IMG/VR virus record: IMGVR_UViG_3300021959_006017 | Location: 62,001 to 126,000 of that record | Length of the DNA stretch: 64,000 bases | Strand: one strand, 5' to 3' | Part shown: one piece after another, positions 1-64,000 of the stretch | How positions within the stretch are numbered: the stretch's first letter is position 1 | Layout: each line of letters begins with the position of its first letter | Notes under the pieces: generated by a model | The model's input: only the letters and a program-made list of their open reading frames with translations | What the model was told of the DNA's origin: nothing | The model's database searches: none | Position numbers and translations under genes: made by a program

Positions 1-146
1 TTAGTATAAACGTACATGGACGTGACAGTCGAATCTTGGTTAATCACTATACCTACAAACTCTTGCCCTCCGTAGGTAATAACCGATAGAAACGGAAATT
101 TTTCTTGTATTTCTTTTGTTAACATAGTTTCCCGATAAATAATATT

Positions 147-914
147 ATGCAATTAATACCTAGATATTTAGTCACAAATAGAATCAACATTGTCGCAGAT
201 GTGGCAGGATTCATTACGGAGTATAGACCAGTGTACAATAAACAAATACAACTTTATAAAGGCGTTGACAATGTTATAGAGTTTAAAGTTCTCAACGCAG
301 ATCAAAAAGCAGTAGACATAAGTTCATACACACCGACTGTGTATGCATTTGGAGAAGATAAAACACTGCTTATAGAAAAACAAGGAGTAGTATCCGCAAC
401 TAAAGGAGTGTTTACTGTAACTATTACAGAAAGCGACTTGCTTAATATTAAACAACAGTATCTAGGTTATAATGTATTGCTAAACACAGACTCCGGAAAA
501 ACATTAACATACGCTCACAGTAACTTTGATAATGATGCTACAATGTTTATTAATGCTAGAACAATGCCTGGTCCATTAGCAACATACGAAGTTACACAGT
601 TTGCCGAAACAGCAGTAAACAGTGATGTATGGGTTAGCGAAAGTATAACAGCACAGCCTGCTATCAATGGCAACGAAGCACTACATACAGCAGCCGTATA
701 TACAGACGGTTATGCTGGAGATGTTACTGTACAAGCAACACTTGACAATCAAGTAACAGGTAACACTGTATGGGCAAACGTAAGCACACTAACATTTACA
801 GGGTCAGAAACACAACCTACACCTGTTAACTTTAATGGTGTATACAGTTATTTAAGATTCAAAACAGACGCAGATCCTGCTAGTACTATAACAAAGGTTT
901 TGGTCAGAAATTAG
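147..914 (+). CDS. putative virion structural protein
   Basis: 255 aa, Thr/Val/Asn-rich beta-type composition; TAAATA late-type motif 5 nt upstream of ATG. Confidence 0.5.
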   Translation: MQLIPRYLVTNRINIVADVAGFITEYRPVYNKQIQLYKGVDNVIEFKVLNADQKAVDISSYTPTVYAFGEDKTLLIEKQGVVSATKGVFTVTITESDLLNIKQQYLGYNVLLNTDSGKTLTYAHSNFDNDATMFINARTMPGPLATYEVTQFAETAVNSDVWVSESITAQPAINGNEALHTAAVYTDGYAGDVTVQATLDNQVTGNTVWANVSTLTFTGSETQPTPVNFNGVYSYLRFKTDADPASTITKVLVRN

Positions 915-915
915 G

Positions 916-943
916 TTGACATATATTAAAAATAATATATAAT
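916..943 (+). promoter_or_regulatory. sigma70-type promoter (TTGACA-N16-TATAAT), likely leaderless transcript
   Basis: Near-consensus boxes; ATG at 950 lies 6 nt after the -10 box. Confidence 0.7.
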
Positions 944-949
944 ATAGTA

Positions 950-1312
950 ATGTATAAAATAATAATAACATTAGTGGCAACATTGTTTGCCACTTTTTCT
1001 TATGCTAACGAAGAAACTAAAAAGTCATTTACAGATGATATGACATTTAGTGTTACATTAGAAAGAGGCATGGAAACAGAACTACAATATGGTTACTTCT
1101 ATGCTACTAAGCCAATAACTAACAAACTCAGCACAACATACGGTGCAACATGGGATATAGACGCTGTAGGTAAATCTTTAGTAGATTTATCAAGTCAAAC
1201 TATAAATGTTAGTTATCAAGTAAACGATAATCTAAGTGTATATGCACTTACTGATTTAAATGATAATTTTGAGAGATCGGAAACATGGGTAGGTACAACT
1301 TACATTTGGTAG
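950..1312 (+). CDS. exported protein, possible small outer-membrane beta-barrel
   Basis: Signal peptide (MYKIIITLVATLFATFSYA), alternating beta-strand pattern, C-terminal aromatic (TYIW). Confidence 0.45.
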   Translation: MYKIIITLVATLFATFSYANEETKKSFTDDMTFSVTLERGMETELQYGYFYATKPITNKLSTTYGATWDIDAVGKSLVDLSSQTINVSYQVNDNLSVYALTDLNDNFERSETWVGTTYIW

Positions 1313-1770
1313 GATGGATAGCTGGACTAACTCTGCTACTAGGACTTAGCAGAGTTATTCCTCACCCACCTAACTTTACACCAATACTAGCAGTTGGAAT
1401 ATTTGTTCCTTTGCTAACAGGTAAATGGCAACATGCACTTCCACTAACACTAGGTGCTATGTTTATAGGAGATTTGTTTTGGGGATTACATCCTTATATG
1501 GCATGGACCTATGCAAGCGTAGCTTTAGTATCATTAGTAGCATTAAATATGAGTTTGTTGGTTAACTGCATTGTTGCTCCTATTATCTTTTTTATAATAA
1601 CAAACTTTGGTGTATGGACTAGCGGTTACTATGGATTAACCCTAGAAGGATTAATAGCATGTTATATTGCTGCTATTCCTTTCTTCCATATGACACTATT
1701 AGGAACTATTGTATATACAGGTCTGTTTTACGGATTATACAAAACTTATAGCCAAAAAGTCTTGACATAA
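1285..1770 (+). CDS. DUF6580-like integral membrane protein (putative ECF-type vitamin S-component)
   Basis: IPHPPNFTP motif, about 5-6 hydrophobic helices. Confidence 0.6.
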   Translation: MGRYNLHLVGWIAGLTLLLGLSRVIPHPPNFTPILAVGIFVPLLTGKWQHALPLTLGAMFIGDLFWGLHPYMAWTYASVALVSLVALNMSLLVNCIVAPIIFFIITNFGVWTSGYYGLTLEGLIACYIAAIPFFHMTLLGTIVYTGLFYGLYKTYSQKVLT

Positions 1771-1790
1771 TCTAACACTGGTACTATAAT
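1762..1790 (+). promoter_or_regulatory. sigma70 promoter TTGACA-N17-TATAAT for primase
   Basis: Perfect consensus; ATG 6 nt downstream. Confidence 0.8.
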
Positions 1791-1796
1791 AATAGT

Positions 1797-2798
1797 ATGA
1801 GTGTAGTAAACGATACAGTTCTGACATACCTTCCTGCAAAGCGTAAGCAATCGCCGAGCGGATGGATCTCCTTCAATGCGCCGTGCTGTCATCATAACGG
1901 ACACTCTGTGGATACTCGCGGTAGAGGCGGTTTGATATCTAATGCCGATGGTAGTGTTAGCTATCACTGCTTCAACTGCGGTTTCAAAGCAAGCTGGCAA
2001 CCGGGCAGATCTTTCAGTCACAAACTACGGAAGCTCCTTCAATGGTGTGGAGCACCTGACGATATAATCAACAAGGTCGCATTAGAGGTGATGAGAGAGA
2101 ATGAAGGTGTAGAGGCTAAAACACGTATTGCCGAACTGCCATCATTCAATACTGTCCCGTTGCCAGACGATGCTGTTAAGATTGCAGACATACCTGACTA
2201 CAACGAGAACAACATAGGCTTCAAACATTTTCTTTCTGTAATACAATACATAGCAGATCGCAATCTTAACTTGGATGATACAGATTACTATTGGAGCCCT
2301 AGCTTAGGTTATCGTGATAGATTGATCATACCCTTCTACTATGAAGGACGCATTGTAGGCTGGACAGGTAGAGCAGTAGTATCTGATAAAAAGCCTAAGT
2401 ACCTTACAGAAGTACAACCAGGTTATGTGTTTAACTTAGATGAACAACGATATAACAAAGTATTCTGTATTGTTTGTGAAGGACAGATTGATGCACTGCA
2501 CGTAGAAGGTTGTGCTTTAGGTGGATCAGAAATAAATGATCAGCAAGCAATGCTGTTAAATAGATTAAACAAGGAAATAATCGTCGTACCTGATAGAGAC
2601 AAAGCAGGTAGCAAACTTGTTGAACGTGCTATTGAACTAGGTTGGTCAGTAGCAATGCCTGAATGGGCAGAAGATGTAAACGATATTAGTGATGCTGTAC
2701 AACGCTATGGCAGACTATATACTTTACATAGTATAGCTACTTCAAGTGAAGATAGCGCACTAAAAATAAGGCTGAGAGCAAAAAAATGGTTTGGTTAA
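1797..2798 (+). CDS. DNA primase (T4 gp61-like)
   Basis: N-terminal Zn finger (CCHH...YHCFNCG), TOPRIM motifs CEGQIDA, VPDRDKAG, DVNDISD. Confidence 0.88.
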   Translation: MSVVNDTVLTYLPAKRKQSPSGWISFNAPCCHHNGHSVDTRGRGGLISNADGSVSYHCFNCGFKASWQPGRSFSHKLRKLLQWCGAPDDIINKVALEVMRENEGVEAKTRIAELPSFNTVPLPDDAVKIADIPDYNENNIGFKHFLSVIQYIADRNLNLDDTDYYWSPSLGYRDRLIIPFYYEGRIVGWTGRAVVSDKKPKYLTEVQPGYVFNLDEQRYNKVFCIVCEGQIDALHVEGCALGGSEINDQQAMLLNRLNKEIIVVPDRDKAGSKLVERAIELGWSVAMPEWAEDVNDISDAVQRYGRLYTLHSIATSSEDSALKIRLRAKKWFG

Positions 2799-2920
2799 AA
2801 AATGTATTAAGAAAGGTGTGGGATATTTTAACTTATCCTTATATTAGTATCAGAGACGAGATACGCTTTAGAAGACGACTAAAGGAACTACGCAAGAAAG
2901 ATCCCTTTATATATAAATGA
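2786..2920 (+). CDS. small hypothetical protein (44 aa, ends KDPFIYK)
   Basis: Translated manually; overlaps both neighbouring genes as in an operon. Confidence 0.5.
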   Translation: MVWLKNVLRKVWDILTYPYISIRDEIRFRRRLKELRKKDPFIYK

Positions 2921-3153
2921 TAGAACTTAAAATAGGCATATGGAATTTACTAAAAAAGATTATAGGTGGTTCTTCGCTTACACTTGCCATAGTGTATACA
3001 CTGGGGCATATATTCATTGCAATGACTTGCAATAGATTGATAACAGGAGCGGCATTAGATCTTGCCGCACTAGATGCAATAGTAGAGCCAATTATAAATG
3101 GTTTTTGGTTTTACATACTGCACAACGCATGGAAACGATTTAAAGATGATTAA
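2917..3153 (+). CDS. DUF2061-like small membrane protein
   Basis: YTLGHIFIAM...AIVEPIINGFWFYILHNAW pattern. Confidence 0.65.
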   Translation: MIELKIGIWNLLKKIIGGSSLTLAIVYTLGHIFIAMTCNRLITGAALDLAALDAIVEPIINGFWFYILHNAWKRFKDD

Positions 3154-4117
3154 ATGGGGAATGGTTGGCAACAGTCACGATGCCAGCCTTGCTGTATTTG
3201 AAGACAGTAAACTATTATGGGCTAGTCTAGCAAAAGATTTTTCAGGAGTAGATCACGACCCCGATCTCGATGACACACAACTTAAAGTAGCTATACAAAG
3301 TTTTGGCAAGCCTGATCAAATAGTTTGGTATGAAAAGCCTGGGCTCAAAACATTTAGACAGTGGAGAGCAGGACAAGGATGGCTGTGGAAAGAAAATAAT
3401 ATACGCAGATATCTAAAACGTTGGAACATTACAGCACCCATTACATATACCCAACACCATCTTTCACATGCTGCCTATGCATATTATACCCAGCCACATG
3501 ATGATTGTGCTGTAATATGTTTGGATAGTATAGGAGAGTTCGAGACCCTTACAGTATGGCACGGGATCCGTGGACAACTTAACAAAATATACAGTCAGGG
3601 TTATCCACATAGCCTCGGACTTTTCTATAGTGCTATGACTCAACGTATGGGCCTACAAGCGCAACGTGACGAATACTTAGTAGCCCAATGGGCAAAGAAA
3701 GGCAACGCTAAAAGATTGTCACATGTAATACGAAAAGAACTTATTAATGTTGATCACGAAAGTCGTAGCCCCCAGAAGATTAAGATGAGAGTTAACCTAC
3801 ACAGAGGTTGTCGTTGGTGGAGGCCTGAACTAAACTCACAACAAGATATGTATGATATAGCAGCAGCTACACAAGCTATCTTTGAATACTGTGTAAGCAT
3901 TCTGAGTATATGGGCAAAAGTAAAAACAGACAGTAACCATTTAGCACTAGCAGGTGGCGGCGCATTGAATAAAGATGCAATAGATAAAATAAAAAATCAA
4001 TGGACTAACATATGGGTGCCACCTAATCCTGGCGACCCTGGTAGTTGTATAGGCGCAGTATTAGCAAAGACAGAAACAAAGATAACACTTGACAAACAAT
4101 GGTATAAGAAAGTATAA
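3146..4117 (+). CDS. carbamoyltransferase (NodU/CmcH family), N-terminal Kae1-like domain only
   Basis: SHDASLA, HHLSHAAYAY, DSIGE, SLGLFY, LAGGGALN, PNPGDPGSCIGA; C-terminal domain absent; start set at MIKWG. Confidence 0.82.
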   Translation: MIKWGMVGNSHDASLAVFEDSKLLWASLAKDFSGVDHDPDLDDTQLKVAIQSFGKPDQIVWYEKPGLKTFRQWRAGQGWLWKENNIRRYLKRWNITAPITYTQHHLSHAAYAYYTQPHDDCAVICLDSIGEFETLTVWHGIRGQLNKIYSQGYPHSLGLFYSAMTQRMGLQAQRDEYLVAQWAKKGNAKRLSHVIRKELINVDHESRSPQKIKMRVNLHRGCRWWRPELNSQQDMYDIAAATQAIFEYCVSILSIWAKVKTDSNHLALAGGGALNKDAIDKIKNQWTNIWVPPNPGDPGSCIGAVLAKTETKITLDKQWYKKV

Positions 4118-4118
4118 T
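4089..4118 (+). promoter_or_regulatory. sigma70 promoter TTGACA-N18-TATAAT for helicase
   Basis: Consensus boxes; ATG 6 nt downstream. Confidence 0.7.
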
Positions 4119-4124
4119 AAACGT

Positions 4125-5552
4125 ATGAGCAGACAGAACACAGACTACGGATACGACATACAAAAAGTTTACTTAGAGATGTTTATGACAGATGCAGAAT
4201 CGTTTGTCAGATGTCAAGGTGTGTTTGACCCAAACACATTTGATCGTAGACTACAAGAGCCTGCAAAGTTCTTAAAGGTCTATGTAGAAGAGCATAATGC
4301 TATTCCTACATTTGATATGATTAATGCAGCAACAGATGTTAATCTAAAAGATCCAGGACAGTTACAGGAGAATCACTATGACTGGCTTCTACAGGAGTTT
4401 GAAACGTTCAGTAGGCACAAGGCACTTGAGAAAGCAATACTTGACTCGGCAGACTTACTTGAGAAAGGTGAGTATGGACCGGTCGAGGACCTTGTTAAGA
4501 AAGCAGTACAGATTGGCTTACAGAAGGATTTGGGTACAGACTATTTTGCAGACCCGAAGAGCAGACTAGAAGCAATCAAAGACAAGAACGGACAAGTAAG
4601 CACAGGTTGGCCTACGCTAGACAAGAAACTGTTTGGTGGGTTTAACAGAGGAGAGCTTAATATCTTTGCAGGTGGTTCAGGTTCTGGTAAATCGTTGTTT
4701 ATGGCAAATATGGGTGTAAACTGGTGTTTGCAGGGCATGAACGTTATGTACTTGACGTTTGAGCTTTCAGAGAACTTAGTAGGTATGCGATTAGATGCTA
4801 TGACATCAGAGATTCCGAGCAGAGATATCTTTAAGAGTATTGATGATGTACAAATGAAAGTCAAGATGATTGGCAAGAAGTCGGGGGCATTTCAAATCAA
4901 ATATATGCCCACAGGCAAGAATGCAAACGACATACGTGCTTATCTAAAAGAATATGAAATCAAAACAGGCAAGAAGGTAGATGTACTACTTATTGACTAT
5001 TTAGATTTGATGCACCCGATAGGACAAAAGATTAGTGCAGAGAACTTGTTTGTTAAGGACAAGTATGTATCAGAAGAACTGCGTAACCTAGCTATGGAAC
5101 TTAACTGTATCTTTGTTACAGCATCGCAGTTGAATAGATCTAGTGTTGAGGAGATAGAGTTTGACCACAGCCATATTAGTGGCGGTATTAGTAAAATTAA
5201 TACAGCTGACAATCTCATAGGTATTTTTACAAGTAGAGCAATGCGTGAACGTGGACGTTATCAGATACAGTTGATGAAGACACGTTCGTCAAGTGGTGTT
5301 GGACAAAAGATTGATCTAGCATTTGATGTAGATACATTGCGTATCACAGACTTAGGCGAAGACGGAGAAGAGCAAGCAACTGCAATCTCAGGTGGTTCAA
5401 AGATTCTTGATGCACTTAAACGCACACCAACACAGGGCAGCTCAGGTACAGTTAGTACAGATCCAGAAGATGGACAACCTGTTAAAAAGATTAGAGCAGA
5501 AACAGATTCAACAAAACTTAGACAGTTTCTAAATAACTTAGGAGATGATTAA
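4125..5552 (+). CDS. replicative DnaB-like DNA helicase (T4 gp41-like)
   Basis: Walker A AGGSGSGKS, Walker B LIDYLD, TASQLNR, MKTR motifs. Confidence 0.92.
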   Translation: MSRQNTDYGYDIQKVYLEMFMTDAESFVRCQGVFDPNTFDRRLQEPAKFLKVYVEEHNAIPTFDMINAATDVNLKDPGQLQENHYDWLLQEFETFSRHKALEKAILDSADLLEKGEYGPVEDLVKKAVQIGLQKDLGTDYFADPKSRLEAIKDKNGQVSTGWPTLDKKLFGGFNRGELNIFAGGSGSGKSLFMANMGVNWCLQGMNVMYLTFELSENLVGMRLDAMTSEIPSRDIFKSIDDVQMKVKMIGKKSGAFQIKYMPTGKNANDIRAYLKEYEIKTGKKVDVLLIDYLDLMHPIGQKISAENLFVKDKYVSEELRNLAMELNCIFVTASQLNRSSVEEIEFDHSHISGGISKINTADNLIGIFTSRAMRERGRYQIQLMKTRSSSGVGQKIDLAFDVDTLRITDLGEDGEEQATAISGGSKILDALKRTPTQGSSGTVSTDPEDGQPVKKIRAETDSTKLRQFLNNLGDD

Positions 5553-5554
5553 TA

Positions 5555-5986
5555 GTGCTTAGACTTGCAAATGATGATTGGACATTAGGACATGTAAAAG
5601 ACGATCCAGTTCGTCCGCATTTACCCATGACGTGGCGTGTTACTAATGGACGCGAAGTTTACATATTAGAAGATGACTACGCAGGTATAGCAAGGGCAGT
5701 TGTGTGTGTTGCATACACTAATGGTATTGCTATTACTGAAGACGATCTAAACAACACACAAGATCCAGATACTGCTATGTTCTATACAGTGTGGAGTTAT
5801 GACAAAGGTGCAGGCAGAGAGATTATCTTTAGCACAGCAGAAGTAATCCAACGAGAGAAGCCACACATCAAACGCTACTGTACACTAAGTCCTTTAACTG
5901 AAATGGCAGAGAAGTTTCATTTGCGTAATGGTGCAAAGTTTTTACGCAAAGGCGATACATGTCAGAACTTTGAATACGAGGTATAG
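5555..5986 (+). CDS. hypothetical protein, possible GNAT-like fold
   Basis: FYTVWSYDKGAGR and TLSPLTEMAEKFHLRNGA resemble acetyltransferase motifs. Confidence 0.4.
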   Translation: MLRLANDDWTLGHVKDDPVRPHLPMTWRVTNGREVYILEDDYAGIARAVVCVAYTNGIAITEDDLNNTQDPDTAMFYTVWSYDKGAGREIIFSTAEVIQREKPHIKRYCTLSPLTEMAEKFHLRNGAKFLRKGDTCQNFEYEV

Positions 5987-5987
5987 T

Positions 5988-6701
5988 ATGACTGAAATGT
6001 TACGTGTTACAGAAGTTGAACACTACACAGATAGATTATTTCGAATAAGAACAGAAAGACCACAAAGCCACAGATTTACAGCTGGCGAGTTTACAATGAT
6101 AGGCATGGGTGACGATGACATCATGCGAGCCTATAGTTATACTAGTGGTCCGTATGACGAGTACTTGGAGTTTTATTCTATCAAAGTACCAGATGGTCCT
6201 CTTACTAGTAGACTACAACACATACAAGTAGGCGACGAGCTTGAAGTTGGAAACAGGCCCACAGGCACACTAACACTTGCTAATCTAGAACTAGGTGGCA
6301 ACTTGTGGTTGTTGGCAACAGGCACTGGTATTGCACCTTTTATTAGTTTGCTTAGAGATCCGGACACATACGATCAGTTCGACAAGATACATGTGGTATG
6401 GAGTGTGCGAACACAGCCAGAGCTACTGGCTTACAATAGTTTCTTACAAGAACTAGACATAGACTACACACCTGTTGTTACACAAGATCCAGACTGGCAA
6501 GAGTTGAATCAGCGTATCACAAAAATGATCAGTGCAGGTGTTATACTAGCCGGCGCACAGCCGGAAACAGATCGAGTAATGATCTGTGGCAGTATGCCAT
6601 TTAACACAGACGTCAAAGACATGCTCACAGCATGGGGTTGGCAAGAAGGTACTCGCAGAGTAGCAGGCACATTTGTACAAGAAAAAGCATTTGTACTATG
6701 A
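5988..6701 (+). CDS. fpr: ferredoxin--NADP(+) reductase (bacterial Fpr type)
   Basis: RAYSYTS, YSIKVPDGPLTS, ATGTGIAPFIS, MICGS motifs; start set at MTEML. Confidence 0.9.
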   Translation: MTEMLRVTEVEHYTDRLFRIRTERPQSHRFTAGEFTMIGMGDDDIMRAYSYTSGPYDEYLEFYSIKVPDGPLTSRLQHIQVGDELEVGNRPTGTLTLANLELGGNLWLLATGTGIAPFISLLRDPDTYDQFDKIHVVWSVRTQPELLAYNSFLQELDIDYTPVVTQDPDWQELNQRITKMISAGVILAGAQPETDRVMICGSMPFNTDVKDMLTAWGWQEGTRRVAGTFVQEKAFVL

Positions 6702-6955
6702 GGCGTTTCTTTCTAGGCTCATGTGATTTCAAATGGACACATCGAGAAGAAAAGATGGCACACATATGGGTACGCCGAGAACTAGGCGAAGAACTCTACA
6801 AGCAGTGCAACCAACCTGGATTTGATCTATACTTCGAATACTCAGACAGTGTAATAGTACCGGATACCTACTGTCGCTGTGACATATATGTAGATGTCCA
6901 CGATAGTCCGACAGCAACATGGTTTGCACTTAAATATCCTGTACTGGAGAAATAA
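6698..6955 (+). CDS. hypothetical protein
   Basis: Operon-coupled ORF (ATGA overlap). Confidence 0.5.
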   Translation: MRRFFLGSCDFKWTHREEKMAHIWVRRELGEELYKQCNQPGFDLYFEYSDSVIVPDTYCRCDIYVDVHDSPTATWFALKYPVLEK

Positions 6956-7662
6956 TGACGATATGGGTATATGGTGATAGCTACTGTACTGACGACGGTG
7001 TAGACTACAACTGGTTCAAACAGTTAAGCTCAATCACACGACAAACTGTAATAGCAAAAGGTGTTCGCGGTTGTAGCAACAACTGGATTGCACAATCAAT
7101 ATCACAGCAACACAAAGAACACAAGCAAGGTGATTGGATCATTATGATTCAAACACAAGAAGACAGGCAATGGTTCTGGGAAGACAAGCCTGAGGCATGC
7201 AACTGGCAAAACCATTCAGACCCTGTTGGCGTATTGGGCATTTCACGTCAAGAACATGCAGCAGCCAAACAATGGCTAACACATCTCTACAATAGACAAG
7301 ACGTTGCTTGGACTACGTTTACAAACTCAACTTGGCTAGCAGCCTACACAATACCTCAAGGCATGCGCTATTTGGTTATACCTGGATTTATAAACTCTAT
7401 AGAACCTTACAACAGTTTCATTGGTGTGCGAGGTACACTAACAGAGTTTGTAAGCTATAGAGAGTTTCCAGACAGAGCAAGTTACCAAGCAGCACTAAGA
7501 TCGCCCAGCGGCGATGCTAGAGCCAATCATCTAGGCCCAAACAATCATGCTATACTAGCACGTAAGATCTCAGACTGTGTTCTAGGACACTCAGGTGAAC
7601 TAGATCTAACTCAAGGATTTGAAATAGTAAAGAAAGAGTTTACAGCAGAAGACTATGAATAG
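6955..7662 (+). CDS. SGNH/GDSL-hydrolase-like protein
   Basis: N-terminal YGDSY, GCSN block, C-terminal NHLG. Confidence 0.5.
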   Translation: MTIWVYGDSYCTDDGVDYNWFKQLSSITRQTVIAKGVRGCSNNWIAQSISQQHKEHKQGDWIIMIQTQEDRQWFWEDKPEACNWQNHSDPVGVLGISRQEHAAAKQWLTHLYNRQDVAWTTFTNSTWLAAYTIPQGMRYLVIPGFINSIEPYNSFIGVRGTLTEFVSYREFPDRASYQAALRSPSGDARANHLGPNNHAILARKISDCVLGHSGELDLTQGFEIVKKEFTAEDYE

Positions 7663-8317
7663 AGTACTGATCAAAACAGCAGGACGCACAGGTTCGCATG
7701 TGATAGCATGGCAAGAAGTAGAACGACTTGGCATCGATTATCTACACCACAATGACGTAGACGGCACACCAGACCAACTGTACACACTGCAAGGACCTTG
7801 TGTGGTACACGATCACACCAAGTATGTGCCTTCGGACAGCAGCGAATGGGATCTCATAGTAAGTCTAAGACGAGATGTGTATGCACAAGCAGCCAGTTGG
7901 TGTATAGCAAATGCAACCAATAACTTTGGACATGCTCCCGCAGCAGATGGTGAGTTTATACTAGATCCAGAACGATTTATCATAAGTCTCAAAAACTTTA
8001 AAGTAGTAAACTACTATTGGCATCTACTGGCCAAGTTCTACAACTGGCACAGTGTACGAGTTGTGTACTGGGAAGATCTACTGCCCCTAGACAGAACATA
8101 TCCACGCAACCATCCCGGAGCAAGCCACGACAGAGTAGTCAATCACACGGTACTACGAGAACTAACACAAAAGTACATAGACAATCACAACTGGGCAATA
8201 GCACAAGCTATTGATATGGCACAGCAGTATATAGGTAGAATAGACAGAGGACAAGCCCGCCGCATCCTCGTAGATCAAGACCAGCGCGAAGCGCCTGCGG
8301 TAAGCCCCAACCCGTGA
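7655..8317 (+). CDS. sulfotransferase-like P-loop protein
   Basis: KTAGRTGSH PAPS-loop-like, SLRRDVYAQAASW, VYWEDL. Confidence 0.5.
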   Translation: MNRVLIKTAGRTGSHVIAWQEVERLGIDYLHHNDVDGTPDQLYTLQGPCVVHDHTKYVPSDSSEWDLIVSLRRDVYAQAASWCIANATNNFGHAPAADGEFILDPERFIISLKNFKVVNYYWHLLAKFYNWHSVRVVYWEDLLPLDRTYPRNHPGASHDRVVNHTVLRELTQKYIDNHNWAIAQAIDMAQQYIGRIDRGQARRILVDQDQREAPAVSPNP

Positions 8318-8527
8318 AACGGCTTGCGCTAGATTCCAGCAGCCGCGAAGCGGTAAACGCTTTTTACAAACAGTAAAATACAGCGTTTACACAGCACAAA
8401 ACAGAAAGCCCACTACAACGATACTACGCACCACTATACAAACAGTTTTCGCCAAACCATAACGATAGACTATTTACATAGCCCTGTAATACTTCTACAA
8501 TATTGATTTACTAAAAGATGAGTCTTT

Positions 8528-8764
8528 TTATGCACACACAGGAGTAAAACTCTTTGATGCACTTAGTACTAGCAGTGCAAACAATCTATCTCGCTCTGTG
8601 TCAAACAGTAGCTCTGAAGCACTACACTGACAAGCATCTATACCGTGTGCGATGTATAGTTCATTGGCTGCACAAAACGTAACAGTTTCTTTGAGCGTTT
8701 GTGTTTTTGGCTCTGGATCGTATATAAGTTTTATTTTATACATAAGCAATACAAGTAAGTGCAT
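8528..8764 (-). CDS. hypothetical protein
   Basis: Isolated ORF in an otherwise non-coding zone. Confidence 0.35.
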   Translation of the reverse strand: MHLLVLLMYKIKLIYDPEPKTQTLKETVTFCAANELYIAHGIDACQCSASELLFDTERDRLFALLVLSASKSFTPVCA

Positions 8765-9173
8765 ACAGTGTGTCGTCTAGTTGGCTATTCACTAAAATAG
8801 CTGAAGCCCCAGCAATACAACAATACTGTCCCAACTGCGATAAATCACTGTATGCACACTATTACTTATGCTTGCTATACATTGGTGCTACAGTTAAGAG
8901 GTTCTTGTTTAAGCACGTATAATGAGCTTGCGCTCATTAACAGTTCGTTAGTCACTCACTGTAGTACTAGCGTTATAGTATTGCCCGAAATGGGTATTGC
9001 AGGATAAAAATTTTGTCGCGCAAAAAATTGTGGTGGAGTACTTATAGAAGTGAGGTGGTGATTCTGCATCACCCAGTTTTTAAAAAGCGCCATTAAGCAT
9101 TAGCTAGGGTTTTGCAAGTTTTATTTTATATAACCCCGACCCCTCGAGAAAAAAATATTTTTCTTTTTCGAAA

Positions 9174-9207
9174 AGAAAAAAAGGACTAACATTTCTGCTA
9201 GTCCTTC
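9174..9207 (-). terminator. rho-independent terminator closing the leftward early module
   Basis: AAGGACTA/TAGTCCTT stem followed by a T-run on the minus strand. Confidence 0.7.
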
Positions 9208-9212
9208 TGCGA

Positions 9213-9299
9213 CCTGCTGTGGTGTCGCGCCACTTGCCTCTAGGGCAAACTGTTACGGCCTGCTGTGGTGCCGCGCCACTTACCTTAAAGGTAAACTGT
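9213..9299 (-). repeat. two tandem 41-bp structured direct repeats (46-bp period)
   Basis: cctgctgtggtgtcgcgccacttgcctctagggcaaactgt vs cctgctgtggtgccgcgccacttaccttaaaggtaaactgt, with compensatory stem changes. Confidence 0.85.
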
Positions 9300-9300
9300 A

Positions 9301-9642
9301 TTAGTCTAGTCTGCTACCTGCGTAAGCTCTAAAGCCGTAGCCTTCTAGCACTCGTGCAGCCGCTCGCGCACCTGCTTCTAGTGTGTCTACATTCTGTGTA
9401 GGATACTTTGAAGGATTCCATATTTGGTGTGCGCCGTTGTAGGCTTTGTTAATACCTGCTTGTTTCATAGCACGACCTAGCTTGGTGTTGCCTTTAATAC
9501 CAAATATGTCTACCCAAGCAAAGCCACAAGCACCCCATCCACCATTAGGGAAGTTTGTGTTCTCGTATTGATCCGCAGCCTGTTCTGCTGCCGCTGTTGC
9601 TTTTGCTAGGATTGCTTTAAGATCGTTTACTGTATAGTCCAT
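9301..9642 (-). CDS. hypothetical early protein (GACGFAWV motif)
   Basis: Own promoter and GAGGGC RBS. Confidence 0.75.
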   Translation of the reverse strand: MDYTVNDLKAILAKATAAAEQAADQYENTNFPNGGWGACGFAWVDIFGIKGNTKLGRAMKQAGINKAYNGAHQIWNPSKYPTQNVDTLEAGARAAARVLEGYGFRAYAGSRLD

Positions 9643-9711
9643 AGTGTTTAGCCCTCTCGCTATGTTTAACTTACTCTATTAGTATAGCACCTATGTGCTG
9701 TATGTCAACCC

Positions 9712-9984
9712 CTAAAGTTCGTAAACAGTAGGAGCGTTTAGATTGTTTGCGTTACAGTATGCTTCTAGTTCTTTGCATACTGTAGCAAGGAAGCGATACT
9801 TGCGCTGTGCTTCTGCGTTGGATATCTCTCCATCGCAGTGTAGGTTCTCTGGTGATAGTTGGCTGTCCAGTGTACTAGCTAAGTCATTCACTTGTGCTTG
9901 TGTTAGTGGGAACTGCATTGGTGCAGTGTTGAACAGTGCGATCCAACGGTTGTTGTCATCGATGAATTTTTTAAGTGTGCGCAT
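9712..9984 (-). CDS. hypothetical early protein (LSPENLHCDGE motif)
   Basis: Own promoter and RBS. Confidence 0.75.
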   Translation of the reverse strand: MRTLKKFIDDNNRWIALFNTAPMQFPLTQAQVNDLASTLDSQLSPENLHCDGEISNAEAQRKYRFLATVCKELEAYCNANNLNAPTVYEL

Positions 9985-10043
9985 TGCGTTTGCCCTCGCT
10001 TTGTTTAACTTATGCTATTAGTATAGCACCATTGTAGGATTTG

Positions 10044-10220
10044 TCAACCCCTATTTACAAACTCTTCTAGTGTGCCTTCTGGGAGGAATGCTTCTAGCAC
10101 AGTCTCGTGAACCTTGGCAAACATCTCGTGGATAGCTGTAGTATCACCGTTATCAACATCTTCAACGATCTGTGTGATCACTCGTTCGACCAACTGTTCT
10201 TTGTATTCTTGCGCTGTCAT
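10044..10220 (-). CDS. hypothetical early protein, 58 aa
   Basis: Manual translation MTAQEYKEQLVERV...; TGA lies inside the next -35 box. Confidence 0.6.
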   Translation of the reverse strand: MTAQEYKEQLVERVITQIVEDVDNGDTTAIHEMFAKVHETVLEAFLPEGTLEEFVNRG

Positions 10221-10498
10221 TGGGCATACTCCTTGTTTGATTTAAGATACCATTTCTCTGTAACAGGAAGCCCAAACTCATCCTCATCTACACAGATCAC
10301 CAAACGTGTCTTTAGGACTGTGCCATAACGGTAGCCTTGCTGCCCGCCGATCTGACCATCGCCTACCCAAATCTTGTGCAGGAAGTCTTCGTTGACACCG
10401 TTGAGCGGATCATCATTGAGACTGTATTCGAACCAGTTGCCTGTGTCCTTCTCCTGGACAGCACCTATTGGATCTTTGGTGTAAGTGTAATAAGCCAT
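10217..10498 (-). CDS. hypothetical early protein
   Basis: Own promoter and RBS. Confidence 0.75.
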   Translation of the reverse strand: MAYYTYTKDPIGAVQEKDTGNWFEYSLNDDPLNGVNEDFLHKIWVGDGQIGGQQGYRYGTVLKTRLVICVDEDEFGLPVTEKWYLKSNKEYAQ

Positions 10499-10539
10499 TG
10501 GAGCCCTCCGTTTGCCTAACTGTTATATACAGTATATCT

Positions 10540-10812
10540 TCACTTGCGCTCGATGTCAACCTTTTTCTTTTGCATGAACTCTGCGATCAACTGCTGGTCA
10601 GCTTCTGAAAAGTCTTTGGGCTTAGTGCCAAAAGGTGCTCCGAAGTGCGTGAGCGCATTGCCAACATGACTTAGATCGTTGAGCTTGCGCAGGCCGTTGT
10701 CCGTTACACCTTTGAGTCCGTGCTTCTTACCGTACTCTTCTGACCAGTCCATCATCTGACGACCGATTGCGATCAGTTGCTTTTCTTTTTCGGTTGATTC
10801 ATAAAATTGCAT
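10540..10812 (-). CDS. hypothetical early protein
   Basis: GAGGG RBS, operon spacing. Confidence 0.7.
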   Translation of the reverse strand: MQFYESTEKEKQLIAIGRQMMDWSEEYGKKHGLKGVTDNGLRKLNDLSHVGNALTHFGAPFGTKPKDFSEADQQLIAEFMQKKKVDIERK

Positions 10813-10822
10813 TGTTCCCTCC

Positions 10823-11017
10823 TTAATCTAAATCACAGTCCCAATATGTGCCGTCGAACTCTGCACGGAGTCCACCTAGTGGATAATCCTTGTGTTCAAA
10901 GATAATGTAAGGAGCACTTGTAAACTCGCAGATCTTCTGTGTTACGATATTGACCTCGCTCAACGGAATGTAACGTGCTTCGCCAGTTCCGTAACCTCTG
11001 TTGTGTACCTTAATCAT
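10823..11017 (-). CDS. hypothetical early protein
   Basis: Own promoter and RBS. Confidence 0.7.
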   Translation of the reverse strand: MIKVHNRGYGTGEARYIPLSEVNIVTQKICEFTSAPYIIFEHKDYPLGGLRAEFDGTYWDCDLD

Positions 11018-11065
11018 TGGATGCCCTCCATTGCTTCTAACTATACATACACTATAGCATAGGGT

Positions 11066-11272
11066 TTAGAAGTTGTCAACCTTTTTTTCGATCTTTTCGT
11101 AGATTCGATCTACACCATCTTGCACGTCTTCGAGTACATCCGATCCAAGCGGCGCTGGCATAGTTGCCCAGTAAAGCTCTCCTGCGATCTTGTTGACGCC
11201 TTGCTTTATACCGCCGGCGTCATAGATATAATAAAGGAAGAAGCCGATTAGAATGTAGCCTATGACTCTCAT
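11066..11272 (-). CDS. small membrane-anchored hypothetical protein
   Basis: N-terminal hydrophobic helix. Confidence 0.6.
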   Translation of the reverse strand: MRVIGYILIGFFLYYIYDAGGIKQGVNKIAGELYWATMPAPLGSDVLEDVQDGVDRIYEKIEKKVDNF

Positions 11273-11273
11273 C

Positions 11274-11645
11274 TTAATACTTCTTATAATCGATAATGCC
11301 TACTACACGACCAGCACAGTTCTTTTGGATCGTGCTTTGGACGCCGTTCGCATGACGAACGATCTCTTCTGAACATACTCTTTGTGAAGCCCAAGCCGGC
11401 TCTTGAATGATCACTGTGGTGTGGTTGTTGTAGACTGGAGGAGCCTGTTGGATAATAACCTGTCCTCCGTTGTGGCCGCCGTTGTGGCCGCCGTGATGAC
11501 CGTGGTTGCGATTGCCGTAGATGTCCTGTAGGATGATCGTACCAATCACTCCTGTAAGGATACCTTGTTCACGTTCGCCCCAAGCGTGTGCCTGGGTTGT
11601 TGCTGTCATTGCGATCACTGCCGCTGTTGCTAAGATTTTTTTCAT
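11274..11645 (-). CDS. exported protein with glycine-zipper-like segment and His/Gly repeat
   Basis: Signal peptide, GILTGVIGTIIL, HGHHGGHNGGHNGG. Confidence 0.65.
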   Translation of the reverse strand: MKKILATAAVIAMTATTQAHAWGEREQGILTGVIGTIILQDIYGNRNHGHHGGHNGGHNGGQVIIQQAPPVYNNHTTVIIQEPAWASQRVCSEEIVRHANGVQSTIQKNCAGRVVGIIDYKKY

Positions 11646-11696
11646 TTGCCCTATCTCCTAACTGTTATATATAGTATAGCACCAAAAAAGAATATG

Positions 11697-12008
11697 TCAA
11701 CCCCTAATGGGGCTGATCTCTTTTGCCTGCTCCAACAAGAACTCTCTGTAGTCCTCGTCCTCAGGCAGTTTAGCATACCACTCCTCGTATGTTTGCCACT
11801 CTACTGGAAACTCCTTAGCGCCGATGCTGTTATGCATCTCCTTGGCTGCTACGAACGCAACCGCATCTTGGATGCGATCAAGTCCGGACACAATATAGTC
11901 TGTGCCGCCCTTCATCTTCCAATATGCATTGCCGGAAGCAAACTTGCCGTCCTCGCAGTGTGCGCCATAGTTTTCCAGGAACTGTGTGCTAACTACAAAC
12001 TTGATCAT
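11697..12008 (-). CDS. hypothetical early protein (TQFLENYGAH...WKMKGG)
   Basis: Own promoter and RBS; TGA inside the next -35 box. Confidence 0.75.
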   Translation of the reverse strand: MIKFVVSTQFLENYGAHCEDGKFASGNAYWKMKGGTDYIVSGLDRIQDAVAFVAAKEMHNSIGAKEFPVEWQTYEEWYAKLPEDEDYREFLLEQAKEISPIRG

Positions 12009-12084
12009 GATATTGTCCTCTTTGCCCTAACTGTTATATACAGTATATCATCTAATGCTGAGTTTGTCAACCCCTAAATGTAAA

Positions 12085-12150
12085 AAAGTTTCCGGAGGAG
12101 CGCAAGGGGGAAGTTAGAGGGCAATGTCTGCGCTACGACTCCGGAAAACT
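12085..12150 (-). ncRNA. long hairpin/terminator after the tRNA cluster with a GCCCUC-containing loop
   Basis: tttccgga...tccggaaaa outer stem, gcgca/tgcgc inner stem enclosing gagggc. Confidence 0.45.
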
Positions 12151-12227
<77 letters not shown>

Positions 12228-12232
12228 ATGCT

Positions 12233-12316
12233 TGGTACCTCCGACCGGACTCGAACCGGTACGCTCATGGCGAGGGATTTTAAGTCCCTTGTGTCTACCA
12301 ATTCCACCACGGAGGC
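12233..12316 (-). tRNA. tRNA-Leu(UAA)
   Basis: GCCTCCG acceptor, CT-TAA-AA loop, long variable arm, encoded CCA. Confidence 0.93.
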
Positions 12317-12324
12317 ATTATGTT

Positions 12325-12401
12325 TGGTGGGCCCTGCGAGACTCGAACTCGCAACCTACGGATTATGAGTCCGGTGCTCTAACCAATTGAGCTAAGAGCC
12401 C
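12325..12401 (-). tRNA. tRNA with CAU anticodon, most likely tRNA-Ile2 (elongator Met not excluded)
   Basis: GGGCTCT acceptor, CT-CAT-AA loop, A73, encoded CCA; resembles ileX-type tRNAs. Confidence 0.88.
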
Positions 12402-12412
12402 TAAGGTGGATC

Positions 12413-12604
12413 TTACGATCCGTAATACGCTAACTCCTCTTGGATGCCGGTAAAGGTCTTTTCTGCTTCTGCTTCAAAGCGAGCAACCTTCTGCTCTGCT
12501 TCTTCGATCATTCCCAGCAGGATAACATCTGCTAGGTCTGTGTTGTTGTGGATGATTCGGCGAACGCCTTCTAGTCGTTCAATAAGTTGCAGTTCGTCAT
12601 TCAT
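12413..12604 (-). CDS. hypothetical early protein
   Basis: Start reset to MNDELQ; coupled to the upstream ORF. Confidence 0.6.
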   Translation of the reverse strand: MNDELQLIERLEGVRRIIHNNTDLADVILLGMIEEAEQKVARFEAEAEKTFTGIQEELAYYGS

Positions 12605-12789
12605 TATGCTTGCTCCGAATAAATTGCTAGTCCGCCTACGATAGTTGCAAACAAACCTGCGCCTGCTACCATAAGCATCTCTCCGATAGTGTTTGCCTGA
12701 TCCATGCAAGCCCCGTCGCAGTCACCTGCTGAACCTGCCATCATCAACAAACCTGTAAAAACTAAAACTGTGCCTATTGCTGTCTTCAT
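12604..12789 (-). CDS. small two-helix membrane protein (AGDCD motif)
   Basis: Own promoter and RBS. Confidence 0.7.
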   Translation of the reverse strand: MKTAIGTVLVFTGLLMMAGSAGDCDGACMDQANTIGEMLMVAGAGLFATIVGGLAIYSEQA

Positions 12790-12857
12790 TGTCTTGCCCT
12801 CGCTTTCTAACTATACATACACTATAGCACCGAAGTGCTATAGTGTCAAGACCTTTT

Positions 12858-13163
12858 TTAATAAGCGTGAACTTTTTCTTCGACTTTGATCATCGAAGCT
12901 GGCACCTTGTAGGTGGTGTTGAAGACGCCGTTTGACATGCCACCTTGCACGACCACAGTCTTCTGGTTCACCTTTGTGACCTTCCCAACGACCTTGCCCT
13001 GACGTCCGATGAACGAAACGACATCGCCTTTGGTTACCGAACGGATGCCTTCGCGGGCCAATGCGTTCTGCTTGAGTTTGATAGCATCGTAAATCTCACG
13101 AAGCTCTTCGATATCCTGTAGAGCATAAATGGCCTCTACTGCCTTTGTTACACGATTTGACAT
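12858..13163 (-). CDS. hypothetical protein with SH3/KOW-like C-terminus
   Basis: KGDVVSF...GKVTKVNQKTVVV; start reset to MSNRV. Confidence 0.6.
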   Translation of the reverse strand: MSNRVTKAVEAIYALQDIEELREIYDAIKLKQNALAREGIRSVTKGDVVSFIGRQGKVVGKVTKVNQKTVVVQGGMSNGVFNTTYKVPASMIKVEEKVHAY

Positions 13164-13164
13164 T

Positions 13165-13401
13165 TTAATACTCCTCACCAAAGTCTGCCCATTCTTGTTC
13201 CCACGAGGGTTGACCATCGTCTTCATAGTCCTCCTCGTCTTCGTCTTCGTCGTCCATAAACCGACTGCTCAGCTCGTTGCAGTCTAGCATATCAGCAACG
13301 TCATCCGTGCTCATATACTTCAACGCCATTGTAAGCATATTCTCTGCGCTTACTACGCCGTTCTCTACTAGCTCTAATGCTTCGTCTCTTGCGTTATACA
13401 T
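13165..13401 (-). CDS. acidic hypothetical early protein
   Basis: Own promoter and RBS; ends QPSWEQEWADFGE. Confidence 0.75.
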   Translation of the reverse strand: MYNARDEALELVENGVVSAENMLTMALKYMSTDDVADMLDCNELSSRFMDDEDEDEEDYEDDGQPSWEQEWADFGEEY

Positions 13402-13453
13402 GAAGTTTGCCCTCTTCGTTGTTTCTAACTATACATACACTATAGCAAACGAT

Positions 13454-13630
13454 TTAGGATTTGTCAACCACTTTTTTCAAATATTCTGCAGAAACTGTAA
13501 AGGTCAAGCCTGTGTCGTCGCCGTCGATTGACATGATCTCAAATGAGGCGCATTGACTCTTGAGTGCGTCCTCTACTGCTTCCAACACCAGTTCCATTTG
13601 GTCTACATCTTCAAAGTATTCGGTATCCAT
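13454..13630 (-). CDS. acidic hypothetical protein
   Basis: Start reset to MDTEY, coupled to the upstream stop. Confidence 0.55.
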   Translation of the reverse strand: MDTEYFEDVDQMELVLEAVEDALKSQCASFEIMSIDGDDTGLTFTVSAEYLKKVVDKS

Positions 13631-14220
13631 TACGCATCCTCCATTTCTTCCCATTCAGCGTATTGATCACTCAAGCCGTATTCTTCGTCTATGCGTTTGA
13701 ACAGACTAGGAGCATCGTCGAGGTTGTCTTTATACTGTTCCCAAGTCTCTTGGATGCCGTCCATATGCTCTTCACCGGTCTCGCTATCCCAGAAGCCACC
13801 GAAGTCCATACCACCTTCGTGATAACTCGCTTCAATGTAGACACCGTCCATGTCTTCGCAGAATGTTTCGTATGCGGTAAGTGGTGGAGCCCATGCACTA
13901 TCGAACCAACCACTGATCGAGGCTGTGCCGTCTCCGTTGTCCGTAAACTCTAGTCCTTCTGTGGATACATCCCACTTGGTTCCCCATCGGCCCACACACC
14001 AATCATACCAATTGTCGTAGCCATCTACCACCGGCTGTTCGCCTTCGTAGTTACTGGCACCTTCTTGTGGTGTAGGTGATGTAGTTCCTTCTAGAGCTTT
14101 GGGCATAGGAACCATTGCTGATAGCAGTCCGCCATCTTCGGCTGAAGCCTCTTCCCAAAGTGTTTTGATAGTTTCAGTTGAACCCTGAATCGTGATATTG
14201 TTGTTGCACCAATTTGGCAT
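13630..14220 (-). CDS. YubB/Api92-like (DUF1281-type) ferredoxin-like domain protein
   Basis: MPNWCNN, WCVGRWGTKWD, FDSAWAPP motifs. Confidence 0.7.
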   Translation of the reverse strand: MPNWCNNNITIQGSTETIKTLWEEASAEDGGLLSAMVPMPKALEGTTSPTPQEGASNYEGEQPVVDGYDNWYDWCVGRWGTKWDVSTEGLEFTDNGDGTASISGWFDSAWAPPLTAYETFCEDMDGVYIEASYHEGGMDFGGFWDSETGEEHMDGIQETWEQYKDNLDDAPSLFKRIDEEYGLSDQYAEWEEMEDA

Positions 14221-14299
14221 ACAGCCCTCCTATTTGTTAATCGTTGCCCTTATTGTTCTTACAGTATAGCGCCGAAACGCTATACTGTCAATCTTTAAT

Positions 14300-14764
14300 T
14301 TATTCCCAGCCAATCTCTTTTAGCATTTCTGGGGTGACCTTGCTTTCAACAAAGTCGAAGATCGGAAAGCCGTTATCATCCTTCTCTCCGTGATCGTTTA
14401 CGAGCCAGTTCTGGCCATCCCATAGGTAGGCATACTCTTCCATGTCAGCGATCCAACTTGGAACATCATCGTATTCGTTGATCACAAGCTCTTCGCCACG
14501 GTCTCTGTGGTATGCGAGTGTCCAGTTGTCTGTAAGTGGAAGCTCTGGATTTTTGTAGTCTCGATCGAATGGATGCTGTTCTCCGATCTCTTCGTTTAGT
14601 GCAGAGATTGAACCTAAGCCTATCAACGCTTCAACTTTAGCATTTGAGGTATAGTTTCGACGAAGCATCTCGCCGTTGTGTGCAGGATAACCATCCCAGT
14701 GACAATATACTGAACGGATCTTACCTTCTGGAGTCTTGTATGCAATGTTTGATCTTGTAGCCAT
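14300..14764 (-). CDS. conserved-type phage hypothetical protein (MATRS...YCHWDGYP)
   Basis: Own promoter and RBS. Confidence 0.75.
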   Translation of the reverse strand: MATRSNIAYKTPEGKIRSVYCHWDGYPAHNGEMLRRNYTSNAKVEALIGLGSISALNEEIGEQHPFDRDYKNPELPLTDNWTLAYHRDRGEELVINEYDDVPSWIADMEEYAYLWDGQNWLVNDHGEKDDNGFPIFDFVESKVTPEMLKEIGWE

Positions 14765-14840
14765 TTTTGGAGCCCTCCTAGTGGCGTTGTTGTATTATGT
14801 TTATAATATAGCACAGGGTTTGATGTTTGTCAACCTCTTT

Positions 14841-15041
14841 TTATTCAAAATCCTCATCGATCACTTCAATGTTGGTGATGCTCACACCTGGGTAGGCATC
14901 GTTCTGCAAGCCTTTGAAAGCATCGTTAAAGCTCTGCTGGCTGGCTAGGAAGTTTAGGATGTCCTGCTTGTCGTAGTCCTCTGGAACTTCAAGTGTCTGA
15001 CGGATCGTTGTGACCACGTCGATGTCTACGTACTTGGTCAT
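14841..15041 (-). CDS. hypothetical protein
   Basis: Coupled ORF. Confidence 0.6.
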   Translation of the reverse strand: MTKYVDIDVVTTIRQTLEVPEDYDKQDILNFLASQQSFNDAFKGLQNDAYPGVSITNIEVIDEDFE

Positions 15042-15244
15042 TAGTATTCCTCCCCATAGTCTGCCATTTCCTGCTTTGCTGCAAAGTCTAACAAGTCCAA
15101 AGCCAACTGCTCTGCTTGCTTGCGTGTCAACTGTATGTATTGCCCAAAGTCTGTGCTAACCTGTACACAAGTGCCTTTGTCTTCACCACCGTAGTAGCGT
15201 GTTAACAATACAGCCTTGTCTCTTGTCTTTAAATCAGTAGCCAT
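15041..15244 (-). CDS. hypothetical early protein
   Basis: Own promoter and RBS. Confidence 0.7.
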   Translation of the reverse strand: MATDLKTRDKAVLLTRYYGGEDKGTCVQVSTDFGQYIQLTRKQAEQLALDLLDFAAKQEMADYGEEY

Positions 15245-15319
15245 TGTGTGTGCCCTCTATTGCTTAACTGTTATATACAGTATATCATCTCTGTGTGTGT
15301 TTGTCAACCTCTTTTTTAG

Positions 15320-15475
15320 AAAAAAACGCCCCCGTAGGATGAGGGCGGTCCTACGAGGGCTAGGTGAAGAAGAGCGTGAGGGCTTGCATCTTCTTCTGGT
15401 TGCAGCACTTGGATGAGGGCGGTCCAAGTACTACGTAAACTGTGTTGCGGAACGTGAGGGCTTATGCTCTACGCA
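15320..15475 (-). ncRNA. putative four-hairpin small RNA with GCCCUC loops
   Basis: Stems gtagga/tcctac, gaagaaga/tcttcttc, acttgga/tccaagt plus a weaker fourth stem, each enclosing gagggc on +; T-run at the minus-strand 3' end. Confidence 0.65.
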
Positions 15476-16472
15476 TCACAGTATTCTCAGCCATTGCTTC
15501 CCACTTGAGTGGAAATGCTTTGGCCAAGTCGGCGACTTTTAGTACTGTTCTTAGAGACAGTTCACGTAGTCGCTTCTTATTGATGTCAATGAAGTCGACG
15601 ATGTCGTCCTTTACTTCATCTGACATCTGATACTCATCGAGCATACCGTCTGAAACGATTTGCTTGATGCGTAACATCTTCTCGCGCTCTGTGTCGATAG
15701 TCAAATCAACATAGTGACAGCGAGATTCCAAAGCCATTAAGTGCTCTTTGATCTTGCCTTTGGCTTTGTCAAACTTTAGGTTCGTGATAAAGATCGCGGA
15801 ACCTTTGAACTCGAATGAATCCGGCACACCTTCGTTGCGCAGTTTGAATGAATCTGTGTTCCAGTGAATGCGTCTTGTCTTCTTGGAATCCAATGCAGCT
15901 TTCAGGATGTTCAGGCTAAGCTCGTCTGCGAAGATTGAGTCACAGTCATCAAACACGATAACGTTATCTTTGTCTGCATACTTGTAGAGCTTTACATACA
16001 AACCGATCGCACTCATTGCGCCTTTGACGACCTCATACTTCTTCAGCTTGCTATCGCCTGCGATATCTGCAAGCAGGTCATGCTTGCCTAGTACTTTCTC
16101 TACACCAAACGATTTACCAACACCTGGAGGTCCTGATACGATCATAGCTCGCACATCGCCCTTCTTGGTGGCTTTGGTCATCTCCTCTAGCATGTCAAAG
16201 CGATCACGCATACGGTCCATAATGTCCTGATCACTCTCTTCTCGCACTGTAGTGGCTACGGACTCGCCTACTAGTTCGTAAGCATCATTGCCTGTACACT
16301 TGATCTTAATATTGCGATCCGGAAATCCTGCGACCGCAACACCATCGACCGTAACGTAGCCACCACTTGCACCTACCTTAAACTCTTCTACAAGTGGAAA
16401 GACCATACCTGTCAGGTCTACGTCTTTGCCTCGGATCTTGTAAGTACCCTCTAAAATCTTAACTTTTTTCAT
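15462..16472 (-). CDS. AAA+ ATPase
   Basis: Walker A SGPPGVGKS, Walker B VIVFDDCD, ESRC Arg finger; start reset to MKKVK (GAGGGC RBS). Confidence 0.85.
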   Translation of the reverse strand: MKKVKILEGTYKIRGKDVDLTGMVFPLVEEFKVGASGGYVTVDGVAVAGFPDRNIKIKCTGNDAYELVGESVATTVREESDQDIMDRMRDRFDMLEEMTKATKKGDVRAMIVSGPPGVGKSFGVEKVLGKHDLLADIAGDSKLKKYEVVKGAMSAIGLYVKLYKYADKDNVIVFDDCDSIFADELSLNILKAALDSKKTRRIHWNTDSFKLRNEGVPDSFEFKGSAIFITNLKFDKAKGKIKEHLMALESRCHYVDLTIDTEREKMLRIKQIVSDGMLDEYQMSDEVKDDIVDFIDINKKRLRELSLRTVLKVADLAKAFPLKWEAMAENTVMRRA

Positions 16473-16533
16473 GTTCGCCCTCCAGCGTCTGTGTGTGTTA
16501 TTATGTATACTATACATTCGCTCTACGTAGATG

Positions 16534-16710
16534 TCAACCAAAAAGTAGAACAAATAGTAAAATAAATCCTAGGATGGTTGCAGCATATGTGAAGACATAT
16601 GTTAACGATCCTGCTACCTGCTCGCCAAACGTCACTTCAGTGTTACAGTTGTGACATTTAGTTGCAAAGAACTCTTTGTTGTGGCTCTGGCAATACGGAC
16701 ATAAACTCAT
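16534..16710 (-). CDS. Zn-ribbon plus TM small protein
   Basis: Manual translation MSLCPYC...CHNC, hydrophobic C-terminus; TGA inside a -35 box. Confidence 0.6.
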   Translation of the reverse strand: MSLCPYCQSHNKEFFATKCHNCNTEVTFGEQVAGSLTYVFTYAATILGFILLFVLLFG

Positions 16711-16719
16711 ATCAGCCTC

Positions 16720-16881
16720 CTACAGAAAAAACCAAACGATGAAAGCAAAGCCTACCAACCATGGTGCCAGCTGCCATCCAATACGCAATGCTCCTACGAA
16801 CACTGCACCTACAATACCGATTAGCAAACCTAATACGACTAGGACTGAAATGATGTCCCACATTGTTGTTAACTGATCCAT
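16720..16881 (-). CDS. small membrane protein (53 aa)
   Basis: Manual translation, two hydrophobic helices. Confidence 0.55.
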   Translation of the reverse strand: MDQLTTMWDIISVLVVLGLLIGIVGAVFVGALRIGWQLAPWLVGFAFIVWFFL

Positions 16882-17042
16882 TATCGACGCACCACTTCTA
16901 CTAGTCTACGTGCCCGGCCTGTGTAGGCACTTGCACTCACACCTGCCATCTGACAACCTTTATCCATCGCACTCGACTCTGACAGGGCCATTACGGTTCC
17001 TTGGAACTGTCCGTCATAATAAACAAAATATTGATGAAACAT
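16881..17042 (-). CDS. hypothetical protein (53 aa)
   Basis: Manual translation MFHQYFVYYDG...; own promoter. Confidence 0.55.
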   Translation of the reverse strand: MFHQYFVYYDGQFQGTVMALSESSAMDKGCQMAGVSASAYTGRARRLVEVVRR

Positions 17043-17088
17043 TTTCTTACCCTCGTTTTCTAACTGTTATATACAGTGTACGATCTCT

Positions 17089-17283
17089 TTAGCGTCTTGT
17101 CAACCGATATTTTTCTTTTAAGAAAGAAATATTTTCTTTCACGTACTCACGGAATGAATGCGGCTGAACTTGTCCGAAGCTGTGATACTCGTCTCTGTTC
17201 TCAAAGTACTTGTTCCAACAGAAGCCCGCAAAGGGCTTCTTCTTGTATGGCTTTGGATTATTAACTTCCATTACATGCTCCAA
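17089..17283 (-). CDS. hypothetical protein
   Basis: Coupled ORF. Confidence 0.6.
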   Translation of the reverse strand: MEHVMEVNNPKPYKKKPFAGFCWNKYFENRDEYHSFGQVQPHSFREYVKENISFLKEKYRLTRR

Positions 17284-17600
17284 TAGGCTTCGCTGCTGGG
17301 TGACATATAGTTAGGAGTGTTAACCCCTTCGTACCAAGTCTTTGTGTTGTCCATTAGGCTGGACTTTTTAACCTGCTTCTCAATATGTTTGTGGAAGTAG
17401 CTGGCCTCTGCAATCGCATAACGGAACAGAGCATAGTTCGGATCCGTAGGCAGTAGACCTTCTGCCTTTGCAATGCGTGTAAGACCTGCTTTCGCTGCTG
17501 CCATAGTCTTGTAGCTCTGGCGGTGGTCCGGACGGGCAACACCATTACGATCGGGCTTGCCGATAATGTAAGTGCTGCTCTGTTCGTAAATGTAAAACAT
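17271..17600 (-). CDS. hypothetical early protein (ends NTPNYMSPSSEAYWSM)
   Basis: Own promoter and RBS. Confidence 0.75.
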   Translation of the reverse strand: MFYIYEQSSTYIIGKPDRNGVARPDHRQSYKTMAAAKAGLTRIAKAEGLLPTDPNYALFRYAIAEASYFHKHIEKQVKKSSLMDNTKTWYEGVNTPNYMSPSSEAYWSM

Positions 17601-17658
17601 GGAATGCCCTCCGTTGTTTCTAACTATACTTATAGTGTATGCTCACTCAGAGCATTTG

Positions 17659-17835
17659 TCAACCGAAATCTGTAGCTCGAAGTTCGATTTCTTCTTCTAC
17701 GTCCATCCACAGTTCGTAGACTTTGCTGGTGAGTTTCTTCTTGACACTCTCCTGTAGAGGGAGCTGCATGATGAGCTCATCGACCTCGTCGAGTTTGTTG
17801 TCAAGAGTTTCAAGGATTGATTCTGTGGTTACCAT
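17659..17835 (-). CDS. acidic helical hypothetical protein (58 aa)
   Basis: Manual translation MVTTESILETLDNK...; GGAG RBS; TGA inside a -35 box. Confidence 0.6.
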   Translation of the reverse strand: MVTTESILETLDNKLDEVDELIMQLPLQESVKKKLTSKVYELWMDVEEEIELRATDFG

Positions 17836-17880
17836 TGGGGTCTCCTATTAGCGGGGCCTATTACATTATAACTTTTTGCA

Positions 17881-18048
17881 CTAGCTTTGCCATGCTAGTA
17901 CTTTGTTGTTTTTAACTGTTAGCACACGCATTTCCGTGTAGCCGTCGCGCATAGTAAAAACTGCGCTGTACACAGCCGCGCCGCCGTCTAGCATGTTAAG
18001 CATTTGCAAGTTTGTGTACTTGCCGTTTTTTACTTTTAGTGTTTGCAT
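17881..18048 (-). CDS. hypothetical early protein (55 aa, no Pro)
   Basis: Manual translation MQTLKVKNGKY...; promoter and RBS. Confidence 0.65.
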   Translation of the reverse strand: MQTLKVKNGKYTNLQMLNMLDGGAAVYSAVFTMRDGYTEMRVLTVKNNKVLAWQS

Positions 18049-18119
18049 ATAAAGCCCTCTATGCTGTTAAGTGTTAGTGTGTATAATAGCACACACTAAC
18101 ACATTTGTCAACTACTTTT

Positions 18120-18467
18120 TTAGTTACTTAAACATGCGTAGTCAAGCAAGTTAACGTTTTGCATTGCTGTGTTAGCAACACAATTTTCGTACAAGCTGCT
18201 TTCGTCGTAGTATGTAATGTTGTTTGCAAAAACTTCCATTACAGTGCTAAGTGCTACGTAGTCGTCGCAGTCTGCAAAACTTGCGTAAACTTCCGCTAGT
18301 TGTGCATAAATGTTTGCACTGTTAATAAAGTAGCTTGCACTTGTGCAGTCTGCTTCCATTAGCAGTACGTTGTTAAATGCGTTTGTTAGTACAGCGTATA
18401 CTGTATCCGCATGTACGCTGTCTACGTTTGTTGTTTGTGTTTGTGTAATAGTTTTTAGTGCTTGCAT
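18120..18467 (-). CDS. hypothetical early protein (no Pro)
   Basis: Promoter and RBS. Confidence 0.7.
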   Translation of the reverse strand: MQALKTITQTQTTNVDSVHADTVYAVLTNAFNNVLLMEADCTSASYFINSANIYAQLAEVYASFADCDDYVALSTVMEVFANNITYYDESSLYENCVANTAMQNVNLLDYACLSN

Positions 18468-18537
18468 AACTGCCCTCCGTATGCTTTAGTGTATGTGTAC
18501 ATAATAGCACACATACACACAGTTGTCAAGTGTTTTT

Positions 18538-18783
18538 TTATATGCTGTTTATTAAACTTGTAGCAATTTGCTTTGTGCTTTTGTTTTTGCTGTACAAGTT
18601 GTACAGTGCAGGAAGTAGTTTGTACTGTTGCAGCACTTGTGCGCTTACGTTGCGCTTTACTGCTTGTACTGAGTTTGCACTTACGTTTTGTGCTTTTGTT
18701 TTACTGCAATGCTTAAACATTGTGTTGCTTGTGCTGCAATAAGTTAAAAACACATTACGTGCAAGTTGTTTTGTAGTTAACAT
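18538..18783 (-). CDS. basic hypothetical early protein
   Basis: Promoter and RBS. Confidence 0.65.
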   Translation of the reverse strand: MLTTKQLARNVFLTYCSTSNTMFKHCSKTKAQNVSANSVQAVKRNVSAQVLQQYKLLPALYNLYSKNKSTKQIATSLINSI

Positions 18784-18872
18784 ACGTAGCCCTCGTTTTT
18801 GTTAAACTGTACATACAGTATAACACAAGTTGCACACAATGCAAGCGAAAAATGCACTGTGTGCAAACTTTT

Positions 18873-19142
18873 TTAAACTAGCGGCACTAATATGTCTTTT
18901 ACACTGTCTATAATATTATGTGCGCAGTTGTCAGTAGCAAAGCCCTCCTCCGCTGCAAAGTCAATACTGCTGCTACACATAATAGTGTCTGTAAGCATAT
19001 TAATATTATATTGCGTAAACACTTGTAGTAGCTGCTGTGCTGTTTGCACAGTTGTTGCGACAACAACATTATTTACATGCACAACAATGCATGCGTTTTC
19101 AGCAGTTAAAAATACGTAGTTGTTTGTTTTTGTAGTTTGCAT
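18873..19142 (-). CDS. hypothetical early protein, paralog A (SSxDFAxEEGF motif)
   Basis: Aligns by eye with 19256-19486. Confidence 0.75.
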   Translation of the reverse strand: MQTTKTNNYVFLTAENACIVVHVNNVVVATTVQTAQQLLQVFTQYNINMLTDTIMCSSSIDFAAEEGFATDNCAHNIIDSVKDILVPLV

Positions 19143-19255
19143 ATTAAAGCCCTTATGCTGTTTACGTTATGTATACACTATAGCACACACAGCAGCAACT
19201 GTCAAGCGAAAAATGCACTGTGCGCAAACTTTTTTTAAACGAGACGAAAAGGACG

Positions 19256-19486
19256 CTACAACAGTTGCAGTGCGTCCTCTATTAATGCATGCGCAGCATC
19301 ATCGCTGCTAAAGCCTTCTTCACTTGCAAAGTCTACGTCACTGCTGTGCATTAGCCTGTCTGCTAGTGTAACGTTGTGCTTGCGTAGCAGTGCTGCTAAG
19401 TCTGCTGCACTATTAGCCCAGCCTACTTGCTGTTGTTCAATGCTTACGCTGATGCCCGCTTGTTCTGCGTTAAAAAATACAAACAT
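19256..19486 (-). CDS. hypothetical early protein, paralog B (SSxDFAxEEGF motif)
   Basis: Aligns by eye with 18873-19142. Confidence 0.75.
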   Translation of the reverse strand: MFVFFNAEQAGISVSIEQQQVGWANSAADLAALLRKHNVTLADRLMHSSDVDFASEEGFSSDDAAHALIEDALQLL

Positions 19487-19579
19487 GTTAGCCCTCTTGC
19501 TTTGTTAACTTATACATACACTATACTACACACACTAGCAGTTGTCAACTAAAAAATGCTAGTGTGTGCAAGTTTTTTA

Positions 19580-19843
19580 TTAGCCGTCGTACTTAACGCC
19601 TACCAAACGCAAGTAGCGTCCGTTGTTTGTATTGTGTACTCGCTCACAGCCAGTTACAATCTTAAGCCAAGTGCATTCGCCTTCTGTAAACTTGTCTCCA
19701 AGTATTGCGTAGCACAAGTTGCGTCTGTCTGCAACATCCTCTTTGTTCTTTTGCACAACGTTCGTCCAAGTGCGCCACACACCTGTGTTTTTGCCTTTAA
19801 TCATTGCGTTTAAAATGCTGCGTGTTTGTTTTGTGTTAAGCAT
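19580..19843 (-). CDS. hypothetical early protein
   Basis: Start reset to MLNTKQ (GAGGG RBS). Confidence 0.65.
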   Translation of the reverse strand: MLNTKQTRSILNAMIKGKNTGVWRTWTNVVQKNKEDVADRRNLCYAILGDKFTEGECTWLKIVTGCERVHNTNNGRYLRLVGVKYDG

Positions 19844-20005
19844 GTTTCCCTCATTGCTTGTTACGTTATACATTTAATATAACACAGTTGCACATAAATG
19901 CAAGTGCAACTGTGTATAGTTTAGCTATACTTTAGTATAGCAGCTCTCATAGCAGCGGGGCCAGCTGTAGTGTAGTACTACAGCACCCAGTTGTCAAGTG
20001 TTTTT

Positions 20006-20149
20006 TTAATAATTTTCTGCATCTGCCTCTAAGCAAGTTCCATCTTCGCCTAGCCAAAAGTATTTGTCAAACGCTTTAACAACAACACCTTCAATGTAGT
20101 TGCCTTCTTCCCATTCGCGTTCTTCTGTAGTAATAACTTCAACTTGCAT
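20006..20149 (-). CDS. hypothetical early protein (47 aa)
   Basis: Manual translation MQVEVITTEEREWEEG...; promoter and RBS. Confidence 0.6.
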   Translation of the reverse strand: MQVEVITTEEREWEEGNYIEGVVVKAFDKYFWLGEDGTCLEADAENY

Positions 20150-20243
20150 ATTTGCCCTCATGCTTGTTACGTTTTAGTATGTGTATACTATAGCACAAGC
20201 AGCGCACTTTGTCAAGTACTAAATGCGCTGCTTGCAAATTAAT

Positions 20244-20705
20244 TTATGCGTCCTCAAGCACTATGTTATGTGCTGTAAGCATTTCCTCCGCTATTGCATT
20301 AGCGTCATAGCTCGCACGTCCCACATCCTGCATGCCCCACTCACTAGTGCATACGTCCTCCGCTGCTGCTGTGCTAAAGCCGTGCTGCTGTAGTATGCTG
20401 TGCAGCGTGTCGTCAAAACAATGTTCCCAGTAAAACTGTCCCATTGTTTCCGTGTTGTTGTTAGTGTCACTAGTGTCACGCATTAGCATGCTAGTGTTGT
20501 GTACGTAGTTGCTGTCGTCTTCCGCAGCCCAGTTAACAGCTAAGTCCCCGTAGCAGTCTGCATCCGCATACAGCGTAATGCTTTCCACTTTGCGTCCATT
20601 AACTTGCAAGTTTTGCTGTGCTAAGTTAATTTCCAGCACTACGCTGTTGTCTGCGCTTTCAAGTGTTGTTACTGCTTTAACTTTAGTGTTGTTTACGTTT
20701 TGCAT
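20244..20705 (-). CDS. acidic hypothetical early protein (153 aa, no Pro)
   Basis: Promoter and RBS; SEWGMQ motif. Confidence 0.75.
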   Translation of the reverse strand: MQNVNNTKVKAVTTLESADNSVVLEINLAQQNLQVNGRKVESITLYADADCYGDLAVNWAAEDDSNYVHNTSMLMRDTSDTNNNTETMGQFYWEHCFDDTLHSILQQHGFSTAAAEDVCTSEWGMQDVGRASYDANAIAEEMLTAHNIVLEDA

Positions 20706-20773
20706 TTAAAGCCCTCCAAATGCTTGTTTAAGTATACGTACACTATAGCACAAGTGTACGTATTTGTCAAGTA

Positions 20774-20953
20774 TTATTTTACGTTACAGTATGCTTTGTA
20801 ACTGTTAAACATTTTTTCAATGTTAGCTGCTTTAGTGCAGTTGCCTTGCCTGCTGTCTGCTACTAAACGCATACAGTTTTTTTGCAACTGTGCAAAAGTT
20901 GTTACTTGTTGTTTGTAGTACGCAGGCTTTGCGTTTTGTGCGTTATATGCCAT
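20774..20953 (-). CDS. hypothetical early protein (59 aa)
   Basis: Manual translation MAYNAQNAK...; own promoter. Confidence 0.6.
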   Translation of the reverse strand: MAYNAQNAKPAYYKQQVTTFAQLQKNCMRLVADSRQGNCTKAANIEKMFNSYKAYCNVK

Positions 20954-21033
20954 TTTGTAGTGCCCCCTACTGTTTAACTGTGCATACAGTATAACACAAT
21001 ATGCACAGTTGTCAAGTGTTTTTTTAAATTATT

Positions 21034-21246
21034 TTAGTAGCCCCAGTTGTTGTCTACTACGTCATGCACTTCAATACGTGCGTTCTCGTCTAGTTTAAAA
21101 AACGCATTGTCGTATTCTGCGTAGTCTGCGTTAATAGCTGCTAGTTGCTCTACAGCGTCTTCGTAGCTTGCACACACTGCTGCATTTTCGTATGCATATT
21201 CGTCGTCGCCTGTGCCTTGCAGTTGTAGTATGTTTACTTGTAGCAT
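21034..21246 (-). CDS. acidic hypothetical early protein
   Basis: Start reset to MLQVNIL (GAGGGC RBS). Confidence 0.7.
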   Translation of the reverse strand: MLQVNILQLQGTGDDEYAYENAAVCASYEDAVEQLAAINADYAEYDNAFFKLDENARIEVHDVVDNNWGY

Positions 21247-21337
21247 AGTTTGCCCTCTTTGCTTTATTAACTGTACACACAGTATAACCTCACTTGTGCG
21301 TTCTGTCAAGTTCTTTTTGTTCGCCTGTTCTTTCCGT

Positions 21338-21631
21338 TCACGCAGCACATGCGGCATCCACTCGCTGCCCAAGTGTCTCTACCAGTTCAATCCTCTCATC
21401 GTAGTCTAGTGTAGTCTCAAACGGAACATAACCAACATCACCTAGTCGGCCGCCTAGAGTGTCCACATCAATGGAGATAGTATACCCCTCATACAACATG
21501 TAACCGCCTTGAGGTGATCGTATTTGACCTTTAGCCACTACTACACCTTCTATGTAGTAGTCCTTACCGCCTCTAAAGTCATACGCACGGATACGATCAC
21601 CTACACCTGCTAGATTCTGATATTTCAACAT
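21338..21631 (-). CDS. hypothetical early protein (SH3-like)
   Basis: GDRIRAYDF...YIEGVV; own promoter. Confidence 0.7.
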   Translation of the reverse strand: MLKYQNLAGVGDRIRAYDFRGGKDYYIEGVVVAKGQIRSPQGGYMLYEGYTISIDVDTLGGRLGDVGYVPFETTLDYDERIELVETLGQRVDAACAA

Positions 21632-21699
21632 GTGATTTCCCTCTTGGGTTTGCCCTAACTGTTATATACAGTATATGATCTAATGTAGTACTTGTCAAC

Positions 21700-22410
21700 C
21701 ATTATTTTACAAAAGAACAAAAAGATTTCACTTGGCGTGTTGAACACACAAACTGATCAGAGAGGCGAGAAACCAGAAATCAAATACACTATACACTTCA
21801 AAGACTTATACAGTATAGTAGAACCTAAGTCCACACTAGTGTGGTCCTACCGTAGTAGTAGTGTGAACTTAGTAGTGTAAGCCATTGATCTCTATAGTGT
21901 TAGTAGTGTAGACTATAGTAGTGTAGTAGGGAGAGGCCTTTAGGCCGAATGGTTGAACTTCTTGTGCTAAGTCATTGATCTTTAAGGAGAATAACCACCA
22001 TTTACGAGGGGTTTTAGGGCTATGCTACATGCATAGCAGCGGGGCCTTTGTGGCTAAATGTGGCTTTTCTTCATAGTTTTCAAAGGTTTATATAGGATTT
22101 TTGAACCGTTGCTCGAGGTGACGAGAGGCATAGTTCAAATACTTTTACCAATACTATCAATACGTTAGCTACACTACTTACACTACTACTATAGCCTCTC
22201 TTACTAGTGTAGTAGTAGCCTTAGTGTAGATCAGGATCTCTTCCAAAGCCTGGCTTTACAGTGCTTACTTCTCGTTCTACTATAGTGAAACTTGGATCAG
22301 TCTGAGCCACATACTCGTGTGCTTCTTCATAACTGCTAAGAGTTTCTACTACAGTGCCCTCTGAGTTGATTACATCATATAGTTTAATCATCAAGTATTT
22401 ATTTGGTGTG
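21700..22410. repeat. non-coding region with TAGTAGTGT and AAG(T/C)CATTGATCT repeats; candidate origin or genome terminus
   Basis: tagtagtgt x4 within 21854-21925, inverted forms near 22170-22220, aagccattgatct 21880 and aagtcattgatct 21969. Confidence 0.55.
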
Positions 22411-22561
22411 TGCTTACGTGTTAGCAGCGGGGCCTATTGATGTTCTAGGTATTAGATTTTTAGGATTGGTTGCATAACGCTCTGCTATGTGTTTGTTTGA
22501 AGTTCTCAGTGCGAGATATCCCTTGGGTGTGTACACACTATAGTAGTTGCGATTGTTGATC

Positions 22562-22807
22562 TTATGTGCTTGGATCTTCAACATCTGGTGGGGTTGCATC
22601 CGTTATTTTGAATGGGAATGTAGTCGGGGGAGCTGTGTCTTCGAATGTTCTGTGTACTTCGATGCCATAGGCTTGTGCGCAGGCATCCAGTACGACCCAC
22701 AGTGCTTCGCGGGTGTCATCATCAAACTGTTGTTCCACAGCACTTGCTGCTACATTAAGCACAGTCTCCAGTAGTTCTTCAGGTGTAAACTCAACACTCT
22801 TGGTCAT
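22562..22807 (-). CDS. hypothetical protein
   Basis: Start reset to MTKSVEF. Confidence 0.55.
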   Translation of the reverse strand: MTKSVEFTPEELLETVLNVAASAVEQQFDDDTREALWVVLDACAQAYGIEVHRTFEDTAPPTTFPFKITDATPPDVEDPST

Positions 22808-23081
22808 TCCATAGTACCTCATCCCAGTCCCAGCAGTCATCATAACTCACTGTGAATCGCTGTTGGCTAGCAGTGTCTATCACTTCTAGCATACGTTTGT
22901 TTGTGTCACGACGTGCAATAACTCCTAAACCTTCATACACACCCGGAGTACCTGGATGTGCTTGACCCACTGCAAGATTGTGTGCAGTCACGGGTAGGTT
23001 GTCTTTGAGGAAGGTTACAGTTCTAAAACGTGTTGCCCAACTGGTTCCTTGGGGCAGTTCATCTAGTGTAAGCTGTTTCAT
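22791..23081 (-). CDS. hypothetical protein
   Basis: Start reset to MKQLTL; TAAATA 5 nt upstream. Confidence 0.6.
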   Translation of the reverse strand: MKQLTLDELPQGTSWATRFRTVTFLKDNLPVTAHNLAVGQAHPGTPGVYEGLGVIARRDTNKRMLEVIDTASQQRFTVSYDDCWDWDEVLWNDQEC

Positions 23082-23145
23082 ACTAGTATTTATGAGTGTG
23101 CGGCTTGCGATAAATATTTTTGACTTCGGAAAAAGGAGACTTCCC

Positions 23146-23364
23146 ATGAGTACACTAAGAAACATATCGCTCAACTTGGAGTTGGGCCAAACCATTCTAG
23201 TAGGCAAAAACAGAGAACCCGCAGAAATAACCAAGATCGAATATCATCCTAACTCAGGAGAAATAAGTCTCAATACCACAAGAGGACCACGCAAAGCTCT
23301 TACGTTTTGTTTGGCAGCAGGCGAAGATGATGAGTTCGCAAACCCCGCAGATCGCTATCGCTAG
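23146..23364 (+). CDS. hypothetical protein
   Basis: AGGAG RBS, late motif upstream. Confidence 0.65.
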   Translation: MSTLRNISLNLELGQTILVGKNREPAEITKIEYHPNSGEISLNTTRGPRKALTFCLAAGEDDEFANPADRYR

Positions 23365-23378
23365 TGCTAAATATATAC

Positions 23379-23627
23379 ATGAGAGTAGATGAAGTACTAA
23401 CAGACGAACAAGATATCCTAGACTGGCAGGCCAGTCGAAGCCTTTGTACCAGCAGCAAGCCCGACTCGGCGCTAGGATCCAGCGCACTCGCTTCATGCAA
23501 GAGCCAAGGCTACCGACGTAGGGATGGAAACAAGTCGCACAAAGTAGGCCCTAACAAACGTGTTAAGGTTGGCGGCAAAAAGATCAAGGGTAAGAAATAT
23601 GGCGGACCGCTTCCAGACTGGAGTTAG
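23379..23627 (+). CDS. small basic protein, possible head-internal protein
   Basis: MRVDEV N-terminus, Lys/Gly-rich C-terminus. Confidence 0.6.
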   Translation: MRVDEVLTDEQDILDWQASRSLCTSSKPDSALGSSALASCKSQGYRRRDGNKSHKVGPNKRVKVGGKKIKGKKYGGPLPDWS

Positions 23628-24132
23628 AAAGGGCGACCTATTAGTTGCCACACCCAAGCTGAACAGTTTGCCTTGGAGACGCTCAGTTGTACTTGTTACA
23701 GAAAGCTCTCCCAGGACTGTTATGGGTACTATACTAAACCGTCCTACTATGATGACCACCGAAGATGTTACTGACAGAGCACTAAGGCGCACACAGGTAT
23801 ACATGGGTGGTCCTATATCAACGCAGGCACTTTTCATGCTGCATACCTCAGATTTTACTAGCTCTAACACACTCACAGTGGACAAGCGTTGGGCGATCTC
23901 AAGTGATGATTTTATGTTTGACAAACTGGCAGCAGGCAACGAACCTGCTTGGTATAGATTTTATATGGGTGCTGCAGGATGGCATCCACAGCAGTTAGAA
24001 CATGAAATAGCCCAGGGAGCATGGTTGAGATTAGAAGACCCAAGCTGGGAGTGTGTAACAGGTGATGCAACAGATCAGTGGCAGGCCTGCATAGATACTC
24101 TTAGCCAGAACATGTTCTCAGACTATATCTAA
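23599..24132 (+). CDS. YqgE/AlgH (DUF179) family protein
   Basis: LLVATP, RSVVLV, GTILNRP, YMGGP, YMGAAGWHPQQLEHEI..W. Confidence 0.85.
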   Translation: MADRFQTGVRKGDLLVATPKLNSLPWRRSVVLVTESSPRTVMGTILNRPTMMTTEDVTDRALRRTQVYMGGPISTQALFMLHTSDFTSSNTLTVDKRWAISSDDFMFDKLAAGNEPAWYRFYMGAAGWHPQQLEHEIAQGAWLRLEDPSWECVTGDATDQWQACIDTLSQNMFSDYI

Positions 24133-24160
24133 CTGTTAAGTATACAACCGGAGAACAACT

Positions 24161-24502
24161 ATGTTTAAGAAACTAGCCTTATCTATCGTTGCCGGGCTAG
24201 TTTGCGCAACCAACATAGCCCTAGCAGCAGACCCTTTACCTCTAGCAACTGTACAATGGTGTGAACCAGAGAGCGGCAAGATGTTTGATATGGTACAGAA
24301 CAAGTATGGTGAAATACCATTCATACAAGGAAGTGCAAGTGTGCAAACCACGCAAGGTCCTTGGCTTAAAGGTGACTTTTATATGCTGATCAACCCTGAA
24401 AGCAAGACGTTCAGCATAATACTTGTAGACCCACAGACAGGCCTAGAATGCCTATGGCTAGCAGGAGGCGATGTTGTACCTAGCGTAGGAGATGGCATAT
24501 GA
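24161..24502 (+). CDS. exported hypothetical protein
   Basis: Signal peptide, two Cys. Confidence 0.65.
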   Translation: MFKKLALSIVAGLVCATNIALAADPLPLATVQWCEPESGKMFDMVQNKYGEIPFIQGSASVQTTQGPWLKGDFYMLINPESKTFSIILVDPQTGLECLWLAGGDVVPSVGDGI

Positions 24503-24744
24503 AATGGTTTATATATGTGATTATGATGGGCATGTACTCAGACGGTACGCAAGACACTTATCTCTATACTGAGCCTACACTACCTACACTAGAAGAATGC
24601 CAAGCCTACGTGTACAACAACAGCAGTGTGATTCGTATGGACATGATGACGGAGTTTGATGGCAAACAAGTAGAACGTGTGTTCTGCATAGAAGAAGAAA
24701 AATTCAAACAGTTTTTAGAACAGTCACAAGGAACAGAAGCATGA
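24499..24744 (+). CDS. small exported hypothetical protein
   Basis: Hydrophobic N-terminus, EECQ...FCI; resembles the next ORF. Confidence 0.6.
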   Translation: MKWFIYVIMMGMYSDGTQDTYLYTEPTLPTLEECQAYVYNNSSVIRMDMMTEFDGKQVERVFCIEEEKFKQFLEQSQGTEA

Positions 24745-24929
24745 AATGGATGTTGGTTGTTATAGGTATTATGAATGGTACTCCCGAAGTGTCAAACGAA
24801 GGCGTGTATGAAACTATGTCACACTGCTTCTTTGCAAGAGAAGCAATCATCTGGGATCTATTTATGAACCCAGATGGACAACCACCCACAAACTTCCAAG
24901 TGGTGTGTATACCTACAGATAAATATTAA
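24741..24929 (+). CDS. small exported hypothetical protein
   Basis: MKW N-terminus, SHC...VCIP. Confidence 0.6.
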   Translation: MKWMLVVIGIMNGTPEVSNEGVYETMSHCFFAREAIIWDLFMNPDGQPPTNFQVVCIPTDKY

Positions 24930-24953
24930 TAGCAACACGAAGAGGACGTAACT

Positions 24954-25466
24954 GTGAGCCATACACTATTGCTCAATGCAGACGCACAACCAGTTTCATA
25001 CTTGCCCTTGTCCGCGATTCAGTGGAAAGAATCTATCACATACCTTTGGTTAGATAAAGTTACAGTACTAGAATGGTATGACGATTGGATAGTGCGCAGC
25101 GCCAGTTGGGAAACTAGAGTTCCTGCGGTTATTATGCTCAAAGAAATGCAACGGCGACGGCGCAAGCCTAGATTCTCTAAAACCAATCTATACGTTCGCG
25201 ACGTTTATACCTGCCAATACTGTAACACACCCTACACCCGAAACAACCTTACTCTAGATCATGTCATACCTATTTCCAAAGGTGGCCGCACCAACTGGGA
25301 AAACATTGTAGCCGCTTGTGGCCCTTGTAATACACGCAAAGGAAACAAAACGCATATGAAGCCTATCAAAGCCCCATATGCGCCAGATTATTATGATCTT
25401 GTAAACAAGCGTAAGCAACTAGACATGCACATAGCACACCCTAGTTGGGAAGCCTACCTAGCGTAG
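24954..25466 (+). CDS. HNH endonuclease
   Basis: RDVYTCQYC, TLDHVIPISKGG, WENIVAACGPCNTRKG. Confidence 0.92.
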   Translation: MSHTLLLNADAQPVSYLPLSAIQWKESITYLWLDKVTVLEWYDDWIVRSASWETRVPAVIMLKEMQRRRRKPRFSKTNLYVRDVYTCQYCNTPYTRNNLTLDHVIPISKGGRTNWENIVAACGPCNTRKGNKTHMKPIKAPYAPDYYDLVNKRKQLDMHIAHPSWEAYLA

Positions 25467-25874
25467 CCACCCTATCTTTTTACCTAACTTAGTACGCTTT
25501 TCGTGTTCTGCAACTGTACCTGGAAATCTCCAAGCCCAGATGGCTACCAGCAACATGAAACCACCGCTCCAGGCGACTGCTTTGATATTGCCAGTGGTGA
25601 ACCAAAGGAATGCTAACGAGGACGACATTACTATCACCATCGCATACTTGCCTTTGGTAGGAAATACTCTTTTCTGTACCCAGTTAGTTAGGAATGGGCC
25701 AAAGTATTTGTGATTGTATAACCAATCGTGCATCTTCTTGTTGCTCTTTGCAAAACAATATGCTGCAAACACAAGGAAGATACTAAATGGAATACCCGGA
25801 ACGACTACGCCGATGTATGCCATGCCTAAAGATAGGAAGCCAAGTCCCATCCACACGTATTTTTTAATATTCAT
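25458..25874 (-). CDS. YbaN (DUF454) family membrane protein
   Basis: GVVVPGIP...[23 protein letters not shown]. Confidence 0.85.
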
Positions 25875-27060
25875 TGAATACCTTTCTAAGTGCCTCTACT
25901 AGGTCACTCATCATCGCATCAGTATGTAGAGGTGTAGGAGCGATGCGTAGCCTCTCTGCACCAACATCCACAGTAGGGTAGTTAATGGGTTGGATGTATA
26001 TCCCATATTCGTCTAACAACCGATCACTCATAGCCTTGCACCGCTTCGCTTCGCGAACCATAACTGGTACAATATGAGTGCTGGCTGCATCGTGAACTTC
26101 TATACCTGCTTCGGTTAACATTCTAGTTAGCGTAGCAGCACGTTCTTGATGTTGTATCCTAAGTTCGTTATGATCCTTAAGATACTTGATAGATGCTAGG
26201 GCACCAGCACAAATAACCGGGCTCATGCTGGTAGTGAATATAAATCCACTGGCTACGCTGCGGATTGCGTCTATGACCGTTCCGTCACCGGCAATGTAGC
26301 CACCCTGTACACCATATGCCTTGCCCAGCGTTCCGTTGATTATATCAACACGGCCTTCCCCTATCTTTTCGCAGTAACCTGCGCCAGTTTCACCGTACAA
26401 TCCTACAGCATGTACTTCGTCTATATAGGTCATCGCACCGTAGCGATTAGCAAGGTCGCAGACTTGAGAAATAGGGCTTACGTCACCATCCATGCTATAC
26501 ACAGATTCAAAGACTATGCAGGGTTTAAGTCCTAGGTTAGTAACTTCCTGTAGTTTCTCTTCCAGGCTGCTCATATCATTGTGAAGCCATATACGTTTCT
26601 CTGCGCCACTGTGTCTAATACCCTGGATTAGTGAAGCATGATTCTTTGAATCTGATAGAAAACATATATCAGGTATGATACGTTTAAGTGCAACCAGTGT
26701 CCATTCATTAGCGACATAAGCACTTGTATACAGTAGAGCAGAAGGTTTTGTATGCAGTCGTGCAAGCTCTAACTCTAGTGCAACGTGATAATGGCTAGTG
26801 CCGCCAATATTTCTTGTACCCCCGCTTCCACTTCCTGTTTGGTCGAGGGCTGTGTGCATGGCATCAATAACAACTTTGTTTTGACCCATGCCTAGATAGT
26901 CGTTGCTACACCAGTTGACAATGTTCTTGATGGCATATGGTCCATACCATATACTCTTAGGAAAGTCACCACGCTCACGAAGAATATCGTTAAACACACG
27001 GTACTTGCCTGTTTGTTTAAGATCATCAATAACTTGTTCAAAGGGAGTTTTGTCTATCAT
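25864..27060 (-). CDS. hemA: 5-aminolevulinate synthase (PLP-dependent, C4 pathway)
   Basis: [65 protein letters not shown]. Confidence 0.95.
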
Positions 27061-27098
27061 GTAGTACTTATACGCTAAATAGTGTATAGGAGTTTAAT

Positions 27099-27386
27099 AT
27101 GAGAGCAACAGACATAGTAAGGCAAGTGCTTGATTTACTAGACGCAGTAGAAGGACAACACGATCTAAAGCCTGAAGTTAAGATTGATGTTCAGCAGAAT
27201 GACGAGCCAGACAATCGTTTCAAACAGATACTAGCAATGATGGACGCAGATAGTTTTGGTCCTCTTGCTAACTCACCTAACGAAGTTGTTGCAGACGTGG
27301 ATGCAGTTACTACACTTGCTGGAGGCGGAGTAAATGGTCCAAAGCACGTAGATGATATTAGAGTTAAAGATCCAAGGGGATACTAA
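27099..27386 (+). CDS. hypothetical late protein
   Basis: Late motif and RBS; GGVNGPKH motif. Confidence 0.65.
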   Translation: MRATDIVRQVLDLLDAVEGQHDLKPEVKIDVQQNDEPDNRFKQILAMMDADSFGPLANSPNEVVADVDAVTTLAGGGVNGPKHVDDIRVKDPRGY

Positions 27387-28162
27387 TGGCAGCTAACGGT
27401 ATATCAACACTGGCAAACAAAAAACTAAGACAGATTGCTAAACTGGAACTAGCAGAAGCAGATCGCATTGCTCGCAATGTTGTAGAGCCTGGACGCTATG
27501 CTGTTACTGAATATGAAATAGATGAACTACCTACACAATATGAAACTGACAACAGTGTTACCGATAACGCAAACTCAGCAGGACTGCTTCCAGGAAGACC
27601 TTGGAGTGCAGTAGATATACCTCCAGCAGACGTTGGTAGCCTTACACTTGCTACTGGTGTATATGAAAGAACATACGATGATTACTTTGGACAGTTAGGT
27701 GCAGGACCATATGATGATCAAGCAACATACACCACAATCATCGTAAACGGTGGCGCAACTATCACAGCAGAAGGAGCCACTTCGAGTATCAGCAGAGTAG
27801 GCACTGTTGCTGAAAGTACAAGTTATACAGCATATGGATACTTCCTAGCACCAGCCTCGGGTACATTTACATTCTATATCAATTCAGACGATGCAAGTTA
27901 TTTGTTTGTAGGTGCCGGTGCTGACATTGCCAATAACATTGACCTAGACAATGCTACAGTCGATAATGGCGGCAGACATGGTGTTAACGAAGAAAGTGGA
28001 TCGTTTGATTTGGTAAGCGGAGAGTACTATAAAATATTTGCAGTGTTTGGCAACGACACAGGACCAGGCACAGCAGAGTTTAGTTATGCTGGACCAAGTA
28101 TTGCTAAGACATCAGACTTCACTGGCAGACTGTTCTACAACACAGCAACCAACGGACATTAA
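27386..28162 (+). CDS. virion protein with PA14-like domain
   Basis: YGYFLAPASGTFTFYINSDDASYLFV...GEYYKI PA14 signature. Confidence 0.7.
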   Translation: MAANGISTLANKKLRQIAKLELAEADRIARNVVEPGRYAVTEYEIDELPTQYETDNSVTDNANSAGLLPGRPWSAVDIPPADVGSLTLATGVYERTYDDYFGQLGAGPYDDQATYTTIIVNGGATITAEGATSSISRVGTVAESTSYTAYGYFLAPASGTFTFYINSDDASYLFVGAGADIANNIDLDNATVDNGGRHGVNEESGSFDLVSGEYYKIFAVFGNDTGPGTAEFSYAGPSIAKTSDFTGRLFYNTATNGH

Positions 28163-28165
28163 TAG

Positions 28166-28933
28166 ATGGCAAGTAACGACAAACACATAGACTGGCACAG
28201 TGCTGTCGCACTAGGTAAATCAGGTGGCAACAGTGTTCGCAACATCTTTGGATACAATGCGGCAATACCTGATACCTTTGTTCCAGCCTGGGAAAACGCA
28301 ACTACCTACACTTATCCTACAGTGGCTGAAACAATGACCCTACGCTGGGATACAGCAGACGCAGGCTACACCGTCCTCATCAAAGGGTTGGATGAGAACT
28401 ATGATGAGATACAAGAAACTATCACACTAACTGCTTCACCTGTTACACAGACAACAACTAATCAATACTACAGAATAAATGATTTGGTTACCATAGCAAC
28501 ACCAGGAGGAGCGTTTGGTAATCCAGACAATGACATTACATTAACCAACGCAGGCAACACAGTTACCTATGCTAAGATGTTAGCAGACACGGGCAAGAAT
28601 CAAGCGGCTATATACACCGTGCCAAGAGGCTACCAATATGCTCTCACTCGTATTTCAGCGTTCTGTGCCTCAGCCTCACAAAACAATAGAATTATCACCT
28701 TCCGCAATGTTGCGAGACTAAAGACTGGTGTGATCCTTCGTGTTGCAGAAACAGAGTTCTTAGAGCAGATGATTATTGACAGACAGTTACCGTTTGTGTA
28801 TGATGAATGTACAGACATCGAGTTCCAACTAAAAGGATCAGCAGGCACACAGTTCATTGGTGTGTTCAGCGAAGGCATCCTACACGAGAAAAACAAACAG
28901 AGTCATCTTAATAATCTTGAACTAGGCTTCTAA
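28166..28933 (+). CDS. putative virion structural protein
   Basis: IFGYN, GLDENY, QAAIYTVP motifs; beta-rich. Confidence 0.55.
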   Translation: MASNDKHIDWHSAVALGKSGGNSVRNIFGYNAAIPDTFVPAWENATTYTYPTVAETMTLRWDTADAGYTVLIKGLDENYDEIQETITLTASPVTQTTTNQYYRINDLVTIATPGGAFGNPDNDITLTNAGNTVTYAKMLADTGKNQAAIYTVPRGYQYALTRISAFCASASQNNRIITFRNVARLKTGVILRVAETEFLEQMIIDRQLPFVYDECTDIEFQLKGSAGTQFIGVFSEGILHEKNKQSHLNNLELGF

Positions 28934-29033
28934 AGATTAACCCCCCGCCTAGTGGAACTAAACGAGGGGCTGCTTCTAAATGTACTTATTATTAAGGGCT
29001 ATGCCCCGTAAATCTTAGTTTACTTTTATACTA

Positions 29034-29354
29034 TTATTTATTAGTCTTGCCGTTTACAAAATCGTAAAACTTATCAGCAGCTTCTAATACAGCATCAACC
29101 CCTGGTACTTCAGGCATTGAAACAGTTGTAACTACTTCACCAGATTCAGGATCACGCTTTACAGTTTGTTCCCAACCTGCAAACTTAGCATGAAAATCAC
29201 TCCAGACATTGTCTTTGGCCATTTCTAAAACTTGTGTGCGGATTTCGTAACCGTTCTTATTCATTGTTACTTTAGGCATTGCTTGCTTGAACATGTCTGC
29301 AAGCTCTTGCGTTTGCTTGAGGATAGTTTCCCCGTACTTTGTTTCTACGCTCAT
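29034..29354 (-). CDS. hypothetical protein
   Basis: GGAG RBS; NKNGYEIRT motif. Confidence 0.7.
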   Translation of the reverse strand: MSVETKYGETILKQTQELADMFKQAMPKVTMNKNGYEIRTQVLEMAKDNVWSDFHAKFAGWEQTVKRDPESGEVVTTVSMPEVPGVDAVLEAADKFYDFVNGKTNK

Positions 29355-29430
29355 AATATTCTCCTTGTGTGTATGTGTGTAGTGTTACTTTAATGTAACT
29401 TTATTAATGTAACAGAGTATTTAGTGTTTG

Positions 29431-29616
29431 TCAACCACTAACGTAGTTCTTTTTTGGTCTGTACCAAACTTTCTGATGATGTAGCTTTGCACGAACATTT
29501 TGTATTTCACGCTTGTCTGCTTCGTCAGCATTTGTTTGGAGTAGAAATAGAGCCCGATCAATGAGCTCTATATCTTTTACGTTTAGATTGAATCTTGTGT
29601 TAGGCTTATTTGCCAT
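29431..29616 (-). CDS. hypothetical protein
   Basis: ORF in a leftward cluster. Confidence 0.55.
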   Translation of the reverse strand: MANKPNTRFNLNVKDIELIDRALFLLQTNADEADKREIQNVRAKLHHQKVWYRPKKNYVSG

Positions 29617-29757
29617 TAATGATATCCATCTCTTCGTCCGTGTAAGGCCACATATTATAATGCTCCTGCGTAGTGCAGTCCATTAAGAGTTAAAAAGCCT
29701 GCTAAGAATGCCATCATACCTAAAAAGATAAAAGTTGTTTTTACTAGTTCTTTCCAA

Positions 29758-29976
29758 CTATACATTTTCTTTTTCCTTTTTTAACATAAGTGCTTTAGCT
29801 TCGTCCATTCTACCCATTCTTGCAAGTTCTGAAGCAGCTCTTGCTCTACCAGCTGATTCACCTAAGGCAATCATTCCAATAAACATTGCAAATAAACCTT
29901 TGCCGATTGCTTTGAAGATTGTTGGAAGTGGATTTTGAAAAGTGGGTTGTCTAAATGCTACAGCCATTACACCCAC
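29758..29976 (-). CDS. small hypothetical protein
   Basis: Coupled to the DUF1127 gene. Confidence 0.6.
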   Translation of the reverse strand: MGVMAVAFRQPTFQNPLPTIFKAIGKGLFAMFIGMIALGESAGRARAASELARMGRMDEAKALMLKKEKENV

Positions 29977-30206
29977 CCCTTAAGGTTTGGGTTAGTTTCT
30001 CTGTGAAACGTACCTCTTGCTATAGAGCCGATGTCTGAACGACCAATCCCTAGGTCGTGTAGTTCTCTATCTGATAGTCTAGATAGTTCTTTGATTGTTT
30101 GACGCTCTAGTGCCTTTTGGGCTCTTGTGCGTTTCCAATCGCGGATTAGGTCCGCTAGTCCATCAAAGTTTAGCCATTGTGCGGCTGTTAAGATCGCTTG
30201 TGTCAT
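29967..30206 (-). CDS. DUF1127 (YjiS-like) small protein
   Basis: R..RQTIKELSRLSDRELHDLGIGRSDI signature; start reset to MTQAI. Confidence 0.88.
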   Translation of the reverse strand: MTQAILTAAQWLNFDGLADLIRDWKRTRAQKALERQTIKELSRLSDRELHDLGIGRSDIGSIARGTFHRETNPNLKGWV

Positions 30207-30382
30207 TATTGATATACTCCCATTCTCGGTCCTTGACCTTTGTTCTTTAGCATGTAGTGAAAGGCATATTCCCAATCATTAGCATACTCTGTCTTAGCGT
30301 ATGTGAGCATATCAGCTTCGCAGGCCCTAGAGCCTTTGCGTCCAAACATACTCACAAGGCTCTTGAATAGCTTACTAGCCAT
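30206..30382 (-). CDS. small hypothetical protein
   Basis: Start reset to MASKL (GGAG RBS). Confidence 0.6.
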   Translation of the reverse strand: MASKLFKSLVSMFGRKGSRACEADMLTYAKTEYANDWEYAFHYMLKNKGQGPRMGVYQ

Positions 30383-30753
30383 ATTAGTCTCCTTGGTTAA
30401 GTTATTGTTATGGATGCTTGAGGAAAGCAATACCCCGGAACTTCCCCGGCGGTGCAATCGCTTGTAACGCATGGATGATGCGCATAGTCTGTCCTATGTG
30501 TCTATATGTGTGTTGAATAGTGCAGTATTACTGTCCTATTCCTAACTATTTATACAACTATAACACCATATTCAACGAAAGTCGACTATTTTTTTTGCAA
30601 GACTGTGTTGCTATTTTTGCATGGGTCCGTCAACTTTTTCGTTTACCTTTAAGGAAACAGATGTTACTATAAATAACGTTGCCGAGCAGACGTCGAGCTC
30701 GGTCTTAATATGTGAGCGACAGTGTTGTAGCTGTCAAGCAGAGGAGATAAAAA

Positions 30754-31713
30754 ATGGACGCACTCACCCTTTGGAGCCTTGTAGGGTTCCTATTCGCCGC
30801 TTATGCGGTTATTGCAAATGATTCGGTACAGACTCTCGGTACTTGGATCGCATCGAACAATGAGAGATTCAACTGGAAAGTTATGTGGGCCGCCGCTAGT
30901 GCGGTTTTATTATGGGCGATTTGGTATGGATGGTATGCTTATGGCGGAGACATTTCATACGGACGACTGAATAAGATTCCACATGTAGAAGTACAATGGT
31001 ACCACGCAATGGCACCTGCCGTACTACTATTATTGACACGGGTCGGTGTACCTGTATCAACTTCCTTTCTAGTGTTAAGTGCTTTCGCAAGTACGTTTGT
31101 GCTAGAAAAGATGTTGATGAAATCAATGATGGGTTATGTAGTTGCGGCTACTTTCGCATACGCTGTATGGTTTGTTGTTAGTCGTTGGCTAGATGAAAAC
31201 GTTCCAGTCAAAGAAGAACACAAAGCCTATTGGCGTGTTGGACAATGGGTAACCACAGGCTTCCTATGGTGGACTTGGTTATCACACGATATGGCAAACA
31301 TCGCAGTGTTCCTCCCAAGAGAACTAAGTGTTGATCTAATGCTGTTGATTAGTGTTGTATTTGTTGCAGGACTAGGATTTATGCTCCGTGAAGGCGGTGG
31401 TAAGATCCAACAGATTGTTCTAGAGAAACACAATACTCGTTACATTAGAAGTGCAACGATTATTGACTTGTTCTATTGGCTAACACTATGGTTCTTTAAA
31501 GAACTAAATGATATTCCAATGAGTACAACATGGGTGTTCGTTGGCTTACTTGCAGGACGTGAGTTTGCTATTGCGAGCTTTATGGGCAAGAAGAAAACAA
31601 AAAGTGTATTCCCAATCGTGGGCAAAGACTTTGGTAAAATGATGATCGGGTTGAGTGCTTCATTAGCAATCGTACTATTGATTCATTATGTTATAGTTCC
31701 AAACGGACTATAA
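30754..31713 (+). CDS. multi-pass membrane protein, PiT-like phosphate/sulfate permease-related
   Basis: IANDSVQTLGT and HDMANIA half-repeat motifs, PVSTS, PMSTTW; about 9-10 TM. Confidence 0.6.
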   Translation: MDALTLWSLVGFLFAAYAVIANDSVQTLGTWIASNNERFNWKVMWAAASAVLLWAIWYGWYAYGGDISYGRLNKIPHVEVQWYHAMAPAVLLLLTRVGVPVSTSFLVLSAFASTFVLEKMLMKSMMGYVVAATFAYAVWFVVSRWLDENVPVKEEHKAYWRVGQWVTTGFLWWTWLSHDMANIAVFLPRELSVDLMLLISVVFVAGLGFMLREGGGKIQQIVLEKHNTRYIRSATIIDLFYWLTLWFFKELNDIPMSTTWVFVGLLAGREFAIASFMGKKKTKSVFPIVGKDFGKMMIGLSASLAIVLLIHYVIVPNGL

Positions 31714-31718
31714 AACAG

Positions 31719-31748
31719 AAAGGCAGTGTACGACGAGCTGCCTTTTTT
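31719..31748 (+). terminator. rho-independent terminator
   Basis: aaaggcag/ctgccttt stem plus T-run. Confidence 0.65.
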
Positions 31749-31781
31749 CTTGACTGATAGATTATAAGACTATATAATAGT

Positions 31782-32018
31782 ATGATAAAAGATTGGAACA
31801 CAAAAGATATTTGCAGAACCATAGGTAAGATCACTTGGGCTGCAACTGACCCAAAAATGGATGGCTTTAACACCTGGGGGTGCAAAAGAGAACTGTATGA
31901 ACTGTTATTCTTTGTGCAACAAGAACTGGACAAGTGTAGCACCTATGGTGATATTGAAGAAGAATATCTAAAGAAACATGATCAGGAGATGATGCTAAAA
32001 GCATTAGGTAAAAAATGA
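31782..32018 (+). CDS. hypothetical protein
   Basis: sigma70 promoter directly upstream; DPKMDGF..WGCKRELY. Confidence 0.65.
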   Translation: MIKDWNTKDICRTIGKITWAATDPKMDGFNTWGCKRELYELLFFVQQELDKCSTYGDIEEEYLKKHDQEMMLKALGKK

Positions 32019-32109
32019 TAGAATGGTATGATTATATTTGGTTCGCAGTATTGGTTTCTTCACCAGCATTGTTATTAATTGGCATTGACTATCTAGGGGA
32101 TAAGATTAA

Positions 32110-32868
32110 ATGAAACTAGGTATTGCAGGTTATGGGTTTGTTGGTCAAGCACACGAGTTGATGCTGAAAAACTACCACGAGATATTAATCAGTGATCCAG
32201 ACAAAGGACACTATGCAGACTTAAAGCATGCAGACGCTATCATTGTTTGCGTAAGCACACCCGAAGGATCGCACGGTGGATGTAAGATGGACAATGTGTT
32301 TAATGTTCTTGATGCTGCACCAGATGTTCCTATACTAATAAAAAGCACACTTTCAGTTGAAGGTTGGAAGATGATAGATCATACATTTCCAAACACAAAT
32401 CTTACATTTAGTCCTGAGTTCCTACGTGCGGCTCACTGGCAAGAAGATGCTCTCAACACACGCCACTTTTACCTAGGTGGCAAAGGCACACAGTTTTGGT
32501 CAGATGTTTTGTTACAAGCTCTAGGTCCTATCAGTATCAGTATTGAAAAGCCAGCAGAACTAGTTGCAGCAAAGGCACTACGCAATAGTTTCTTAGCACT
32601 AAAAGTTATTTTCTTTAATCAAGTTTATGATTATGCACAAGCCCATGGACTAGATTACAGTGCAGTGGCAGATGTAATCGGAGCAGACGAACGCATTGGT
32701 GCGAGCCATACTACTGTTACTGAAGAACGCGGCTACGGTGGACATTGTTTTCCTAAAGATGTTCGTGCAGTCATAAAGTCAGGGCAAGCCTATAATGCTA
32801 GACTTACCCTGCTAGAAGAAGCTGACGCTTACAATAGTACTATTCGGCGAGATACTTCTCAAGATTAG
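32110..32868 (+). CDS. UDP-glucose/GDP-mannose dehydrogenase family protein (short form)
   Basis: GIAGYGFVG, VCVSTP, IKST, SPEFLR, GYGGHCFPKD. Confidence 0.88.
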   Translation: MKLGIAGYGFVGQAHELMLKNYHEILISDPDKGHYADLKHADAIIVCVSTPEGSHGGCKMDNVFNVLDAAPDVPILIKSTLSVEGWKMIDHTFPNTNLTFSPEFLRAAHWQEDALNTRHFYLGGKGTQFWSDVLLQALGPISISIEKPAELVAAKALRNSFLALKVIFFNQVYDYAQAHGLDYSAVADVIGADERIGASHTTVTEERGYGGHCFPKDVRAVIKSGQAYNARLTLLEEADAYNSTIRRDTSQD

Positions 32869-33604
32869 TAACATAGTTTGTCATGCTGTGATCTGAAAAG
32901 TTGTCGATAGAACCTTTTTTGATTCCCATCCACATTCCACGCCAGCGATCTTTTACACGCTGCCATGCTGTTATCTTGCGAACGTTACCGTAAGCGTTCA
33001 TATAATGTTCTTCACCATGATGTACATAACCCATAGCCGCTAGTGGAACCCGTGTAACAATATCGTTGTTGTTTACCCAACGATGATGCTCTACATTTAA
33101 ACTCTTGCAGTATGCTCTCCATCCTACTCTTGGCGAACCAAAGGTGTATAGTTCAATAGGATCGTTTAGATCAATATTGTGTTTGCAACGGCTAGCCATA
33201 ATAGTTGCCATAGCCGCTCCTAGTGAGTGTCCGCAGAACCAAAGTGTTTTGTTAATATTTGCTTTACGTAATATGTCTTCTTCAACCATAGGCCATAGTT
33301 CATCTACTTCTGCTTTGAACCCTCGATGTACCCGACTAACAGTTTCTGCTACAACAGGCATTGCTTTTAGATCTGCCTTGATGTCATTAAACTCTGATGG
33401 TTGTGTGCCGCGGCATGCGATAACAATATCTTCTTTGTTCATAAAACGATACGCTTGAGCACCGTCTCTGTTGTAAAACTCTACAGTTGTGAAGCCTAGT
33501 TTTTTTACTTGACTTTTTGCGTCCTTTTCGTTACAATAAGCTATACTTGCTAGTTTTGCAAACAATAAGGAACGTTCTTTGAAATTCATATCTTTTATTG
33601 ACAT
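32840..33604 (-). CDS. class 3 lipase
   Basis: IACRGT, VHRGF, GHSLGAAMA, YTFGSPRVG, NNNDIVTRVP, DH. Confidence 0.9.
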   Translation of the reverse strand: MSIKDMNFKERSLLFAKLASIAYCNEKDAKSQVKKLGFTTVEFYNRDGAQAYRFMNKEDIVIACRGTQPSEFNDIKADLKAMPVVAETVSRVHRGFKAEVDELWPMVEEDILRKANINKTLWFCGHSLGAAMATIMASRCKHNIDLNDPIELYTFGSPRVGWRAYCKSLNVEHHRWVNNNDIVTRVPLAAMGYVHHGEEHYMNAYGNVRKITAWQRVKDRWRGMWMGIKKGSIDNFSDHSMTNYVTNLEKYLAE

Positions 33605-33670
33605 TTTGCCCTCCATCATGTATACTACTCATATTTATCGTAACGCTAAATACATTACGGAGTAGAAATA

Positions 33671-33934
33671 ATGAAAAAGCGTACACGTTCGATACTAGAA
33701 GAGTTAAACTCTGTTCATGGTAACAGAGATAATGATCATCTTATTGATACAACAGCAAATAATATTATAGAAAGTGCTATTAATCTTTTAACAAGAATAC
33801 ACAGCCACTATGATAGTGAAACTGCTGGTGAGCTAGAGCGACGATTCATTAACAGTATTAAAGGCGGTGACCCTCGCAAGTTCCGCAGAAGTATGAACAA
33901 AATAATAGAGAGTAAAAAGAATGACGATTCTTAA
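33671..33934 (+). CDS. hypothetical late protein
   Basis: Late motif; TRSILEEL...DPRKF. Confidence 0.7.
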   Translation: MKKRTRSILEELNSVHGNRDNDHLIDTTANNIIESAINLLTRIHSHYDSETAGELERRFINSIKGGDPRKFRRSMNKIIESKKNDDS

Positions 33935-34799
33935 AGAAGGTGGTAACATATTCAAAACACAAGAAGGACCACTAACACAGCGTATACCTACACCGGCAGT
34001 AAGACCTACTGTTGCTGCGATTGAAAAGATTGTAGGTTTGGAGTTTGTTGACGATGACTTGCTAGGTACAACAGGCAAGAAAGTAAATCCTGATGGAACA
34101 TTTGAAAAGAACAGTTCCGGTGACTTAGATCTAAACACTGACCTAAACAAAATAAGCAAAGAAGAACTAAAAACAAAACTTGTCGCTTGGTGTAAGAAGC
34201 AAGGTATTCCAGATGATCAAATCATAAACATGAGCAAAAAGGATATGATTGCCAAAACTGGAGATAAAAGCGCAGTACCATTTACAGGTGGGTATATTCA
34301 CGATGCTGGCGACCAAGTACATTTCCGTATGCCTATAGCAGGCGGCAAAGGATTTGTGCAAACTGACTTTATGATGACAACTAACCCAGATCTACAACGT
34401 GGAGCCAAGCGTGGCGGCACAGAGCAGTACAGTGGTAAAGACAGAGCTATCTTACTATCAAGTATTGCAAGAGGCAGAGGCTATAAGTTTAGCCCTAAGT
34501 TTGGTGTAGTTGACCCAAACAAAGGCGACGAAGTAGTTGCAGACAACTGGAACGATATTGCAGTTATCTTACTAGGTCCAGGTGCTAAAGAAGCAGATAC
34601 GCACACTGTAGAAAGTATGCTTGCAAAGATCAAAGGCGATCCAAACTATGAAACGCTTATTGGTCCTTGGAAAGAAGCAATGGAAAAAGAAGGTAAGAGT
34701 GTTCCTGAGTCAACTGGATATACAACACTAGAAGACAAACAACTTGCCCGCATTAAAGAACTAAGTGGTAGTTTACTTAACAGTACGAGAATGCTATGA
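33921..34799 (+). CDS. Pol-beta-superfamily nucleotidyltransferase-like protein
   Basis: LLGTTGKK...SSGDLDL and VQTDFM motifs. Confidence 0.6.
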   Translation: MTILKEGGNIFKTQEGPLTQRIPTPAVRPTVAAIEKIVGLEFVDDDLLGTTGKKVNPDGTFEKNSSGDLDLNTDLNKISKEELKTKLVAWCKKQGIPDDQIINMSKKDMIAKTGDKSAVPFTGGYIHDAGDQVHFRMPIAGGKGFVQTDFMMTTNPDLQRGAKRGGTEQYSGKDRAILLSSIARGRGYKFSPKFGVVDPNKGDEVVADNWNDIAVILLGPGAKEADTHTVESMLAKIKGDPNYETLIGPWKEAMEKEGKSVPESTGYTTLEDKQLARIKELSGSLLNSTRML

Positions 34800-35893
34800 G
34801 ATTTACAGAGTTCCGCACAGTTCTTACAGAAGCAGCAAAGGTAGGTAGAGAGTACCAACACCTAGAGGACCTTGTGTTCGTAAAAGGATCTAAGGGTGCT
34901 ATGGAAGCAGCCGATGTACTAGAAAAACTAGGCAGCGATACAGGTGATGTTGCTATTAAGTGGGACGGTAACCCTACTATCTATTGGGGTAGAGAAAACG
35001 ACGGAACCTTTGTACTTGTAGGCAAAAACGGTTGGGGTCGTAACAAAAGCACAAGCGCAGACGATCTAAGCAACTTTATTAAAAACTCAGGTAAGGGTGT
35101 AGAAGAAGAACCGTGGAGAGAAGACTTTGGCTCCGACATGGCAGAGATATTTGAAATAATGAAAGCAGCTACACCTCCGACTTTCCGTGGATTCGTTTAC
35201 GGAGATTTACTTTACACTCCTAGGAAACCATTCAAAAAAACCGAAGGTGCTGTAGAGTTTACGCCGAACAAAGTCACTTATACAGTCAAGAACAAAAGCC
35301 AACTCGGCGAGCGCATAGCGAACTCAAAAGTTGGTGTAGTAGTTCATACTAAGTTTGACGAGTTCGGCAGTAAATCTAGTACACCAGTTGATGATGTACA
35401 AGAACTCAACAGTAGAGACGCAGTGGTACTAGGACAAACTTATGTTGCACACCAACCCAAAGTAGATACTAAGGAAGTTAACAGCATAAGAAAAATAGCA
35501 CAGTCTAACGCAAAAGCCATTGATACATTTATTGCAGGCACAAAAGGTTTAACTAATCCTGCAGGTATCATATATACATACATGAATCATATGACTCGTG
35601 TACAGCAGTTAGACAATGTTGATAAAGGGTTCTTTGACTGGCTTAAACAAAGCAAAGTAAGTCAAGGACAGCAAGCAAAACTAGCAGAACTAGATCAACA
35701 AACTGGAGGTCTTAATGCTATTTTTGGTCTTGTAAAACAAATCATGTCTGTAAAGGATCATATCATAGATCAGTTAGACGATGCCGATGCAGACGTTAAG
35801 GCAACAACAGCAGGTCAAAAAGGCGGCGAAGGTTATGTCGCTCTTGGAAGTAAAACTAAACTAGTGCCACGCAAACGCTGGCAACCAAACTAA
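34796..35893 (+). CDS. ligase/nucleotidyltransferase-superfamily protein (DUF6267-like)
   Basis: IKWDG (motif I), YGDLLY (III), GGEGYV (IV), KLVPR (V). Confidence 0.6.
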   Translation: MRFTEFRTVLTEAAKVGREYQHLEDLVFVKGSKGAMEAADVLEKLGSDTGDVAIKWDGNPTIYWGRENDGTFVLVGKNGWGRNKSTSADDLSNFIKNSGKGVEEEPWREDFGSDMAEIFEIMKAATPPTFRGFVYGDLLYTPRKPFKKTEGAVEFTPNKVTYTVKNKSQLGERIANSKVGVVVHTKFDEFGSKSSTPVDDVQELNSRDAVVLGQTYVAHQPKVDTKEVNSIRKIAQSNAKAIDTFIAGTKGLTNPAGIIYTYMNHMTRVQQLDNVDKGFFDWLKQSKVSQGQQAKLAELDQQTGGLNAIFGLVKQIMSVKDHIIDQLDDADADVKATTAGQKGGEGYVALGSKTKLVPRKRWQPN

Positions 35894-35902
35894 GGAAGTA
35901 AA

Positions 35903-36295
35903 ATGAAAATCAATGAAGTTATTGCTCGCGAAGCAAACTATGAAACTGGCGAAGGTAATCGCAAACTAGCAGCTATTGGTCGTGTACTTATGGATCGTGC
36001 TGCAACAACAAAAGACGATGCACTATCAAATCTAATGGCAAAAGTTGGTAACGAACTTACAAGTTACGATACAACATTTGGTGCTCGCTCACTGCCTGAG
36101 CTACTTAAGAAAGCTGATGTTTCAAAAGAAATGCTGATGAAGCTGATGAAGTACGGTGAAGCTGAACTTAAAAAAGGCGGCGATGTCAAGAAGGGTGCTG
36201 ACACTCCAGATATGGATGACGAACCAGAAGATATGGGCGGACCAAGTGACGACGATATTGCCCGTCAAGCAGATATGAGAGCTAAAGGCAAGTAA
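35903..36295 (+). CDS. hypothetical protein, putative head-internal
   Basis: MKINEV...REA N-terminus. Confidence 0.65.
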   Translation: MKINEVIAREANYETGEGNRKLAAIGRVLMDRAATTKDDALSNLMAKVGNELTSYDTTFGARSLPELLKKADVSKEMLMKLMKYGEAELKKGGDVKKGADTPDMDDEPEDMGGPSDDDIARQADMRAKGK

Positions 36296-37158
36296 TGGAC
36301 TTTATCAAGGACCTTCATGAAGCAAGGATGACCAAGGACAATGGTCCTAGTCGAAAACTAACATACACTGATTGTGCAGAGCGTATGTACCTTACTCTGT
36401 TGGCTCTTGAAACTATGAGACAGTATCCAGAGTACAAAGGATTTGTACAAAGATACTGCAAAAAGACCAGCGGGTTTGAGCTATACAAATACTATCGTAT
36501 TATGGGCACAGACTTGTACAACTTTCTTTACTTCCTAGTTGGCAGTCAAGACAAGCTCAAAGACCCAGAAAGTGCAACAGCATTTGCACAAAAGATAAAA
36601 AGAAGTGTACCTATCATGGATATCAATAGGCACATTCAATCATTGGCTAGAGGTGCAGAACCTACACTTACAACAAAGATGTTTCTTAGTATTGAAAGTG
36701 TATTCAATATCACAAACGCAGACTACAAAATGATACGCAGAGGTTTGCAAGACTATCGCAAACTTACAAAAGCAGACAAAGAAAGATTAGTAACAAGATT
36801 GATATTTGCTGTTCGTGCTAAACTACGTTCAAGTGATTTTATAGATGATTTTGAAAAGTTTGCTGCAATCAAGAATCTTGAAACACCATTTGTACAAGAT
36901 CCAGAACCAACTATTAGCACACCAGATATTAGCACAGCAACACAGGACTTTGCACTGTATAGATATCTAGTTGGTGCTGACAAACTACAGTTAACAAAAG
37001 CATTTCTTAATAATATGAAAGACGGTAAAGCCACAAGTTCTAACATGAATCAAGCATATTTGCCAGCAGTTAAGATGATAGATGACATTGTAAGTGGCGG
37101 TCCTGCATACGTACAACAGCTAAGAGCACTGCATCAGAGAGCAAAAAAGCGCCGTTAA
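36295..37158 (+). CDS. hypothetical protein, putative head-associated
   Basis: MDFIKDLHEA N-terminus. Confidence 0.65.
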   Translation: MDFIKDLHEARMTKDNGPSRKLTYTDCAERMYLTLLALETMRQYPEYKGFVQRYCKKTSGFELYKYYRIMGTDLYNFLYFLVGSQDKLKDPESATAFAQKIKRSVPIMDINRHIQSLARGAEPTLTTKMFLSIESVFNITNADYKMIRRGLQDYRKLTKADKERLVTRLIFAVRAKLRSSDFIDDFEKFAAIKNLETPFVQDPEPTISTPDISTATQDFALYRYLVGADKLQLTKAFLNNMKDGKATSSNMNQAYLPAVKMIDDIVSGGPAYVQQLRALHQRAKKRR

Positions 37159-37247
37159 GAGCCATTTTTCCTGTTAAATGATAAATATAAATGTAAAAGA
37201 CGCAAGAGAAAGGCGTTTTGACCATTTAGAGAAACAGGAGAATAAAA

Positions 37248-37595
37248 ATGGCAGCAACTTATGACTTTACACCAGCTAATGGTGGAACAAACGCAGTAGG
37301 CTCAATCGAGTCAGTAGCACAGCTAGACGCATATCTAGTAAACGTCGGTGACGGATCAGGCGGAGCAGAAGATCTACGTGCCATAGACGGCGCATACGGT
37401 TCAGTATATGACATGATCCTACGTGAACTACAGCCACTAATGGCTTTTGCACCGAATGATGCAAGTGGTAACATTCACATCATCGTTGATGGACACGCAA
37501 ACACAGCAGCTTCACTTCTAGCACGTCTAGAAGCAATCGACGGAGTTGGAAACGACTCAAGCGTAACAGCAGCTTCAAGCATCACTATTGCTTAA
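37248..37595 (+). CDS. small, probably abundant virion structural protein
   Basis: Late motif, strong AGGAG RBS, own terminator, Ala/Gly/Asp-rich. Confidence 0.6.
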   Translation: MAATYDFTPANGGTNAVGSIESVAQLDAYLVNVGDGSGGAEDLRAIDGAYGSVYDMILRELQPLMAFAPNDASGNIHIIVDGHANTAASLLARLEAIDGVGNDSSVTAASSITIA

Positions 37596-37645
37596 TATTT
37601 CCTAACTACCTTAGGAACCGTGATTGCTTACACAGGCGTCACACT

Positions 37646-37676
37646 AAACAGCCACTTTATAAGTGGCTGTTTTTTT
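37646..37676 (+). terminator. rho-independent terminator
   Basis: aaacagccact/agtggctgttt stem plus T-run. Confidence 0.8.
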
Positions 37677-37692
37677 ATGACTTAAATACTGC

Positions 37693-38082
37693 ATGCGCTT
37701 TAATATACATACTTTATTTGACATTACTGAAACACGAGCCCGCAAAGGCGATGATGGTTATAAAGTTAAACAGCAGCAAAACTATTTGAGTATACTCAAT
37801 ACAATAGGGCTTAGAGTCAATCCGACTTATATAAGCGAGCCCACTTGCGAAGAAAAGATTATAAAAGGATTTGGCACAGACTATAAAGGAAAGCAACGAG
37901 TATGGCGCTATTCTTTTGATGTTGATTATGAAGGCGCATTGGATATAGCTACTATGATAAACGACTTTGATCTGTGTCCTATTATAACAGGACTAGAAGA
38001 AACAGTTGACATTAAACCAAGCGTTATCAGAACCCAAGATAAAGCAAAAACCAATATTATTTTTGAACTAGAAGATAAATAA
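37693..38082 (+). CDS. hypothetical late protein
   Basis: TLFDITET, QQQNY, GLRVNP; TAAATA 4 nt upstream. Confidence 0.7.
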   Translation: MRFNIHTLFDITETRARKGDDGYKVKQQQNYLSILNTIGLRVNPTYISEPTCEEKIIKGFGTDYKGKQRVWRYSFDVDYEGALDIATMINDFDLCPIITGLEETVDIKPSVIRTQDKAKTNIIFELEDK

Positions 38083-38170
38083 TAATGTTACATTGTAACC
38101 AGGCACATTAATAACAACTACTAAAGGCCAACTACGAGTTTACTTTACTTTAATTTTAACGGAGATTAAT

Positions 38171-38399
38171 GTGTCAACAACACAACTAAAAAGAAAATCT
38201 AGAAGCGCACGTAGATTTATGCGCACAGCGTTATGACGTCTTAGAGGCTCGTCTCACCAAAGTTGAGCAAAAAGTAGACGACATTCATACACTTATCCAA
38301 AACGGTCAGCAATCAATGACTAAAGTTATTATTGGTGCAGCTGGCACAATCGTAGCAGGACTACTTTCCACTATCGTCGTAATATTAATGAATATGTAA
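38171..38399 (+). pseudogene. frameshifted coiled-coil plus C-terminal TM protein (XhlA/holin-like)
   Basis: GGAG RBS and GTG start give MSTTQL; the frame containing ENLEAHVDLCAQRY...IVVILMNM is offset at the A5 run 38188-38192. Confidence 0.6.
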
Positions 38400-38420
38400 T
38401 CACTCGCGATAAATAACTAT

Positions 38421-38720
38421 ATGTTACTACGCGAGTTTTTTATTGACGAAAATACCGAACTAGAAGAAGCACAAACTTGGGCACGTTCTGGAAAGAAAGT
38501 TGTTCGCAAGTATCGTTGTAATTCTGGTCCTAGAAAGAATCGCATTGTTGCAAAGATGCAGCAGTGTTTTGCAGCACCTAATATTAAAGCAAGGATGTCT
38601 CTTAAGAGAACCAAAGCAAGATTAGGCAAACGTTTAGCACGAAAAGCAAAAAGGACTAAACGTATTAATGCAGCTTCACGTAGAGTGCAAGCAATGAACA
38701 GAAGTTCAAGGAGAAGGTAA
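38421..38720 (+). CDS. basic protein, paralog 1 (VRKYRC.SG.RK.RIVAK)
   Basis: Arg/Lys-rich; MLLREF N-terminus. Confidence 0.75.
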   Translation: MLLREFFIDENTELEEAQTWARSGKKVVRKYRCNSGPRKNRIVAKMQQCFAAPNIKARMSLKRTKARLGKRLARKAKRTKRINAASRRVQAMNRSSRRR

Positions 38721-39094
38721 TGCAACTTCGCGAGCTTATCACAGAATGGGTATGCGGCGACTGTTATGCAGAACCGTGTCAATGTGAAAGTCTAGACGAA
38801 GGTGTTACAACCATATTCGGTAAGAGTGGTAACAAGACTGTACGTAAATACAGATGTACATCAGGAACACGCAAAGGGCGTATTGTTGCAAAGCCCAGCA
38901 CTTGCACAGCACCAGCTAACGTAAAAGCAAGTGTTACATTGAAAAAAACACGCCGATCAAAAGGCAAAACTATTGGTATTAAAAGTGCCAGAACAAAGAG
39001 AACTAATCCTGCAAGCCAAAAGTTAAGAAATCTTAACGTAGGCCGCAGAAGGATTAAACCAAGAAAACGCAGAGGCGCAGGGAAAAGACTATGA
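38720..39094 (+). CDS. basic protein, paralog 2
   Basis: Same core as the previous ORF; extra CxxC..CxC N-terminus. Confidence 0.75.
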   Translation: MQLRELITEWVCGDCYAEPCQCESLDEGVTTIFGKSGNKTVRKYRCTSGTRKGRIVAKPSTCTAPANVKASVTLKKTRRSKGKTIGIKSARTKRTNPASQKLRNLNVGRRRIKPRKRRGAGKRL

Positions 39095-39327
39095 AGATTA
39101 ACGAGATTATTGTAGAAACAGGTATGTTGCAAATCGAAAAAGACGATGATAAAGAAACAGTACTAGTTGATCCTAAAACACAAGTCAAAACAGTTGTGCC
39201 AAAGGACCCAAGAAAACCAGGTATGATCAAAACAAATGCTCAGGGCAAACTTGAACTTGATACAAAAACATCAGGTGAAATAGAGCGTGGAATCAAACCT
39301 GGGGATGCAGTTATGGTTAAACAATGA
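39091..39327 (+). CDS. hypothetical protein, putative head-internal
   Basis: MKINEI N-terminus. Confidence 0.65.
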   Translation: MKINEIIVETGMLQIEKDDDKETVLVDPKTQVKTVVPKDPRKPGMIKTNAQGKLELDTKTSGEIERGIKPGDAVMVKQ

Positions 39328-39536
39328 AGATTAATGAACTTATATCAACATTTAGTATATTCACTTCAAAGGAAGAGTCTGAGTTATTAGAAAGAATAAC
39401 ACAGCCTTCTATGTTGCGTACATATACTGAACGCGAACAGTTCGTTATTAACAACCTTATTAGGAAAAGCCTGGTAAGTAAAGTTATCCATAACAATGAG
39501 ATTATAGTGGTCCCTAATGAACAAACAAATCCTTAA
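39324..39536 (+). CDS. hypothetical protein
   Basis: MKINEL N-terminus; EREQFVINNLIRKSLV. Confidence 0.65.
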   Translation: MKINELISTFSIFTSKEESELLERITQPSMLRTYTEREQFVINNLIRKSLVSKVIHNNEIIVVPNEQTNP

Positions 39537-39933
39537 AGAACTCGAAGACATTGTCAATCGAGGTTTAGCCGACTCTTACTTCCCAGTATTATCTAAGAAT
39601 ACAGTTCGTATCAAACATATGATGGTGCGTAAAAGTAAGAATGGATATATTGTTATTGATGCCAAAGAAGGCGAGCAAGTAGCTTTTACAGAGTTTAAAT
39701 CAACAGCTCTTGCTATTGCTAAATCTAAAGCAAAAGGATACAATAATATAACTAAACTTTTAGATTTAGAACATGAACTAGCTAAACACTTTCGTGATGC
39801 TTTGTTCTTTAAAAACACTATAAATAACACAACAGACGACTTTATAAAAGAAACTAGACAAGTTAGACTAGATATTGCACTAGAAAAGTCAAAACAAGTA
39901 CGCCGGGAAATAGATTATTTCATCTTTTCTTGA
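39517..39933 (+). CDS. hypothetical protein
   Basis: Coupled ORF. Confidence 0.65.
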   Translation: MNKQILKELEDIVNRGLADSYFPVLSKNTVRIKHMMVRKSKNGYIVIDAKEGEQVAFTEFKSTALAIAKSKAKGYNNITKLLDLEHELAKHFRDALFFKNTINNTTDDFIKETRQVRLDIALEKSKQVRREIDYFIFS

Positions 39934-39974
39934 TAAATACTTTATAAAATATATGCATATAAACAGGAAGAGCC

Positions 39975-40721
39975 ATGCACATTAGAGAATTTACAAAACC
40001 AGTTACAGCAAAGTCACTGAACGAAAGTCTAACAAAACGCTTCGGTGCTAAGATTAATATTGATGGGTTTACTACAGAACAACTACAAGATGTTCGTAAC
40101 AAACTACGTACTAAAGTATTCAATGTCGAAACTACAGAAAGTTTTGATAGTGTACAAAAAGAAGATTACGCTAAGAACAAACTATTTTTAGATGTATTAA
40201 ATGCCGCTATTGCAGAGCGTGATGATAATATTATTGACGCTATCGACGAAGCAGTAGAACAAGTAAACGAAGGCGCAGAAGATGCAGCTGAACTTGTTAT
40301 GGCAGCAAAGGATATGGTTGACCGTGTTACTGGTTGGATGGAAGACACAGCTGAAATGCAAACTGAATCGATGCTAGAACTTGCTGATGCTATTCGCGAT
40401 GAGATGGGCTCTGCTCAAAGCGAATCATTTACAGAAACAGTAAAGCCAGCTCTTGAAGCAATGTATGCAGCAATGGAAACAACTCGAGTTACACTAACAC
40501 AAGGTGTTGGTATGTTAACAGGCGAAGGTGAAGCACCAGAAGCAATGGGTGACGAAGTACCAGCTGAAGAACCAGCAATGGAACCAACAGTTGATGCAGA
40601 AGTTGATGCAGAAGTTGATGCAGCTGATGACGGTATGGGTGCAGCAGATGCAGCAGCCGGAGGCGAAGAGCCAATGGGCCGTGAAAAGCGTGAAAGCGTG
40701 GAACGAAAAAAAAAGATCTAA
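39975..40721 (+). CDS. acidic prohead core/scaffold-like protein ending at a slippery site
   Basis: MHIREF N-terminus, helical middle, Glu/Ala/Pro-rich tail, ends RKKKI. Confidence 0.65.
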   Translation: MHIREFTKPVTAKSLNESLTKRFGAKINIDGFTTEQLQDVRNKLRTKVFNVETTESFDSVQKEDYAKNKLFLDVLNAAIAERDDNIIDAIDEAVEQVNEGAEDAAELVMAAKDMVDRVTGWMEDTAEMQTESMLELADAIRDEMGSAQSESFTETVKPALEAMYAAMETTRVTLTQGVGMLTGEGEAPEAMGDEVPAEEPAMEPTVDAEVDAEVDAADDGMGAADAAAGGEEPMGREKRESVERKKKI

Positions 40722-41035
40722 CTGAGCGCGATGACGCTCTTTTCAATGTACTTGATCATTTAAAGGATTCTGGCAAGAAAGCTGTCAGCATTAAGAAACT
40801 TGATCAGTATATGCGCAATACTCACAACACAGAATTTTCCTACGACACATTTAAAGCAGCTTATGATTCGGATCCACGAATCAAAACTATTGTAACAAAC
40901 TTTGACAAAGACAAAATAGAGTTTAAGCAAAGTGAAGTTGATGATGTACAAAGCAAAGGCGAACCAGGACGTCCTGGTGCTGACGAAGTAGGAAAAATGG
41001 CCAAGAACGCAACTGATCTTGGCGATAAACTATAA
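40709..41035 (+). CDS. -1 frameshift extension of the 39975 ORF (the ORF track lists only 40811-41035)
   Basis: Frame open from 40694 with no start codon before 40811; A-AAA-AAG at 40709-40715 and GAGCG/CGCTC hairpin at 40724-40739. Confidence 0.65.
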   Translation, partial: KKDLTERDDALFNVLDHLKDSGKKAVSIKKLDQYMRNTHNTEFSYDTFKAAYDSDPRIKTIVTNFDKDKIEFKQSEVDDVQSKGEPGRPGADEVGKMAKNATDLGDKL

Positions 41036-41092
41036 AAATAACTTGACAATCAATAATTTAGGTGTTAATATAATAACACTATAGGAGATCTT

Positions 41093-41443
41093 ATGACTGA
41101 AAGAACACAAGAAGATATTGTTAAAAATATCGTTGAAGTATTAGAAAACTATGTTACTCCTGCTGTTGCTGCACACGGCGGCGCAGTAAATTTTGTAAGT
41201 TTTGAACAAGGTGTTGTACTATTAGAGATGAGCGGAGCATGTTCAGGATGTGCTGGAAGCACAATGACACTAAAGTATGGTGCTGAACAAATATTAACGC
41301 AAATGGTACCAGAAGTAATAGCCGTAGAAGGTTTTGATGATCCTTTCTCAGAGGTAGATCCTTTTTACACAGACCCATTCAGTATGCATGATTGGGATAT
41401 GATTAATATGGAAGATACTACTGATGAGCCTGATAACAAATAA
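41093..41443 (+). CDS. NifU/NfuA C-terminal domain Fe-S scaffold protein
   Basis: VTPAVAAHGG, MSGACSGCAGSTMTLKYG. Confidence 0.9.
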   Translation: MTERTQEDIVKNIVEVLENYVTPAVAAHGGAVNFVSFEQGVVLLEMSGACSGCAGSTMTLKYGAEQILTQMVPEVIAVEGFDDPFSEVDPFYTDPFSMHDWDMINMEDTTDEPDNK

Positions 41444-42104
41444 GTTTGTATATGAAAAACTAAAAAGAGTAGAAGTTGGGGGTAAGCGTAGATACGCAGC
41501 ACCCGGCGGAGCTCCTGTTGCAAGTGTAACAACTATCCTCGATGCCACTAAAGATAAGACACACCTCATCGCTTGGAAGAAGAGGGTGGGTGAAGCTAAA
41601 GCACAAGAGATTGTAACTGAAGCGGCAGGGGTTGGTACCCGTATGCACAAATACCTAGAAGATTATATTGATACAGGTGAGTGGGCCGAGCCCGGATCTA
41701 ACCCTTATGCACAACAAGCACATATGATGGCAACCCAGATTAAAGAAAACGCTATGGTTCACGTGGATGAGATATGGGGGTCAGAAGTACCCTTGTATGT
41801 TCCTAACATTTATGCTGGTACAACTGATCTAGTCGGCACTTACAAAGGCCAACCCTGTATCATGGACTTCAAACAAACTAACAAGCCCAAGAAAACTGAA
41901 TGGGTAGTTGATTACTTCCTACAGTTAACAGCATACGCTATTGCACACAACGAAGTACATGGCACTAACATTAGAGAAGGACATGTGTTTATGTGTAGTC
42001 GTGCAGGCGAATATCAACAGTTTGATATTTGGCCCGACGAGTTTGCCGAATGGGAACAAGAATGGTGGAATAGGGTATACGAGTACTATGATAAATTTGC
42101 ATAA
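41424..42104 (+). CDS. PD-(D/E)XK exonuclease (RecB/Cas4-like)
   Basis: SVTTIL, GTRMHKYLE, YAGTTDLVG, IMDFKQT, QLTAYA. Confidence 0.85.
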   Translation: MSLITNKFVYEKLKRVEVGGKRRYAAPGGAPVASVTTILDATKDKTHLIAWKKRVGEAKAQEIVTEAAGVGTRMHKYLEDYIDTGEWAEPGSNPYAQQAHMMATQIKENAMVHVDEIWGSEVPLYVPNIYAGTTDLVGTYKGQPCIMDFKQTNKPKKTEWVVDYFLQLTAYAIAHNEVHGTNIREGHVFMCSRAGEYQQFDIWPDEFAEWEQEWWNRVYEYYDKFA

Positions 42105-42678
42105 GTTTGAAATATCAAATCACTTTAGTACTCCGTTAATGCATCTGCATAATAAGAAACTTGCGGATGAAATGTTGCCTTTGTGTAAAAATGTATTAGC
42201 AGATGAATCAAATAATACAGCACAATGGGGATATAAAACATCTTATGAACCTGCAACAGGTAATGGCCTAGAAAAACTACCCCAGTTTCACCGTTTTGAA
42301 AAATATATTTGTAGTGTGGGTAAAGAGTTTTTAAAAGAGCTAGGTTATAATACAGATGAAATAGAGTTTTTACCAAGCATTTTTACAAGTGAAATGAAAC
42401 CTGGAGATAGACACGGACGGCACTGTCATCCTGGTGCAATATTAAGTGGTGTATTTTATTTAGAGATGCCGCAAAACTCAAGTCCTATTAAGTTTTTCGA
42501 CCCAAGAAGATGGAGGGACACACGCCTAATGCCTACTAAGAAAGACACAATATACACAAGAGAAGAGTTTGTATTTCAACCTGTGTCTGGCGATTTGTTA
42601 TTATGGGAATCATGGTTACACCATGAAGTTGTTCCTAATAACAGCGATAATAGAATCACACTAGTGTTCAATCTTTAA
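42088..42678 (+). CDS. 2OG-Fe(II) oxygenase (TIGR02466-like)
   Basis: HCHPGAILSGVFY, FFDPR, WESWLHHEV..N..RITLVFN; start reset to MINLH. Confidence 0.82.
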   Translation: MINLHKFEISNHFSTPLMHLHNKKLADEMLPLCKNVLADESNNTAQWGYKTSYEPATGNGLEKLPQFHRFEKYICSVGKEFLKELGYNTDEIEFLPSIFTSEMKPGDRHGRHCHPGAILSGVFYLEMPQNSSPIKFFDPRRWRDTRLMPTKKDTIYTREEFVFQPVSGDLLLWESWLHHEVVPNNSDNRITLVFNL

Positions 42679-42707
42679 TAAATACAGTATAATATTAGGA
42701 GACGTCA

Positions 42708-44318
42708 GTGGCAGTAGTTCAAATATCGAGAATACAAATCAGAAGAGGCAAAAAGAACTCTGGTACAGGATTACCTCAACTTGCATCAGGCGAGTTTGGG
42801 TGGGCAGTTGATTCTCAGGAACTATATATTGGCAATGGTTCAGTTTCAGAAGGTGCACCGTATGTAGGTAATACAAAGTTACTAAGCGAATACGATAACT
42901 TATTTGAGTTTGCAAATACATATGAATACAAATCAGGTACGAATATACAAACGGGCAGATCTCCAAATGACCCAGTTGTTAGAAACTTACAGCAAAGACT
43001 AGATGATAGGGTAAGCATACGAGCATTTGGTGCTCCGGGTGATAATACAGATCAAACTGTAGCATTGCAACGTGCTATTGATCAACTATACTTAAATGCT
43101 AGTAACAAAGGTACTCCTCAGTCAAGAGTAGAACTTATACTTGAACCGGGTGAATACACTATTTCTAGCACAGTTTATCTTCCGCCATATGCAACTATAA
43201 GAGGCGCTGGTTCAGAAAAAACCATTATAAATGCCGGAAACCATATTGCTTTCCAAACAGTAAACGAAACAAGTACTCCTGGATCTTATGCAAGTGATGC
43301 AGTAAGTACAACTTTAAATCAAGCACGAAATATTATAATGACAGGTATGACTATTAAAGGAGTACATACTGGTCTTGTGTTACAAAGTTGTAAAGATAGT
43401 TACTTTGAAGATATTATTTTTGCCGGTACATGGGTATTAGGAGATAGCGTAAGTGATAACTCAATAGGTATTAGATTAAACAGTTTAAGTACAGCAGTTA
43501 CATCTCAAAATAATAGATTTAAAAATGTTTATATTCATAATAAAAGTTATGCAGTTGCAAGCGACTGGGACATTAGAGAAAACTATTGGGAAAACTGTAG
43601 ATTTGAAATATTAAATAAAGGCATAGTTTTCGGCGAAAACACAGTACTAGGTACGAGCGGACAACTTACAGGACCGACAAAAAACTCTGTTTCACACAGT
43701 GTTTTTGATGACATAGAACAACAAGCTATACAAGTTTTGGCTGGTCCTAATAATGCAAGTGAGTCAAACAAGTTCTTAAATGTTGGTAACAACGGCGGAA
43801 GCGATGATCTTAACGAAGCACCAGTTATTCAATACGACGACCAAGGTTGTACTTCTTCAAACGATTACTTCCAGCGTTCAGAGTTTTTAGGGTATGACGC
43901 TGCCTATCTAGTTAATATTCCCTACAATACAGAAATAGCCGGAGATATTATTACACAAATAAACACTCCACACACTATTAGCATTGGAGAAGCAGGTATT
44001 CCTATTAAGTTATTTAAACTGCCTGCTGCCGACAATGGTAAAGGTTACACAATAGATTATATCTATAAAAGTAACTCAGTTACTGCTATGAGAAGCGGTA
44101 CTATGAAGATAGCAGTTGATCCTGTAAACAATAATCATATTTTATCAGACGAATATGAATATTTAGGTGACGGTGCCTATCAAGAAAGTTTAGTATTCCA
44201 ATCACAAAATTATGATGAAAACAGTGACGGATCGGTTGACACAATCGCCATTATGATGTTAAACTCTACTAGCGGAGATGAAGCAACATTAACGTACACT
44301 GTAAAATATAAGTCATAA
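42708..44318 (+). CDS. virion tail/baseplate protein with pectate-lyase-like beta-helix
   Basis: ISRIQIRRG...LASGEFGW N-terminus; VSIRAFGAPGD..DQT.ALQRAI; beta-helix repeats. Confidence 0.7.
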   Translation: MAVVQISRIQIRRGKKNSGTGLPQLASGEFGWAVDSQELYIGNGSVSEGAPYVGNTKLLSEYDNLFEFANTYEYKSGTNIQTGRSPNDPVVRNLQQRLDDRVSIRAFGAPGDNTDQTVALQRAIDQLYLNASNKGTPQSRVELILEPGEYTISSTVYLPPYATIRGAGSEKTIINAGNHIAFQTVNETSTPGSYASDAVSTTLNQARNIIMTGMTIKGVHTGLVLQSCKDSYFEDIIFAGTWVLGDSVSDNSIGIRLNSLSTAVTSQNNRFKNVYIHNKSYAVASDWDIRENYWENCRFEILNKGIVFGENTVLGTSGQLTGPTKNSVSHSVFDDIEQQAIQVLAGPNNASESNKFLNVGNNGGSDDLNEAPVIQYDDQGCTSSNDYFQRSEFLGYDAAYLVNIPYNTEIAGDIITQINTPHTISIGEAGIPIKLFKLPAADNGKGYTIDYIYKSNSVTAMRSGTMKIAVDPVNNNHILSDEYEYLGDGAYQESLVFQSQNYDENSDGSVDTIAIMMLNSTSGDEATLTYTVKYKS

Positions 44319-44321
44319 TAC

Positions 44322-44747
44322 ATGTTTGAAAAATCATATGAAGAAAGATTAGCAATCTGGCGCGAGTTTCGAGAAAGTCTTGAAACATCAAAAGATCCTA
44401 TTCAGGACACTATTAACTTCTACAATCGTGTTCCAATATCTAGACTAGGAGCAGATCCATATACTCCTAGTACTTGGCCAGATCCTTGGGAACTACTCCA
44501 GGAAAATATTTACTGTGACTTTGTAAAGATTCTTGCAATTTGTTACACCTTGCAGTTAACTGATGTTTTATCCCAGAGTACCTATGTGATACATACAGCA
44601 TACGACAATAAAAAGTCTGAGACATACTACATATTGTATGTTGATGACAACGTTGTCGGATATCTCGGAGACACATATGTATTTGCAAACGAACTGCCTA
44701 ACTCAATACAATCGCATTTCGAATACACTATGCCGCCACTACTATAA
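44322..44747 (+). CDS. hypothetical protein (WPDPWELL motif)
   Basis: Coupled ORF. Confidence 0.65.
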   Translation: MFEKSYEERLAIWREFRESLETSKDPIQDTINFYNRVPISRLGADPYTPSTWPDPWELLQENIYCDFVKILAICYTLQLTDVLSQSTYVIHTAYDNKKSETYYILYVDDNVVGYLGDTYVFANELPNSIQSHFEYTMPPLL

Positions 44748-44777
44748 ATATTTTGTAAAAAAAGAAGAGGAATAAAA

Positions 44778-47081
44778 ATGTCTAACGGAACAATGATCGT
44801 CAAGCGTGACGGTACAAAAGAACATCTCAACATTGACAAGATACATTTTGTTGTTGAGGAAGCCTGTAAAAATCTAGCAGGTGTAAGCAGCAGTCAAATA
44901 GAAATGAACGCAAATATACAGTTTTATGATGGTATGAGTACTGCTGAGATACAAGAAATTCTTATCCGTAGTGCAAACGATCTTATTTCATTAGACACAC
45001 CAAACTATCAGTTTGCGGCAGCAAGACTTCTTAGTTATGGTTTATACAAACAAGTGTTTGGACAATACTCAGCATTATCACTTGAAAAAATGATTAAAAA
45101 GAATATCGATCGCGGTGTTTATGATGCTGAGATTCTTGAAAAGTATTCCTCCGAAGAAATCGAGCGTATGGAATCATACCTCCATCATAAGCGTGATGAA
45201 AACTTTACCTACGCAGGTCTGCGCCAGGTAGTAGACAAATATCTTGTACAGGATAGAAGCTCGGGTGAGATTTTTGAAACTCCACAGCATATGTATATGA
45301 TGATTGCAGCAACTCTGTTTGCTAACTATCCTAAAGAAGAACGTATGCATTATGTAAGGAGATATTACGATGCGACCTCACTTTTTAAACTCAATATCCC
45401 AACGCCGGTCATGGCCGGAGTGCGTACTCCAGTTAGGCAGTTTGCCTCTTGTGTGCTTGTTGACAGTGACGACACACTCGATTCGATCTTTGCGTCAGAC
45501 ATGTCCATCGGTAGATACACAGCTCAAAGAGCTGGTATCGGTATTAACGCAGGACGTATCAGAGGAGTCAACTCAAGAATCAGAGGCGGTGAAGTAGCAC
45601 ACACAGGCATTATTCCGTTCCTTAAAAAGTTTGAATCAACTGTACGTTGCTGTACACAGAATGGTGTGCGTGGCGGATCAGCTACAACACACTTCCCGTT
45701 TTGGCATCAAGAGATTGAAGACATCCTTGTGCTGAAAAACAACAAAGGTACAGAAGACAATCGTGTTCGTAAACTAGACTACTCAATCCAACTTAACAAA
45801 ACAATGTACGAACGCCTCCTTAGCGGAGGTGAAATTACCTTGTTTTCACCGCATGATGTTCCAGGACTATATGAAGCATACTTTGGTGACCCGGATGCAT
45901 TTAAAGAGCTGTATGAGCAGTATGAGCGTAAAACAAGCATTAAAAAGAAAAAGATTGATGCGATGGAACTGTTCTCAGCACTAATCAAAGAACGTGCAGA
46001 AACAGGACGTATCTACATTATGAATGTTGATCACTGCAACACACATAGCAGTTTCAAAGACACAGTGTACATGAGTAACCTATGTCAAGAGATTACACTA
46101 CCTACAAAGCCACTACAGCACATTGATGACGAGAATGGAGAGATTGCTCTATGTATTTTAAGTGCTATCAATGTAGGCATTATCAAAGACCTAGATGATC
46201 TAGAAGAACTATGTGATCTTGCAGTTCGTGCGCTAGAAGAGATTATTGACTATCAACACTATCCTATTAAGGCAGCAGAGATTTCAACTAAAGCAAGACG
46301 TTCACTAGGTATTGGTTACATTGGACTAGCACACTATCTTGCTAAGAACAAAGTAAACTACGCAGACGCAGAAGCATGGAAACTAGTACATGATCTAACA
46401 GAAGCATTCCAGTACTATTTGCTAAAAGCATCAAACAATCTTGCTAAAGAGCGTGGTGCTTGTGAGTACTTCGACCGCACTAAATACAGTGACGGCATCC
46501 TTCCTATTGACACATACAAGAAGGATGTAGATAATATTGTAGCAAATAACTTAAACTATGATTGGGATACTCTTAGACATAGCATCAAGGAACACGGGCT
46601 CAGGCACTCAACTTTGTCCGCACAGATGCCATCAGAAAGCAGTTCCGTTGTGTCGAACGCAACAAACGGAATCGAGCCACCTAGAGGCTACCTGTCCGTT
46701 AAGAAGTCCAAGAAAGGGCCTCTTAAGCAGATTGTTCCACAGTATCAAACTCTAAAGAATCACTATACATTACTATGGGATATGCCTAGTAATGAAGGTT
46801 ATATCAATACAGTTGCGGTAATGCAAAAGTTTTTTGATCAGGCTATTAGCGGTAACTGGTCATACAACCCAACACAGTATCCAGACAATGAGGTACCGAT
46901 GAGTGTAATGATGCAAGACTTGTTAAACACTTATAAGTATGGATGGAAAACAAGTTACTATCAAAACACTTACGATTATAAAACCGATCCAAGTGATATT
47001 GAAGAAGAAAAGCCACAAGTAGAACTGCCTCAGGGACTGTCTACTGAAGATGACGAAATGTGTGAAGCCTGTGCAATTTAA
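44778..47081 (+). CDS. nrdA: ribonucleotide reductase class Ia alpha subunit with ATP-cone
   Basis: IVKRDG ATP-cone, PTPVMAG, FASCVL, SNLCQEI, MPSESSS, KTSYY, C-terminal CEAC. Confidence 0.96.
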   Translation: MSNGTMIVKRDGTKEHLNIDKIHFVVEEACKNLAGVSSSQIEMNANIQFYDGMSTAEIQEILIRSANDLISLDTPNYQFAAARLLSYGLYKQVFGQYSALSLEKMIKKNIDRGVYDAEILEKYSSEEIERMESYLHHKRDENFTYAGLRQVVDKYLVQDRSSGEIFETPQHMYMMIAATLFANYPKEERMHYVRRYYDATSLFKLNIPTPVMAGVRTPVRQFASCVLVDSDDTLDSIFASDMSIGRYTAQRAGIGINAGRIRGVNSRIRGGEVAHTGIIPFLKKFESTVRCCTQNGVRGGSATTHFPFWHQEIEDILVLKNNKGTEDNRVRKLDYSIQLNKTMYERLLSGGEITLFSPHDVPGLYEAYFGDPDAFKELYEQYERKTSIKKKKIDAMELFSALIKERAETGRIYIMNVDHCNTHSSFKDTVYMSNLCQEITLPTKPLQHIDDENGEIALCILSAINVGIIKDLDDLEELCDLAVRALEEIIDYQHYPIKAAEISTKARRSLGIGYIGLAHYLAKNKVNYADAEAWKLVHDLTEAFQYYLLKASNNLAKERGACEYFDRTKYSDGILPIDTYKKDVDNIVANNLNYDWDTLRHSIKEHGLRHSTLSAQMPSESSSVVSNATNGIEPPRGYLSVKKSKKGPLKQIVPQYQTLKNHYTLLWDMPSNEGYINTVAVMQKFFDQAISGNWSYNPTQYPDNEVPMSVMMQDLLNTYKYGWKTSYYQNTYDYKTDPSDIEEEKPQVELPQGLSTEDDEMCEACAI

Positions 47082-47139
47082 TGGTTGACAGGCAACCACA
47101 GTTAGTATATAGTAGTATAACACAACAATAGGATTAACG

Positions 47140-48243
47140 ATGTCAAAGACAGTATTCAATAGAGAAAAAGTAGACTTTACAAAGCAAAATATGTTCTTCG
47201 GAGCAGATCAAAACACACAGCGTTACGACACATTTAAGTTTCCTGTGTTCGATAAACTTAACCAAACTATGCTTGGTTACTTTTGGCGACCTGAAGAAGT
47301 AAGCCTGCAGAAAGATAGAGCAGATTATGCTAACTTCCGTCCTGAGCAGAAGCACATCTTTACTGCTAACTTAAAGTATCAAACACTACTTGACTCAGTA
47401 CAAGGACGCGGACCATGTCTAGCGTTTCTTCCACACTGTTCACTTCCTGAACTAGAAGGTTGTATTGTTACTTGGGACTTCTTTGAAACTATTCACTCAC
47501 GTTCTTATACACACATTATGAAAAATGTGTATCCAGATCCAAGTGAAGTTTTTGACACAATCCTTGATGATGAAAAGATTATCGAACGTGCAGTAAGTGT
47601 AACCAAACACTATGATGCATTTACTGAAGCAGTAGATGCATTTATTCACCGCGGTGAAGGCTCAATGCATGAAGTTAAAAAGAAACTTTACCTTGCTATG
47701 ATGACTGTAAATATCTTAGAAGGTCTTCGTTTCTACGTGTCATTTGCTTGCACATTTGGCTTTGGCGAACTAAAACTAATGGAAGGTAGTGCTAAGATTA
47801 TTAGCCTTATCGCCCGTGATGAAGCACAACATCTAGCACTAAGCACACACGTTCTTAAACTTTGGGCACAAGGTAAAGACGATCCAGAAATGGCTAAGGT
47901 TGCTAAAGAGTGCGAAGCAGAAGTATATGACTTATGGCGCGAATGTGTTGAAGAAGAAAAGGCTTGGGCAGAATACTTGTTCAAAGACGGTTCTATGATC
48001 GGATTGAATACTAACCTATTGAATCAATATGTTGAATACATTGCTAACCGTAGACTTAAAGCATTAAACTTAGATGCTATCTTTGATGCACCAGTAAACA
48101 CTAACCCACTACCTTGGACACAGCATTGGTTGTCAAGTTCAGGCTTGCAGGTTGCACCACAAGAAACAGAAGTAGAGTCCTATATTATTGGAGGCATCAA
48201 GCAAGATGTCGATAAAGAAAAACTTAAAGGATTTAGTTTATGA
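47140..48243 (+). CDS. nrdB: ribonucleotide reductase class Ia beta subunit
   Basis: FWRPEE, DSVQGR, ETIHSRSY, LEGLRFYVSF, RDEAQH, APQETEVESY. Confidence 0.96.
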   Translation: MSKTVFNREKVDFTKQNMFFGADQNTQRYDTFKFPVFDKLNQTMLGYFWRPEEVSLQKDRADYANFRPEQKHIFTANLKYQTLLDSVQGRGPCLAFLPHCSLPELEGCIVTWDFFETIHSRSYTHIMKNVYPDPSEVFDTILDDEKIIERAVSVTKHYDAFTEAVDAFIHRGEGSMHEVKKKLYLAMMTVNILEGLRFYVSFACTFGFGELKLMEGSAKIISLIARDEAQHLALSTHVLKLWAQGKDDPEMAKVAKECEAEVYDLWRECVEEEKAWAEYLFKDGSMIGLNTNLLNQYVEYIANRRLKALNLDAIFDAPVNTNPLPWTQHWLSSSGLQVAPQETEVESYIIGGIKQDVDKEKLKGFSL

Positions 48244-48491
48244 TAGAAATTTACGGAAAGCCAGCATGTCCGCACTGTGATGCTGCAAAGCGTTTATGCG
48301 AAATGCGTGAGCTACCTTTCAAGTATTATCAACTTGACACAGACTTTACTCGCGAAGAAGTATTAGAAATGTTCCCAGGAGCACGTACTTTCCCACAGAT
48401 CAAAGTAAACGGAACTAGCATCGGCGGATACGACAAACTAGGCACATACCTAGAAGAAACTAACTATAACGGAACAGGACACACATTATAA
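48240..48491 (+). CDS. glutaredoxin
   Basis: CPHC active site, RTFPQI, IGGY. Confidence 0.92.
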   Translation: MIEIYGKPACPHCDAAKRLCEMRELPFKYYQLDTDFTREEVLEMFPGARTFPQIKVNGTSIGGYDKLGTYLEETNYNGTGHTL

Positions 48492-48775
48492 TGTTAATCG
48501 AAGCACCTTATAAAAATGGTGATACTATCACCATTAAAACTCTTACTGAAGAGATTGTTGCACGACTTGTAGAAGAAACAGATAAAACAGTTAAAGTAAA
48601 CAAACCAATGGCTATTATGGCAACACAACAAGGCATTGGACTAGGACCGTTTGCCTTTACCTTAAAAGCAGATGCTGATGTGGTACTAAATAAAAGTGTA
48701 ATATTAATGATTGCAAAAACAGAAAAAGAGATGGCAAGTCAATACGTACAAAACACAACAGGTATTGCCATCTAA
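48491..48775 (+). CDS. hypothetical protein (Sm-like)
   Basis: EEIVARL...VNKPM...YVQNTTGI. Confidence 0.6.
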   Translation: MLIEAPYKNGDTITIKTLTEEIVARLVEETDKTVKVNKPMAIMATQQGIGLGPFAFTLKADADVVLNKSVILMIAKTEKEMASQYVQNTTGIAI

Positions 48776-48789
48776 AACAAGGAGTTTAG

Positions 48790-49872
48790 ATGTCAGCAAG
48801 TTCAACCCCTAACGAGTTTACACAATCTCAAGTTGAAGGTGTAGGTCAAACTACAGTAAACCATCCTGATGTTGATACTGATCCGGGCAGTAGTCCACCC
48901 GATCATGTTCATATTGATTATGACTTAGCACATCAGGCGTGTCTTGCAGAAATAGCAAGTTTACTTGAAGATATGGAATCTGACATTAGGATTATTACTG
49001 ATAGATTAGATGACGAAGATAAAGGTGCATATGTTCGTCAAGCAGACACTGTAGCAAATAATCCTGCAAATATTGCAGCCCAAGCAGCTCTAGAACAGAA
49101 TCTACAGGAAAGTGGCATAGTTGATTTCATAAATGCTGAACTAGGAACTCCTACAGACTTTTCAAACACAAGTACATCTAACTATTCAACTCTACAAAAC
49201 GCCGGTGGCGGCGGCGGCTTTTTGGGCGGCAGCGGGTCTCAAGTTAGACCAGCAGGATATGCAGGTGCACCAACTGTAACAACATCAGATGGAAGAACTG
49301 TAAATGTACCGCAAGCAGCACTAGGTGATATTATAGAAGCAAGTGGAGAAGCGACAGGCAATGTTCGCTATGGTAACCAAGGCGGTAAACGTAACTTGCC
49401 TATTCAGCAACAGCTAATGGACATACTCGATGCGGCTGCACAAGAAGCAGGAGTTGATGTTATTATTACAAGCGGCGGGCAAGTTCCTGTCAGTGAAGGC
49501 GGCAGAGACGGTGTAAACAGAACAGGATCGAATAGGCACGATAAAGGTTATGGTGCTGATGTTGCACTTTATACACCAGACTTTAATGGTAGACAACTAC
49601 AAGGAGCTAATCCGGCTGACCTTGCAATCATGATGAGATTTATGCGAGCAGCTAGAGACGCTGGAGCAACAGGTATCGGTCAAGGTAATGGCTACATGAG
49701 TGACAATGTCATACACGTAGACATTGGTTGGATAGGACAACTACAAGGTGCAATATCTGGGGTTATTGCAACACGTACATGGGGCGGAGGAAGTGCAACA
49801 GGTACAAGCACAAACTATGCAAACGCTCCACAATATATGAAAGAACTAATGACACCAAGGAGTAATGCATAA
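48790..49872 (+). CDS. virion-associated protein with C-terminal peptidase M15-like domain
   Basis: ITSGG, GSNRHDKGYGADV, IHVDIG Zn-ligand pattern. Confidence 0.65.
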   Translation: MSASSTPNEFTQSQVEGVGQTTVNHPDVDTDPGSSPPDHVHIDYDLAHQACLAEIASLLEDMESDIRIITDRLDDEDKGAYVRQADTVANNPANIAAQAALEQNLQESGIVDFINAELGTPTDFSNTSTSNYSTLQNAGGGGGFLGGSGSQVRPAGYAGAPTVTTSDGRTVNVPQAALGDIIEASGEATGNVRYGNQGGKRNLPIQQQLMDILDAAAQEAGVDVIITSGGQVPVSEGGRDGVNRTGSNRHDKGYGADVALYTPDFNGRQLQGANPADLAIMMRFMRAARDAGATGIGQGNGYMSDNVIHVDIGWIGQLQGAISGVIATRTWGGGSATGTSTNYANAPQYMKELMTPRSNA

Positions 49873-50624
49873 TGCCAGATCCGTATCATCATATAGACAT
49901 GACGCCGGAATACAATCGTATTATTTCAGCACTAACAGGTATAAGAGACGATATAAGACTTATTAGACGCAGAGTTGAAGATTCAGAAAAAGGTGTTGTT
50001 ACGAATGGAGTATTAAACGATTTCCAACGTGCAATGTTAGCGATTAGTATGAGTGCAGCCGGAGCAAATGATGCAGAAAGAATACGTCAAAACATTACAG
50101 GAGGTACTGGACTTACTGGAGGCTCGGGAGGTGTAGCAGCACCAAGTGGTGAAGATACAGAAACAAGAGAAGATATATTATTGGCATTAGGTATCGCTCA
50201 AGACATTGACAACGATGATCCTAGAAGTATATTTAGAGTAGATGGATTGTACTACAAAGAAGCAAAAGTAACTAATGCTCCAGATGACGGTTTAAGAGGT
50301 AGTCTGCCTGTGTCTAGCCCATACGTAGCAGACGGCGGTCCTATAGGTTATCATAGACTAAGCAACAATACGCCAACACCTGGACCAGTTGGCGGACCAC
50401 CAGATCAGTTACCAGACTTTGCCGCAAGTAAAAAACGTTGGCCTGCACCTCGTCCAGAGGATAGAACAGCAGTGCCAAACAGTGATCCAAATGCTGACAT
50501 TGTGAATCCAGTTACAGGTAATGTTGTACCACGTACAATACAAGATATACTAAACGATATTAACAGTGGCGGAGATGCACCGCCGCCAGCATACACACAA
50601 GAAGACGGAACAGGAGTAGGTTAA
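49872..50624 (+). CDS. hypothetical virion-associated protein
   Basis: In a baseplate-like operon; Pro/Gly-rich. Confidence 0.55.
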   Translation: MPDPYHHIDMTPEYNRIISALTGIRDDIRLIRRRVEDSEKGVVTNGVLNDFQRAMLAISMSAAGANDAERIRQNITGGTGLTGGSGGVAAPSGEDTETREDILLALGIAQDIDNDDPRSIFRVDGLYYKEAKVTNAPDDGLRGSLPVSSPYVADGGPIGYHRLSNNTPTPGPVGGPPDQLPDFAASKKRWPAPRPEDRTAVPNSDPNADIVNPVTGNVVPRTIQDILNDINSGGDAPPPAYTQEDGTGVG

Positions 50625-51385
50625 TGCCAAGAGCACATAGAGTAGGCGATGTAGATAGTGACGGTGATAGAGCAGTAACCGGCTCGTCAAATGTCTTCAT
50701 TAATGGTGGCCCTACAATGGGAGGTGCAGTAGCGGCTGCATTAGGTATACCTGATACTGTAATGATCAACGATGACATGGCTAGAATGATACTAGAAGAT
50801 CGTGCAAACGAACTTGCACTAGGTGGAGATCCGGATCAGAACGAAGCACTAGAATCTTATGGCGGAGGTAATCCTGATGGTGTAAACCCTATAACAGGTC
50901 AAACAGGTGTACAACCTGCACCTGGTAGTGCAGCGCAAGCACAAGGCGATGATGCAGTAGGAACACCTCCACCAACAGGCGCAGTAGAACCTAGTGAATG
51001 GTTAGAGTGGCAATCACACGTTAACCCAAATGTGCTTCCAGAAGTAAGAGAGAAAGCAATAGCACTTGCACAAGCAATAGGTAGACCTTTACGTTTGAAT
51101 AGTGGATATCGCACACCTGAATACAATGCTAGGATAGGCGGCGCACGTAACAGTATGCACGTACAGAGAAAGGCTATTGATATACAATGGCCACTGTCAG
51201 GAACAGAAGGTAAAAAGCAGTTTATTCAAAAAGCAATAGAAGCAGGCTTTACAGGTATTGGATGTTATAATAGCTTTATGCATGCCGATATTGGAGCTAA
51301 AAGATGCTGGGGTCCAAGCGGCGGCAGAGCAAGTATGTACGCAGAATTTGTACAGATATTAAGGCAAAGTGGTTATACAGTTTAG
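50624..51385 (+). CDS. PAAR-like spike fused to peptidase M15A
   Basis: MPRAHRVGD...TGSSNVFING; LNSGYR..YNARIGGARNSMH...AIDI...FMHAD. Confidence 0.8.
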   Translation: MPRAHRVGDVDSDGDRAVTGSSNVFINGGPTMGGAVAAALGIPDTVMINDDMARMILEDRANELALGGDPDQNEALESYGGGNPDGVNPITGQTGVQPAPGSAAQAQGDDAVGTPPPTGAVEPSEWLEWQSHVNPNVLPEVREKAIALAQAIGRPLRLNSGYRTPEYNARIGGARNSMHVQRKAIDIQWPLSGTEGKKQFIQKAIEAGFTGIGCYNSFMHADIGAKRCWGPSGGRASMYAEFVQILRQSGYTV

Positions 51386-51448
51386 ACTTGACAAACTGTA
51401 AAAACGAAGTTATAATAAAGTATAAAATAAGGCAATAAGAGAAAGGCA

Positions 51449-52048
51449 ATGTTAATGAATAACAAAGTTATACTTGTAGACGCAGATGGTGTACTACTAA
51501 ACTGGGAATGGGCATTCGGTGTGTGGATGGAACAACACGGACACACCTCAATCGAAAATGGTAACTTGTTATATGATATCGGAGAACGATACGGTATCAC
51601 AAAAGAGCAGGGTAAACAACTAATCAAAATCTTTAATGAAAGTGCAGCAATAGGATTTTTGCCAGCACTTCGTGATGCAATGTTTTATGTAAAACGACTC
51701 CACGAAGAACATGGATATGTTTTTCATTGCATAACTAGTTTAAGTACTGATCCAAATGCAGGTAAGTTACGTGAAATGAACTTACAAAAACTTTTTGGTA
51801 AAACAGCATTTGAAAAAGTTGTATGTTTAGATACAGGTGCAGACAAAGATGAAATACTTGTAACATACAATGGTACAAACTATTATTGGGTTGAAGATAA
51901 ACTTGAAAATGCTATAGTAGGTAAAGAGTTTGGACTTCGACCAATACTAATGGAGCATGGCCATAACATGCACGAAACAGTTCCAGAAGGTATTACTAAA
52001 GTACTTAACTGGAAAGAAATATACGATATAGTTACAGGAGAAAACTAA
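51449..52048 (+). CDS. HAD-family phosphatase (5'-nucleotidase-like)
   Basis: LVDADGVL, CITSL, WVEDK. Confidence 0.8.
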   Translation: MLMNNKVILVDADGVLLNWEWAFGVWMEQHGHTSIENGNLLYDIGERYGITKEQGKQLIKIFNESAAIGFLPALRDAMFYVKRLHEEHGYVFHCITSLSTDPNAGKLREMNLQKLFGKTAFEKVVCLDTGADKDEILVTYNGTNYYWVEDKLENAIVGKEFGLRPILMEHGHNMHETVPEGITKVLNWKEIYDIVTGEN

Positions 52049-52233
52049 TGAGTGAACAAACACAACATGAACAGATTTTACATGCATTTCAAACTTATGT
52101 ACAAGAATCTGTAACATTTGAAGAAAAAGGTGTTAAGGCAGCAGCCGCTAGAGCTCGTAAAGCACTAGGTGATCTAGGCAAACTTACAAAAACACGTAGA
52201 GCAGAAATCCAAGAGAAAAAGAACACAATGTAA
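52048..52233 (+). CDS. small histone H1/Hc1-like basic protein
   Basis: KGVKAAAARARKALGDLGKLTKTRRAEIQ. Confidence 0.65.
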   Translation: MSEQTQHEQILHAFQTYVQESVTFEEKGVKAAAARARKALGDLGKLTKTRRAEIQEKKNTM

Positions 52234-52403
52234 TGTGGTCTTTGTGGGCTAAGGCCCTAGGAGCAAAAGCATATGAAGACGACGATAGAGCTGACAGAGT
52301 TGCAATCATTCGTACTCTTATTGTGGGGTTCGAGCTTTTTGTCGGCATTTTTATTATCTTAAATGCAATAGCCAATCACGGCTGGAACTTGATAGGATTA
52401 TAA
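52233..52403 (+). CDS. small membrane protein (56 aa)
   Basis: Manual translation MWSLWAKALGAKA...IANH. Confidence 0.55.
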   Translation: MWSLWAKALGAKAYEDDDRADRVAIIRTLIVGFELFVGIFIILNAIANHGWNLIGL

Positions 52404-52445
52404 CGTATGTTAGCGTTATAATCCTTTCTTTTTGTAAATATTAGT

Positions 52446-52658
52446 ATGACGTATTTTGAACTCAAAGAAGCTAATCGCTTTTACTGGCTAGTCAAAGGTC
52501 AACTCATTCCTGAATCTTGGAACGAAAAAGATATTCGCGACACATATGAATCTTACTTTAGACGCTTGTGGGGCAACCACGAAAGAGCAGTATATGGCGA
52601 GTTAGGATTTGAAGCAGCCTGGGCAAAAACGCCAAGCAAAAAAGCGGTTGACATCTAA
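52446..52658 (+). CDS. hypothetical protein
   Basis: TAAATA 5 nt upstream. Confidence 0.6.
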   Translation: MTYFELKEANRFYWLVKGQLIPESWNEKDIRDTYESYFRRLWGNHERAVYGELGFEAAWAKTPSKKAVDI

Positions 52659-52680
52659 AGTATAAACTGTTATAAATAAC

Positions 52681-52920
52681 CTGTAGGCGTTACAAAGCGT
52701 ATTTGGACTCCGGGGCGGTACCGGACGCCTCCACCATAAGCACTCTATCCCAACCTGACGAGGGCGGATCGTAAAGAACTAAACAGAGTGCTTATGATGG
52801 GGGCGAAATAGGTTTCGACAGGTAGGCAAGTTTACAAAACACAAATGCAAACGATAACTTTGCACCTGAGTTAGCCCTAGCGGCATGATTCACGGGGTTA
52901 GTCCACCTTGTTACCAAACG
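52681..52920 (+). ncRNA. ssrA: two-piece (circularly permuted) tmRNA, tag ANDNFAPELALAA
   Basis: T-arm plus CGCCTCCACCA ends 52736; 62-nt intervening hairpin; GGGGGCG 5' end at 52799 giving a G3.U pair; tag frame 52847-52888; promoter TTGACA at 52648. Outer boundaries approximate. Confidence 0.9.
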
Positions 52921-52923
52921 GCT

Positions 52924-52960
52924 AGAAAGGTGTTGCAGAGATGTAACACCTTTCTTCTTT
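52924..52960 (+). terminator. rho-independent terminator after ssrA
   Basis: agaaaggtgtt/aacacctttct stem plus T-run. Confidence 0.75.
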
Positions 52961-53077
52961 TGTAATCACACCTAGTGAAAATGCTGCATCGCAATGATAA
53001 CTAATAGTATGTGCAAAATGCAACGTTTTGCGCTATAGTATATTATTGTTAATAAAATCAAAAAAGGAAATGAACAT

Positions 53078-53473
53078 ATGCGTACATTCGTAATCGCAAT
53101 GGTAGCCGCAATGGCTGCAACTTCAGCAACAGCTATGGACCTATCAGTTCCAGGCCTAGCACTGAACACAGACGTAGTAGCAGAGTATAAACTTGATGCA
53201 GAAACAACTACAGTCACAATCAATCCAGAACTAGCACTAGAGCCAGTTACTGCTCCAGGTCTTGAACTAACAGCAGGAATGACTTTAAGTGCATATGACA
53301 ATGCAGGCGGTGTAACTCTATTTGACGAGTTTGATGTTTTACCATCAGTTGACTTTGGTGCAACATACACACTACCTACATGGTCAAATGTAGAACTATC
53401 TGCAGGTACTTCATATGACTTCGACGCAAAAGAGCGTGGTGAAGTTTCTTTGAAAGCAACTTTTAGTTTCTAA
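53078..53473 (+). CDS. exported outer-membrane beta-barrel-like protein
   Basis: Signal peptide ending ATA-M, amphipathic strands, C-terminal ATFSF. Confidence 0.6.
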   Translation: MRTFVIAMVAAMAATSATAMDLSVPGLALNTDVVAEYKLDAETTTVTINPELALEPVTAPGLELTAGMTLSAYDNAGGVTLFDEFDVLPSVDFGATYTLPTWSNVELSAGTSYDFDAKERGEVSLKATFSF

Positions 53474-53496
53474 TCTGATTGTATAGCGATCAACTT

Positions 53497-53521
53497 GGGC
53501 GGCTTCGGTCGCCCTTTTTTT
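53497..53521 (+). terminator. rho-independent terminator
   Basis: gggcggc-TTCG-gtcgccc plus T7. Confidence 0.85.
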
Positions 53522-53569
53522 ATGACCGATTTTCAATAAATACAACTATAATAGATTGGGAGGTCTACA

Positions 53570-53719
53570 ATGGCAAAAGCATTTATTGGCGGAAGTAGTG
53601 TCTTGGAACCTACTCGCAAAAAAACAAGCATTGGCGGAAATCACAGTATGATCAAAACCAGTTCAATGAGCAAAGGCAAGCGGAAGTCTTACAAAAGATA
53701 TCGCGGGCAAGGAAGATAA
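53570..53719 (+). CDS. small basic protein (49 aa, ends YRGQGR)
   Basis: Manual translation; GGAGG RBS. Confidence 0.65.
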   Translation: MAKAFIGGSSVLEPTRKKTSIGGNHSMIKTSSMSKGKRKSYKRYRGQGR

Positions 53720-53720
53720 C

Positions 53721-53921
53721 ATGATTAAGAACTTTAAGGACATAGTAATACTACTAATAACTTCAGGAGTGTTAATACTCCTAGGAGTTATTATCATAGG
53801 TGACTATATTGTAGCACTAGAAGAAAATAGGCCTGTTGATGAAAGTGTAATTACACTAATGAAAATGTCAGTAACAGGATTGATTGGTGTTATTGGTGGA
53901 TACATAGGTGGAAGTAAATGA
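53721..53921 (+). CDS. two-TM membrane protein (holin-like candidate)
   Basis: Two hydrophobic helices. Confidence 0.55.
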   Translation: MIKNFKDIVILLITSGVLILLGVIIIGDYIVALEENRPVDESVITLMKMSVTGLIGVIGGYIGGSK

Positions 53922-54259
53922 ATATGAAATTTGGAATAGGCGTAGTTATTGCAATAGTAATGCAAGTAAGTGCATTTGTATGGTGGACCGCACAACAAGC
54001 ACAAACAATAGAACTATTGAAAACAGAAGTAAGCGAACTTACCAGCAAGATGGCTGTGGAAGATGAAGTAAACATGGCTCGTGATATTGCTGATATGAAA
54101 AAAATGTTACAAGAAAACAGTATATGGTTAACAGAACTATCTACTGATGTTGATGACTTGATTGATTTTGCAGAGTTTACAGAAAACAAATGGGCAGGAT
54201 CATACGATGAAGATCCTGGATACGACAGACTATTCGGTAAGAAGCCGGCAAAGGAATAA
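53918..54259 (+). CDS. membrane-anchored coiled-coil protein
   Basis: N-terminal TM plus heptads. Confidence 0.6.
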   Translation: MNMKFGIGVVIAIVMQVSAFVWWTAQQAQTIELLKTEVSELTSKMAVEDEVNMARDIADMKKMLQENSIWLTELSTDVDDLIDFAEFTENKWAGSYDEDPGYDRLFGKKPAKE

Positions 54260-54261
54260 TA

Positions 54262-54735
54262 ATGTTTAGTTTTGACGTAGAAAATATTACCAAGGGAATT
54301 GGCGTAGTAACAGCATCATTTGCATTGATTGGTGGCGGATATACACTATGGGATAAACTAGAAAGCAAAGACATTCTTACATGGGCACCAGAACATTTTC
54401 AAGTATCTGATGCTCCTGCTACTGGAACCTTTGATGTTATCGTTGCACGTGAAAAGCACAGAGACGATTGCAGTGTTGAAGGATTTACGCTTGAAGTCAA
54501 GGACAGCAAGTATATGGTTCACAAAGCTATTCCTGGTATGACAAAGTTTAGTGGACCTGCATCAGACAAGATTGACAAGTTTGGATTTACGTTTACTATT
54601 GATAAAGAACACGTTGGCATGATGCCTGCAGGACCTGCAACACTATTGGCACGTATTGATTATATGTGTCCAGAAGGTCCAACCGTAGTTGCTTATCCAG
54701 ATCACGAAAATCTAACGTTTAATATAACAAAATAG
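54262..54735 (+). CDS. membrane-anchored periplasmic-type protein
   Basis: N-terminal TM, two Cys. Confidence 0.6.
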   Translation: MFSFDVENITKGIGVVTASFALIGGGYTLWDKLESKDILTWAPEHFQVSDAPATGTFDVIVAREKHRDDCSVEGFTLEVKDSKYMVHKAIPGMTKFSGPASDKIDKFGFTFTIDKEHVGMMPAGPATLLARIDYMCPEGPTVVAYPDHENLTFNITK

Positions 54736-54755
54736 CATTTCAAAGGAGAGGGCAA

Positions 54756-55241
54756 ATGCAAACACAAAATGAATATGATGTAACAGTCATTAAAGTAGTT
54801 GACGGAGATACCGTTGATGTTGATATCGATCTAGGGTTTGGCGTAACACTAACTGATGAGCGTGTACGCATTATGGGCATAGACACACCAGAGTCACGCA
54901 CAAGAGACAAGGTAGAAGACTTGTTCGGCGAAGCAGCCAAAGCACGTTTAAAAGAGCTTATGAAGAATGGTGGCAAACTTATTACCACAGAAGATCGCAA
55001 AGGCGAAGATATGAAAGGCAAGTTCGGACGTATCCTAGGTGACTTCAAAGTAGACTATAATGGTGAAACAAAAACTGTAACAGACATACTTGTTGAAGAG
55101 GGACATGCTGTTGCTTACTTTGGTGGTAGCAAAGAAGAAATCCAAATGAAGCACATGGCCAACAGAGAAAAGCTTCTACGTGAAGGCATTGTTGATCGTG
55201 CAGAATATGATGAAGCAGTGGCTCTAATGGAAGAAAAATAA
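54756..55241 (+). CDS. thermonuclease (SNase-like)
   Basis: VVDGDT, VRIMGIDTPE, GKFGRILG, LVEEGHA. Confidence 0.88.
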   Translation: MQTQNEYDVTVIKVVDGDTVDVDIDLGFGVTLTDERVRIMGIDTPESRTRDKVEDLFGEAAKARLKELMKNGGKLITTEDRKGEDMKGKFGRILGDFKVDYNGETKTVTDILVEEGHAVAYFGGSKEEIQMKHMANREKLLREGIVDRAEYDEAVALMEEK

Positions 55242-55308
55242 AGGTTGACAAATACTCCTTATTAGTGTAATATTATTATAAAAAACAATAATAAAGGAGT
55301 ATTTTATT

Positions 55309-55581
55309 ATGAAAACTAAAGTAAAAAACAAAGTAAAAGGCACTAGATTCTACAAAGCCGGAACACAAAATCAAACTATCTTACAAAACTATTGGGGTAA
55401 TGGTAAAACATTTACTACCGAAGAGTTGAAAGATACACTACATATAGCGTCACCTGGTGCTAGACTATCAGAGCTAAGAGAAGCTGGCTTTGATGTTAGA
55501 GTAGTCGATACTGTATCGAATGACTTCGGAGCAGGAAGACCTACTGTAAAATACAAGATTATGCAAAGAAGAACTGCATAA
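55309..55581 (+). CDS. winged helix-turn-helix DNA-binding protein
   Basis: ASPGARLSELREAGFDV; sigma70 promoter upstream. Confidence 0.7.
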   Translation: MKTKVKNKVKGTRFYKAGTQNQTILQNYWGNGKTFTTEELKDTLHIASPGARLSELREAGFDVRVVDTVSNDFGAGRPTVKYKIMQRRTA

Positions 55582-55652
55582 TATAGGTTGACAACTCAAT
55601 AAAACCCTGCTATACTATAGATATTATTAACTTAGAAAGGCAGGGTTTTATT

Positions 55653-56096
55653 ATGACTATGCATTTGGTAGGTCCGTATATGACTACGACCAACTACAAG
55701 AAGCGTAAGCAGAAGAAACTTACAGACAATCAAAGAGTTAAACTAGAACAAGAATGGCGAGCATACAACAAACGTATGCGTCAGACGAACTGCCATTCGG
55801 CACAGTTCGAGCAGTTCGAACAGTATCTTTCGTACATCCGAGGCGAACACAAGCCACGCAAACAAGAGCAAGAGTTCAAACCTTTTGTTCCTGCAACTAA
55901 CTATCGCAGAGAAACACAGCATATTCCGAGCCATAACGCAGACCAGTTTGCACCGTGTGTAAAGAAAGAAAGTATGGAGTACACAGGCGAGCGCCAACTG
56001 CTAGGCATTGCAACTATGCACAAAAGTAACATGGTTCCAGTGTTTGCAGACAACAAAGAACAAGCAGTAGAGATTGCTCAGATGCGCAGAAACTAA
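55653..56096 (+). CDS. conserved-type T4-like hypothetical protein
   Basis: YTG...GIATMHKSNMVPVF motif. Confidence 0.7.
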   Translation: MTMHLVGPYMTTTNYKKRKQKKLTDNQRVKLEQEWRAYNKRMRQTNCHSAQFEQFEQYLSYIRGEHKPRKQEQEFKPFVPATNYRRETQHIPSHNADQFAPCVKKESMEYTGERQLLGIATMHKSNMVPVFADNKEQAVEIAQMRRN

Positions 56097-56153
56097 AGTA
56101 TGTACTTAAATCTCCACAGAAAACCACTTAAATAGTAGACCGAGGGAAGAAAA

Positions 56154-56672
56154 ATGAAAAAGTTTTTGCTATCTCTAGCAGGCATTCTTTTTGCAGTACA
56201 GGCAAATGCAGGCATTAGAGAACTATATAAAAGTAGCAGCAATCCTCAAGAGTATTGTTTGGCGCTTAATATATATCATGAAGCAAGGAGCAGTAACCTT
56301 GCTGATCAAGCGGCAGTCGCAGATGTCGTGCTTAATCGTGTGCATGATACTCGTTATCCTGACACAGTCTGCGATGTAGTATATCAGGCTCGTATGAGAC
56401 CTAGTTGGAAGGATGAAACAGTAATGATTCCTATCCGCAACCAATGTCAGTTTAGTTGGTATTGCGATGGGAGAGATGACACGCCTACAGATCAAGATGC
56501 TTGGATTTCTGCACAGCAGACAGCATACTTTATGATTTTAGATGGACGTTATCGAGGAGTTACAGAAGGAGCAACACATTATCATGCAACATATGTTGAC
56601 CCTGCCTGGGCAAGAGATTTTGCCTTAGTAGGACGTATTGGAGCGCATGTGTTTTATCGTTGGGAAAGATAG
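56154..56672 (+). CDS. cell wall hydrolase SleB (Hydrolase_2)
   Basis: CLALNIYHEAR, VVLNRV, CQFSWYCDG, GATHYHA, IGAHVFY. Confidence 0.92.
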   Translation: MKKFLLSLAGILFAVQANAGIRELYKSSSNPQEYCLALNIYHEARSSNLADQAAVADVVLNRVHDTRYPDTVCDVVYQARMRPSWKDETVMIPIRNQCQFSWYCDGRDDTPTDQDAWISAQQTAYFMILDGRYRGVTEGATHYHATYVDPAWARDFALVGRIGAHVFYRWER

Positions 56673-58856
56673 ATGGCATTAGGAATATTAGTATTAATCA
56701 CAGCATTAACAATATCAGGCGTAGCAATATATTATAGTGTCGCTGGGCTGGTAGCAATCTTTGCTGCCGCCGCAGTGCCTATTATGATTATGGGCGGCGC
56801 ACTAGAAATAGCAAAACTTGTTACAGCAGTTTGGCTCCATCGGTACTGGCGGCAAACTGTTTGGTGGCTAAAGAGTTACCTTACCCTAGCTGTGGTTGTA
56901 CTAATGCTAATAACTTCTATGGGTATCTTTGGCTTTTTGTCTAAAGCACACATTGAACAAACAAGTGCAAGCCAAGAAAGTGTAGCACAAGTTGAAAGAC
57001 TAACTTCTGAGATTGCACGTCAAGAAGGTATTATTGAACGTGCAGAAACAAAGATCAAACAGTTAGAGTCTAGCGGCACAGGGGCTGATGCTAACATACA
57101 AGCACAAATAGATAAAGAACAAGACCGTATTGACAAAGCATTTGAACGTATTCAGCCTGCTATTGATCAGCAGAATAAGATTATTTCAGATGCAAGAGAA
57201 ACTGACAACACTAGAACTAAACCTTATGAGGATCAGCTTACAAGTATACAAGCTGAAATACTTCGTTTAGAAAACAGTGCTAGAGAATATGAAACTTCTA
57301 TTACAAATCTTGAAGTTAATAACAGTGCGGTAGAACCTTTGCTTGCACAGATTAGTGCTATTGAAGAAGAAATCATTCGTGTAACAAATCAAATCAATAG
57401 TGGTGAAAGATCACAGGTAAGAGCCGCACAAGCTATTATTGGTGTGTCTAGTGACGGATTGTTTGGTAACAACACTAGAGAAGCACTAGCAAAATGGGTA
57501 AGCGGACAGCGTGATCGTATAACACAAATACAAGGCGAAGTTGCTCAGGTACGCAAAGATGCAGGAGCAGAAGTTACAGCAGAGCGTGATCGTTTAGCAG
57601 GTGTTGTTAAAGATATTAGAACAGTTCAAATACCTGCACTAAAAGAACGTGAACTCACAATGCTAGGCAAAATAGACGAAGTACGTCAAACAGAGTCGCC
57701 TGTTATACAAACAGCACGAGATGAAATACAAAGACTACGTAAAAGTGCAGAAGACCAAGTAGCACAGTCACAAGCACTAATAGAAAGACTACGTGGTCAA
57801 CTAGCACAGACAGACAAAGTCGCAGAAATAGATGCGCAAGTACAAGAACAAAACACTCGCATTAAAGATGCAAACGCAGAAATAGATACACTTACTGAAC
57901 AAAAATATGCACTAGAAGCAGAGTATCGCAAACTAGAAGCAGAAGTAGGCCCAGTCAAATATATTGCTGAGTTTGTATATGGCGAAAGTGCAGATACAAA
58001 TCTACTAGAAGAAGCAGTACGCTGGGTGATTCTAGTTATTATATTTGTGTTTGATCCACTAGCAGTTCTACTATTAATCGCAAGCCAATATACCTTTGAG
58101 TTTCATCGCAAACGCAAGGATGACGACGGTGAGCGTCTTCGGCTCGAGAGACAAGAATACGAGCAAGCAAGAGCACAGCGCATAGTTGACAACCCTGGCT
58201 ATAATATTGATGATCCTGCGACGGCTGAAGAAAAGGAAGAAGTAAATGACGTTGGAACAGCTGAAGCTGATGTTGGACAACTTGGAGCCAGCGATAATGG
58301 AAGAGACACTGCCGAAGGAATGGCTGTGGCCGGAGAAGGAGTAGAAGATGCAAGAGTGGATGAACCTACAGACAGCAATATACAAGATGGTAATGTGGAA
58401 CTTGATGAACGAAATCGAGAAGCCGATGATGAGGAAAGTATATCGGGATGGAGCGATGTGGAACTTGACGAAGAACAAGTTCCTGACAGTAGCGAAACCC
58501 AAGAAGGAACTAGTACCGAGCAGGACCCCGGAGGAAGTGCTACAGCACCTGAACAGGTAGAATCAAAAAAAAAGGTAGAACCTACCGCATTGTTGGAAGA
58601 GTCAAAAAGGGAAGCTGAGTACGAAGCTAAAGAAGAAACCGAAGAGTGGAAGCAAGGCAAAGTAAAGTGGAAGGCAGAACATCCAGAAGACACCCTCAAG
58701 AGATATAAAAACTTATATATAAAAGGTGTAATAGATGAATTACCTTGGGAAAGACCACAGTATACAACTGTAGAAGAGCCCGAAGGTTACCAACAAAATG
58801 CGGAACAAAATGAATCAAGCATCTTTAACAGAATTAGACGAACTGAACAAGATTAA
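56673..58856 (+). CDS. large membrane coiled-coil protein (DUF4407-like) with putative peptidoglycan-binding motif
   Basis: 3 N-terminal TMs, long heptad region, SDGLFGNNTREAL, FDPLAV TM, acidic tail. Confidence 0.65.
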   Translation: MALGILVLITALTISGVAIYYSVAGLVAIFAAAAVPIMIMGGALEIAKLVTAVWLHRYWRQTVWWLKSYLTLAVVVLMLITSMGIFGFLSKAHIEQTSASQESVAQVERLTSEIARQEGIIERAETKIKQLESSGTGADANIQAQIDKEQDRIDKAFERIQPAIDQQNKIISDARETDNTRTKPYEDQLTSIQAEILRLENSAREYETSITNLEVNNSAVEPLLAQISAIEEEIIRVTNQINSGERSQVRAAQAIIGVSSDGLFGNNTREALAKWVSGQRDRITQIQGEVAQVRKDAGAEVTAERDRLAGVVKDIRTVQIPALKERELTMLGKIDEVRQTESPVIQTARDEIQRLRKSAEDQVAQSQALIERLRGQLAQTDKVAEIDAQVQEQNTRIKDANAEIDTLTEQKYALEAEYRKLEAEVGPVKYIAEFVYGESADTNLLEEAVRWVILVIIFVFDPLAVLLLIASQYTFEFHRKRKDDDGERLRLERQEYEQARAQRIVDNPGYNIDDPATAEEKEEVNDVGTAEADVGQLGASDNGRDTAEGMAVAGEGVEDARVDEPTDSNIQDGNVELDERNREADDEESISGWSDVELDEEQVPDSSETQEGTSTEQDPGGSATAPEQVESKKKVEPTALLEESKREAEYEAKEETEEWKQGKVKWKAEHPEDTLKRYKNLYIKGVIDELPWERPQYTTVEEPEGYQQNAEQNESSIFNRIRRTEQD

Positions 58857-59250
58857 GATAATAACAAGTCCTGATAGAGTTTATGACGCTAGTTCAGATA
58901 TATTGTTAATCAATCCTAGTCAAGAAAGATTGTCTCAGTTTCAAGAAGAGTTTTTAGCAACTACAAACATATCTTGTAATGTCTATTTGTATGAACATAG
59001 GACATATGATCCTAGTAATTTTGCTTGGTTATTGAGTGTTTTTAGAAGTAGTAAACTTACTATTTTAGATTTAGACAACCTTTCTCCTCACCTAAAAGAC
59101 TTTATTGCATACTTTCTTGCGCAACCAACAACTTTTTGGTTGACAAATATAGAGAAACCAGTATATAATCATATTAGTAAGAATAAGATATACTCGTTTG
59201 ATTTCTTACAAACCTTAGGAGGTAACTTTGAGAAGACAACACTCGAATAG
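58798..59250 (+). CDS. hypothetical protein
   Basis: IITSPD, WLL, YFLA pattern. Confidence 0.6.
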   Translation: MRNKMNQASLTELDELNKIKIITSPDRVYDASSDILLINPSQERLSQFQEEFLATTNISCNVYLYEHRTYDPSNFAWLLSVFRSSKLTILDLDNLSPHLKDFIAYFLAQPTTFWLTNIEKPVYNHISKNKIYSFDFLQTLGGNFEKTTLE

Positions 59251-59476
59251 TAAAGACCGTGTTAAAACAGGTCTTACAGTTGAAGTCCGTAATGGCGACT
59301 TCGCTTACGCATTGCGTAAGTTTAAAAAGAAAGTTCAAGAAGATGGTATTCTTCAAGAACTACGTGAAAGACAACACTACACCAAACCAAGCGAAAAACG
59401 CAAAAAAGCAAAAGCAGCAGGTCGTGCCCGCTGGTTGAAAAAACAACGTAAACAGGAACAAGAACGAGGCTTCTAA
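59228..59476 (+). CDS. rpsU: 30S ribosomal protein bS21
   Basis: [19 protein letters not shown]...[19 protein letters not shown]. Confidence 0.92.
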
Positions 59477-60618
59477 TGCGCATCGAACAAGACGTTAAAC
59501 TTGACTACAAGGACGTACTCATACGGCCTAAGCGTTCAACACTAGGATCACGCAAGGAAGTAGACCTAGAACGAGGTTACACATTCCGTAACTATACTTC
59601 AGACTTTCCAGATAATATAGAAGAACGTCATTGGCGTGGCATTCCTCTTATGGCTGCTAACATGGATGGCGTTGGCACATTTGAAATGGCTGACCAACTT
59701 GCAACTGCAGGTATCTTCACTTGCTTAGTTAAAACTTATAGCGTAGAACAACTAGTAGAGTACTTTGATACAGATATGTATGAACGTACAAACTATGTCG
59801 CTATGAGCATTGGCATTAATGGCAGTGACTGGAACAAGTTTAAAAGTGTATATGAACGTGCAGACGGTAATCTAAAATACGTTTGCATTGACGTAGCAAA
59901 CGGATATTCAAATCGCTTCCGTGACTTTGTTGCAGAAATGCGTAAGACATATCCAAATATTGTAATCATCGCTGGAAATGTAGTAACTGGCGAAATGACG
60001 GAGGAACTTATTCTTGCTGGCGCAGATATTATTAAAGTGGGCATCGGCCCTGGAAGTGTTTGTACAACACGGATCCAAACTGGTGTTGGTTACCCTCAGC
60101 TTTCCGCTGTTATTGAGTGCGCTGATGCTGCTCACGGTCTTGGTGGCCATATCATTGCGGATGGTGGCTGCACTACTCCTGGCGATGTAGCCAAAGCATT
60201 TGCCGCTGGAGCAGACTTTGTAATGCTAGGTGGTATGCTTGCCGGACACGATGAAGGCGGCGGCGAAGTAATCACAAAGCACTATGCAAACAATGAATAC
60301 ACAAGACAAGATGATGGTACTTATGTGCCACACTTTGAACAAAGACACTTTGTACAGTTTTACGGCATGAGCAGTAAAAGTGCAAATGAAAAGCATTTCG
60401 GAGGATTGAAAGATTATCGTTCCTCGGAAGGCAGGACAGTCCTTGTACCCTACAGGGGATCTGTGGGTATAACCGTACAAGAAATACTCGGGGGTATTAG
60501 GTCTGCCTGTACGTATGCTGGAGCAGTGCGCTTGAAGCACCTATCTAAGTGTACAACATTTGTTCGTTGTACTCAAACTCATAACTCTGTTTATGAAAAA
60601 AGCACGATTGGCAAATGA
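59476..60618 (+). CDS. guaC: GMP reductase
   Basis: [54 protein letters not shown]. Confidence 0.94.
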
Positions 60619-60629
60619 TAAATAACTGT

Positions 60630-60707
60630 GTACATTATAAGAGTTATAATGTACTAGGATGCCGAAAGGATCCTAATATTAATCTTGCTTATTAAAGGAG
60701 AAAAAAC
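60630..60707 (+). promoter_or_regulatory. ROSE-like RNA thermometer in the hsp20 5' UTR
   Basis: Two upstream hairpins, then TCTTGCT (60683-89) pairing with AGGAGA SD with a bulged G. Confidence 0.7.
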
Positions 60708-61187
60708 ATGACAAGACTAACAACTCTAGACCTACCACACTTTCATAGAGCAACTATTGGCTTTGACAGACTGTTTAACGAATTAGAAACACAATTTGCA
60801 AATAGTCCTAATGGAAATGGTTATCCCCCATACAACATTGCACAAATCAACGAAGACGAGTATATGATCTCTGTTGCCGTTGCTGGCTTTGGTATGGATA
60901 ATCTGTCTGTAGAAAAAGACAAGAACGTTCTTAAGATTGAAGGTATCGCTCCTAAGGGAGGCGAACATGTCAACTACCTGCACAAAGGTATTGGCGGTCG
61001 CAACTTCCGTAGAGAGTTTACACTTGCTGACCACGTAGAAGTTGTCAGTGCTGGACTTGACCTAGGTATGCTTAATGTGCACCTAAAGCGTGAAGTTCCA
61101 GAAGAACTACAACCTAAGAAGATTGAAATCACAGACTGGAATGGTCATGTGACAGAAGCAATCGACGTAGACGCAAACGAAAAGTAA
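60708..61187 (+). CDS. small heat shock protein (Hsp20/IbpA-like)
   Basis: IGFDRLF, YPPYNI, AVAGF, YLHKGI..RNF.REFTLA. Confidence 0.94.
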   Translation: MTRLTTLDLPHFHRATIGFDRLFNELETQFANSPNGNGYPPYNIAQINEDEYMISVAVAGFGMDNLSVEKDKNVLKIEGIAPKGGEHVNYLHKGIGGRNFRREFTLADHVEVVSAGLDLGMLNVHLKREVPEELQPKKIEITDWNGHVTEAIDVDANEK

Positions 61188-61232
61188 ACAGTCTAGGGGG
61201 AGTTTTATACTCCCCCAATTTAAGGAACAGGT

Positions 61233-61532
61233 ATGACAACTGAAGTAGTTATTGACGAAAAAATCAAACGTGAAATTAAAGAACCTAACAACTATAATGT
61301 AATCATGTTAAATGATGACGGAACTCCGATGGAGTGGGTAGTACAAGTACTACAAGAAATCTATCGACACAGCCTTACGTCAGCTCAGGAAATAATGTTA
61401 ACTATTCACAATGAGGGATCAGCAGTCGTTGGCACTTATAAGTACGAAATAGCAGAACAAAAAGCAGTAGAAACTGTTAATGCAAGTCGCAATCAAGGGT
61501 TTCCACTGATATGTAAGGTTGAGGAAGAATGA
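61233..61532 (+). CDS. clpS: ATP-dependent Clp protease adaptor ClpS
   Basis: YNVIMLNDDGTPMEWV, MLTIHNEG. Confidence 0.92.
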   Translation: MTTEVVIDEKIKREIKEPNNYNVIMLNDDGTPMEWVVQVLQEIYRHSLTSAQEIMLTIHNEGSAVVGTYKYEIAEQKAVETVNASRNQGFPLICKVEEE

Positions 61533-62071
61533 GCTTAAAAGATTTAACTTGGGAACATCATAAAAATGCAGAACGTCAAGAGTTTGTTAAAGAACTCATG
61601 GGCGGCAAAATAACAAATGAAAGATATGCAACATATCTTTTCAATCAACATCCAGCATATAATACACTAGAAATGCTAGGCATGATGCATGGGTTATTTG
61701 ATGGGGTGCCTGAGCTAAGGCGAGCACCACGCATACATGAAGACTACCAAGAGCTTTGGAGCGATGACTTTAAACAGCCTGCATTATGTAAAAGTGTACG
61801 TGAATATATGGATCACTTAATGAGTATTAAAGATGATGCTGAAAAACTAATGGCACACATCTATGTAAGACATATGGGAGATCTAAGTGGCGGACAAATG
61901 ATTGCAAAACGTGTTCCTGGCAAAGGATTATTTTATCAGTTTAATCGTCCAGTAGATGAACTTAAAGAACATATACGTTCTAAAATCAATGACGACATGG
62001 CAGACGAAGCAAAACTATGCTTTGACTTTGCTACAAGATTATTTCAAGAGATGGCAGGATTAACAGAATGA
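61529..62071 (+). CDS. heme oxygenase (HemO/Ho1-like)
   Basis: LKDLTWEHH..AE, HIYVRHMGDLSGGQMI, EAKLCF. Confidence 0.92.
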   Translation: MSLKDLTWEHHKNAERQEFVKELMGGKITNERYATYLFNQHPAYNTLEMLGMMHGLFDGVPELRRAPRIHEDYQELWSDDFKQPALCKSVREYMDHLMSIKDDAEKLMAHIYVRHMGDLSGGQMIAKRVPGKGLFYQFNRPVDELKEHIRSKINDDMADEAKLCFDFATRLFQEMAGLTE

Positions 62072-62760
62072 GTGTTATCTGGGATAGACTTATAGAATGT
62101 CAAAATGAAATCATAAATATTTTTAATGAAAAGGCAAAAGAAGTACAAGAAGACGGTCTTGATTATTTTAACCGTCCAGATAGCGGTTGGATTAATCGTG
62201 TTTGGTCCAACGATAGTATCAGACGTGCTCACATCGATGTAGTTGACGCTAGAGATACAAAGGGTTTATGGATGATGCATGTATGCATATTTCCAACACT
62301 TGACAATCCTGCACCTATATACGGTTTCGATGTAATCGCAGGCAAGAACAAGATGACTGGTGCGTTCCATGACTTTTCACCAAGTGCTGATCCTGACCAC
62401 CCTATGATACAAGGTTACTACGAAAGCGTAGAAGACTTTATTCCTAAGAAGCAACGTGAACTGCCTGAGTGGGCTCGCAACATCTTTACAGATAAAATGC
62501 TTGCCGCAGGAAATGTAACCACAGAAGAAGAAGCAGTTGCTATTATTGAGATTGCTCTAAACAATCTTCATGCTTATTTTGATGAAGTAGGTCTTACTGA
62601 TAAAGAAGGTGATCCGACTATTGTCGCTGCATGTCAAGACTATTACTGTCACAATCAGCAACAGAATCCACACACTCCTAATGTTATGAAAAGTCTAGGG
62701 CTTCCTGAAGAAGATGTAGACAAGTTCTGCACAGACATGCTGTTTCCTAAACTAGCATAA
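62068..62760 (+). CDS. ferredoxin-dependent bilin reductase (PcyX/PcyA family)
   Basis: RRAHIDV, WMMHVCIFP, PIYGFDVI, HDFSP, LPEWA.IF, QQQNPHT. Confidence 0.85.
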   Translation: MSVIWDRLIECQNEIINIFNEKAKEVQEDGLDYFNRPDSGWINRVWSNDSIRRAHIDVVDARDTKGLWMMHVCIFPTLDNPAPIYGFDVIAGKNKMTGAFHDFSPSADPDHPMIQGYYESVEDFIPKKQRELPEWARNIFTDKMLAAGNVTTEEEAVAIIEIALNNLHAYFDEVGLTDKEGDPTIVAACQDYYCHNQQQNPHTPNVMKSLGLPEEDVDKFCTDMLFPKLA

Positions 62761-62783
62761 ATACAACATAATAGGAAACCCAC

Positions 62784-64000
62784 ATGAGATTTGCTGACTT
62801 TAAACTTGTAGAAACAAAAATGCTCAAAGAAGAAGCACTGCCTAGTAATGTTATGGCTGCTAAAGAAATGGGCAAAACAAACCCAGCAGGCGATAGAAAA
62901 TATGTTATTGCTATCGCAAAAAGCATGAGAGCTAATAAGCCTTTTGCATTTGTTCCACAAGGTAAAACAGTAAAAGCCAAAGAAGGTACTTTTGGTATTA
63001 TTGATAAGATCACTTACAATGGCGCAGAAATGAGTAGCGAAGAATGGGAAACATGGGCAAACAATCCTAAGACAGATGTAGCAGAGATTGTTAAAACTAC
63101 TTTTACTGTTGACGGCGAAGAATATGCTCTTAACAAAATGTGGAAAACAGAAGCAGCAACAGGTGCTATGAGCATTAACAAAGGTGATGCTGCTGAGGCT
63201 ATTCTTGGCGCAAGTATTACAGCAAAGTTTGACAAAGGCGGAAAGCCTATTAAGCCAGTTGACATTGTAAACGTTCTTAAGAACGTTGTTTCACAAGGCA
63301 CAATAGATGGTGAAACTAACTATGAAACCGCAGGCATTGAAGATGATAATTATTTGTTCAAACTAACACTTAATGCTACTTCAATGAAATCATTGAGAAT
63401 GTGGATTGAAGAAGACGATCCAATGGCTGCTCCAAAAGGATTTAAGATTGTTGATGAAGGTGTTGAAGCACAAACTATCAAAGACCTGCAGATGCAAATC
63501 AAAGCAGCAGTAGAATATGCTAATAGAAATGAACGTTGTATTACAGCAGTTGAAAAAGCAAAAGCAGATCCTAAAAAGAACCAAGTTCAAATCCTAAGTG
63601 ACGGCGGCGATGCTACACAGCAAAGTGTAACTAAAGTTGACCTTAAGATCACATATGACGGACAAGTAACTAGACTACTGAGTCTTAAAGCAGGAAGTGT
63701 TAAGCAGTTTGGACAACTAAGTGGTGCTGAATATGAAACCGCAGCAGGCTTCTTTGAAAGTGTTCTTAAGTTTAGATTGCCCGACAAACTAGCAACTACA
63801 TTTGGATTTAAGCCTAGCACAGATCCTGACTACAAAGACTACAACTACGGTAAAGGACCTTTTGAAAAACTATACAGTGAAATGGCTAAACAAGCCACGG
63901 AGTATACAAAGGGTGACAATACGAAAAAAGAATACAAACTAGTACAAAATGTTTATGATGGTATTAACTATCATGCTACTAGAGAAGAAGAAGGTGTAAC
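62784..64000 (+). CDS. hypothetical protein, truncated by the window edge (putative head-internal)
   Basis: MRFADF...LKEEA start after TAAATA; start checked by eye, absence from the ORF track is consistent with no stop before the edge. Confidence 0.65.
   Translation, partial: MRFADFKLVETKMLKEEALPSNVMAAKEMGKTNPAGDRKYVIAIAKSMRANKPFAFVPQGKTVKAKEGTFGIIDKITYNGAEMSSEEWETWANNPKTDVAEIVKTTFTVDGEEYALNKMWKTEAATGAMSINKGDAAEAILGASITAKFDKGGKPIKPVDIVNVLKNVVSQGTIDGETNYETAGIEDDNYLFKLTLNATSMKSLRMWIEEDDPMAAPKGFKIVDEGVEAQTIKDLQMQIKAAVEYANRNERCITAVEKAKADPKKNQVQILSDGGDATQQSVTKVDLKITYDGQVTRLLSLKAGSVKQFGQLSGAEYETAAGFFESVLKFRLPDKLATTFGFKPSTDPDYKDYNYGKGPFEKLYSEMAKQATEYTKGDNTKKEYKLVQNVYDGINYHATREEEGV

What the first reader, a model, noticed from the sequence alone, without database searches (positions are those of the whole stretch)
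40694..41035. Candidate programmed -1 ribosomal frameshift extending a head scaffold-like protein
Seen: ORF 39975-40721 ends CGA AAA AAA AAG ATC TAA, giving the heptamer A-AAA-AAG (40709-15). A GAGCG-cgatga-CGCTC hairpin starts 8 nt downstream. The -1 frame is open from 40694 to 41035 and encodes protein-like sequence (DLTERDDALFNVLDHLKDSGKKAVSIKKLDQYM...) with no ATG or GTG start until 40811. Established: A-AAA-AAG plus a 3' stem-loop is the classic bacterial -1 signal (dnaX, IS3 family). Inference: two stoichiometric isoforms of a head assembly protein, a recoding event better known in phage tail chaperones.
Basis: partly seen in the sequence, partly recalled or inferred. Interest (0 to 1): 0.68.

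Follow-up and report, generated by a model that had tools for sequence, protein, structure and literature searches.

The report
Conserved -1 recoding site, jumbo phage
A run of nine A's at the end of a gene in an uncultured marine jumbo phage lets part of the protein output continue into the -1 frame and gain a winged-helix domain; the device is kept in every close relative examined, but nothing shows the protein is a head scaffold.

Summary
ORF1 (39975-40721) ends CGA AAA AAA AAG ATC TAA. The -1 frame is open from 40694 to 41035 and has no ATG, GTG or TTG before 40811.

The recoding reading is strongly supported by comparison. All 101 related viral loci (56 distinct junctions) have an A9 (52) or A8 (4) run followed by G at the end of ORF1. 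In all of them the downstream homolog lies in the -1 frame, without a conserved start codon. Protein conservation begins right after the run. Independent assemblies give A9.

A divergent relative encodes both parts in one frame (A11 run). More distant lineages have two separate genes with their own ATG and no run.

The predicted long product is 353 aa: ORF1 plus a winged-helix-like domain and a disordered tail with a conserved C-terminal motif.

Two parts of the reading are not supported. The window's hairpin is no better than chance (z = -0.79) and is missing in the nearest relative, although one subclade has a strong, covarying hairpin. "Head scaffold" has no support; function is unknown.

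Ribosomal -1 frameshifting is favoured, but RNA-polymerase slippage on A9 cannot be excluded. This is a new member of a known kind.

The parts
39965..39972 (+). Shine-Dalgarno-like AGGAAGAG just upstream of the ORF1 start codon at 39975
   Evidence: Read directly from the sequence. No comparable motif precedes the ATG at 40811.
39975..40721 (+). ORF1, 248 aa (P0001). Predicted helical N-terminal part, a long helical hairpin (residues 99-182, nearly invariant across relatives) and a disordered acidic tail ending GREKRESVERKKKI. This is the short isoform.
   Evidence: family of at least 4970 protein clusters; alignment A3; AF2 model, pLDDT 62.
40706..40715 (+). Shift site: A9 run plus G. The heptamer A AAA AAG is at 40709-40715, in 0-frame phase.
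   Evidence: Among 56 distinct relatives the run is A9 in 52 and A8 in 4, always followed by G, and in A AAA AAG phase in 54. The third base of the preceding codon is A whatever the amino acid: TCA, CCA, CGA, TTA. Independent assemblies show A9.
40719..40721 (+). 0-frame stop codon TAA, one codon after the heptamer
   Evidence: In relatives the stop lies 0-6 nt after the G, and directly adjacent (AAG TAA) in 35 of 56.
40724..40739 (+). Small hairpin, GAGCG / loop CGATGA / CGCTC, followed by TTTT. A possible but unsupported stimulator; it also fits a terminator-like pattern.
   Evidence: MFE -7.8, z = -0.79. It is the only terminator-like hit, against 1.1 expected. It sits at the 40th percentile of its own gene's background. 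Not conserved in L025.
40715..41035 (+). -1 frame extension: 106 codons plus stop. Predicted long isoform = ORF1 residues 1-247 plus these 106 residues = 353 aa.
   Evidence: Alignment A1 has 51 sequences and 54% mean column identity. Third codon positions vary most, including in the 32 codons before the first ATG.
40715..40930 (+). Winged-helix-like domain (extension residues 1-72). Its first helix lies upstream of the first ATG at 40811.
   Evidence: AF2 model with pLDDT 70-89 over residues 1-70 and topology H-E-H-H-H-E-E. Foldseek and VIA matches are all winged-helix domains: MCM WH, JetB/MukE, Stn1, cullin WHB; Z = 5-6.7.
40988..41023 (+). Conserved C-terminal motif VGKMAKNATDLG at the end of a disordered linker
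   Evidence: M95, A96 and A99 are invariant, and V92 and K97 are at least 90% conserved in A1. pLDDT is below 50 for residues 76-103.
41043..41071 (+). Promoter-like site (TTGACA, 17 nt spacer, TAATAT, with TG) ahead of the next gene (NifU-like, 41093-41443). It marks the 3' boundary of the unit.

Best explanation
This is a programmed -1 recoding site at the 3' end of a conserved gene of unknown function in an uncultured marine jumbo phage.

Most ribosomes finish ORF1 at TAA 40719-40721 and make the 248-aa form. A fraction ends up in the -1 frame at the A9G tract (40706-40715) and continues to 41035. That gives a 353-aa form carrying a winged-helix-like domain and a flexible tail with a conserved C-terminal motif.

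Shown by comparison:
- The tract and the -1 arrangement are conserved.
- The downstream frame has no conserved start codon.
- The downstream frame is protein-coding from the first codon after the tract.
- The two parts occur as a single-frame fusion in one relative and as two adjacent genes in distant lineages.

Inferred:
- The event is mainly ribosomal -1 frameshifting. Two tRNA-Lys slip from AAA AAG to A AAA AA, helped by the nearby 0-frame stop and, in some clades, by a 3' hairpin.
- RNA-polymerase slippage on A9 (mRNA with A10) may contribute. It would give an identical protein.
- Two isoforms in a set ratio are the point of the device.

My odds: recoding of some kind about 0.9; ribosomal as the main route about 0.6.
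For: - In 101 of 101 related loci the downstream homolog is in the -1 frame relative to the ORF1 homolog.
- 56 distinct junctions have A9 (52) or A8 (4) followed by G, with G as the third codon base in 54.
- First in-frame start codons are scattered from -34 to +113 nt around the ORF1 stop, while protein similarity begins directly after the run.
- Codon-position variation (3rd > 1st > 2nd) holds in the 32 codons before the first ATG.
- Helix 1 of the predicted domain lies upstream of that ATG.
- The tract persists through changes of the ORF1 tail and through insertion of a DUF3008 module just before it.
- Gene callers across databases start the downstream ORF at internal Met/GTG/TTG codons. 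P0134's 'start' is a GTG directly after TCA AAA AAA AAG TGA.
- P0243 in syntenic contig L105 is an in-frame ORF1+extension fusion.
- It is not an assembly artefact. Two independent samples give A9. At a second A8-A10 run in the same phages, 59 of 59 distinct relatives compared across the site keep the reading frame.
- The genome avoids long A runs. 27 of 30 Lys runs are broken by AAG, and the three exceptions are all xxA AAA AAA AAG.
- For the ribosomal route: G always follows the run, the A AAA AAG phase holds in 54 of 56, the A8 variants still hold the heptamer, and the stop is adjacent in 35 of 56. 21 of 56 have a hairpin in the lowest 5% of their own gene's folding energies, starting 2-11 nt after the G. 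Paired cells are 64% against 32-44% when slid, and the covariation score is 0.215 against 0.05-0.11.
- No phage tRNA-Lys is among the 11 tRNAs of the 237-kb record.
Against: - There is no expression evidence. The RNA runs held only conserved bits of relatives, as contigs.
- The window's own hairpin is at chance level and is not shared with the nearest relative. There is no consensus structure over all relatives.
- No Shine-Dalgarno-like stimulator is seen upstream (by eye).
- The run is three A's longer than a heptamer needs. That length is kept through different preceding codons, which is the hallmark of slippage by RNA polymerase on runs of 9 A or T (PMC5009743).
- Two junctions carry the run in another phase (L025, L101). 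One relative has A11 with the fusion in frame and stops close by in both other frames. Both patterns fit polymerase slippage as well or better.
- In four junctions (L047/L049, L053, L064) an ATG or TTG lies in the -1 frame 34 nt before the ORF1 stop, so independent initiation cannot be excluded there.
Confidence: 0.6

Rival explanations
1. The same two isoforms arise mainly by transcriptional slippage. RNA polymerase stutters on the A9 template run, part of the mRNA carries A10, and standard translation of that mRNA gives the fusion.
For: - The A9 length is kept in 52 of 56 junctions although a heptamer needs only six A's plus G.
- The ninth A sits at the third base of Ser, Pro, Arg or Leu codons.
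- Slippage on runs of 9 A or T is efficient in bacteria and is used by Thermus thermophilus dnaX (PMC5009743).
- Phase-shifted variants L025 and L101 exist.
- L105 has A11, the long form in frame, and stops within 2-5 codons in both other frames, which is the Thermus dnaX layout.
- The hairpin is absent or at chance level in over half of the relatives, including the window.
- The genome-wide avoidance of long A runs suggests such runs are costly here.
Against: - G follows the run in 56 of 56, and the A AAA AAG phase holds in 54 of 56.
- The A8 variants keep the arrangement, although slippage falls steeply below 9.
- A subclade has a strong covarying 3' hairpin at frameshift-stimulator distance.
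- The stop is adjacent to the heptamer in 35 of 56.
- In-frame A9 runs are tolerated and conserved at a second gene. That would waste product if slippage were efficient.
Confidence: 0.28
2. There are two independent genes and no recoding. The downstream ORF is initiated on its own, at ATG 40811 or at a non-canonical codon, or by reinitiation after the ORF1 stop.
For: - Distant lineages have a separate downstream gene with its own ATG and no A run: L108/L110 with AGGA 8 nt upstream, L111 with an ATGA overlap, L107 with TAATG.
- A few junctions have an ATG or TTG in the -1 frame before the run.
Against: - There is no ATG, GTG or TTG between 40694 and 40811, and no Shine-Dalgarno motif before 40811.
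- Amino-acid conservation and the coding signature start 32 codons upstream of that ATG.
- Helix 1 of the fold would be lost.
- First start positions differ among relatives.
- A constant -1 relation in 101 of 101 loci, with a fixed A8-9G run, is not expected for independent genes.
Confidence: 0.05
3. It is an artefact or decay: a homopolymer miscount in assembly, or a frameshift mutation that broke a once-continuous gene.
For: - Homopolymers are error-prone.
- One relative (L105) has the two parts in one frame, with A11.
Against: - The sequence across the run is identical in two independent samples.
- 56 distinct contigs from many metagenomes share the -1 layout.
- 59 of 59 distinct relatives keep the frame across another A8-A10 run.
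- The extension is under purifying selection.
Confidence: 0.02

Closest known systems
E. coli dnaX tau/gamma -1 programmed ribosomal frameshift
   Same: Same slippery heptamer, A AAA AAG, decoded by tRNA-Lys. Two isoforms come from one gene. A 3' stem-loop is present in part of this family.
   Different: In dnaX the shift truncates the protein; here it extends ORF1 by 106 residues. dnaX has exactly six A's, an upstream Shine-Dalgarno-like stimulator and a strong obligatory hairpin. Here the run is A9, no upstream stimulator is seen, and the hairpin is clade-specific. The proteins are unrelated.
IS3-family (IS911, IS150, IS3) orfA-orfB transposase frameshift
   Same: A AAA AAG lies at the end of an upstream ORF. 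The downstream -1 ORF lacks an efficient start of its own. The fusion product joins two domains, and the short product is made as well.
   Different: This is not a mobile element and there is no transposase homology. Here the nucleic-acid-binding-type fold (winged helix) is in the added part, not in the upstream ORF.
Thermus thermophilus dnaX, and Shigella spa13/mxiE: programmed transcriptional slippage on A9/T9
   Same: A homopolymer of nine A's conserved at the nucleotide level. Relative L105 (A11, long form in frame, stops close by in both other frames) has the Thermus dnaX layout.
   Different: mRNA heterogeneity was not tested here. The always-present G and the heptamer phase are features those systems do not need.
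Tail assembly chaperone G/GT frameshift of lambda-like and many other tailed phages
   Same: A phage gene pair fused by a conserved -1 shift near the end of the first ORF. The arrangement is conserved although the sequences diverge.
   Different: The gene is not upstream of a tape-measure gene. It lies among replication and metabolism genes and has no homology to chaperones.
T7 gene 10A/10B and Listeria phage PSA capsid/tail frameshifts
   Same: C-terminally extended minor isoforms of a phage protein made by recoding.
   Different: Those are proven structural proteins. Here a virion role is not shown.

Membership tests
Programmed -1 ribosomal frameshift cassette (X XXY YYZ type) | Slippery heptamer in the 0-frame phase | tested here: met
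   A AAA AAG at 40709-40715. The same phase holds in 54 of 56 relatives; the other 2 have A AAA AAA.
Programmed -1 ribosomal frameshift cassette (X XXY YYZ type) | Overlapping -1 ORF that is coding, conserved and lacks its own start | tested here: met
Programmed -1 ribosomal frameshift cassette (X XXY YYZ type) | Shift site conserved at the nucleotide level among homologs | tested here: met
   56 of 56 junctions. The rest of the genome breaks Lys runs with AAG in 27 of 30 cases.
Programmed -1 ribosomal frameshift cassette (X XXY YYZ type) | 3' stimulatory RNA structure 5-9 nt downstream | tested here: inconclusive
   In the window, z = -0.79. There is no consensus over all relatives. The structure is strong, with compensatory changes, in 21 of 56.
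Programmed -1 ribosomal frameshift cassette (X XXY YYZ type) | Trans-frame protein detected | not testable with these tools
   No proteomics is available, and the RNA runs were contigs of relatives only.
Programmed transcriptional slippage (Thermus dnaX type) | Homopolymer of about 9 or more A/T conserved in length | tested here: met
   A9 in 52 of 56, kept through different preceding codons.
Programmed transcriptional slippage (Thermus dnaX type) | Heterogeneous mRNA (A10, A11 and so on) from an A9 template | not testable with these tools
   Only assembled contigs were available; they drop minor variants.
Phage head scaffolding protein | Homology to a known scaffolding family | tested here: not met
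   Pfam: none. PHROGs: only a partial match to phrog_14154 'virion structural protein'. PDB profile search: none. Fold search: none.
Phage head scaffolding protein | Position in a head-morphogenesis module (portal, protease, major capsid) | tested here: not met
   The neighbours are small unknown ORFs, NifU, an exonuclease, a fibre-like protein and RNR. The same synteny is seen in L105 and L108.
Phage head scaffolding protein | Helical, acidic, partly disordered protein | tested here: met
   This feature is not specific.
Tail assembly chaperone G/GT | Gene pair immediately upstream of the tape-measure gene | tested here: not met
Winged-helix domain (the extension) | H-S-H-H-S-S fold | tested here: met
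   AF2 topology. All top structural matches are winged-helix domains, Z = 5-6.7 and Foldseek probability up to 0.99. No sequence family was assigned.

The most novel reading that the evidence does not exclude
Homopolymer slippage may be a lineage-wide expression device in these marine jumbo phages, not a single site.

- The genome breaks nearly every Lys run with AAG, yet keeps exactly three xxA AAA AAA AAG tracts.
- One tract extends a protein (this finding).
- Two tracts (window 58565-58573 and genome position 205662) lie in frame with stops close by in both other frames. They would make truncated isoforms, as in dnaX.
- The same gene pair exists in three encodings across the family: separate genes, -1 recoding, and an in-frame A11 fusion.

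This would give a natural series for how recoding sites are born and lost, possibly tied to a particular polymerase or host tRNA-Lys set.
Probability: 0.2. Interest if true: 0.75.

Novelty: new member of a known kind. Interest (0 to 1): 0.55.

Why it matters
- The gene family is very common in marine and estuarine viromes (at least 4970 clusters at 90% identity) and is annotated everywhere as two unrelated hypothetical ORFs or as a truncated one. Recognising the recoding corrects the gene model to a 353-aa two-domain protein plus a 248-aa short form.
- The fusion links two proteins that are separate in related phages, which is a Rosetta-stone hint that they work together.
- It adds a well-conserved case outside tail chaperones, capsid genes, dnaX and IS elements.
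- The family holds ancestral (two genes), recoded and in-frame states side by side, so it can be used to study how such sites evolve.
- It is also a clean natural test bed for telling ribosomal from polymerase slippage on A9G.

Tried and rejected
- Cultured-phage searches with DNA and with both proteins found nothing. P0279 gave only a weak hit to a hypothetical protein of Sinorhizobium phage Phosso, in an uninformative context. P0154 found nothing.
- Function searches for ORF1 were empty: Pfam and PHROGs, a PDB profile search, Foldseek on the AF2 model and the ESM Atlas.
- The names some sources give to relatives (SepF-like, ATP synthase b, myosin, FliE) look like coiled-coil noise and were not used.
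- RNAalifold on 55 junctions gave no consensus structure. I therefore do not claim a family-wide stimulator.
- The read check was limited. All runs were Logan contigs, the RNA runs held only conserved pieces of relatives, and none spans this window's run. Transcript heterogeneity could not be assessed.
- P0134 looked like a free-standing homolog with its own start. The DNA shows the 'M' is a GTG directly after the A9G tract, so it is not a counter-example.
- The T4 Gp23 family search in the genome's own record was uninformative because nothing rang in the controls either.
- Site 4 (T9 at genome position 231313) is an intergenic terminator-like hairpin, not coding.
- Paper searches found no description of this site. 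The held library is incomplete.

Full report
**What is in the window**

ORF1 runs from 39975 to 40721 (248 aa, P0001). It has a Shine-Dalgarno-like AGGAAGAG just upstream and ends CGA AAA AAA AAG ATC TAA. The A run is 40706-40714 and G is at 40715, so A AAA AAG sits in the 0-frame phase at 40709-40715.

The -1 frame is open from 40694 to the stop at 41033-41035. Its first ATG, GTG or TTG is the ATG at 40811. A 5-bp GC-rich stem (40724-40739) starts 8 nt after the heptamer.

**Is it more than chance?**

Inside this one window it is not:
- A8 words are no more frequent than in shuffles (5 found against 8.2 expected).
- The hairpin folds no better than shuffled sequence (-7.8 kcal/mol, z = -0.79).

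The case rests on comparison. The window belongs to a 236,751-bp viral record, estimated 67% complete. Its DnaB-type helicase is closest, at about 50% identity, to jumbo phages PA5oct and Atu_ph07. Cultured phages have no homolog of either ORF. Viral metagenome contigs hold 563 relatives of ORF1, and protein databases hold at least 4970 clusters.

**The comparative evidence**

In all 101 fetched loci that contain both parts, the homolog of the downstream frame lies in the -1 frame relative to the ORF1 homolog. Collapsing identical sequences leaves 56 distinct junctions, with ORF1 identity down to 59%:
- 52 have A9 and 4 have A8. None is shorter or longer.
- G follows the run in all 56.
- G is the third base of a 0-frame codon in 54. 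The other two read AAA AAA AAA G.
- The 0-frame stop lies 0-6 nt after the G, and directly adjacent in 35.
- The codon before the run is TCA, CCA, CGA or TTA, which are four different amino acids that all end in A. The run length is therefore kept at the nucleotide level.

The site also survives other changes around it:
- The ORF1 tail changes and ORF1 length ranges from 241 to 312 aa.
- In some relatives a DUF3008 module is inserted right before the run.

**The downstream frame is a real coding extension**

- Translations starting at the first codon after the run align along their whole length (51 sequences, 54% mean column identity).
- The first possible start codons are scattered from -34 to +113 nt around the ORF1 stop.
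- Third codon positions vary most and second positions least, including in the 32 codons before the window's first ATG.
- A profile search of 1.84 billion representatives found 481 homologs. Most are 65-131-aa gene calls that begin inside the domain at an internal Met, GTG or TTG. That is what gene callers produce when no true start exists. One apparent free-standing homolog (P0134) starts at a GTG directly after TCA AAA AAA AAG TGA.

**It is not an artefact**

- Contigs from two other samples span the run with no difference and no gap (X6 record 22 and X7 record 31).
- As an internal control, a second A8-A10 run in the same phages (window 58565-58573) is present in 50 of 59 distinct relatives. 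The reading frame is kept across that site in all 59, so these assemblies do not miscount such runs.
- In the 237-kb record, 27 of 30 Lys runs are broken by AAG, with a longest A run of 7 or less. The only three encoded AAA AAA AAG are each preceded by xxA and give A9G; this site is one of them.

**Evolutionary context**

- A divergent but syntenic relative (L105, P0243, 376 aa) encodes ORF1 and the extension in one frame. Its run is A11, and both other frames stop within a few codons.
- More distant syntenic lineages (L108/L110, L111, L107) have two separate genes. The ORF1 homolog ends without an A run. The downstream gene has its own ATG (TAA-n-ATG with AGGA upstream, an ATGA overlap, or TAATG) and is often much longer, at 458-771 aa.

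The pair is thus linked across the whole group, and the window's clade joins it by recoding.

**What the products look like**

- ORF1 is predicted to be all-helical. It has a nearly invariant helical hairpin (residues 99-182) and a disordered acidic tail.
- The extension has a winged-helix-like fold over residues 1-72 (pLDDT 70-89). All structural matches are winged-helix domains, with Z = 5-6.7 and no specific family.
- After the domain comes a disordered linker and a conserved motif, VGKMAKNATDLG.
- No function can be assigned. 'Head scaffold' rests only on a weak, partial PHROG match, and the neighbours are not head genes.

**Mechanism**

Ribosomal -1 frameshifting and RNA-polymerase slippage (A10 mRNA) give the same protein.

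For the ribosomal route:
- the invariant G;
- the heptamer phase in 54 of 56;
- A8 variants that still hold the heptamer;
- the adjacent stop codon;
- a subclade (21 of 56) with a hairpin in the lowest 5% of its own gene's folding energies, starting 2-11 nt after the G, with compensatory changes (64% of cells paired against 32-44% when slid; covariation 0.215 against 0.05-0.11).

For polymerase slippage:
- the conserved length of nine, the length at which bacterial polymerases slip efficiently (PMC5009743);
- the two phase-shifted variants;
- the A11 in-frame relative, whose layout matches Thermus dnaX;
- the lack of any structure in over half of the relatives, the window included.

I put recoding at about 0.9. 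Within it, ribosomal is about 0.6 and polymerase about 0.3 as the main route.

**Verdict**

This is a real, conserved recoding site in a new and very common phage gene family. The mechanism is of a known kind. The hairpin and the scaffold label are not supported for this window.

Noticed in passing
window 58565-58573 (ORF 56673-58856, + strand): A second A9G tract with the same codons (TCA AAA AAA AAG GTA) lies in frame inside a 727-aa protein of unknown function. The -1 frame stops after about 17 codons and the +1 frame stops at once (AGG TAG). An A8-A10 run is kept in 50 of 59 distinct relatives, and the frame is kept across the site in all 59. It could give a truncated isoform, as in dnaX, or it could be only a conserved SKKK motif.
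   Followed up: partly
own genome G000:C1:205662-205670 (outside the window; L192): A third A9G tract, GAA TCA AAA AAA AAG GTA G, almost identical in its flanks to the second. It lies in frame in a 249-aa protein that carries a DUF3008-like stretch and a MAKEAT motif resembling the extension's MAKNAT. Both other frames stop within 2-5 codons. The run is present in 24 of 57 distinct fetched relatives, many of which were cut short.
   Followed up: partly
whole record G000 (236,751 bp): Lys runs avoid long A tracts. 27 of 30 KKK motifs are broken by AAG, none is AAA AAA AAA, and the three exceptions are the three A9G tracts. No tRNA-Lys is among the 11 phage tRNAs.
   Followed up: yes
L105 3792-3802 (Logan contig of 17.7 kb): A relative in which ORF1 and the winged-helix extension are one 376-aa ORF, with an A11 run at the junction. 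Seen in a single contig, so the run length itself needs read-level confirmation.
   Followed up: partly
relatives L003, L005, L007, L046, L076 and others, about 45-70 nt after the shift site: A second, GC-rich inverted repeat (GCGGCC ... GGCCGC) inside the codons for KAAGVAAL gives a dip in mean folding energy at +30 to +50 nt. It is too far away for a usual frameshift stimulator. It is absent from the window.
   Followed up: no
ORF1 relatives P0107 (residues 251-306) and P0279 (residues 83-135): The 57-residue DUF3008 module sits at different places in ORF1 homologs: at the C-terminal end just before the shift site, or in the variable region after the N-terminal domain. It is absent from the window's ORF1.
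   Followed up: partly
window 12151-12401 (- strand): A cluster of three tRNA genes: Arg-TCT, Leu-TAA and Met-CAT.
   Followed up: no
window 41093-41443, 3098-4117, 44778-47081, 59476-60618: Auxiliary-type genes in a jumbo phage: a NifU-like domain protein, a Nol-like carbamoyltransferase, a class I ribonucleotide reductase large subunit with an ATP cone, and a dehydrogenase.
   Followed up: no
Read laying loose end, run X19 at window 40705: An RNA-library contig of a relative reads ...CATTACTAAAAAAGTAAAAAAAGAATCTGT at the junction. It has two shorter A runs (A6 and A7) instead of one A9, which hints at further junction variants in salt-marsh samples.
   Followed up: no

What the first reader, a model, noticed from the sequence alone, without database searches (positions are those of the whole stretch)
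61529..62760. Tetrapyrrole-to-bilin pathway in a phage of a probably non-cyanobacterial host
Seen: heme oxygenase plus ferredoxin-dependent bilin reductase (in an operon with hsp20 and clpS). Elsewhere in the window are ALA synthase (25864), adjacent YbaN (25458), ferredoxin-NADP reductase (5988) and an NfuA-type Fe-S scaffold (41093). Established: hemO-pcyX cassettes from uncultured marine phages make phycoerythrobilin and were attributed to alphaproteobacterial hosts; ALAS is the alphaproteobacterial C4 entry enzyme. Inference: the phage boosts heme supply, electrons and Fe-S clusters to make a bilin whose acceptor is unknown (iron release, antioxidant or light-sensing role).
Basis: partly seen in the sequence, partly recalled or inferred. 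Interest (0 to 1): 0.6.

Follow-up and report, generated by a model that had tools for sequence, protein, structure and literature searches.

The report
Jumbo phage heme-to-bilin gene set
A roughly 350-kb phage from estuarine water carries intact-looking genes to make the haem precursor ALA, to split haem, and to reduce the product to the pink bilin phycoerythrobilin; the same gene set has already been published for aquatic phages, so this is a well-supported new member, not a new kind of system.

Summary
Window 61529-62071 encodes a compact canonical heme oxygenase. Window 62068-62760 encodes a ferredoxin-dependent bilin reductase of the PcyX type, not PcyA. It scores 272.8 bits against the solved PcyX 5OWG and 54.7 against PcyA, and it carries the PcyX residue pattern Asp57/His71/Asp88/Pro201.

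clpS, hemO and pcyX are joined by ATGA stop/start overlaps. hsp20, GMP reductase and S21 lie upstream. This order is kept in 74 of 80 related IMG/VR loci, and dN/dS is about 0.04.

A true ALA synthase (TIGR01821, 549 bits) lies 35 kb away and lacks the heme-feedback histidine. An FPR-type ferredoxin-NADP reductase is kept across the lineage. The NifU-like gene is not universal.

The phage is not a pelagimyophage. It belongs to a lineage of about 357 kb whose terminase is nearest PA5oct and Atu_ph07.

A cyanobacterial host is unlikely. There is no psbA or phycobiliprotein gene, and the phage tmRNA is of the alphaproteobacterial two-piece type. No ferredoxin or known bilin-binding protein is encoded.

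Chen 2020 and Wegner 2024 already describe hemO + pcyX + valaS in large aquatic phages.

Two details appear new. The clpS-hemO-pcyX coupling is tight. valaS is almost always linked to a DUF454 membrane protein.

The parts
59140..59169 (+). Sigma-70-like promoter, TTGACA-18-TATAAT, 12 of 12 matches, upstream of S21 and the gene row
   Evidence: sequence read. This is a consensus match only; function was not tested.
59228..59476 (+). Ribosomal protein S21 homologue, first gene of the row
   Evidence: PF01165, 7e-18. Kept in the related loci.
59476..60618 (+). GMP reductase (GuaC type)
   Evidence: NF003470, 527 bits against a cut-off of 397. Kept upstream of hsp20 in relatives.
60708..61187 (+). 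Small heat-shock protein, IbpA-like Hsp20
   Evidence: PF00011, 7.5e-14; phrog_432, 2e-34; NF008013, 127 bits, which is below its cut-off.
61196..61216 (+). Hairpin (7-bp G+C-rich stem, 7-nt loop) between hsp20 and clpS, with no T tail
   Evidence: Read from the sequence. The terminator scan did not call it.
61233..61532 (+). ClpS, the N-degron adaptor of ClpAP; its stop overlaps the hemO start (ATGA)
   Evidence: PF02617, 1.7e-28. In the alignment to E. coli ClpS 1mbu it keeps N27, D28, D29, T31, M33, M55, H59, E72 and K77, which match N34, D35, D36, T38, M40, M62, H66, E79 and K84. dN/dS is 0.041.
61529..62071 (+). Heme oxygenase HemO, 180 aa, canonical HO-1 family, compact form
   Evidence: PF01126, 1.2e-20. 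Proximal His11 and the distal GDLSGG motif at 117-122 are present; H11, G117, D118, G121 and G122 are invariant in 38 relatives. The AlphaFold model has pLDDT 94.7 and aligns to HmuO, Synechocystis HO-1 and rat HO-1 at TM 0.82-0.86. dN/dS is 0.049.
62068..62760 (+). PcyX-type ferredoxin-dependent bilin reductase (predicted phycoerythrobilin synthase); its start overlaps the hemO stop (ATGA)
   Evidence: Solved PcyX 5owg: 2.6e-80, 272.8 bits. PcyA 2d1e: 1.1e-13, 54.7 bits. Asp57/His71/Asp88/Pro201 is the PcyX pattern (pattern taken from PMC13446030 and PMC11480375). In the tree it sits in the PcyX clade, separated from cyanophage PcyA with 100% SH-aLRT support. dN/dS is 0.039.
62784..64000 (+). 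Hypervariable 544-aa protein of unknown function directly downstream of pcyX (it runs on to genome position 126418, past the window end)
   Evidence: Only 25% identical to its counterpart in L022, while the flanking genes are 95-97% identical. Only viral hypothetical relatives were found.
25864..27060 (-). 5-aminolevulinate synthase (valaS), the Shemin-pathway entry enzyme
   Evidence: TIGR01821, 549 bits against a cut-off of 338. Solved ALAS 7x98, 1e-132; 2bwn, 6e-121. PLP lysine Lys247 is kept. The position of R. capsulatus His342 is Arg340, and there is no C-terminal Cys.
25458..25874 (-). DUF454 (YbaN-like) small membrane protein, overlapping the end of valaS
   Evidence: PF04304, 2e-29. 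It lies on the same strand near valaS in 75 of 80 IMG/VR valaS loci; the other 5 are cut at the contig end. It was not found beside ALAS in the bacterial loci.
5928..6701 (+). Bacterial FPR-type ferredoxin/flavodoxin-NADP(+) reductase
   Evidence: PF00175 and PF00970. Best solved relative is R. capsulatus FNR 2bgi, 1.2e-59; P. aeruginosa FPR 2qdx, 8.6e-49. Homologues are present in G001 (43%), G002 (75%) and G003 (63%).
41093..41443 (+). NifU/Nfu-domain protein (116 aa); not a full NfuA
   Evidence: PF01106, 2.9e-22; TIGR03341, only 50 bits against a cut-off of 269. Present in G002, G003 and G005. Absent from the complete relative G001.
52644..52928 (+). Two-piece (permuted) tmRNA of the alphaproteobacterial type; a clue to the host
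   Evidence: RF01849, 62.9 bits (gathering score 50); RF04321, 77.2 bits (gathering score 47). The alpha model is the best of its clan. The tag reads ANDNFAPELALAA.

Best explanation
This is an auxiliary metabolic gene set of a jumbo myovirus of about 357 kb that infects a non-cyanobacterial proteobacterium, most likely an alphaproteobacterium. The set runs tetrapyrrole metabolism from ALA to a bilin inside the infected cell.

Supported by sequence, structure model or comparison:
[quoted passage not shown] It has lost the histidine used for heme feedback.
- HemO is a complete canonical heme oxygenase, so it should open heme to biliverdin IX-alpha, CO and Fe2+.
- The reductase is PcyX-type and keeps the PcyX-specific aspartate. 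The predicted product is therefore phycoerythrobilin (PEB) via 15,16-dihydrobiliverdin, not phycocyanobilin.
- clpS, hemO and pcyX are translationally coupled. They sit in a conserved row S21-guaC-hsp20-clpS-hemO-pcyX behind a consensus sigma-70-like promoter.

Inferred:
- Host enzymes carry ALA on to heme.
- NADPH electrons enter through the phage FPR and reach HemO and PcyX through a host ferredoxin. For HemO they may pass directly, as I recall was reported for the P. aeruginosa FPR/HemO pair.
- PEB itself is the selected end product. An ALAS paired with a heme oxygenase gives no net iron gain. The PEB-determining aspartate is invariant in all 63 relatives. PcyX is the most conserved protein of the module.

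Open: what PEB does. My best guess, at about 0.4, is a protective or regulatory small molecule in a stressed, non-photosynthetic infected cell. This would fit the neighbouring proteostasis genes: sHsp, ClpS, phage ClpP and tmRNA.
For: - PcyX identity. Residue rule.
- HemO integrity.
- ALAS identity and loss of the feedback histidine.
- Coupling and promoter.
- Conserved order in 74 of 80 loci.
- Purifying selection, dN/dS 0.04-0.05.
- ALAS together with PcyX in G000, G001 (complete) and G002.
- FPR kept in the lineage.
- Lineage and genome size.
- Host clues: no Photo_RC or Phycobilisome match; alpha-type tmRNA; terminase relatives infect Pseudomonas, Agrobacterium, Sinorhizobium and enterobacteria; a curli CsgF/CsgG module lies downstream.
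- Published enzymology of relatives: PMC11480375.
Against: - No enzyme from this clade has been assayed. It is only about 52% identical to the characterised PcyX EBK42635.
- One phage FDBR of the PcyA/PcyX group (CB_2) unexpectedly made PCB.
- No ferredoxin (Fer2) is encoded in G000-G005.
- No ferrochelatase was found.
- No GAF, phytochrome or phycobiliprotein-like acceptor was found.
- The Nfu gene is dispensable in the complete relative G001.
- The host is not identified. G001 carries a beta-type tmRNA, so hosts may differ within the lineage.
- No RNA run was found, so expression is not shown.
- The physiological role rests on neighbourhood and on a conservation argument only.
Confidence: 0.72

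Rival explanations
1. Iron salvage. HemO serves to free iron from host heme for the phage's many iron enzymes (class Ia RNR, 2OG-Fe(II) oxygenases, Fe-S proteins). PcyX only removes biliverdin so that HemO can turn over. ClpS with ClpP would feed hemoproteins into degradation.
For: - Iron-dependent genes are nearby: RNR, a 2OG-Fe(II) oxygenase and an Nfu domain.
- ClpS is coupled to hemO, and a phage ClpP is present.
- The literature discusses iron supply as one possible role.
Against: - The same genomes carry valaS. That pushes carbon and iron into heme, so there is no net iron gain.
- The PEB-specifying aspartate is invariant in all 63 relatives, and PcyX is more conserved than HemO. Neither is expected if any biliverdin sink would do.
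Confidence: 0.2
2. Chromophore supply. PEB is made for a bilin-binding protein of the host, or for an unrecognised phage protein (phytochrome, BBAG-type globin or other). This would give the infected cell a light-sensing or regulatory response.
For: - A product-specific residue is strictly conserved.
- The CB_2 phage enzymes can load a phytochrome in E. coli.
- BBAGs are proposed as partners of pre-PcyA enzymes.
Against: - No GAF or phycobiliprotein-like gene was found in G000, in the complete G001, or in G002.
- No FDBR was found in 401 sampled Hyphomicrobiales genomes. This shows only that hosts of that order rarely handle such bilins.
- PEB is a poor photoswitching chromophore for phytochromes (my own knowledge).
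Confidence: 0.2
3. Cyanophage light-harvesting gene. The reductase is a PcyA or PebS analogue that maintains the phycobilisomes of a cyanobacterial host.
For: Pfam and NCBIfam name the family after PcyA. JGI annotates relatives as phycocyanobilin:ferredoxin oxidoreductase.
Against: - Only 54.7 bits to PcyA against 272.8 to PcyX.
- Asp, not Glu, at the PcyA Glu76 position.
- Separated from cyanophage PcyA in the tree.
- No psbA or phycobiliprotein genes.
- Alpha-type tmRNA.
- The terminase lineage is that of phages of Proteobacteria.
- ALAS and curli genes are not traits of cyanobacteria, which use the C5 route (my own knowledge).
Confidence: 0.03
4. Inert passengers. The genes are decaying or non-functional hitch-hikers on a large genome.
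For: HemO is short (180 aa), and its Pfam match covers only two thirds of the model.
Against: - dN/dS is 0.04-0.05.
- Catalytic residues are invariant in 38 and 63 relatives.
- The HO fold is complete at pLDDT 94.7.
- The gene order is kept in 74 of 80 loci, down to 68% PcyX identity.
Confidence: 0.03

Closest known systems
Phage hemO-pcyX cassette from marine metagenomes (Ledermann et al. 2016, 2018; PcyX_EBK42635, PDB 5OWG)
   Same: hemO lies adjacent to an FDBR of the PcyA/PcyX group. The Asp/His/Asp/Pro residue pattern is the same. The match is 272.8 bits over the full length.
   Different: Only about 52% identical (hand count from the alignment). Here the pair is fused to clpS and sits in a genome of about 357 kb. 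Samples are mainly estuarine, with close relatives apparently in lakes. Published PcyX was said to be marine only.
valaS + hemO + pcyA/X in aquatic phage contigs, 'broken cassette' type (Wegner et al. 2024, PMC11480375; Chen et al. 2020 large freshwater phages CB_2, TP6_1)
   Same: All three genes are on one phage genome, with hemO and the FDBR adjacent and valaS apart. vAlaS lacks the heme-feedback ligand. Large genomes are already in their list, for example 324,995 bp and 527 kb.
   Different: The CB_2 reductase lacks the PcyX aspartate and makes PCB; this one keeps it. The paper assigns the marine contigs to pelagimyophages by a gp13 tree, whereas this lineage has a PA5oct/Atu_ph07-like terminase. 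ClpS, Hsp20 and DUF454 are not mentioned there.
Pelagibacter phage Mosig EXVC030M (MT647606)
   Same: It is the only cultured phage with a clear homologue pair: HemO 46% and PcyX 53%, adjacent. It also carries S21, Hsp20, an alpha-type tmRNA and a very similar RNR (71% and 63%).
   Different: Its genome is 141 kb, T4-like, GC 33%. Only 39 of 346 ORFs are shared. It has no ALAS and no ClpS beside hemO. It encodes a 2Fe-2S ferredoxin and a putative ferrochelatase, which this lineage lacks.
ho1 + pebS / pcyA of cyanomyoviruses (P-SSM2, P-RSM4, S-TIM4)
   Same: Phage-encoded heme oxygenase and a four-electron FDBR. PebS makes the same product, PEB.
   Different: A different FDBR lineage, or the PcyA pattern Glu/His/Asp. 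About 31% identity over half the protein. Cyanobacterial hosts with phycobilisomes.
hemO-pcyA-alaS island with bphP in Bradyrhizobium sp. ORS278
   Same: The only reported bacterial locus combining Shemin ALAS with bilin synthesis.
   Different: That island has a PcyA (Glu) that makes PCB and an adjacent phytochrome acceptor. No acceptor is present here.

Membership tests
PcyX (FDBR, PcyA/PcyX or 'AX' clade) | Fe_bilin_red fold and family | tested here: met
   PF05996, 65 bits against a cut-off of 31.
PcyX (FDBR, PcyA/PcyX or 'AX' clade) | Closer to characterised PcyX than to PcyA or PebS | tested here: met
   5owg 272.8 bits; PcyA 54.7 bits; no PebS match at E<=1. In the tree it is separated from cyanophage PcyA at 100% SH-aLRT. 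That tree lacks PebS, cyanobacterial PcyA and EBK42635 itself.
PcyX (FDBR, PcyA/PcyX or 'AX' clade) | Asp in place of PcyA Glu76 (PcyX Asp55), plus the His/Asp pair and Pro at the PcyA Asp220 position | tested here: met
   Asp57/His71/Asp88/Pro201. All 63 relatives have D/H/D/P; the two cyanophage PcyA have E/H/D. Rule taken.
PcyX (FDBR, PcyA/PcyX or 'AX' clade) | Four-electron reduction of biliverdin to PEB via 15,16-DHBV | not testable with these tools
   Needs an enzyme assay with HPLC.
Canonical heme oxygenase (HO-1/HmuO family) | Proximal His, distal-helix GDxxGG, all-helical HO fold | tested here: met
   His11 and GDLSGG; invariant in 38 relatives; model TM 0.82-0.86 to HmuO and HO-1.
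Canonical heme oxygenase (HO-1/HmuO family) | Heme cleaved to biliverdin IX-alpha | not testable with these tools
   Shown for relatives only (PMC11480375).
5-aminolevulinate synthase (TIGR01821) | Score above the equivalog cut-off and above KBL/BioF; PLP lysine present | tested here: met
   549 bits against a cut-off of 338. KBL and BioF models score below their own cut-offs. Lys247 corresponds to RcA Lys248.
Phage valaS/hemO/pcyX set, 'broken cassette' (Wegner 2024) | All three genes on one phage genome, hemO-FDBR adjacent, valaS separate | tested here: met
   valaS at 25864-27060, hemO-pcyX at 61529-62760, 35 kb apart. The same holds in G001, about 29 kb apart across the contig ends.
Pelagimyophage (T4-like phages of SAR11) | T4-like core shared with HTVC008M/Mosig; genome 132-164 kb | tested here: not met
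   39 of 346 ORFs hit Mosig and the terminase is 32% identical. The terminase is nearest PA5oct at 53.5%. The complete relative is 357,559 bp. Size range from PMC7029224.
ClpS N-degron adaptor | ClpS fold, N-degron pocket residues, ClpA-contact residues | tested here: met
   PF02617 at 98.7 bits. Residues aligned to E. coli ClpS are kept. Their roles are from my own knowledge of the E. coli protein.
NfuA Fe-S carrier | N-terminal A-type domain plus C-terminal Nfu domain; score above cut-off | tested here: not met
   116 aa with the Nfu domain only. TIGR03341 scores 50 bits against a cut-off of 269, and matches model positions 105-179 only.
Bacterial FPR (ferredoxin/flavodoxin-NADP reductase, subclass I) | FAD_binding_6 plus NAD_binding_1 domains; nearest to solved FPRs | tested here: met
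   The E. coli-type equivalog NF008178 scores 124 bits against a cut-off of 390, so it is not that exact orthologue.

The most novel reading that the evidence does not exclude
The two tight linkages found here may mark unrecognised partners of tetrapyrrole enzymes.

(1) DUF454/YbaN is a small membrane protein with two invariant histidines. It accompanies viral ALAS in essentially every locus with enough flank, but was not seen beside bacterial ALAS. It could handle ALA, porphyrin or heme at the membrane.

(2) ClpS is translationally coupled to hemO-pcyX. It could steer ClpAP, together with the phage ClpP, towards hemoproteins or towards a tetrapyrrole-pathway enzyme. That would tie proteolysis to heme breakdown.
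Probability: 0.15. Interest if true: 0.6.

Novelty: new member of a known kind. Interest (0 to 1): 0.3.

Why it matters
The case gives a well-documented example of a non-cyanobacterial jumbo phage that carries the start (ALAS) and the end (HemO, PcyX) of the route to a bilin. It shows that this is a conserved trait under purifying selection in a widespread lineage of about 350 kb, found in estuarine, marine and lake samples. At least 219 IMG/VR contigs carry this PcyX and at least 593 carry a valaS relative.

It sharpens the open question of what a 'pink pigment' does in cells without phycobilisomes. The strict conservation of the PEB-specifying residue, together with the pairing with ALAS, argues that the bilin itself is wanted and that iron is not the only goal.

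It also offers two testable leads: the DUF454 partner of ALAS and the clpS coupling. And it gives concrete constructs for enzymology on a PcyX clade that appears to reach into low-salinity water.

Tried and rejected
Searches that found nothing:
- Fer2 ferredoxin in G000-G005: none.
- GAF, Phycobilisome (which would also catch BBAG-like globins) and Photo_RC in G000, G001 and G002: none.
- Ferrochelatase in G000-G003: none.
- FDBR in 401 sampled Hyphomicrobiales genomes, sought as Bradyrhizobium-type references for the tree: none.
- A true ALAS in GenBank phages: none; the best hits are KBL/BioF at 34% or less.

Host and expression:
- Host naming from ALAS neighbours failed. The 77-81% hits lie on short contigs of MAGs from unrelated taxa (Vibrio, Crocinitomicaceae, Polynucleobacter), most likely mis-binned phage DNA. 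True bacterial ALAS is 58% identical or less.
- No RNA runs hold the operon, so expression could not be checked.

Methods and minor leads:
The quick IQ-TREE result is reported instead.
- The weak ROSE_3 hit upstream of hsp20 (25.8 bits, gathering score 43) is not supported by the fold, which leaves the ribosome-binding site open.
- Literature searches for marine jumbo phages with these genes, and for phage ClpS, gave nothing useful.
- The pelagimyophage assignment was considered and rejected.
Full report
**1. What is at the coordinates**

The + strand of 59228-62760 holds a tight row of genes:
- S21, 59228-59476
- GMP reductase, 59476-60618
- an IbpA-like Hsp20, 60708-61187
- ClpS, 61233-61532
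- a heme oxygenase, 61529-62071 (PF01126, 1.2e-20)
- a ferredoxin-dependent bilin reductase, 62068-62760 (PF05996, 1e-17)

clpS/hemO and hemO/pcyX overlap by ATGA. A G+C-rich hairpin without a T tail lies between hsp20 and clpS. A 12-of-12 sigma-70-like promoter lies at 59140-59169. No terminator-like site was found on the + strand.

- ALA synthase, 25864-27060 (-): TIGR01821, 549 bits against a cut-off of 338.
- DUF454/YbaN, 25458-25874 (-).
- an FPR-type ferredoxin-NADP reductase, 5928-6701.
- a 116-aa Nfu-domain protein, 41093-41443. This is not a full NfuA.

**2. Which reductase it is**

The protein matches the solved PcyX_EBK42635 (5OWG) at 2.6e-80 (272.8 bits). It matches PcyA only at 1.1e-13 (54.7 bits). 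PebS does not appear at all.

Published diagnostic positions are Glu76/His88/Asp105/Asp220 in PcyA and Asp/His/Asp/Pro in PcyX. The Asp (Asp55 in the numbering of PcyX_EBK42635) is held responsible for making PEB rather than PCB (PMC13446030; PMC11480375).

This protein has Asp57/His71/Asp88/Pro201. All 63 PcyX-like relatives I collected have the same pattern. The two cyanophage PcyA have Glu.

A quick maximum-likelihood tree separates the PcyX group, including this protein and Mosig's, from cyanophage PcyA with 100% SH-aLRT support. That tree lacks PebS, cyanobacterial PcyA and EBK42635 itself, because I had no referable sequences for them.

Identity to 5OWG is about 52% by my hand count of the alignment. 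Identity to Mosig's PcyX is 53%.

**3. Are the enzymes intact?**

- HemO is short (180 aa) but complete. It has proximal His11 and the distal GDLSGG motif. H11, G117, D118, G121 and G122 are invariant in 38 relatives. An AlphaFold model reaches pLDDT 94.7 and superposes on HmuO, Synechocystis HO-1 and rat HO-1 at TM 0.82-0.86.
- Against a relative with 91-96% protein identity (L022), dN/dS is 0.041 for ClpS, 0.049 for HemO and 0.039 for PcyX.
- ALAS keeps the PLP lysine (Lys247). It has Arg at the position of R. capsulatus His342 and no C-terminal cysteine. This fits the published note that many viral AlaS lack the heme-feedback site.
- ClpS keeps the residues that align with the N-degron pocket and the ClpA-contact residues of E. 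coli ClpS. The roles of those residues are from my own knowledge.

**4. What phage this is**

The window is part of a 236,751-bp IMG/VR record that CheckV rates 67% complete.

Only 39 of my 346 called ORFs hit Pelagibacter phage Mosig. The large terminase is nearest to:
- Pseudomonas phage PA5oct, 53.5%
- Agrobacterium phage Atu_ph07, 51%
- Sinorhizobium phage Phosso, 48%
- Rak2-like phages, 44%

A relative, G001, is 357,559 bp and rated 100% complete by CheckV. It shares 216 of the 346 ORFs at a median of 57% identity, in the same order. Its two contig ends join up on my map, so the genome is about 357 kb and the contig looks whole.

Pelagimyophages are 132-164 kb (PMC7029224). This is therefore a different, jumbo lineage.

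Runs that hold the operon are mostly estuary metagenomes, with some marine, freshwater and salt-lake ones. One 96%-identical PcyX sits on a contig whose name follows the scheme of the German lake data set used by Wegner et al..

**5. How conserved the arrangement is**

In 80 IMG/VR loci with 68-100% PcyX identity:
- 74 keep the order ...S21-GMP reductase-Hsp20-ClpS-HemO-PcyX.
- One is cut at the contig end.
- Five carry pcyX alone, beside a family-B DNA polymerase gene.

HemO and ClpS are much more diverged than PcyX in many relatives. In L104, for example, PcyX is 85% identical but HemO 51% and ClpS 56%.

ALAS and PcyX co-occur in G000, G001 and G002. The FPR is present in G001, G002 and G003. 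The Nfu gene is in G002, G003 and G005 but not in the complete G001.

Not found:
- Fer2 ferredoxin, in G000-G005.
- Ferrochelatase, in G000-G003.
- GAF, phycobiliprotein-like or psbA genes, in G000-G002.

**6. Host**

A cyanobacterial host is unlikely. The evidence:
- There are no photosynthesis genes.
- The nearest cultured relatives by terminase, listed in section 4, all infect Proteobacteria.
- A curli CsgF/CsgG module follows downstream.
- The window encodes a two-piece tmRNA at 52644-52928. Its best model in the clan is alpha_tmRNA, at 62.9 bits against a gathering score of 50. Its tag begins ANDN, which I recall as typical of alphaproteobacterial tags.

Mosig, a SAR11 phage, also carries an alpha-type tmRNA. 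G001 carries a beta-type one at 108 bits, so hosts may differ within the lineage. I could not name the host.

**7. How it most likely works**

Supported by sequence, model or comparison: a feedback-free ALAS, a complete heme oxygenase, a PcyX with the PEB-type active site, translational coupling, and purifying selection.

Inferred:
- Host enzymes convert ALA to heme.
- The phage FPR passes NADPH electrons on, through a host ferredoxin or directly to HemO. I recall the direct route being reported for P. aeruginosa FPR and HemO, and 2qdx is among the close solved relatives.
- PcyX reduces biliverdin to PEB.

I argue that the bilin itself is the selected product. An ALAS plus a heme oxygenase gives no net iron. 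The PEB-specifying aspartate never varies. PcyX is the best-conserved member of the module.

The role of PEB stays open. The neighbours (sHsp, ClpS, a phage ClpP at genome 146019-146633, tmRNA) point towards stress and protein quality control rather than light harvesting. This is inference from the neighbouring genes only.

**8. Comparison with what is known**

- hemO-pcyX cassettes that make PEB were described from marine viral metagenomes (Ledermann 2016, 2018, as cited).
- Large freshwater phages with adjacent ho1 and pcyX-like genes plus ALAS were listed by Chen et al..
- Wegner et al. 2024 described valaS with hemO and pcyA/X as full, broken or single cassettes. They tested the CB_2 enzymes and discussed the same unknown role. 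Their contig table includes phage contigs of 179,038 and 324,995 bp from the same lake data set, which also carry the three genes apart.

The finding is therefore a new member of a known kind. I did not find the following in those papers:
- The clpS coupling and the hsp20 neighbourhood.
- The near-constant valaS-DUF454 pair.
- The terminase-based placement of this PcyX clade in a PA5oct/Atu_ph07-like jumbo lineage, rather than among pelagimyophages.
- PcyX-pattern enzymes in estuarine and apparently freshwater samples.

**9. The valaS-DUF454 pair**

In 80 IMG/VR valaS loci, 75 carry a DUF454 gene on the same strand within 2.6 kb. It lies directly downstream in 45. The five without it are cut off at the contig end. 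G001 keeps the pair as well.

Among the ALAS loci taken from GTDB genomes, DUF454 appears only on the three phage-like contigs. It does not appear beside the bacterial ALAS genes.

The protein has at least one strongly hydrophobic segment, and His49 and His55 are kept in at least 95% of relatives. A DUF454 gene is reported as induced by iron restriction in Avibacterium (PMC7970244). Its function is unknown.

**10. Verdict**

It is not new, so interest is modest. The two linkages and the unassayed PcyX clade are the parts worth a bench test.

Noticed in passing
window 52644-52928 (+); L207:15184-15629 (-); L005:11505-11808 (-): The phage encodes a two-piece tmRNA of the alpha type (RF01849, 62.9 bits; tag ANDNFAPELALAA). 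The 357-kb relative G001 has a beta-type one (RF01850, 108 bits). Mosig has an alpha-type one. ARAGORN missed the one in the window.
   Followed up: partly
window 25458-27060 (-); loci L209-L288: valaS is accompanied by a DUF454/YbaN membrane-protein gene in 75 of 80 IMG/VR loci (the other 5 are truncated). The pair was not seen beside bacterial ALAS. An HNH endonuclease gene (24954-25466) often lies next to the pair.
   Followed up: partly
window 44778-48243 (+): The class Ia ribonucleotide reductase subunits are 71% and 63% identical to those of Pelagibacter phage Mosig, but only 41% and 39% to those of the syntenic relative G001. This suggests the RNR genes were replaced from a pelagiphage-like gene pool.
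   Followed up: partly
window 62784-64000 and on to genome 126418 (L289:85-1719): The 544-aa protein directly after pcyX is hypervariable. It is 25% identical to its counterpart in L022, while the flanking genes are 95-97% identical. It has only viral hypothetical relatives.
   Followed up: partly
L289:1757-5553 (genome 126456-130252, just past the window end): A curli-type secretion module (CsgF, CsgG, a FecR-domain protein and a curlin-repeat protein) follows. It is conserved in relatives, as reported for pelagimyophages.
   Followed up: partly
genome 146019-146633 (L011:19-633): The phage and its relatives G001-G003 encode a strong ClpP homologue (205 bits). No Clp ATPase gene lies next to it. 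With ClpS, Hsp20, tmRNA and S21 this forms a proteostasis and translation toolkit. Relative L022 also has GroES/GroEL between the GMP reductase and Hsp20.
   Followed up: partly
loci L104-L182 compared with window 61233-62760: Within the module PcyX stays 68-85% identical, while HemO and ClpS fall to 41-60% in many relatives. The module looks mosaic or unevenly constrained.
   Followed up: no
L167, L168, L169, L171, L172: Five related phage contigs carry pcyX (71-72% identical) without any recognisable hemO, clpS or hsp20 within 10 kb. In L169 it lies beside a family-B DNA polymerase and a MazG-like gene.
   Followed up: partly
L023, L025, L026, L185-L187: MAGs labelled Vibrio, Crocinitomicaceae and Polynucleobacter hold short contigs with phage-type ALAS (77-81%), DUF454 and PcyX-pattern FDBRs. 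These are most likely phage DNA binned into bacterial genomes.
   Followed up: partly
window 60619-60716 (+): Two stable hairpins lie in the gap between the GMP reductase and hsp20 genes (fold z-score -3.9). There is also a weak ROSE_3 hit (25.8 bits, below the gathering score). The fold does not hide the ribosome-binding site.
   Followed up: partly
window 12151-12401 (-): Three tRNA genes lie in a row: Arg-tct, Leu-taa and Met-cat. Mosig also carries Arg-tct and Leu-taa.
   Followed up: no
window 1285-1770 (+): A DUF6580 membrane protein (117 bits) is encoded near the primase, helicase and FPR genes. Its function is unknown.
   Followed up: no
window 42708-44318 (+): A 536-aa protein carries an Mtd_N (major tropism determinant N-terminal) domain and a pectate-lyase-like domain. 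It is probably a tail fibre or depolymerase.
   Followed up: no
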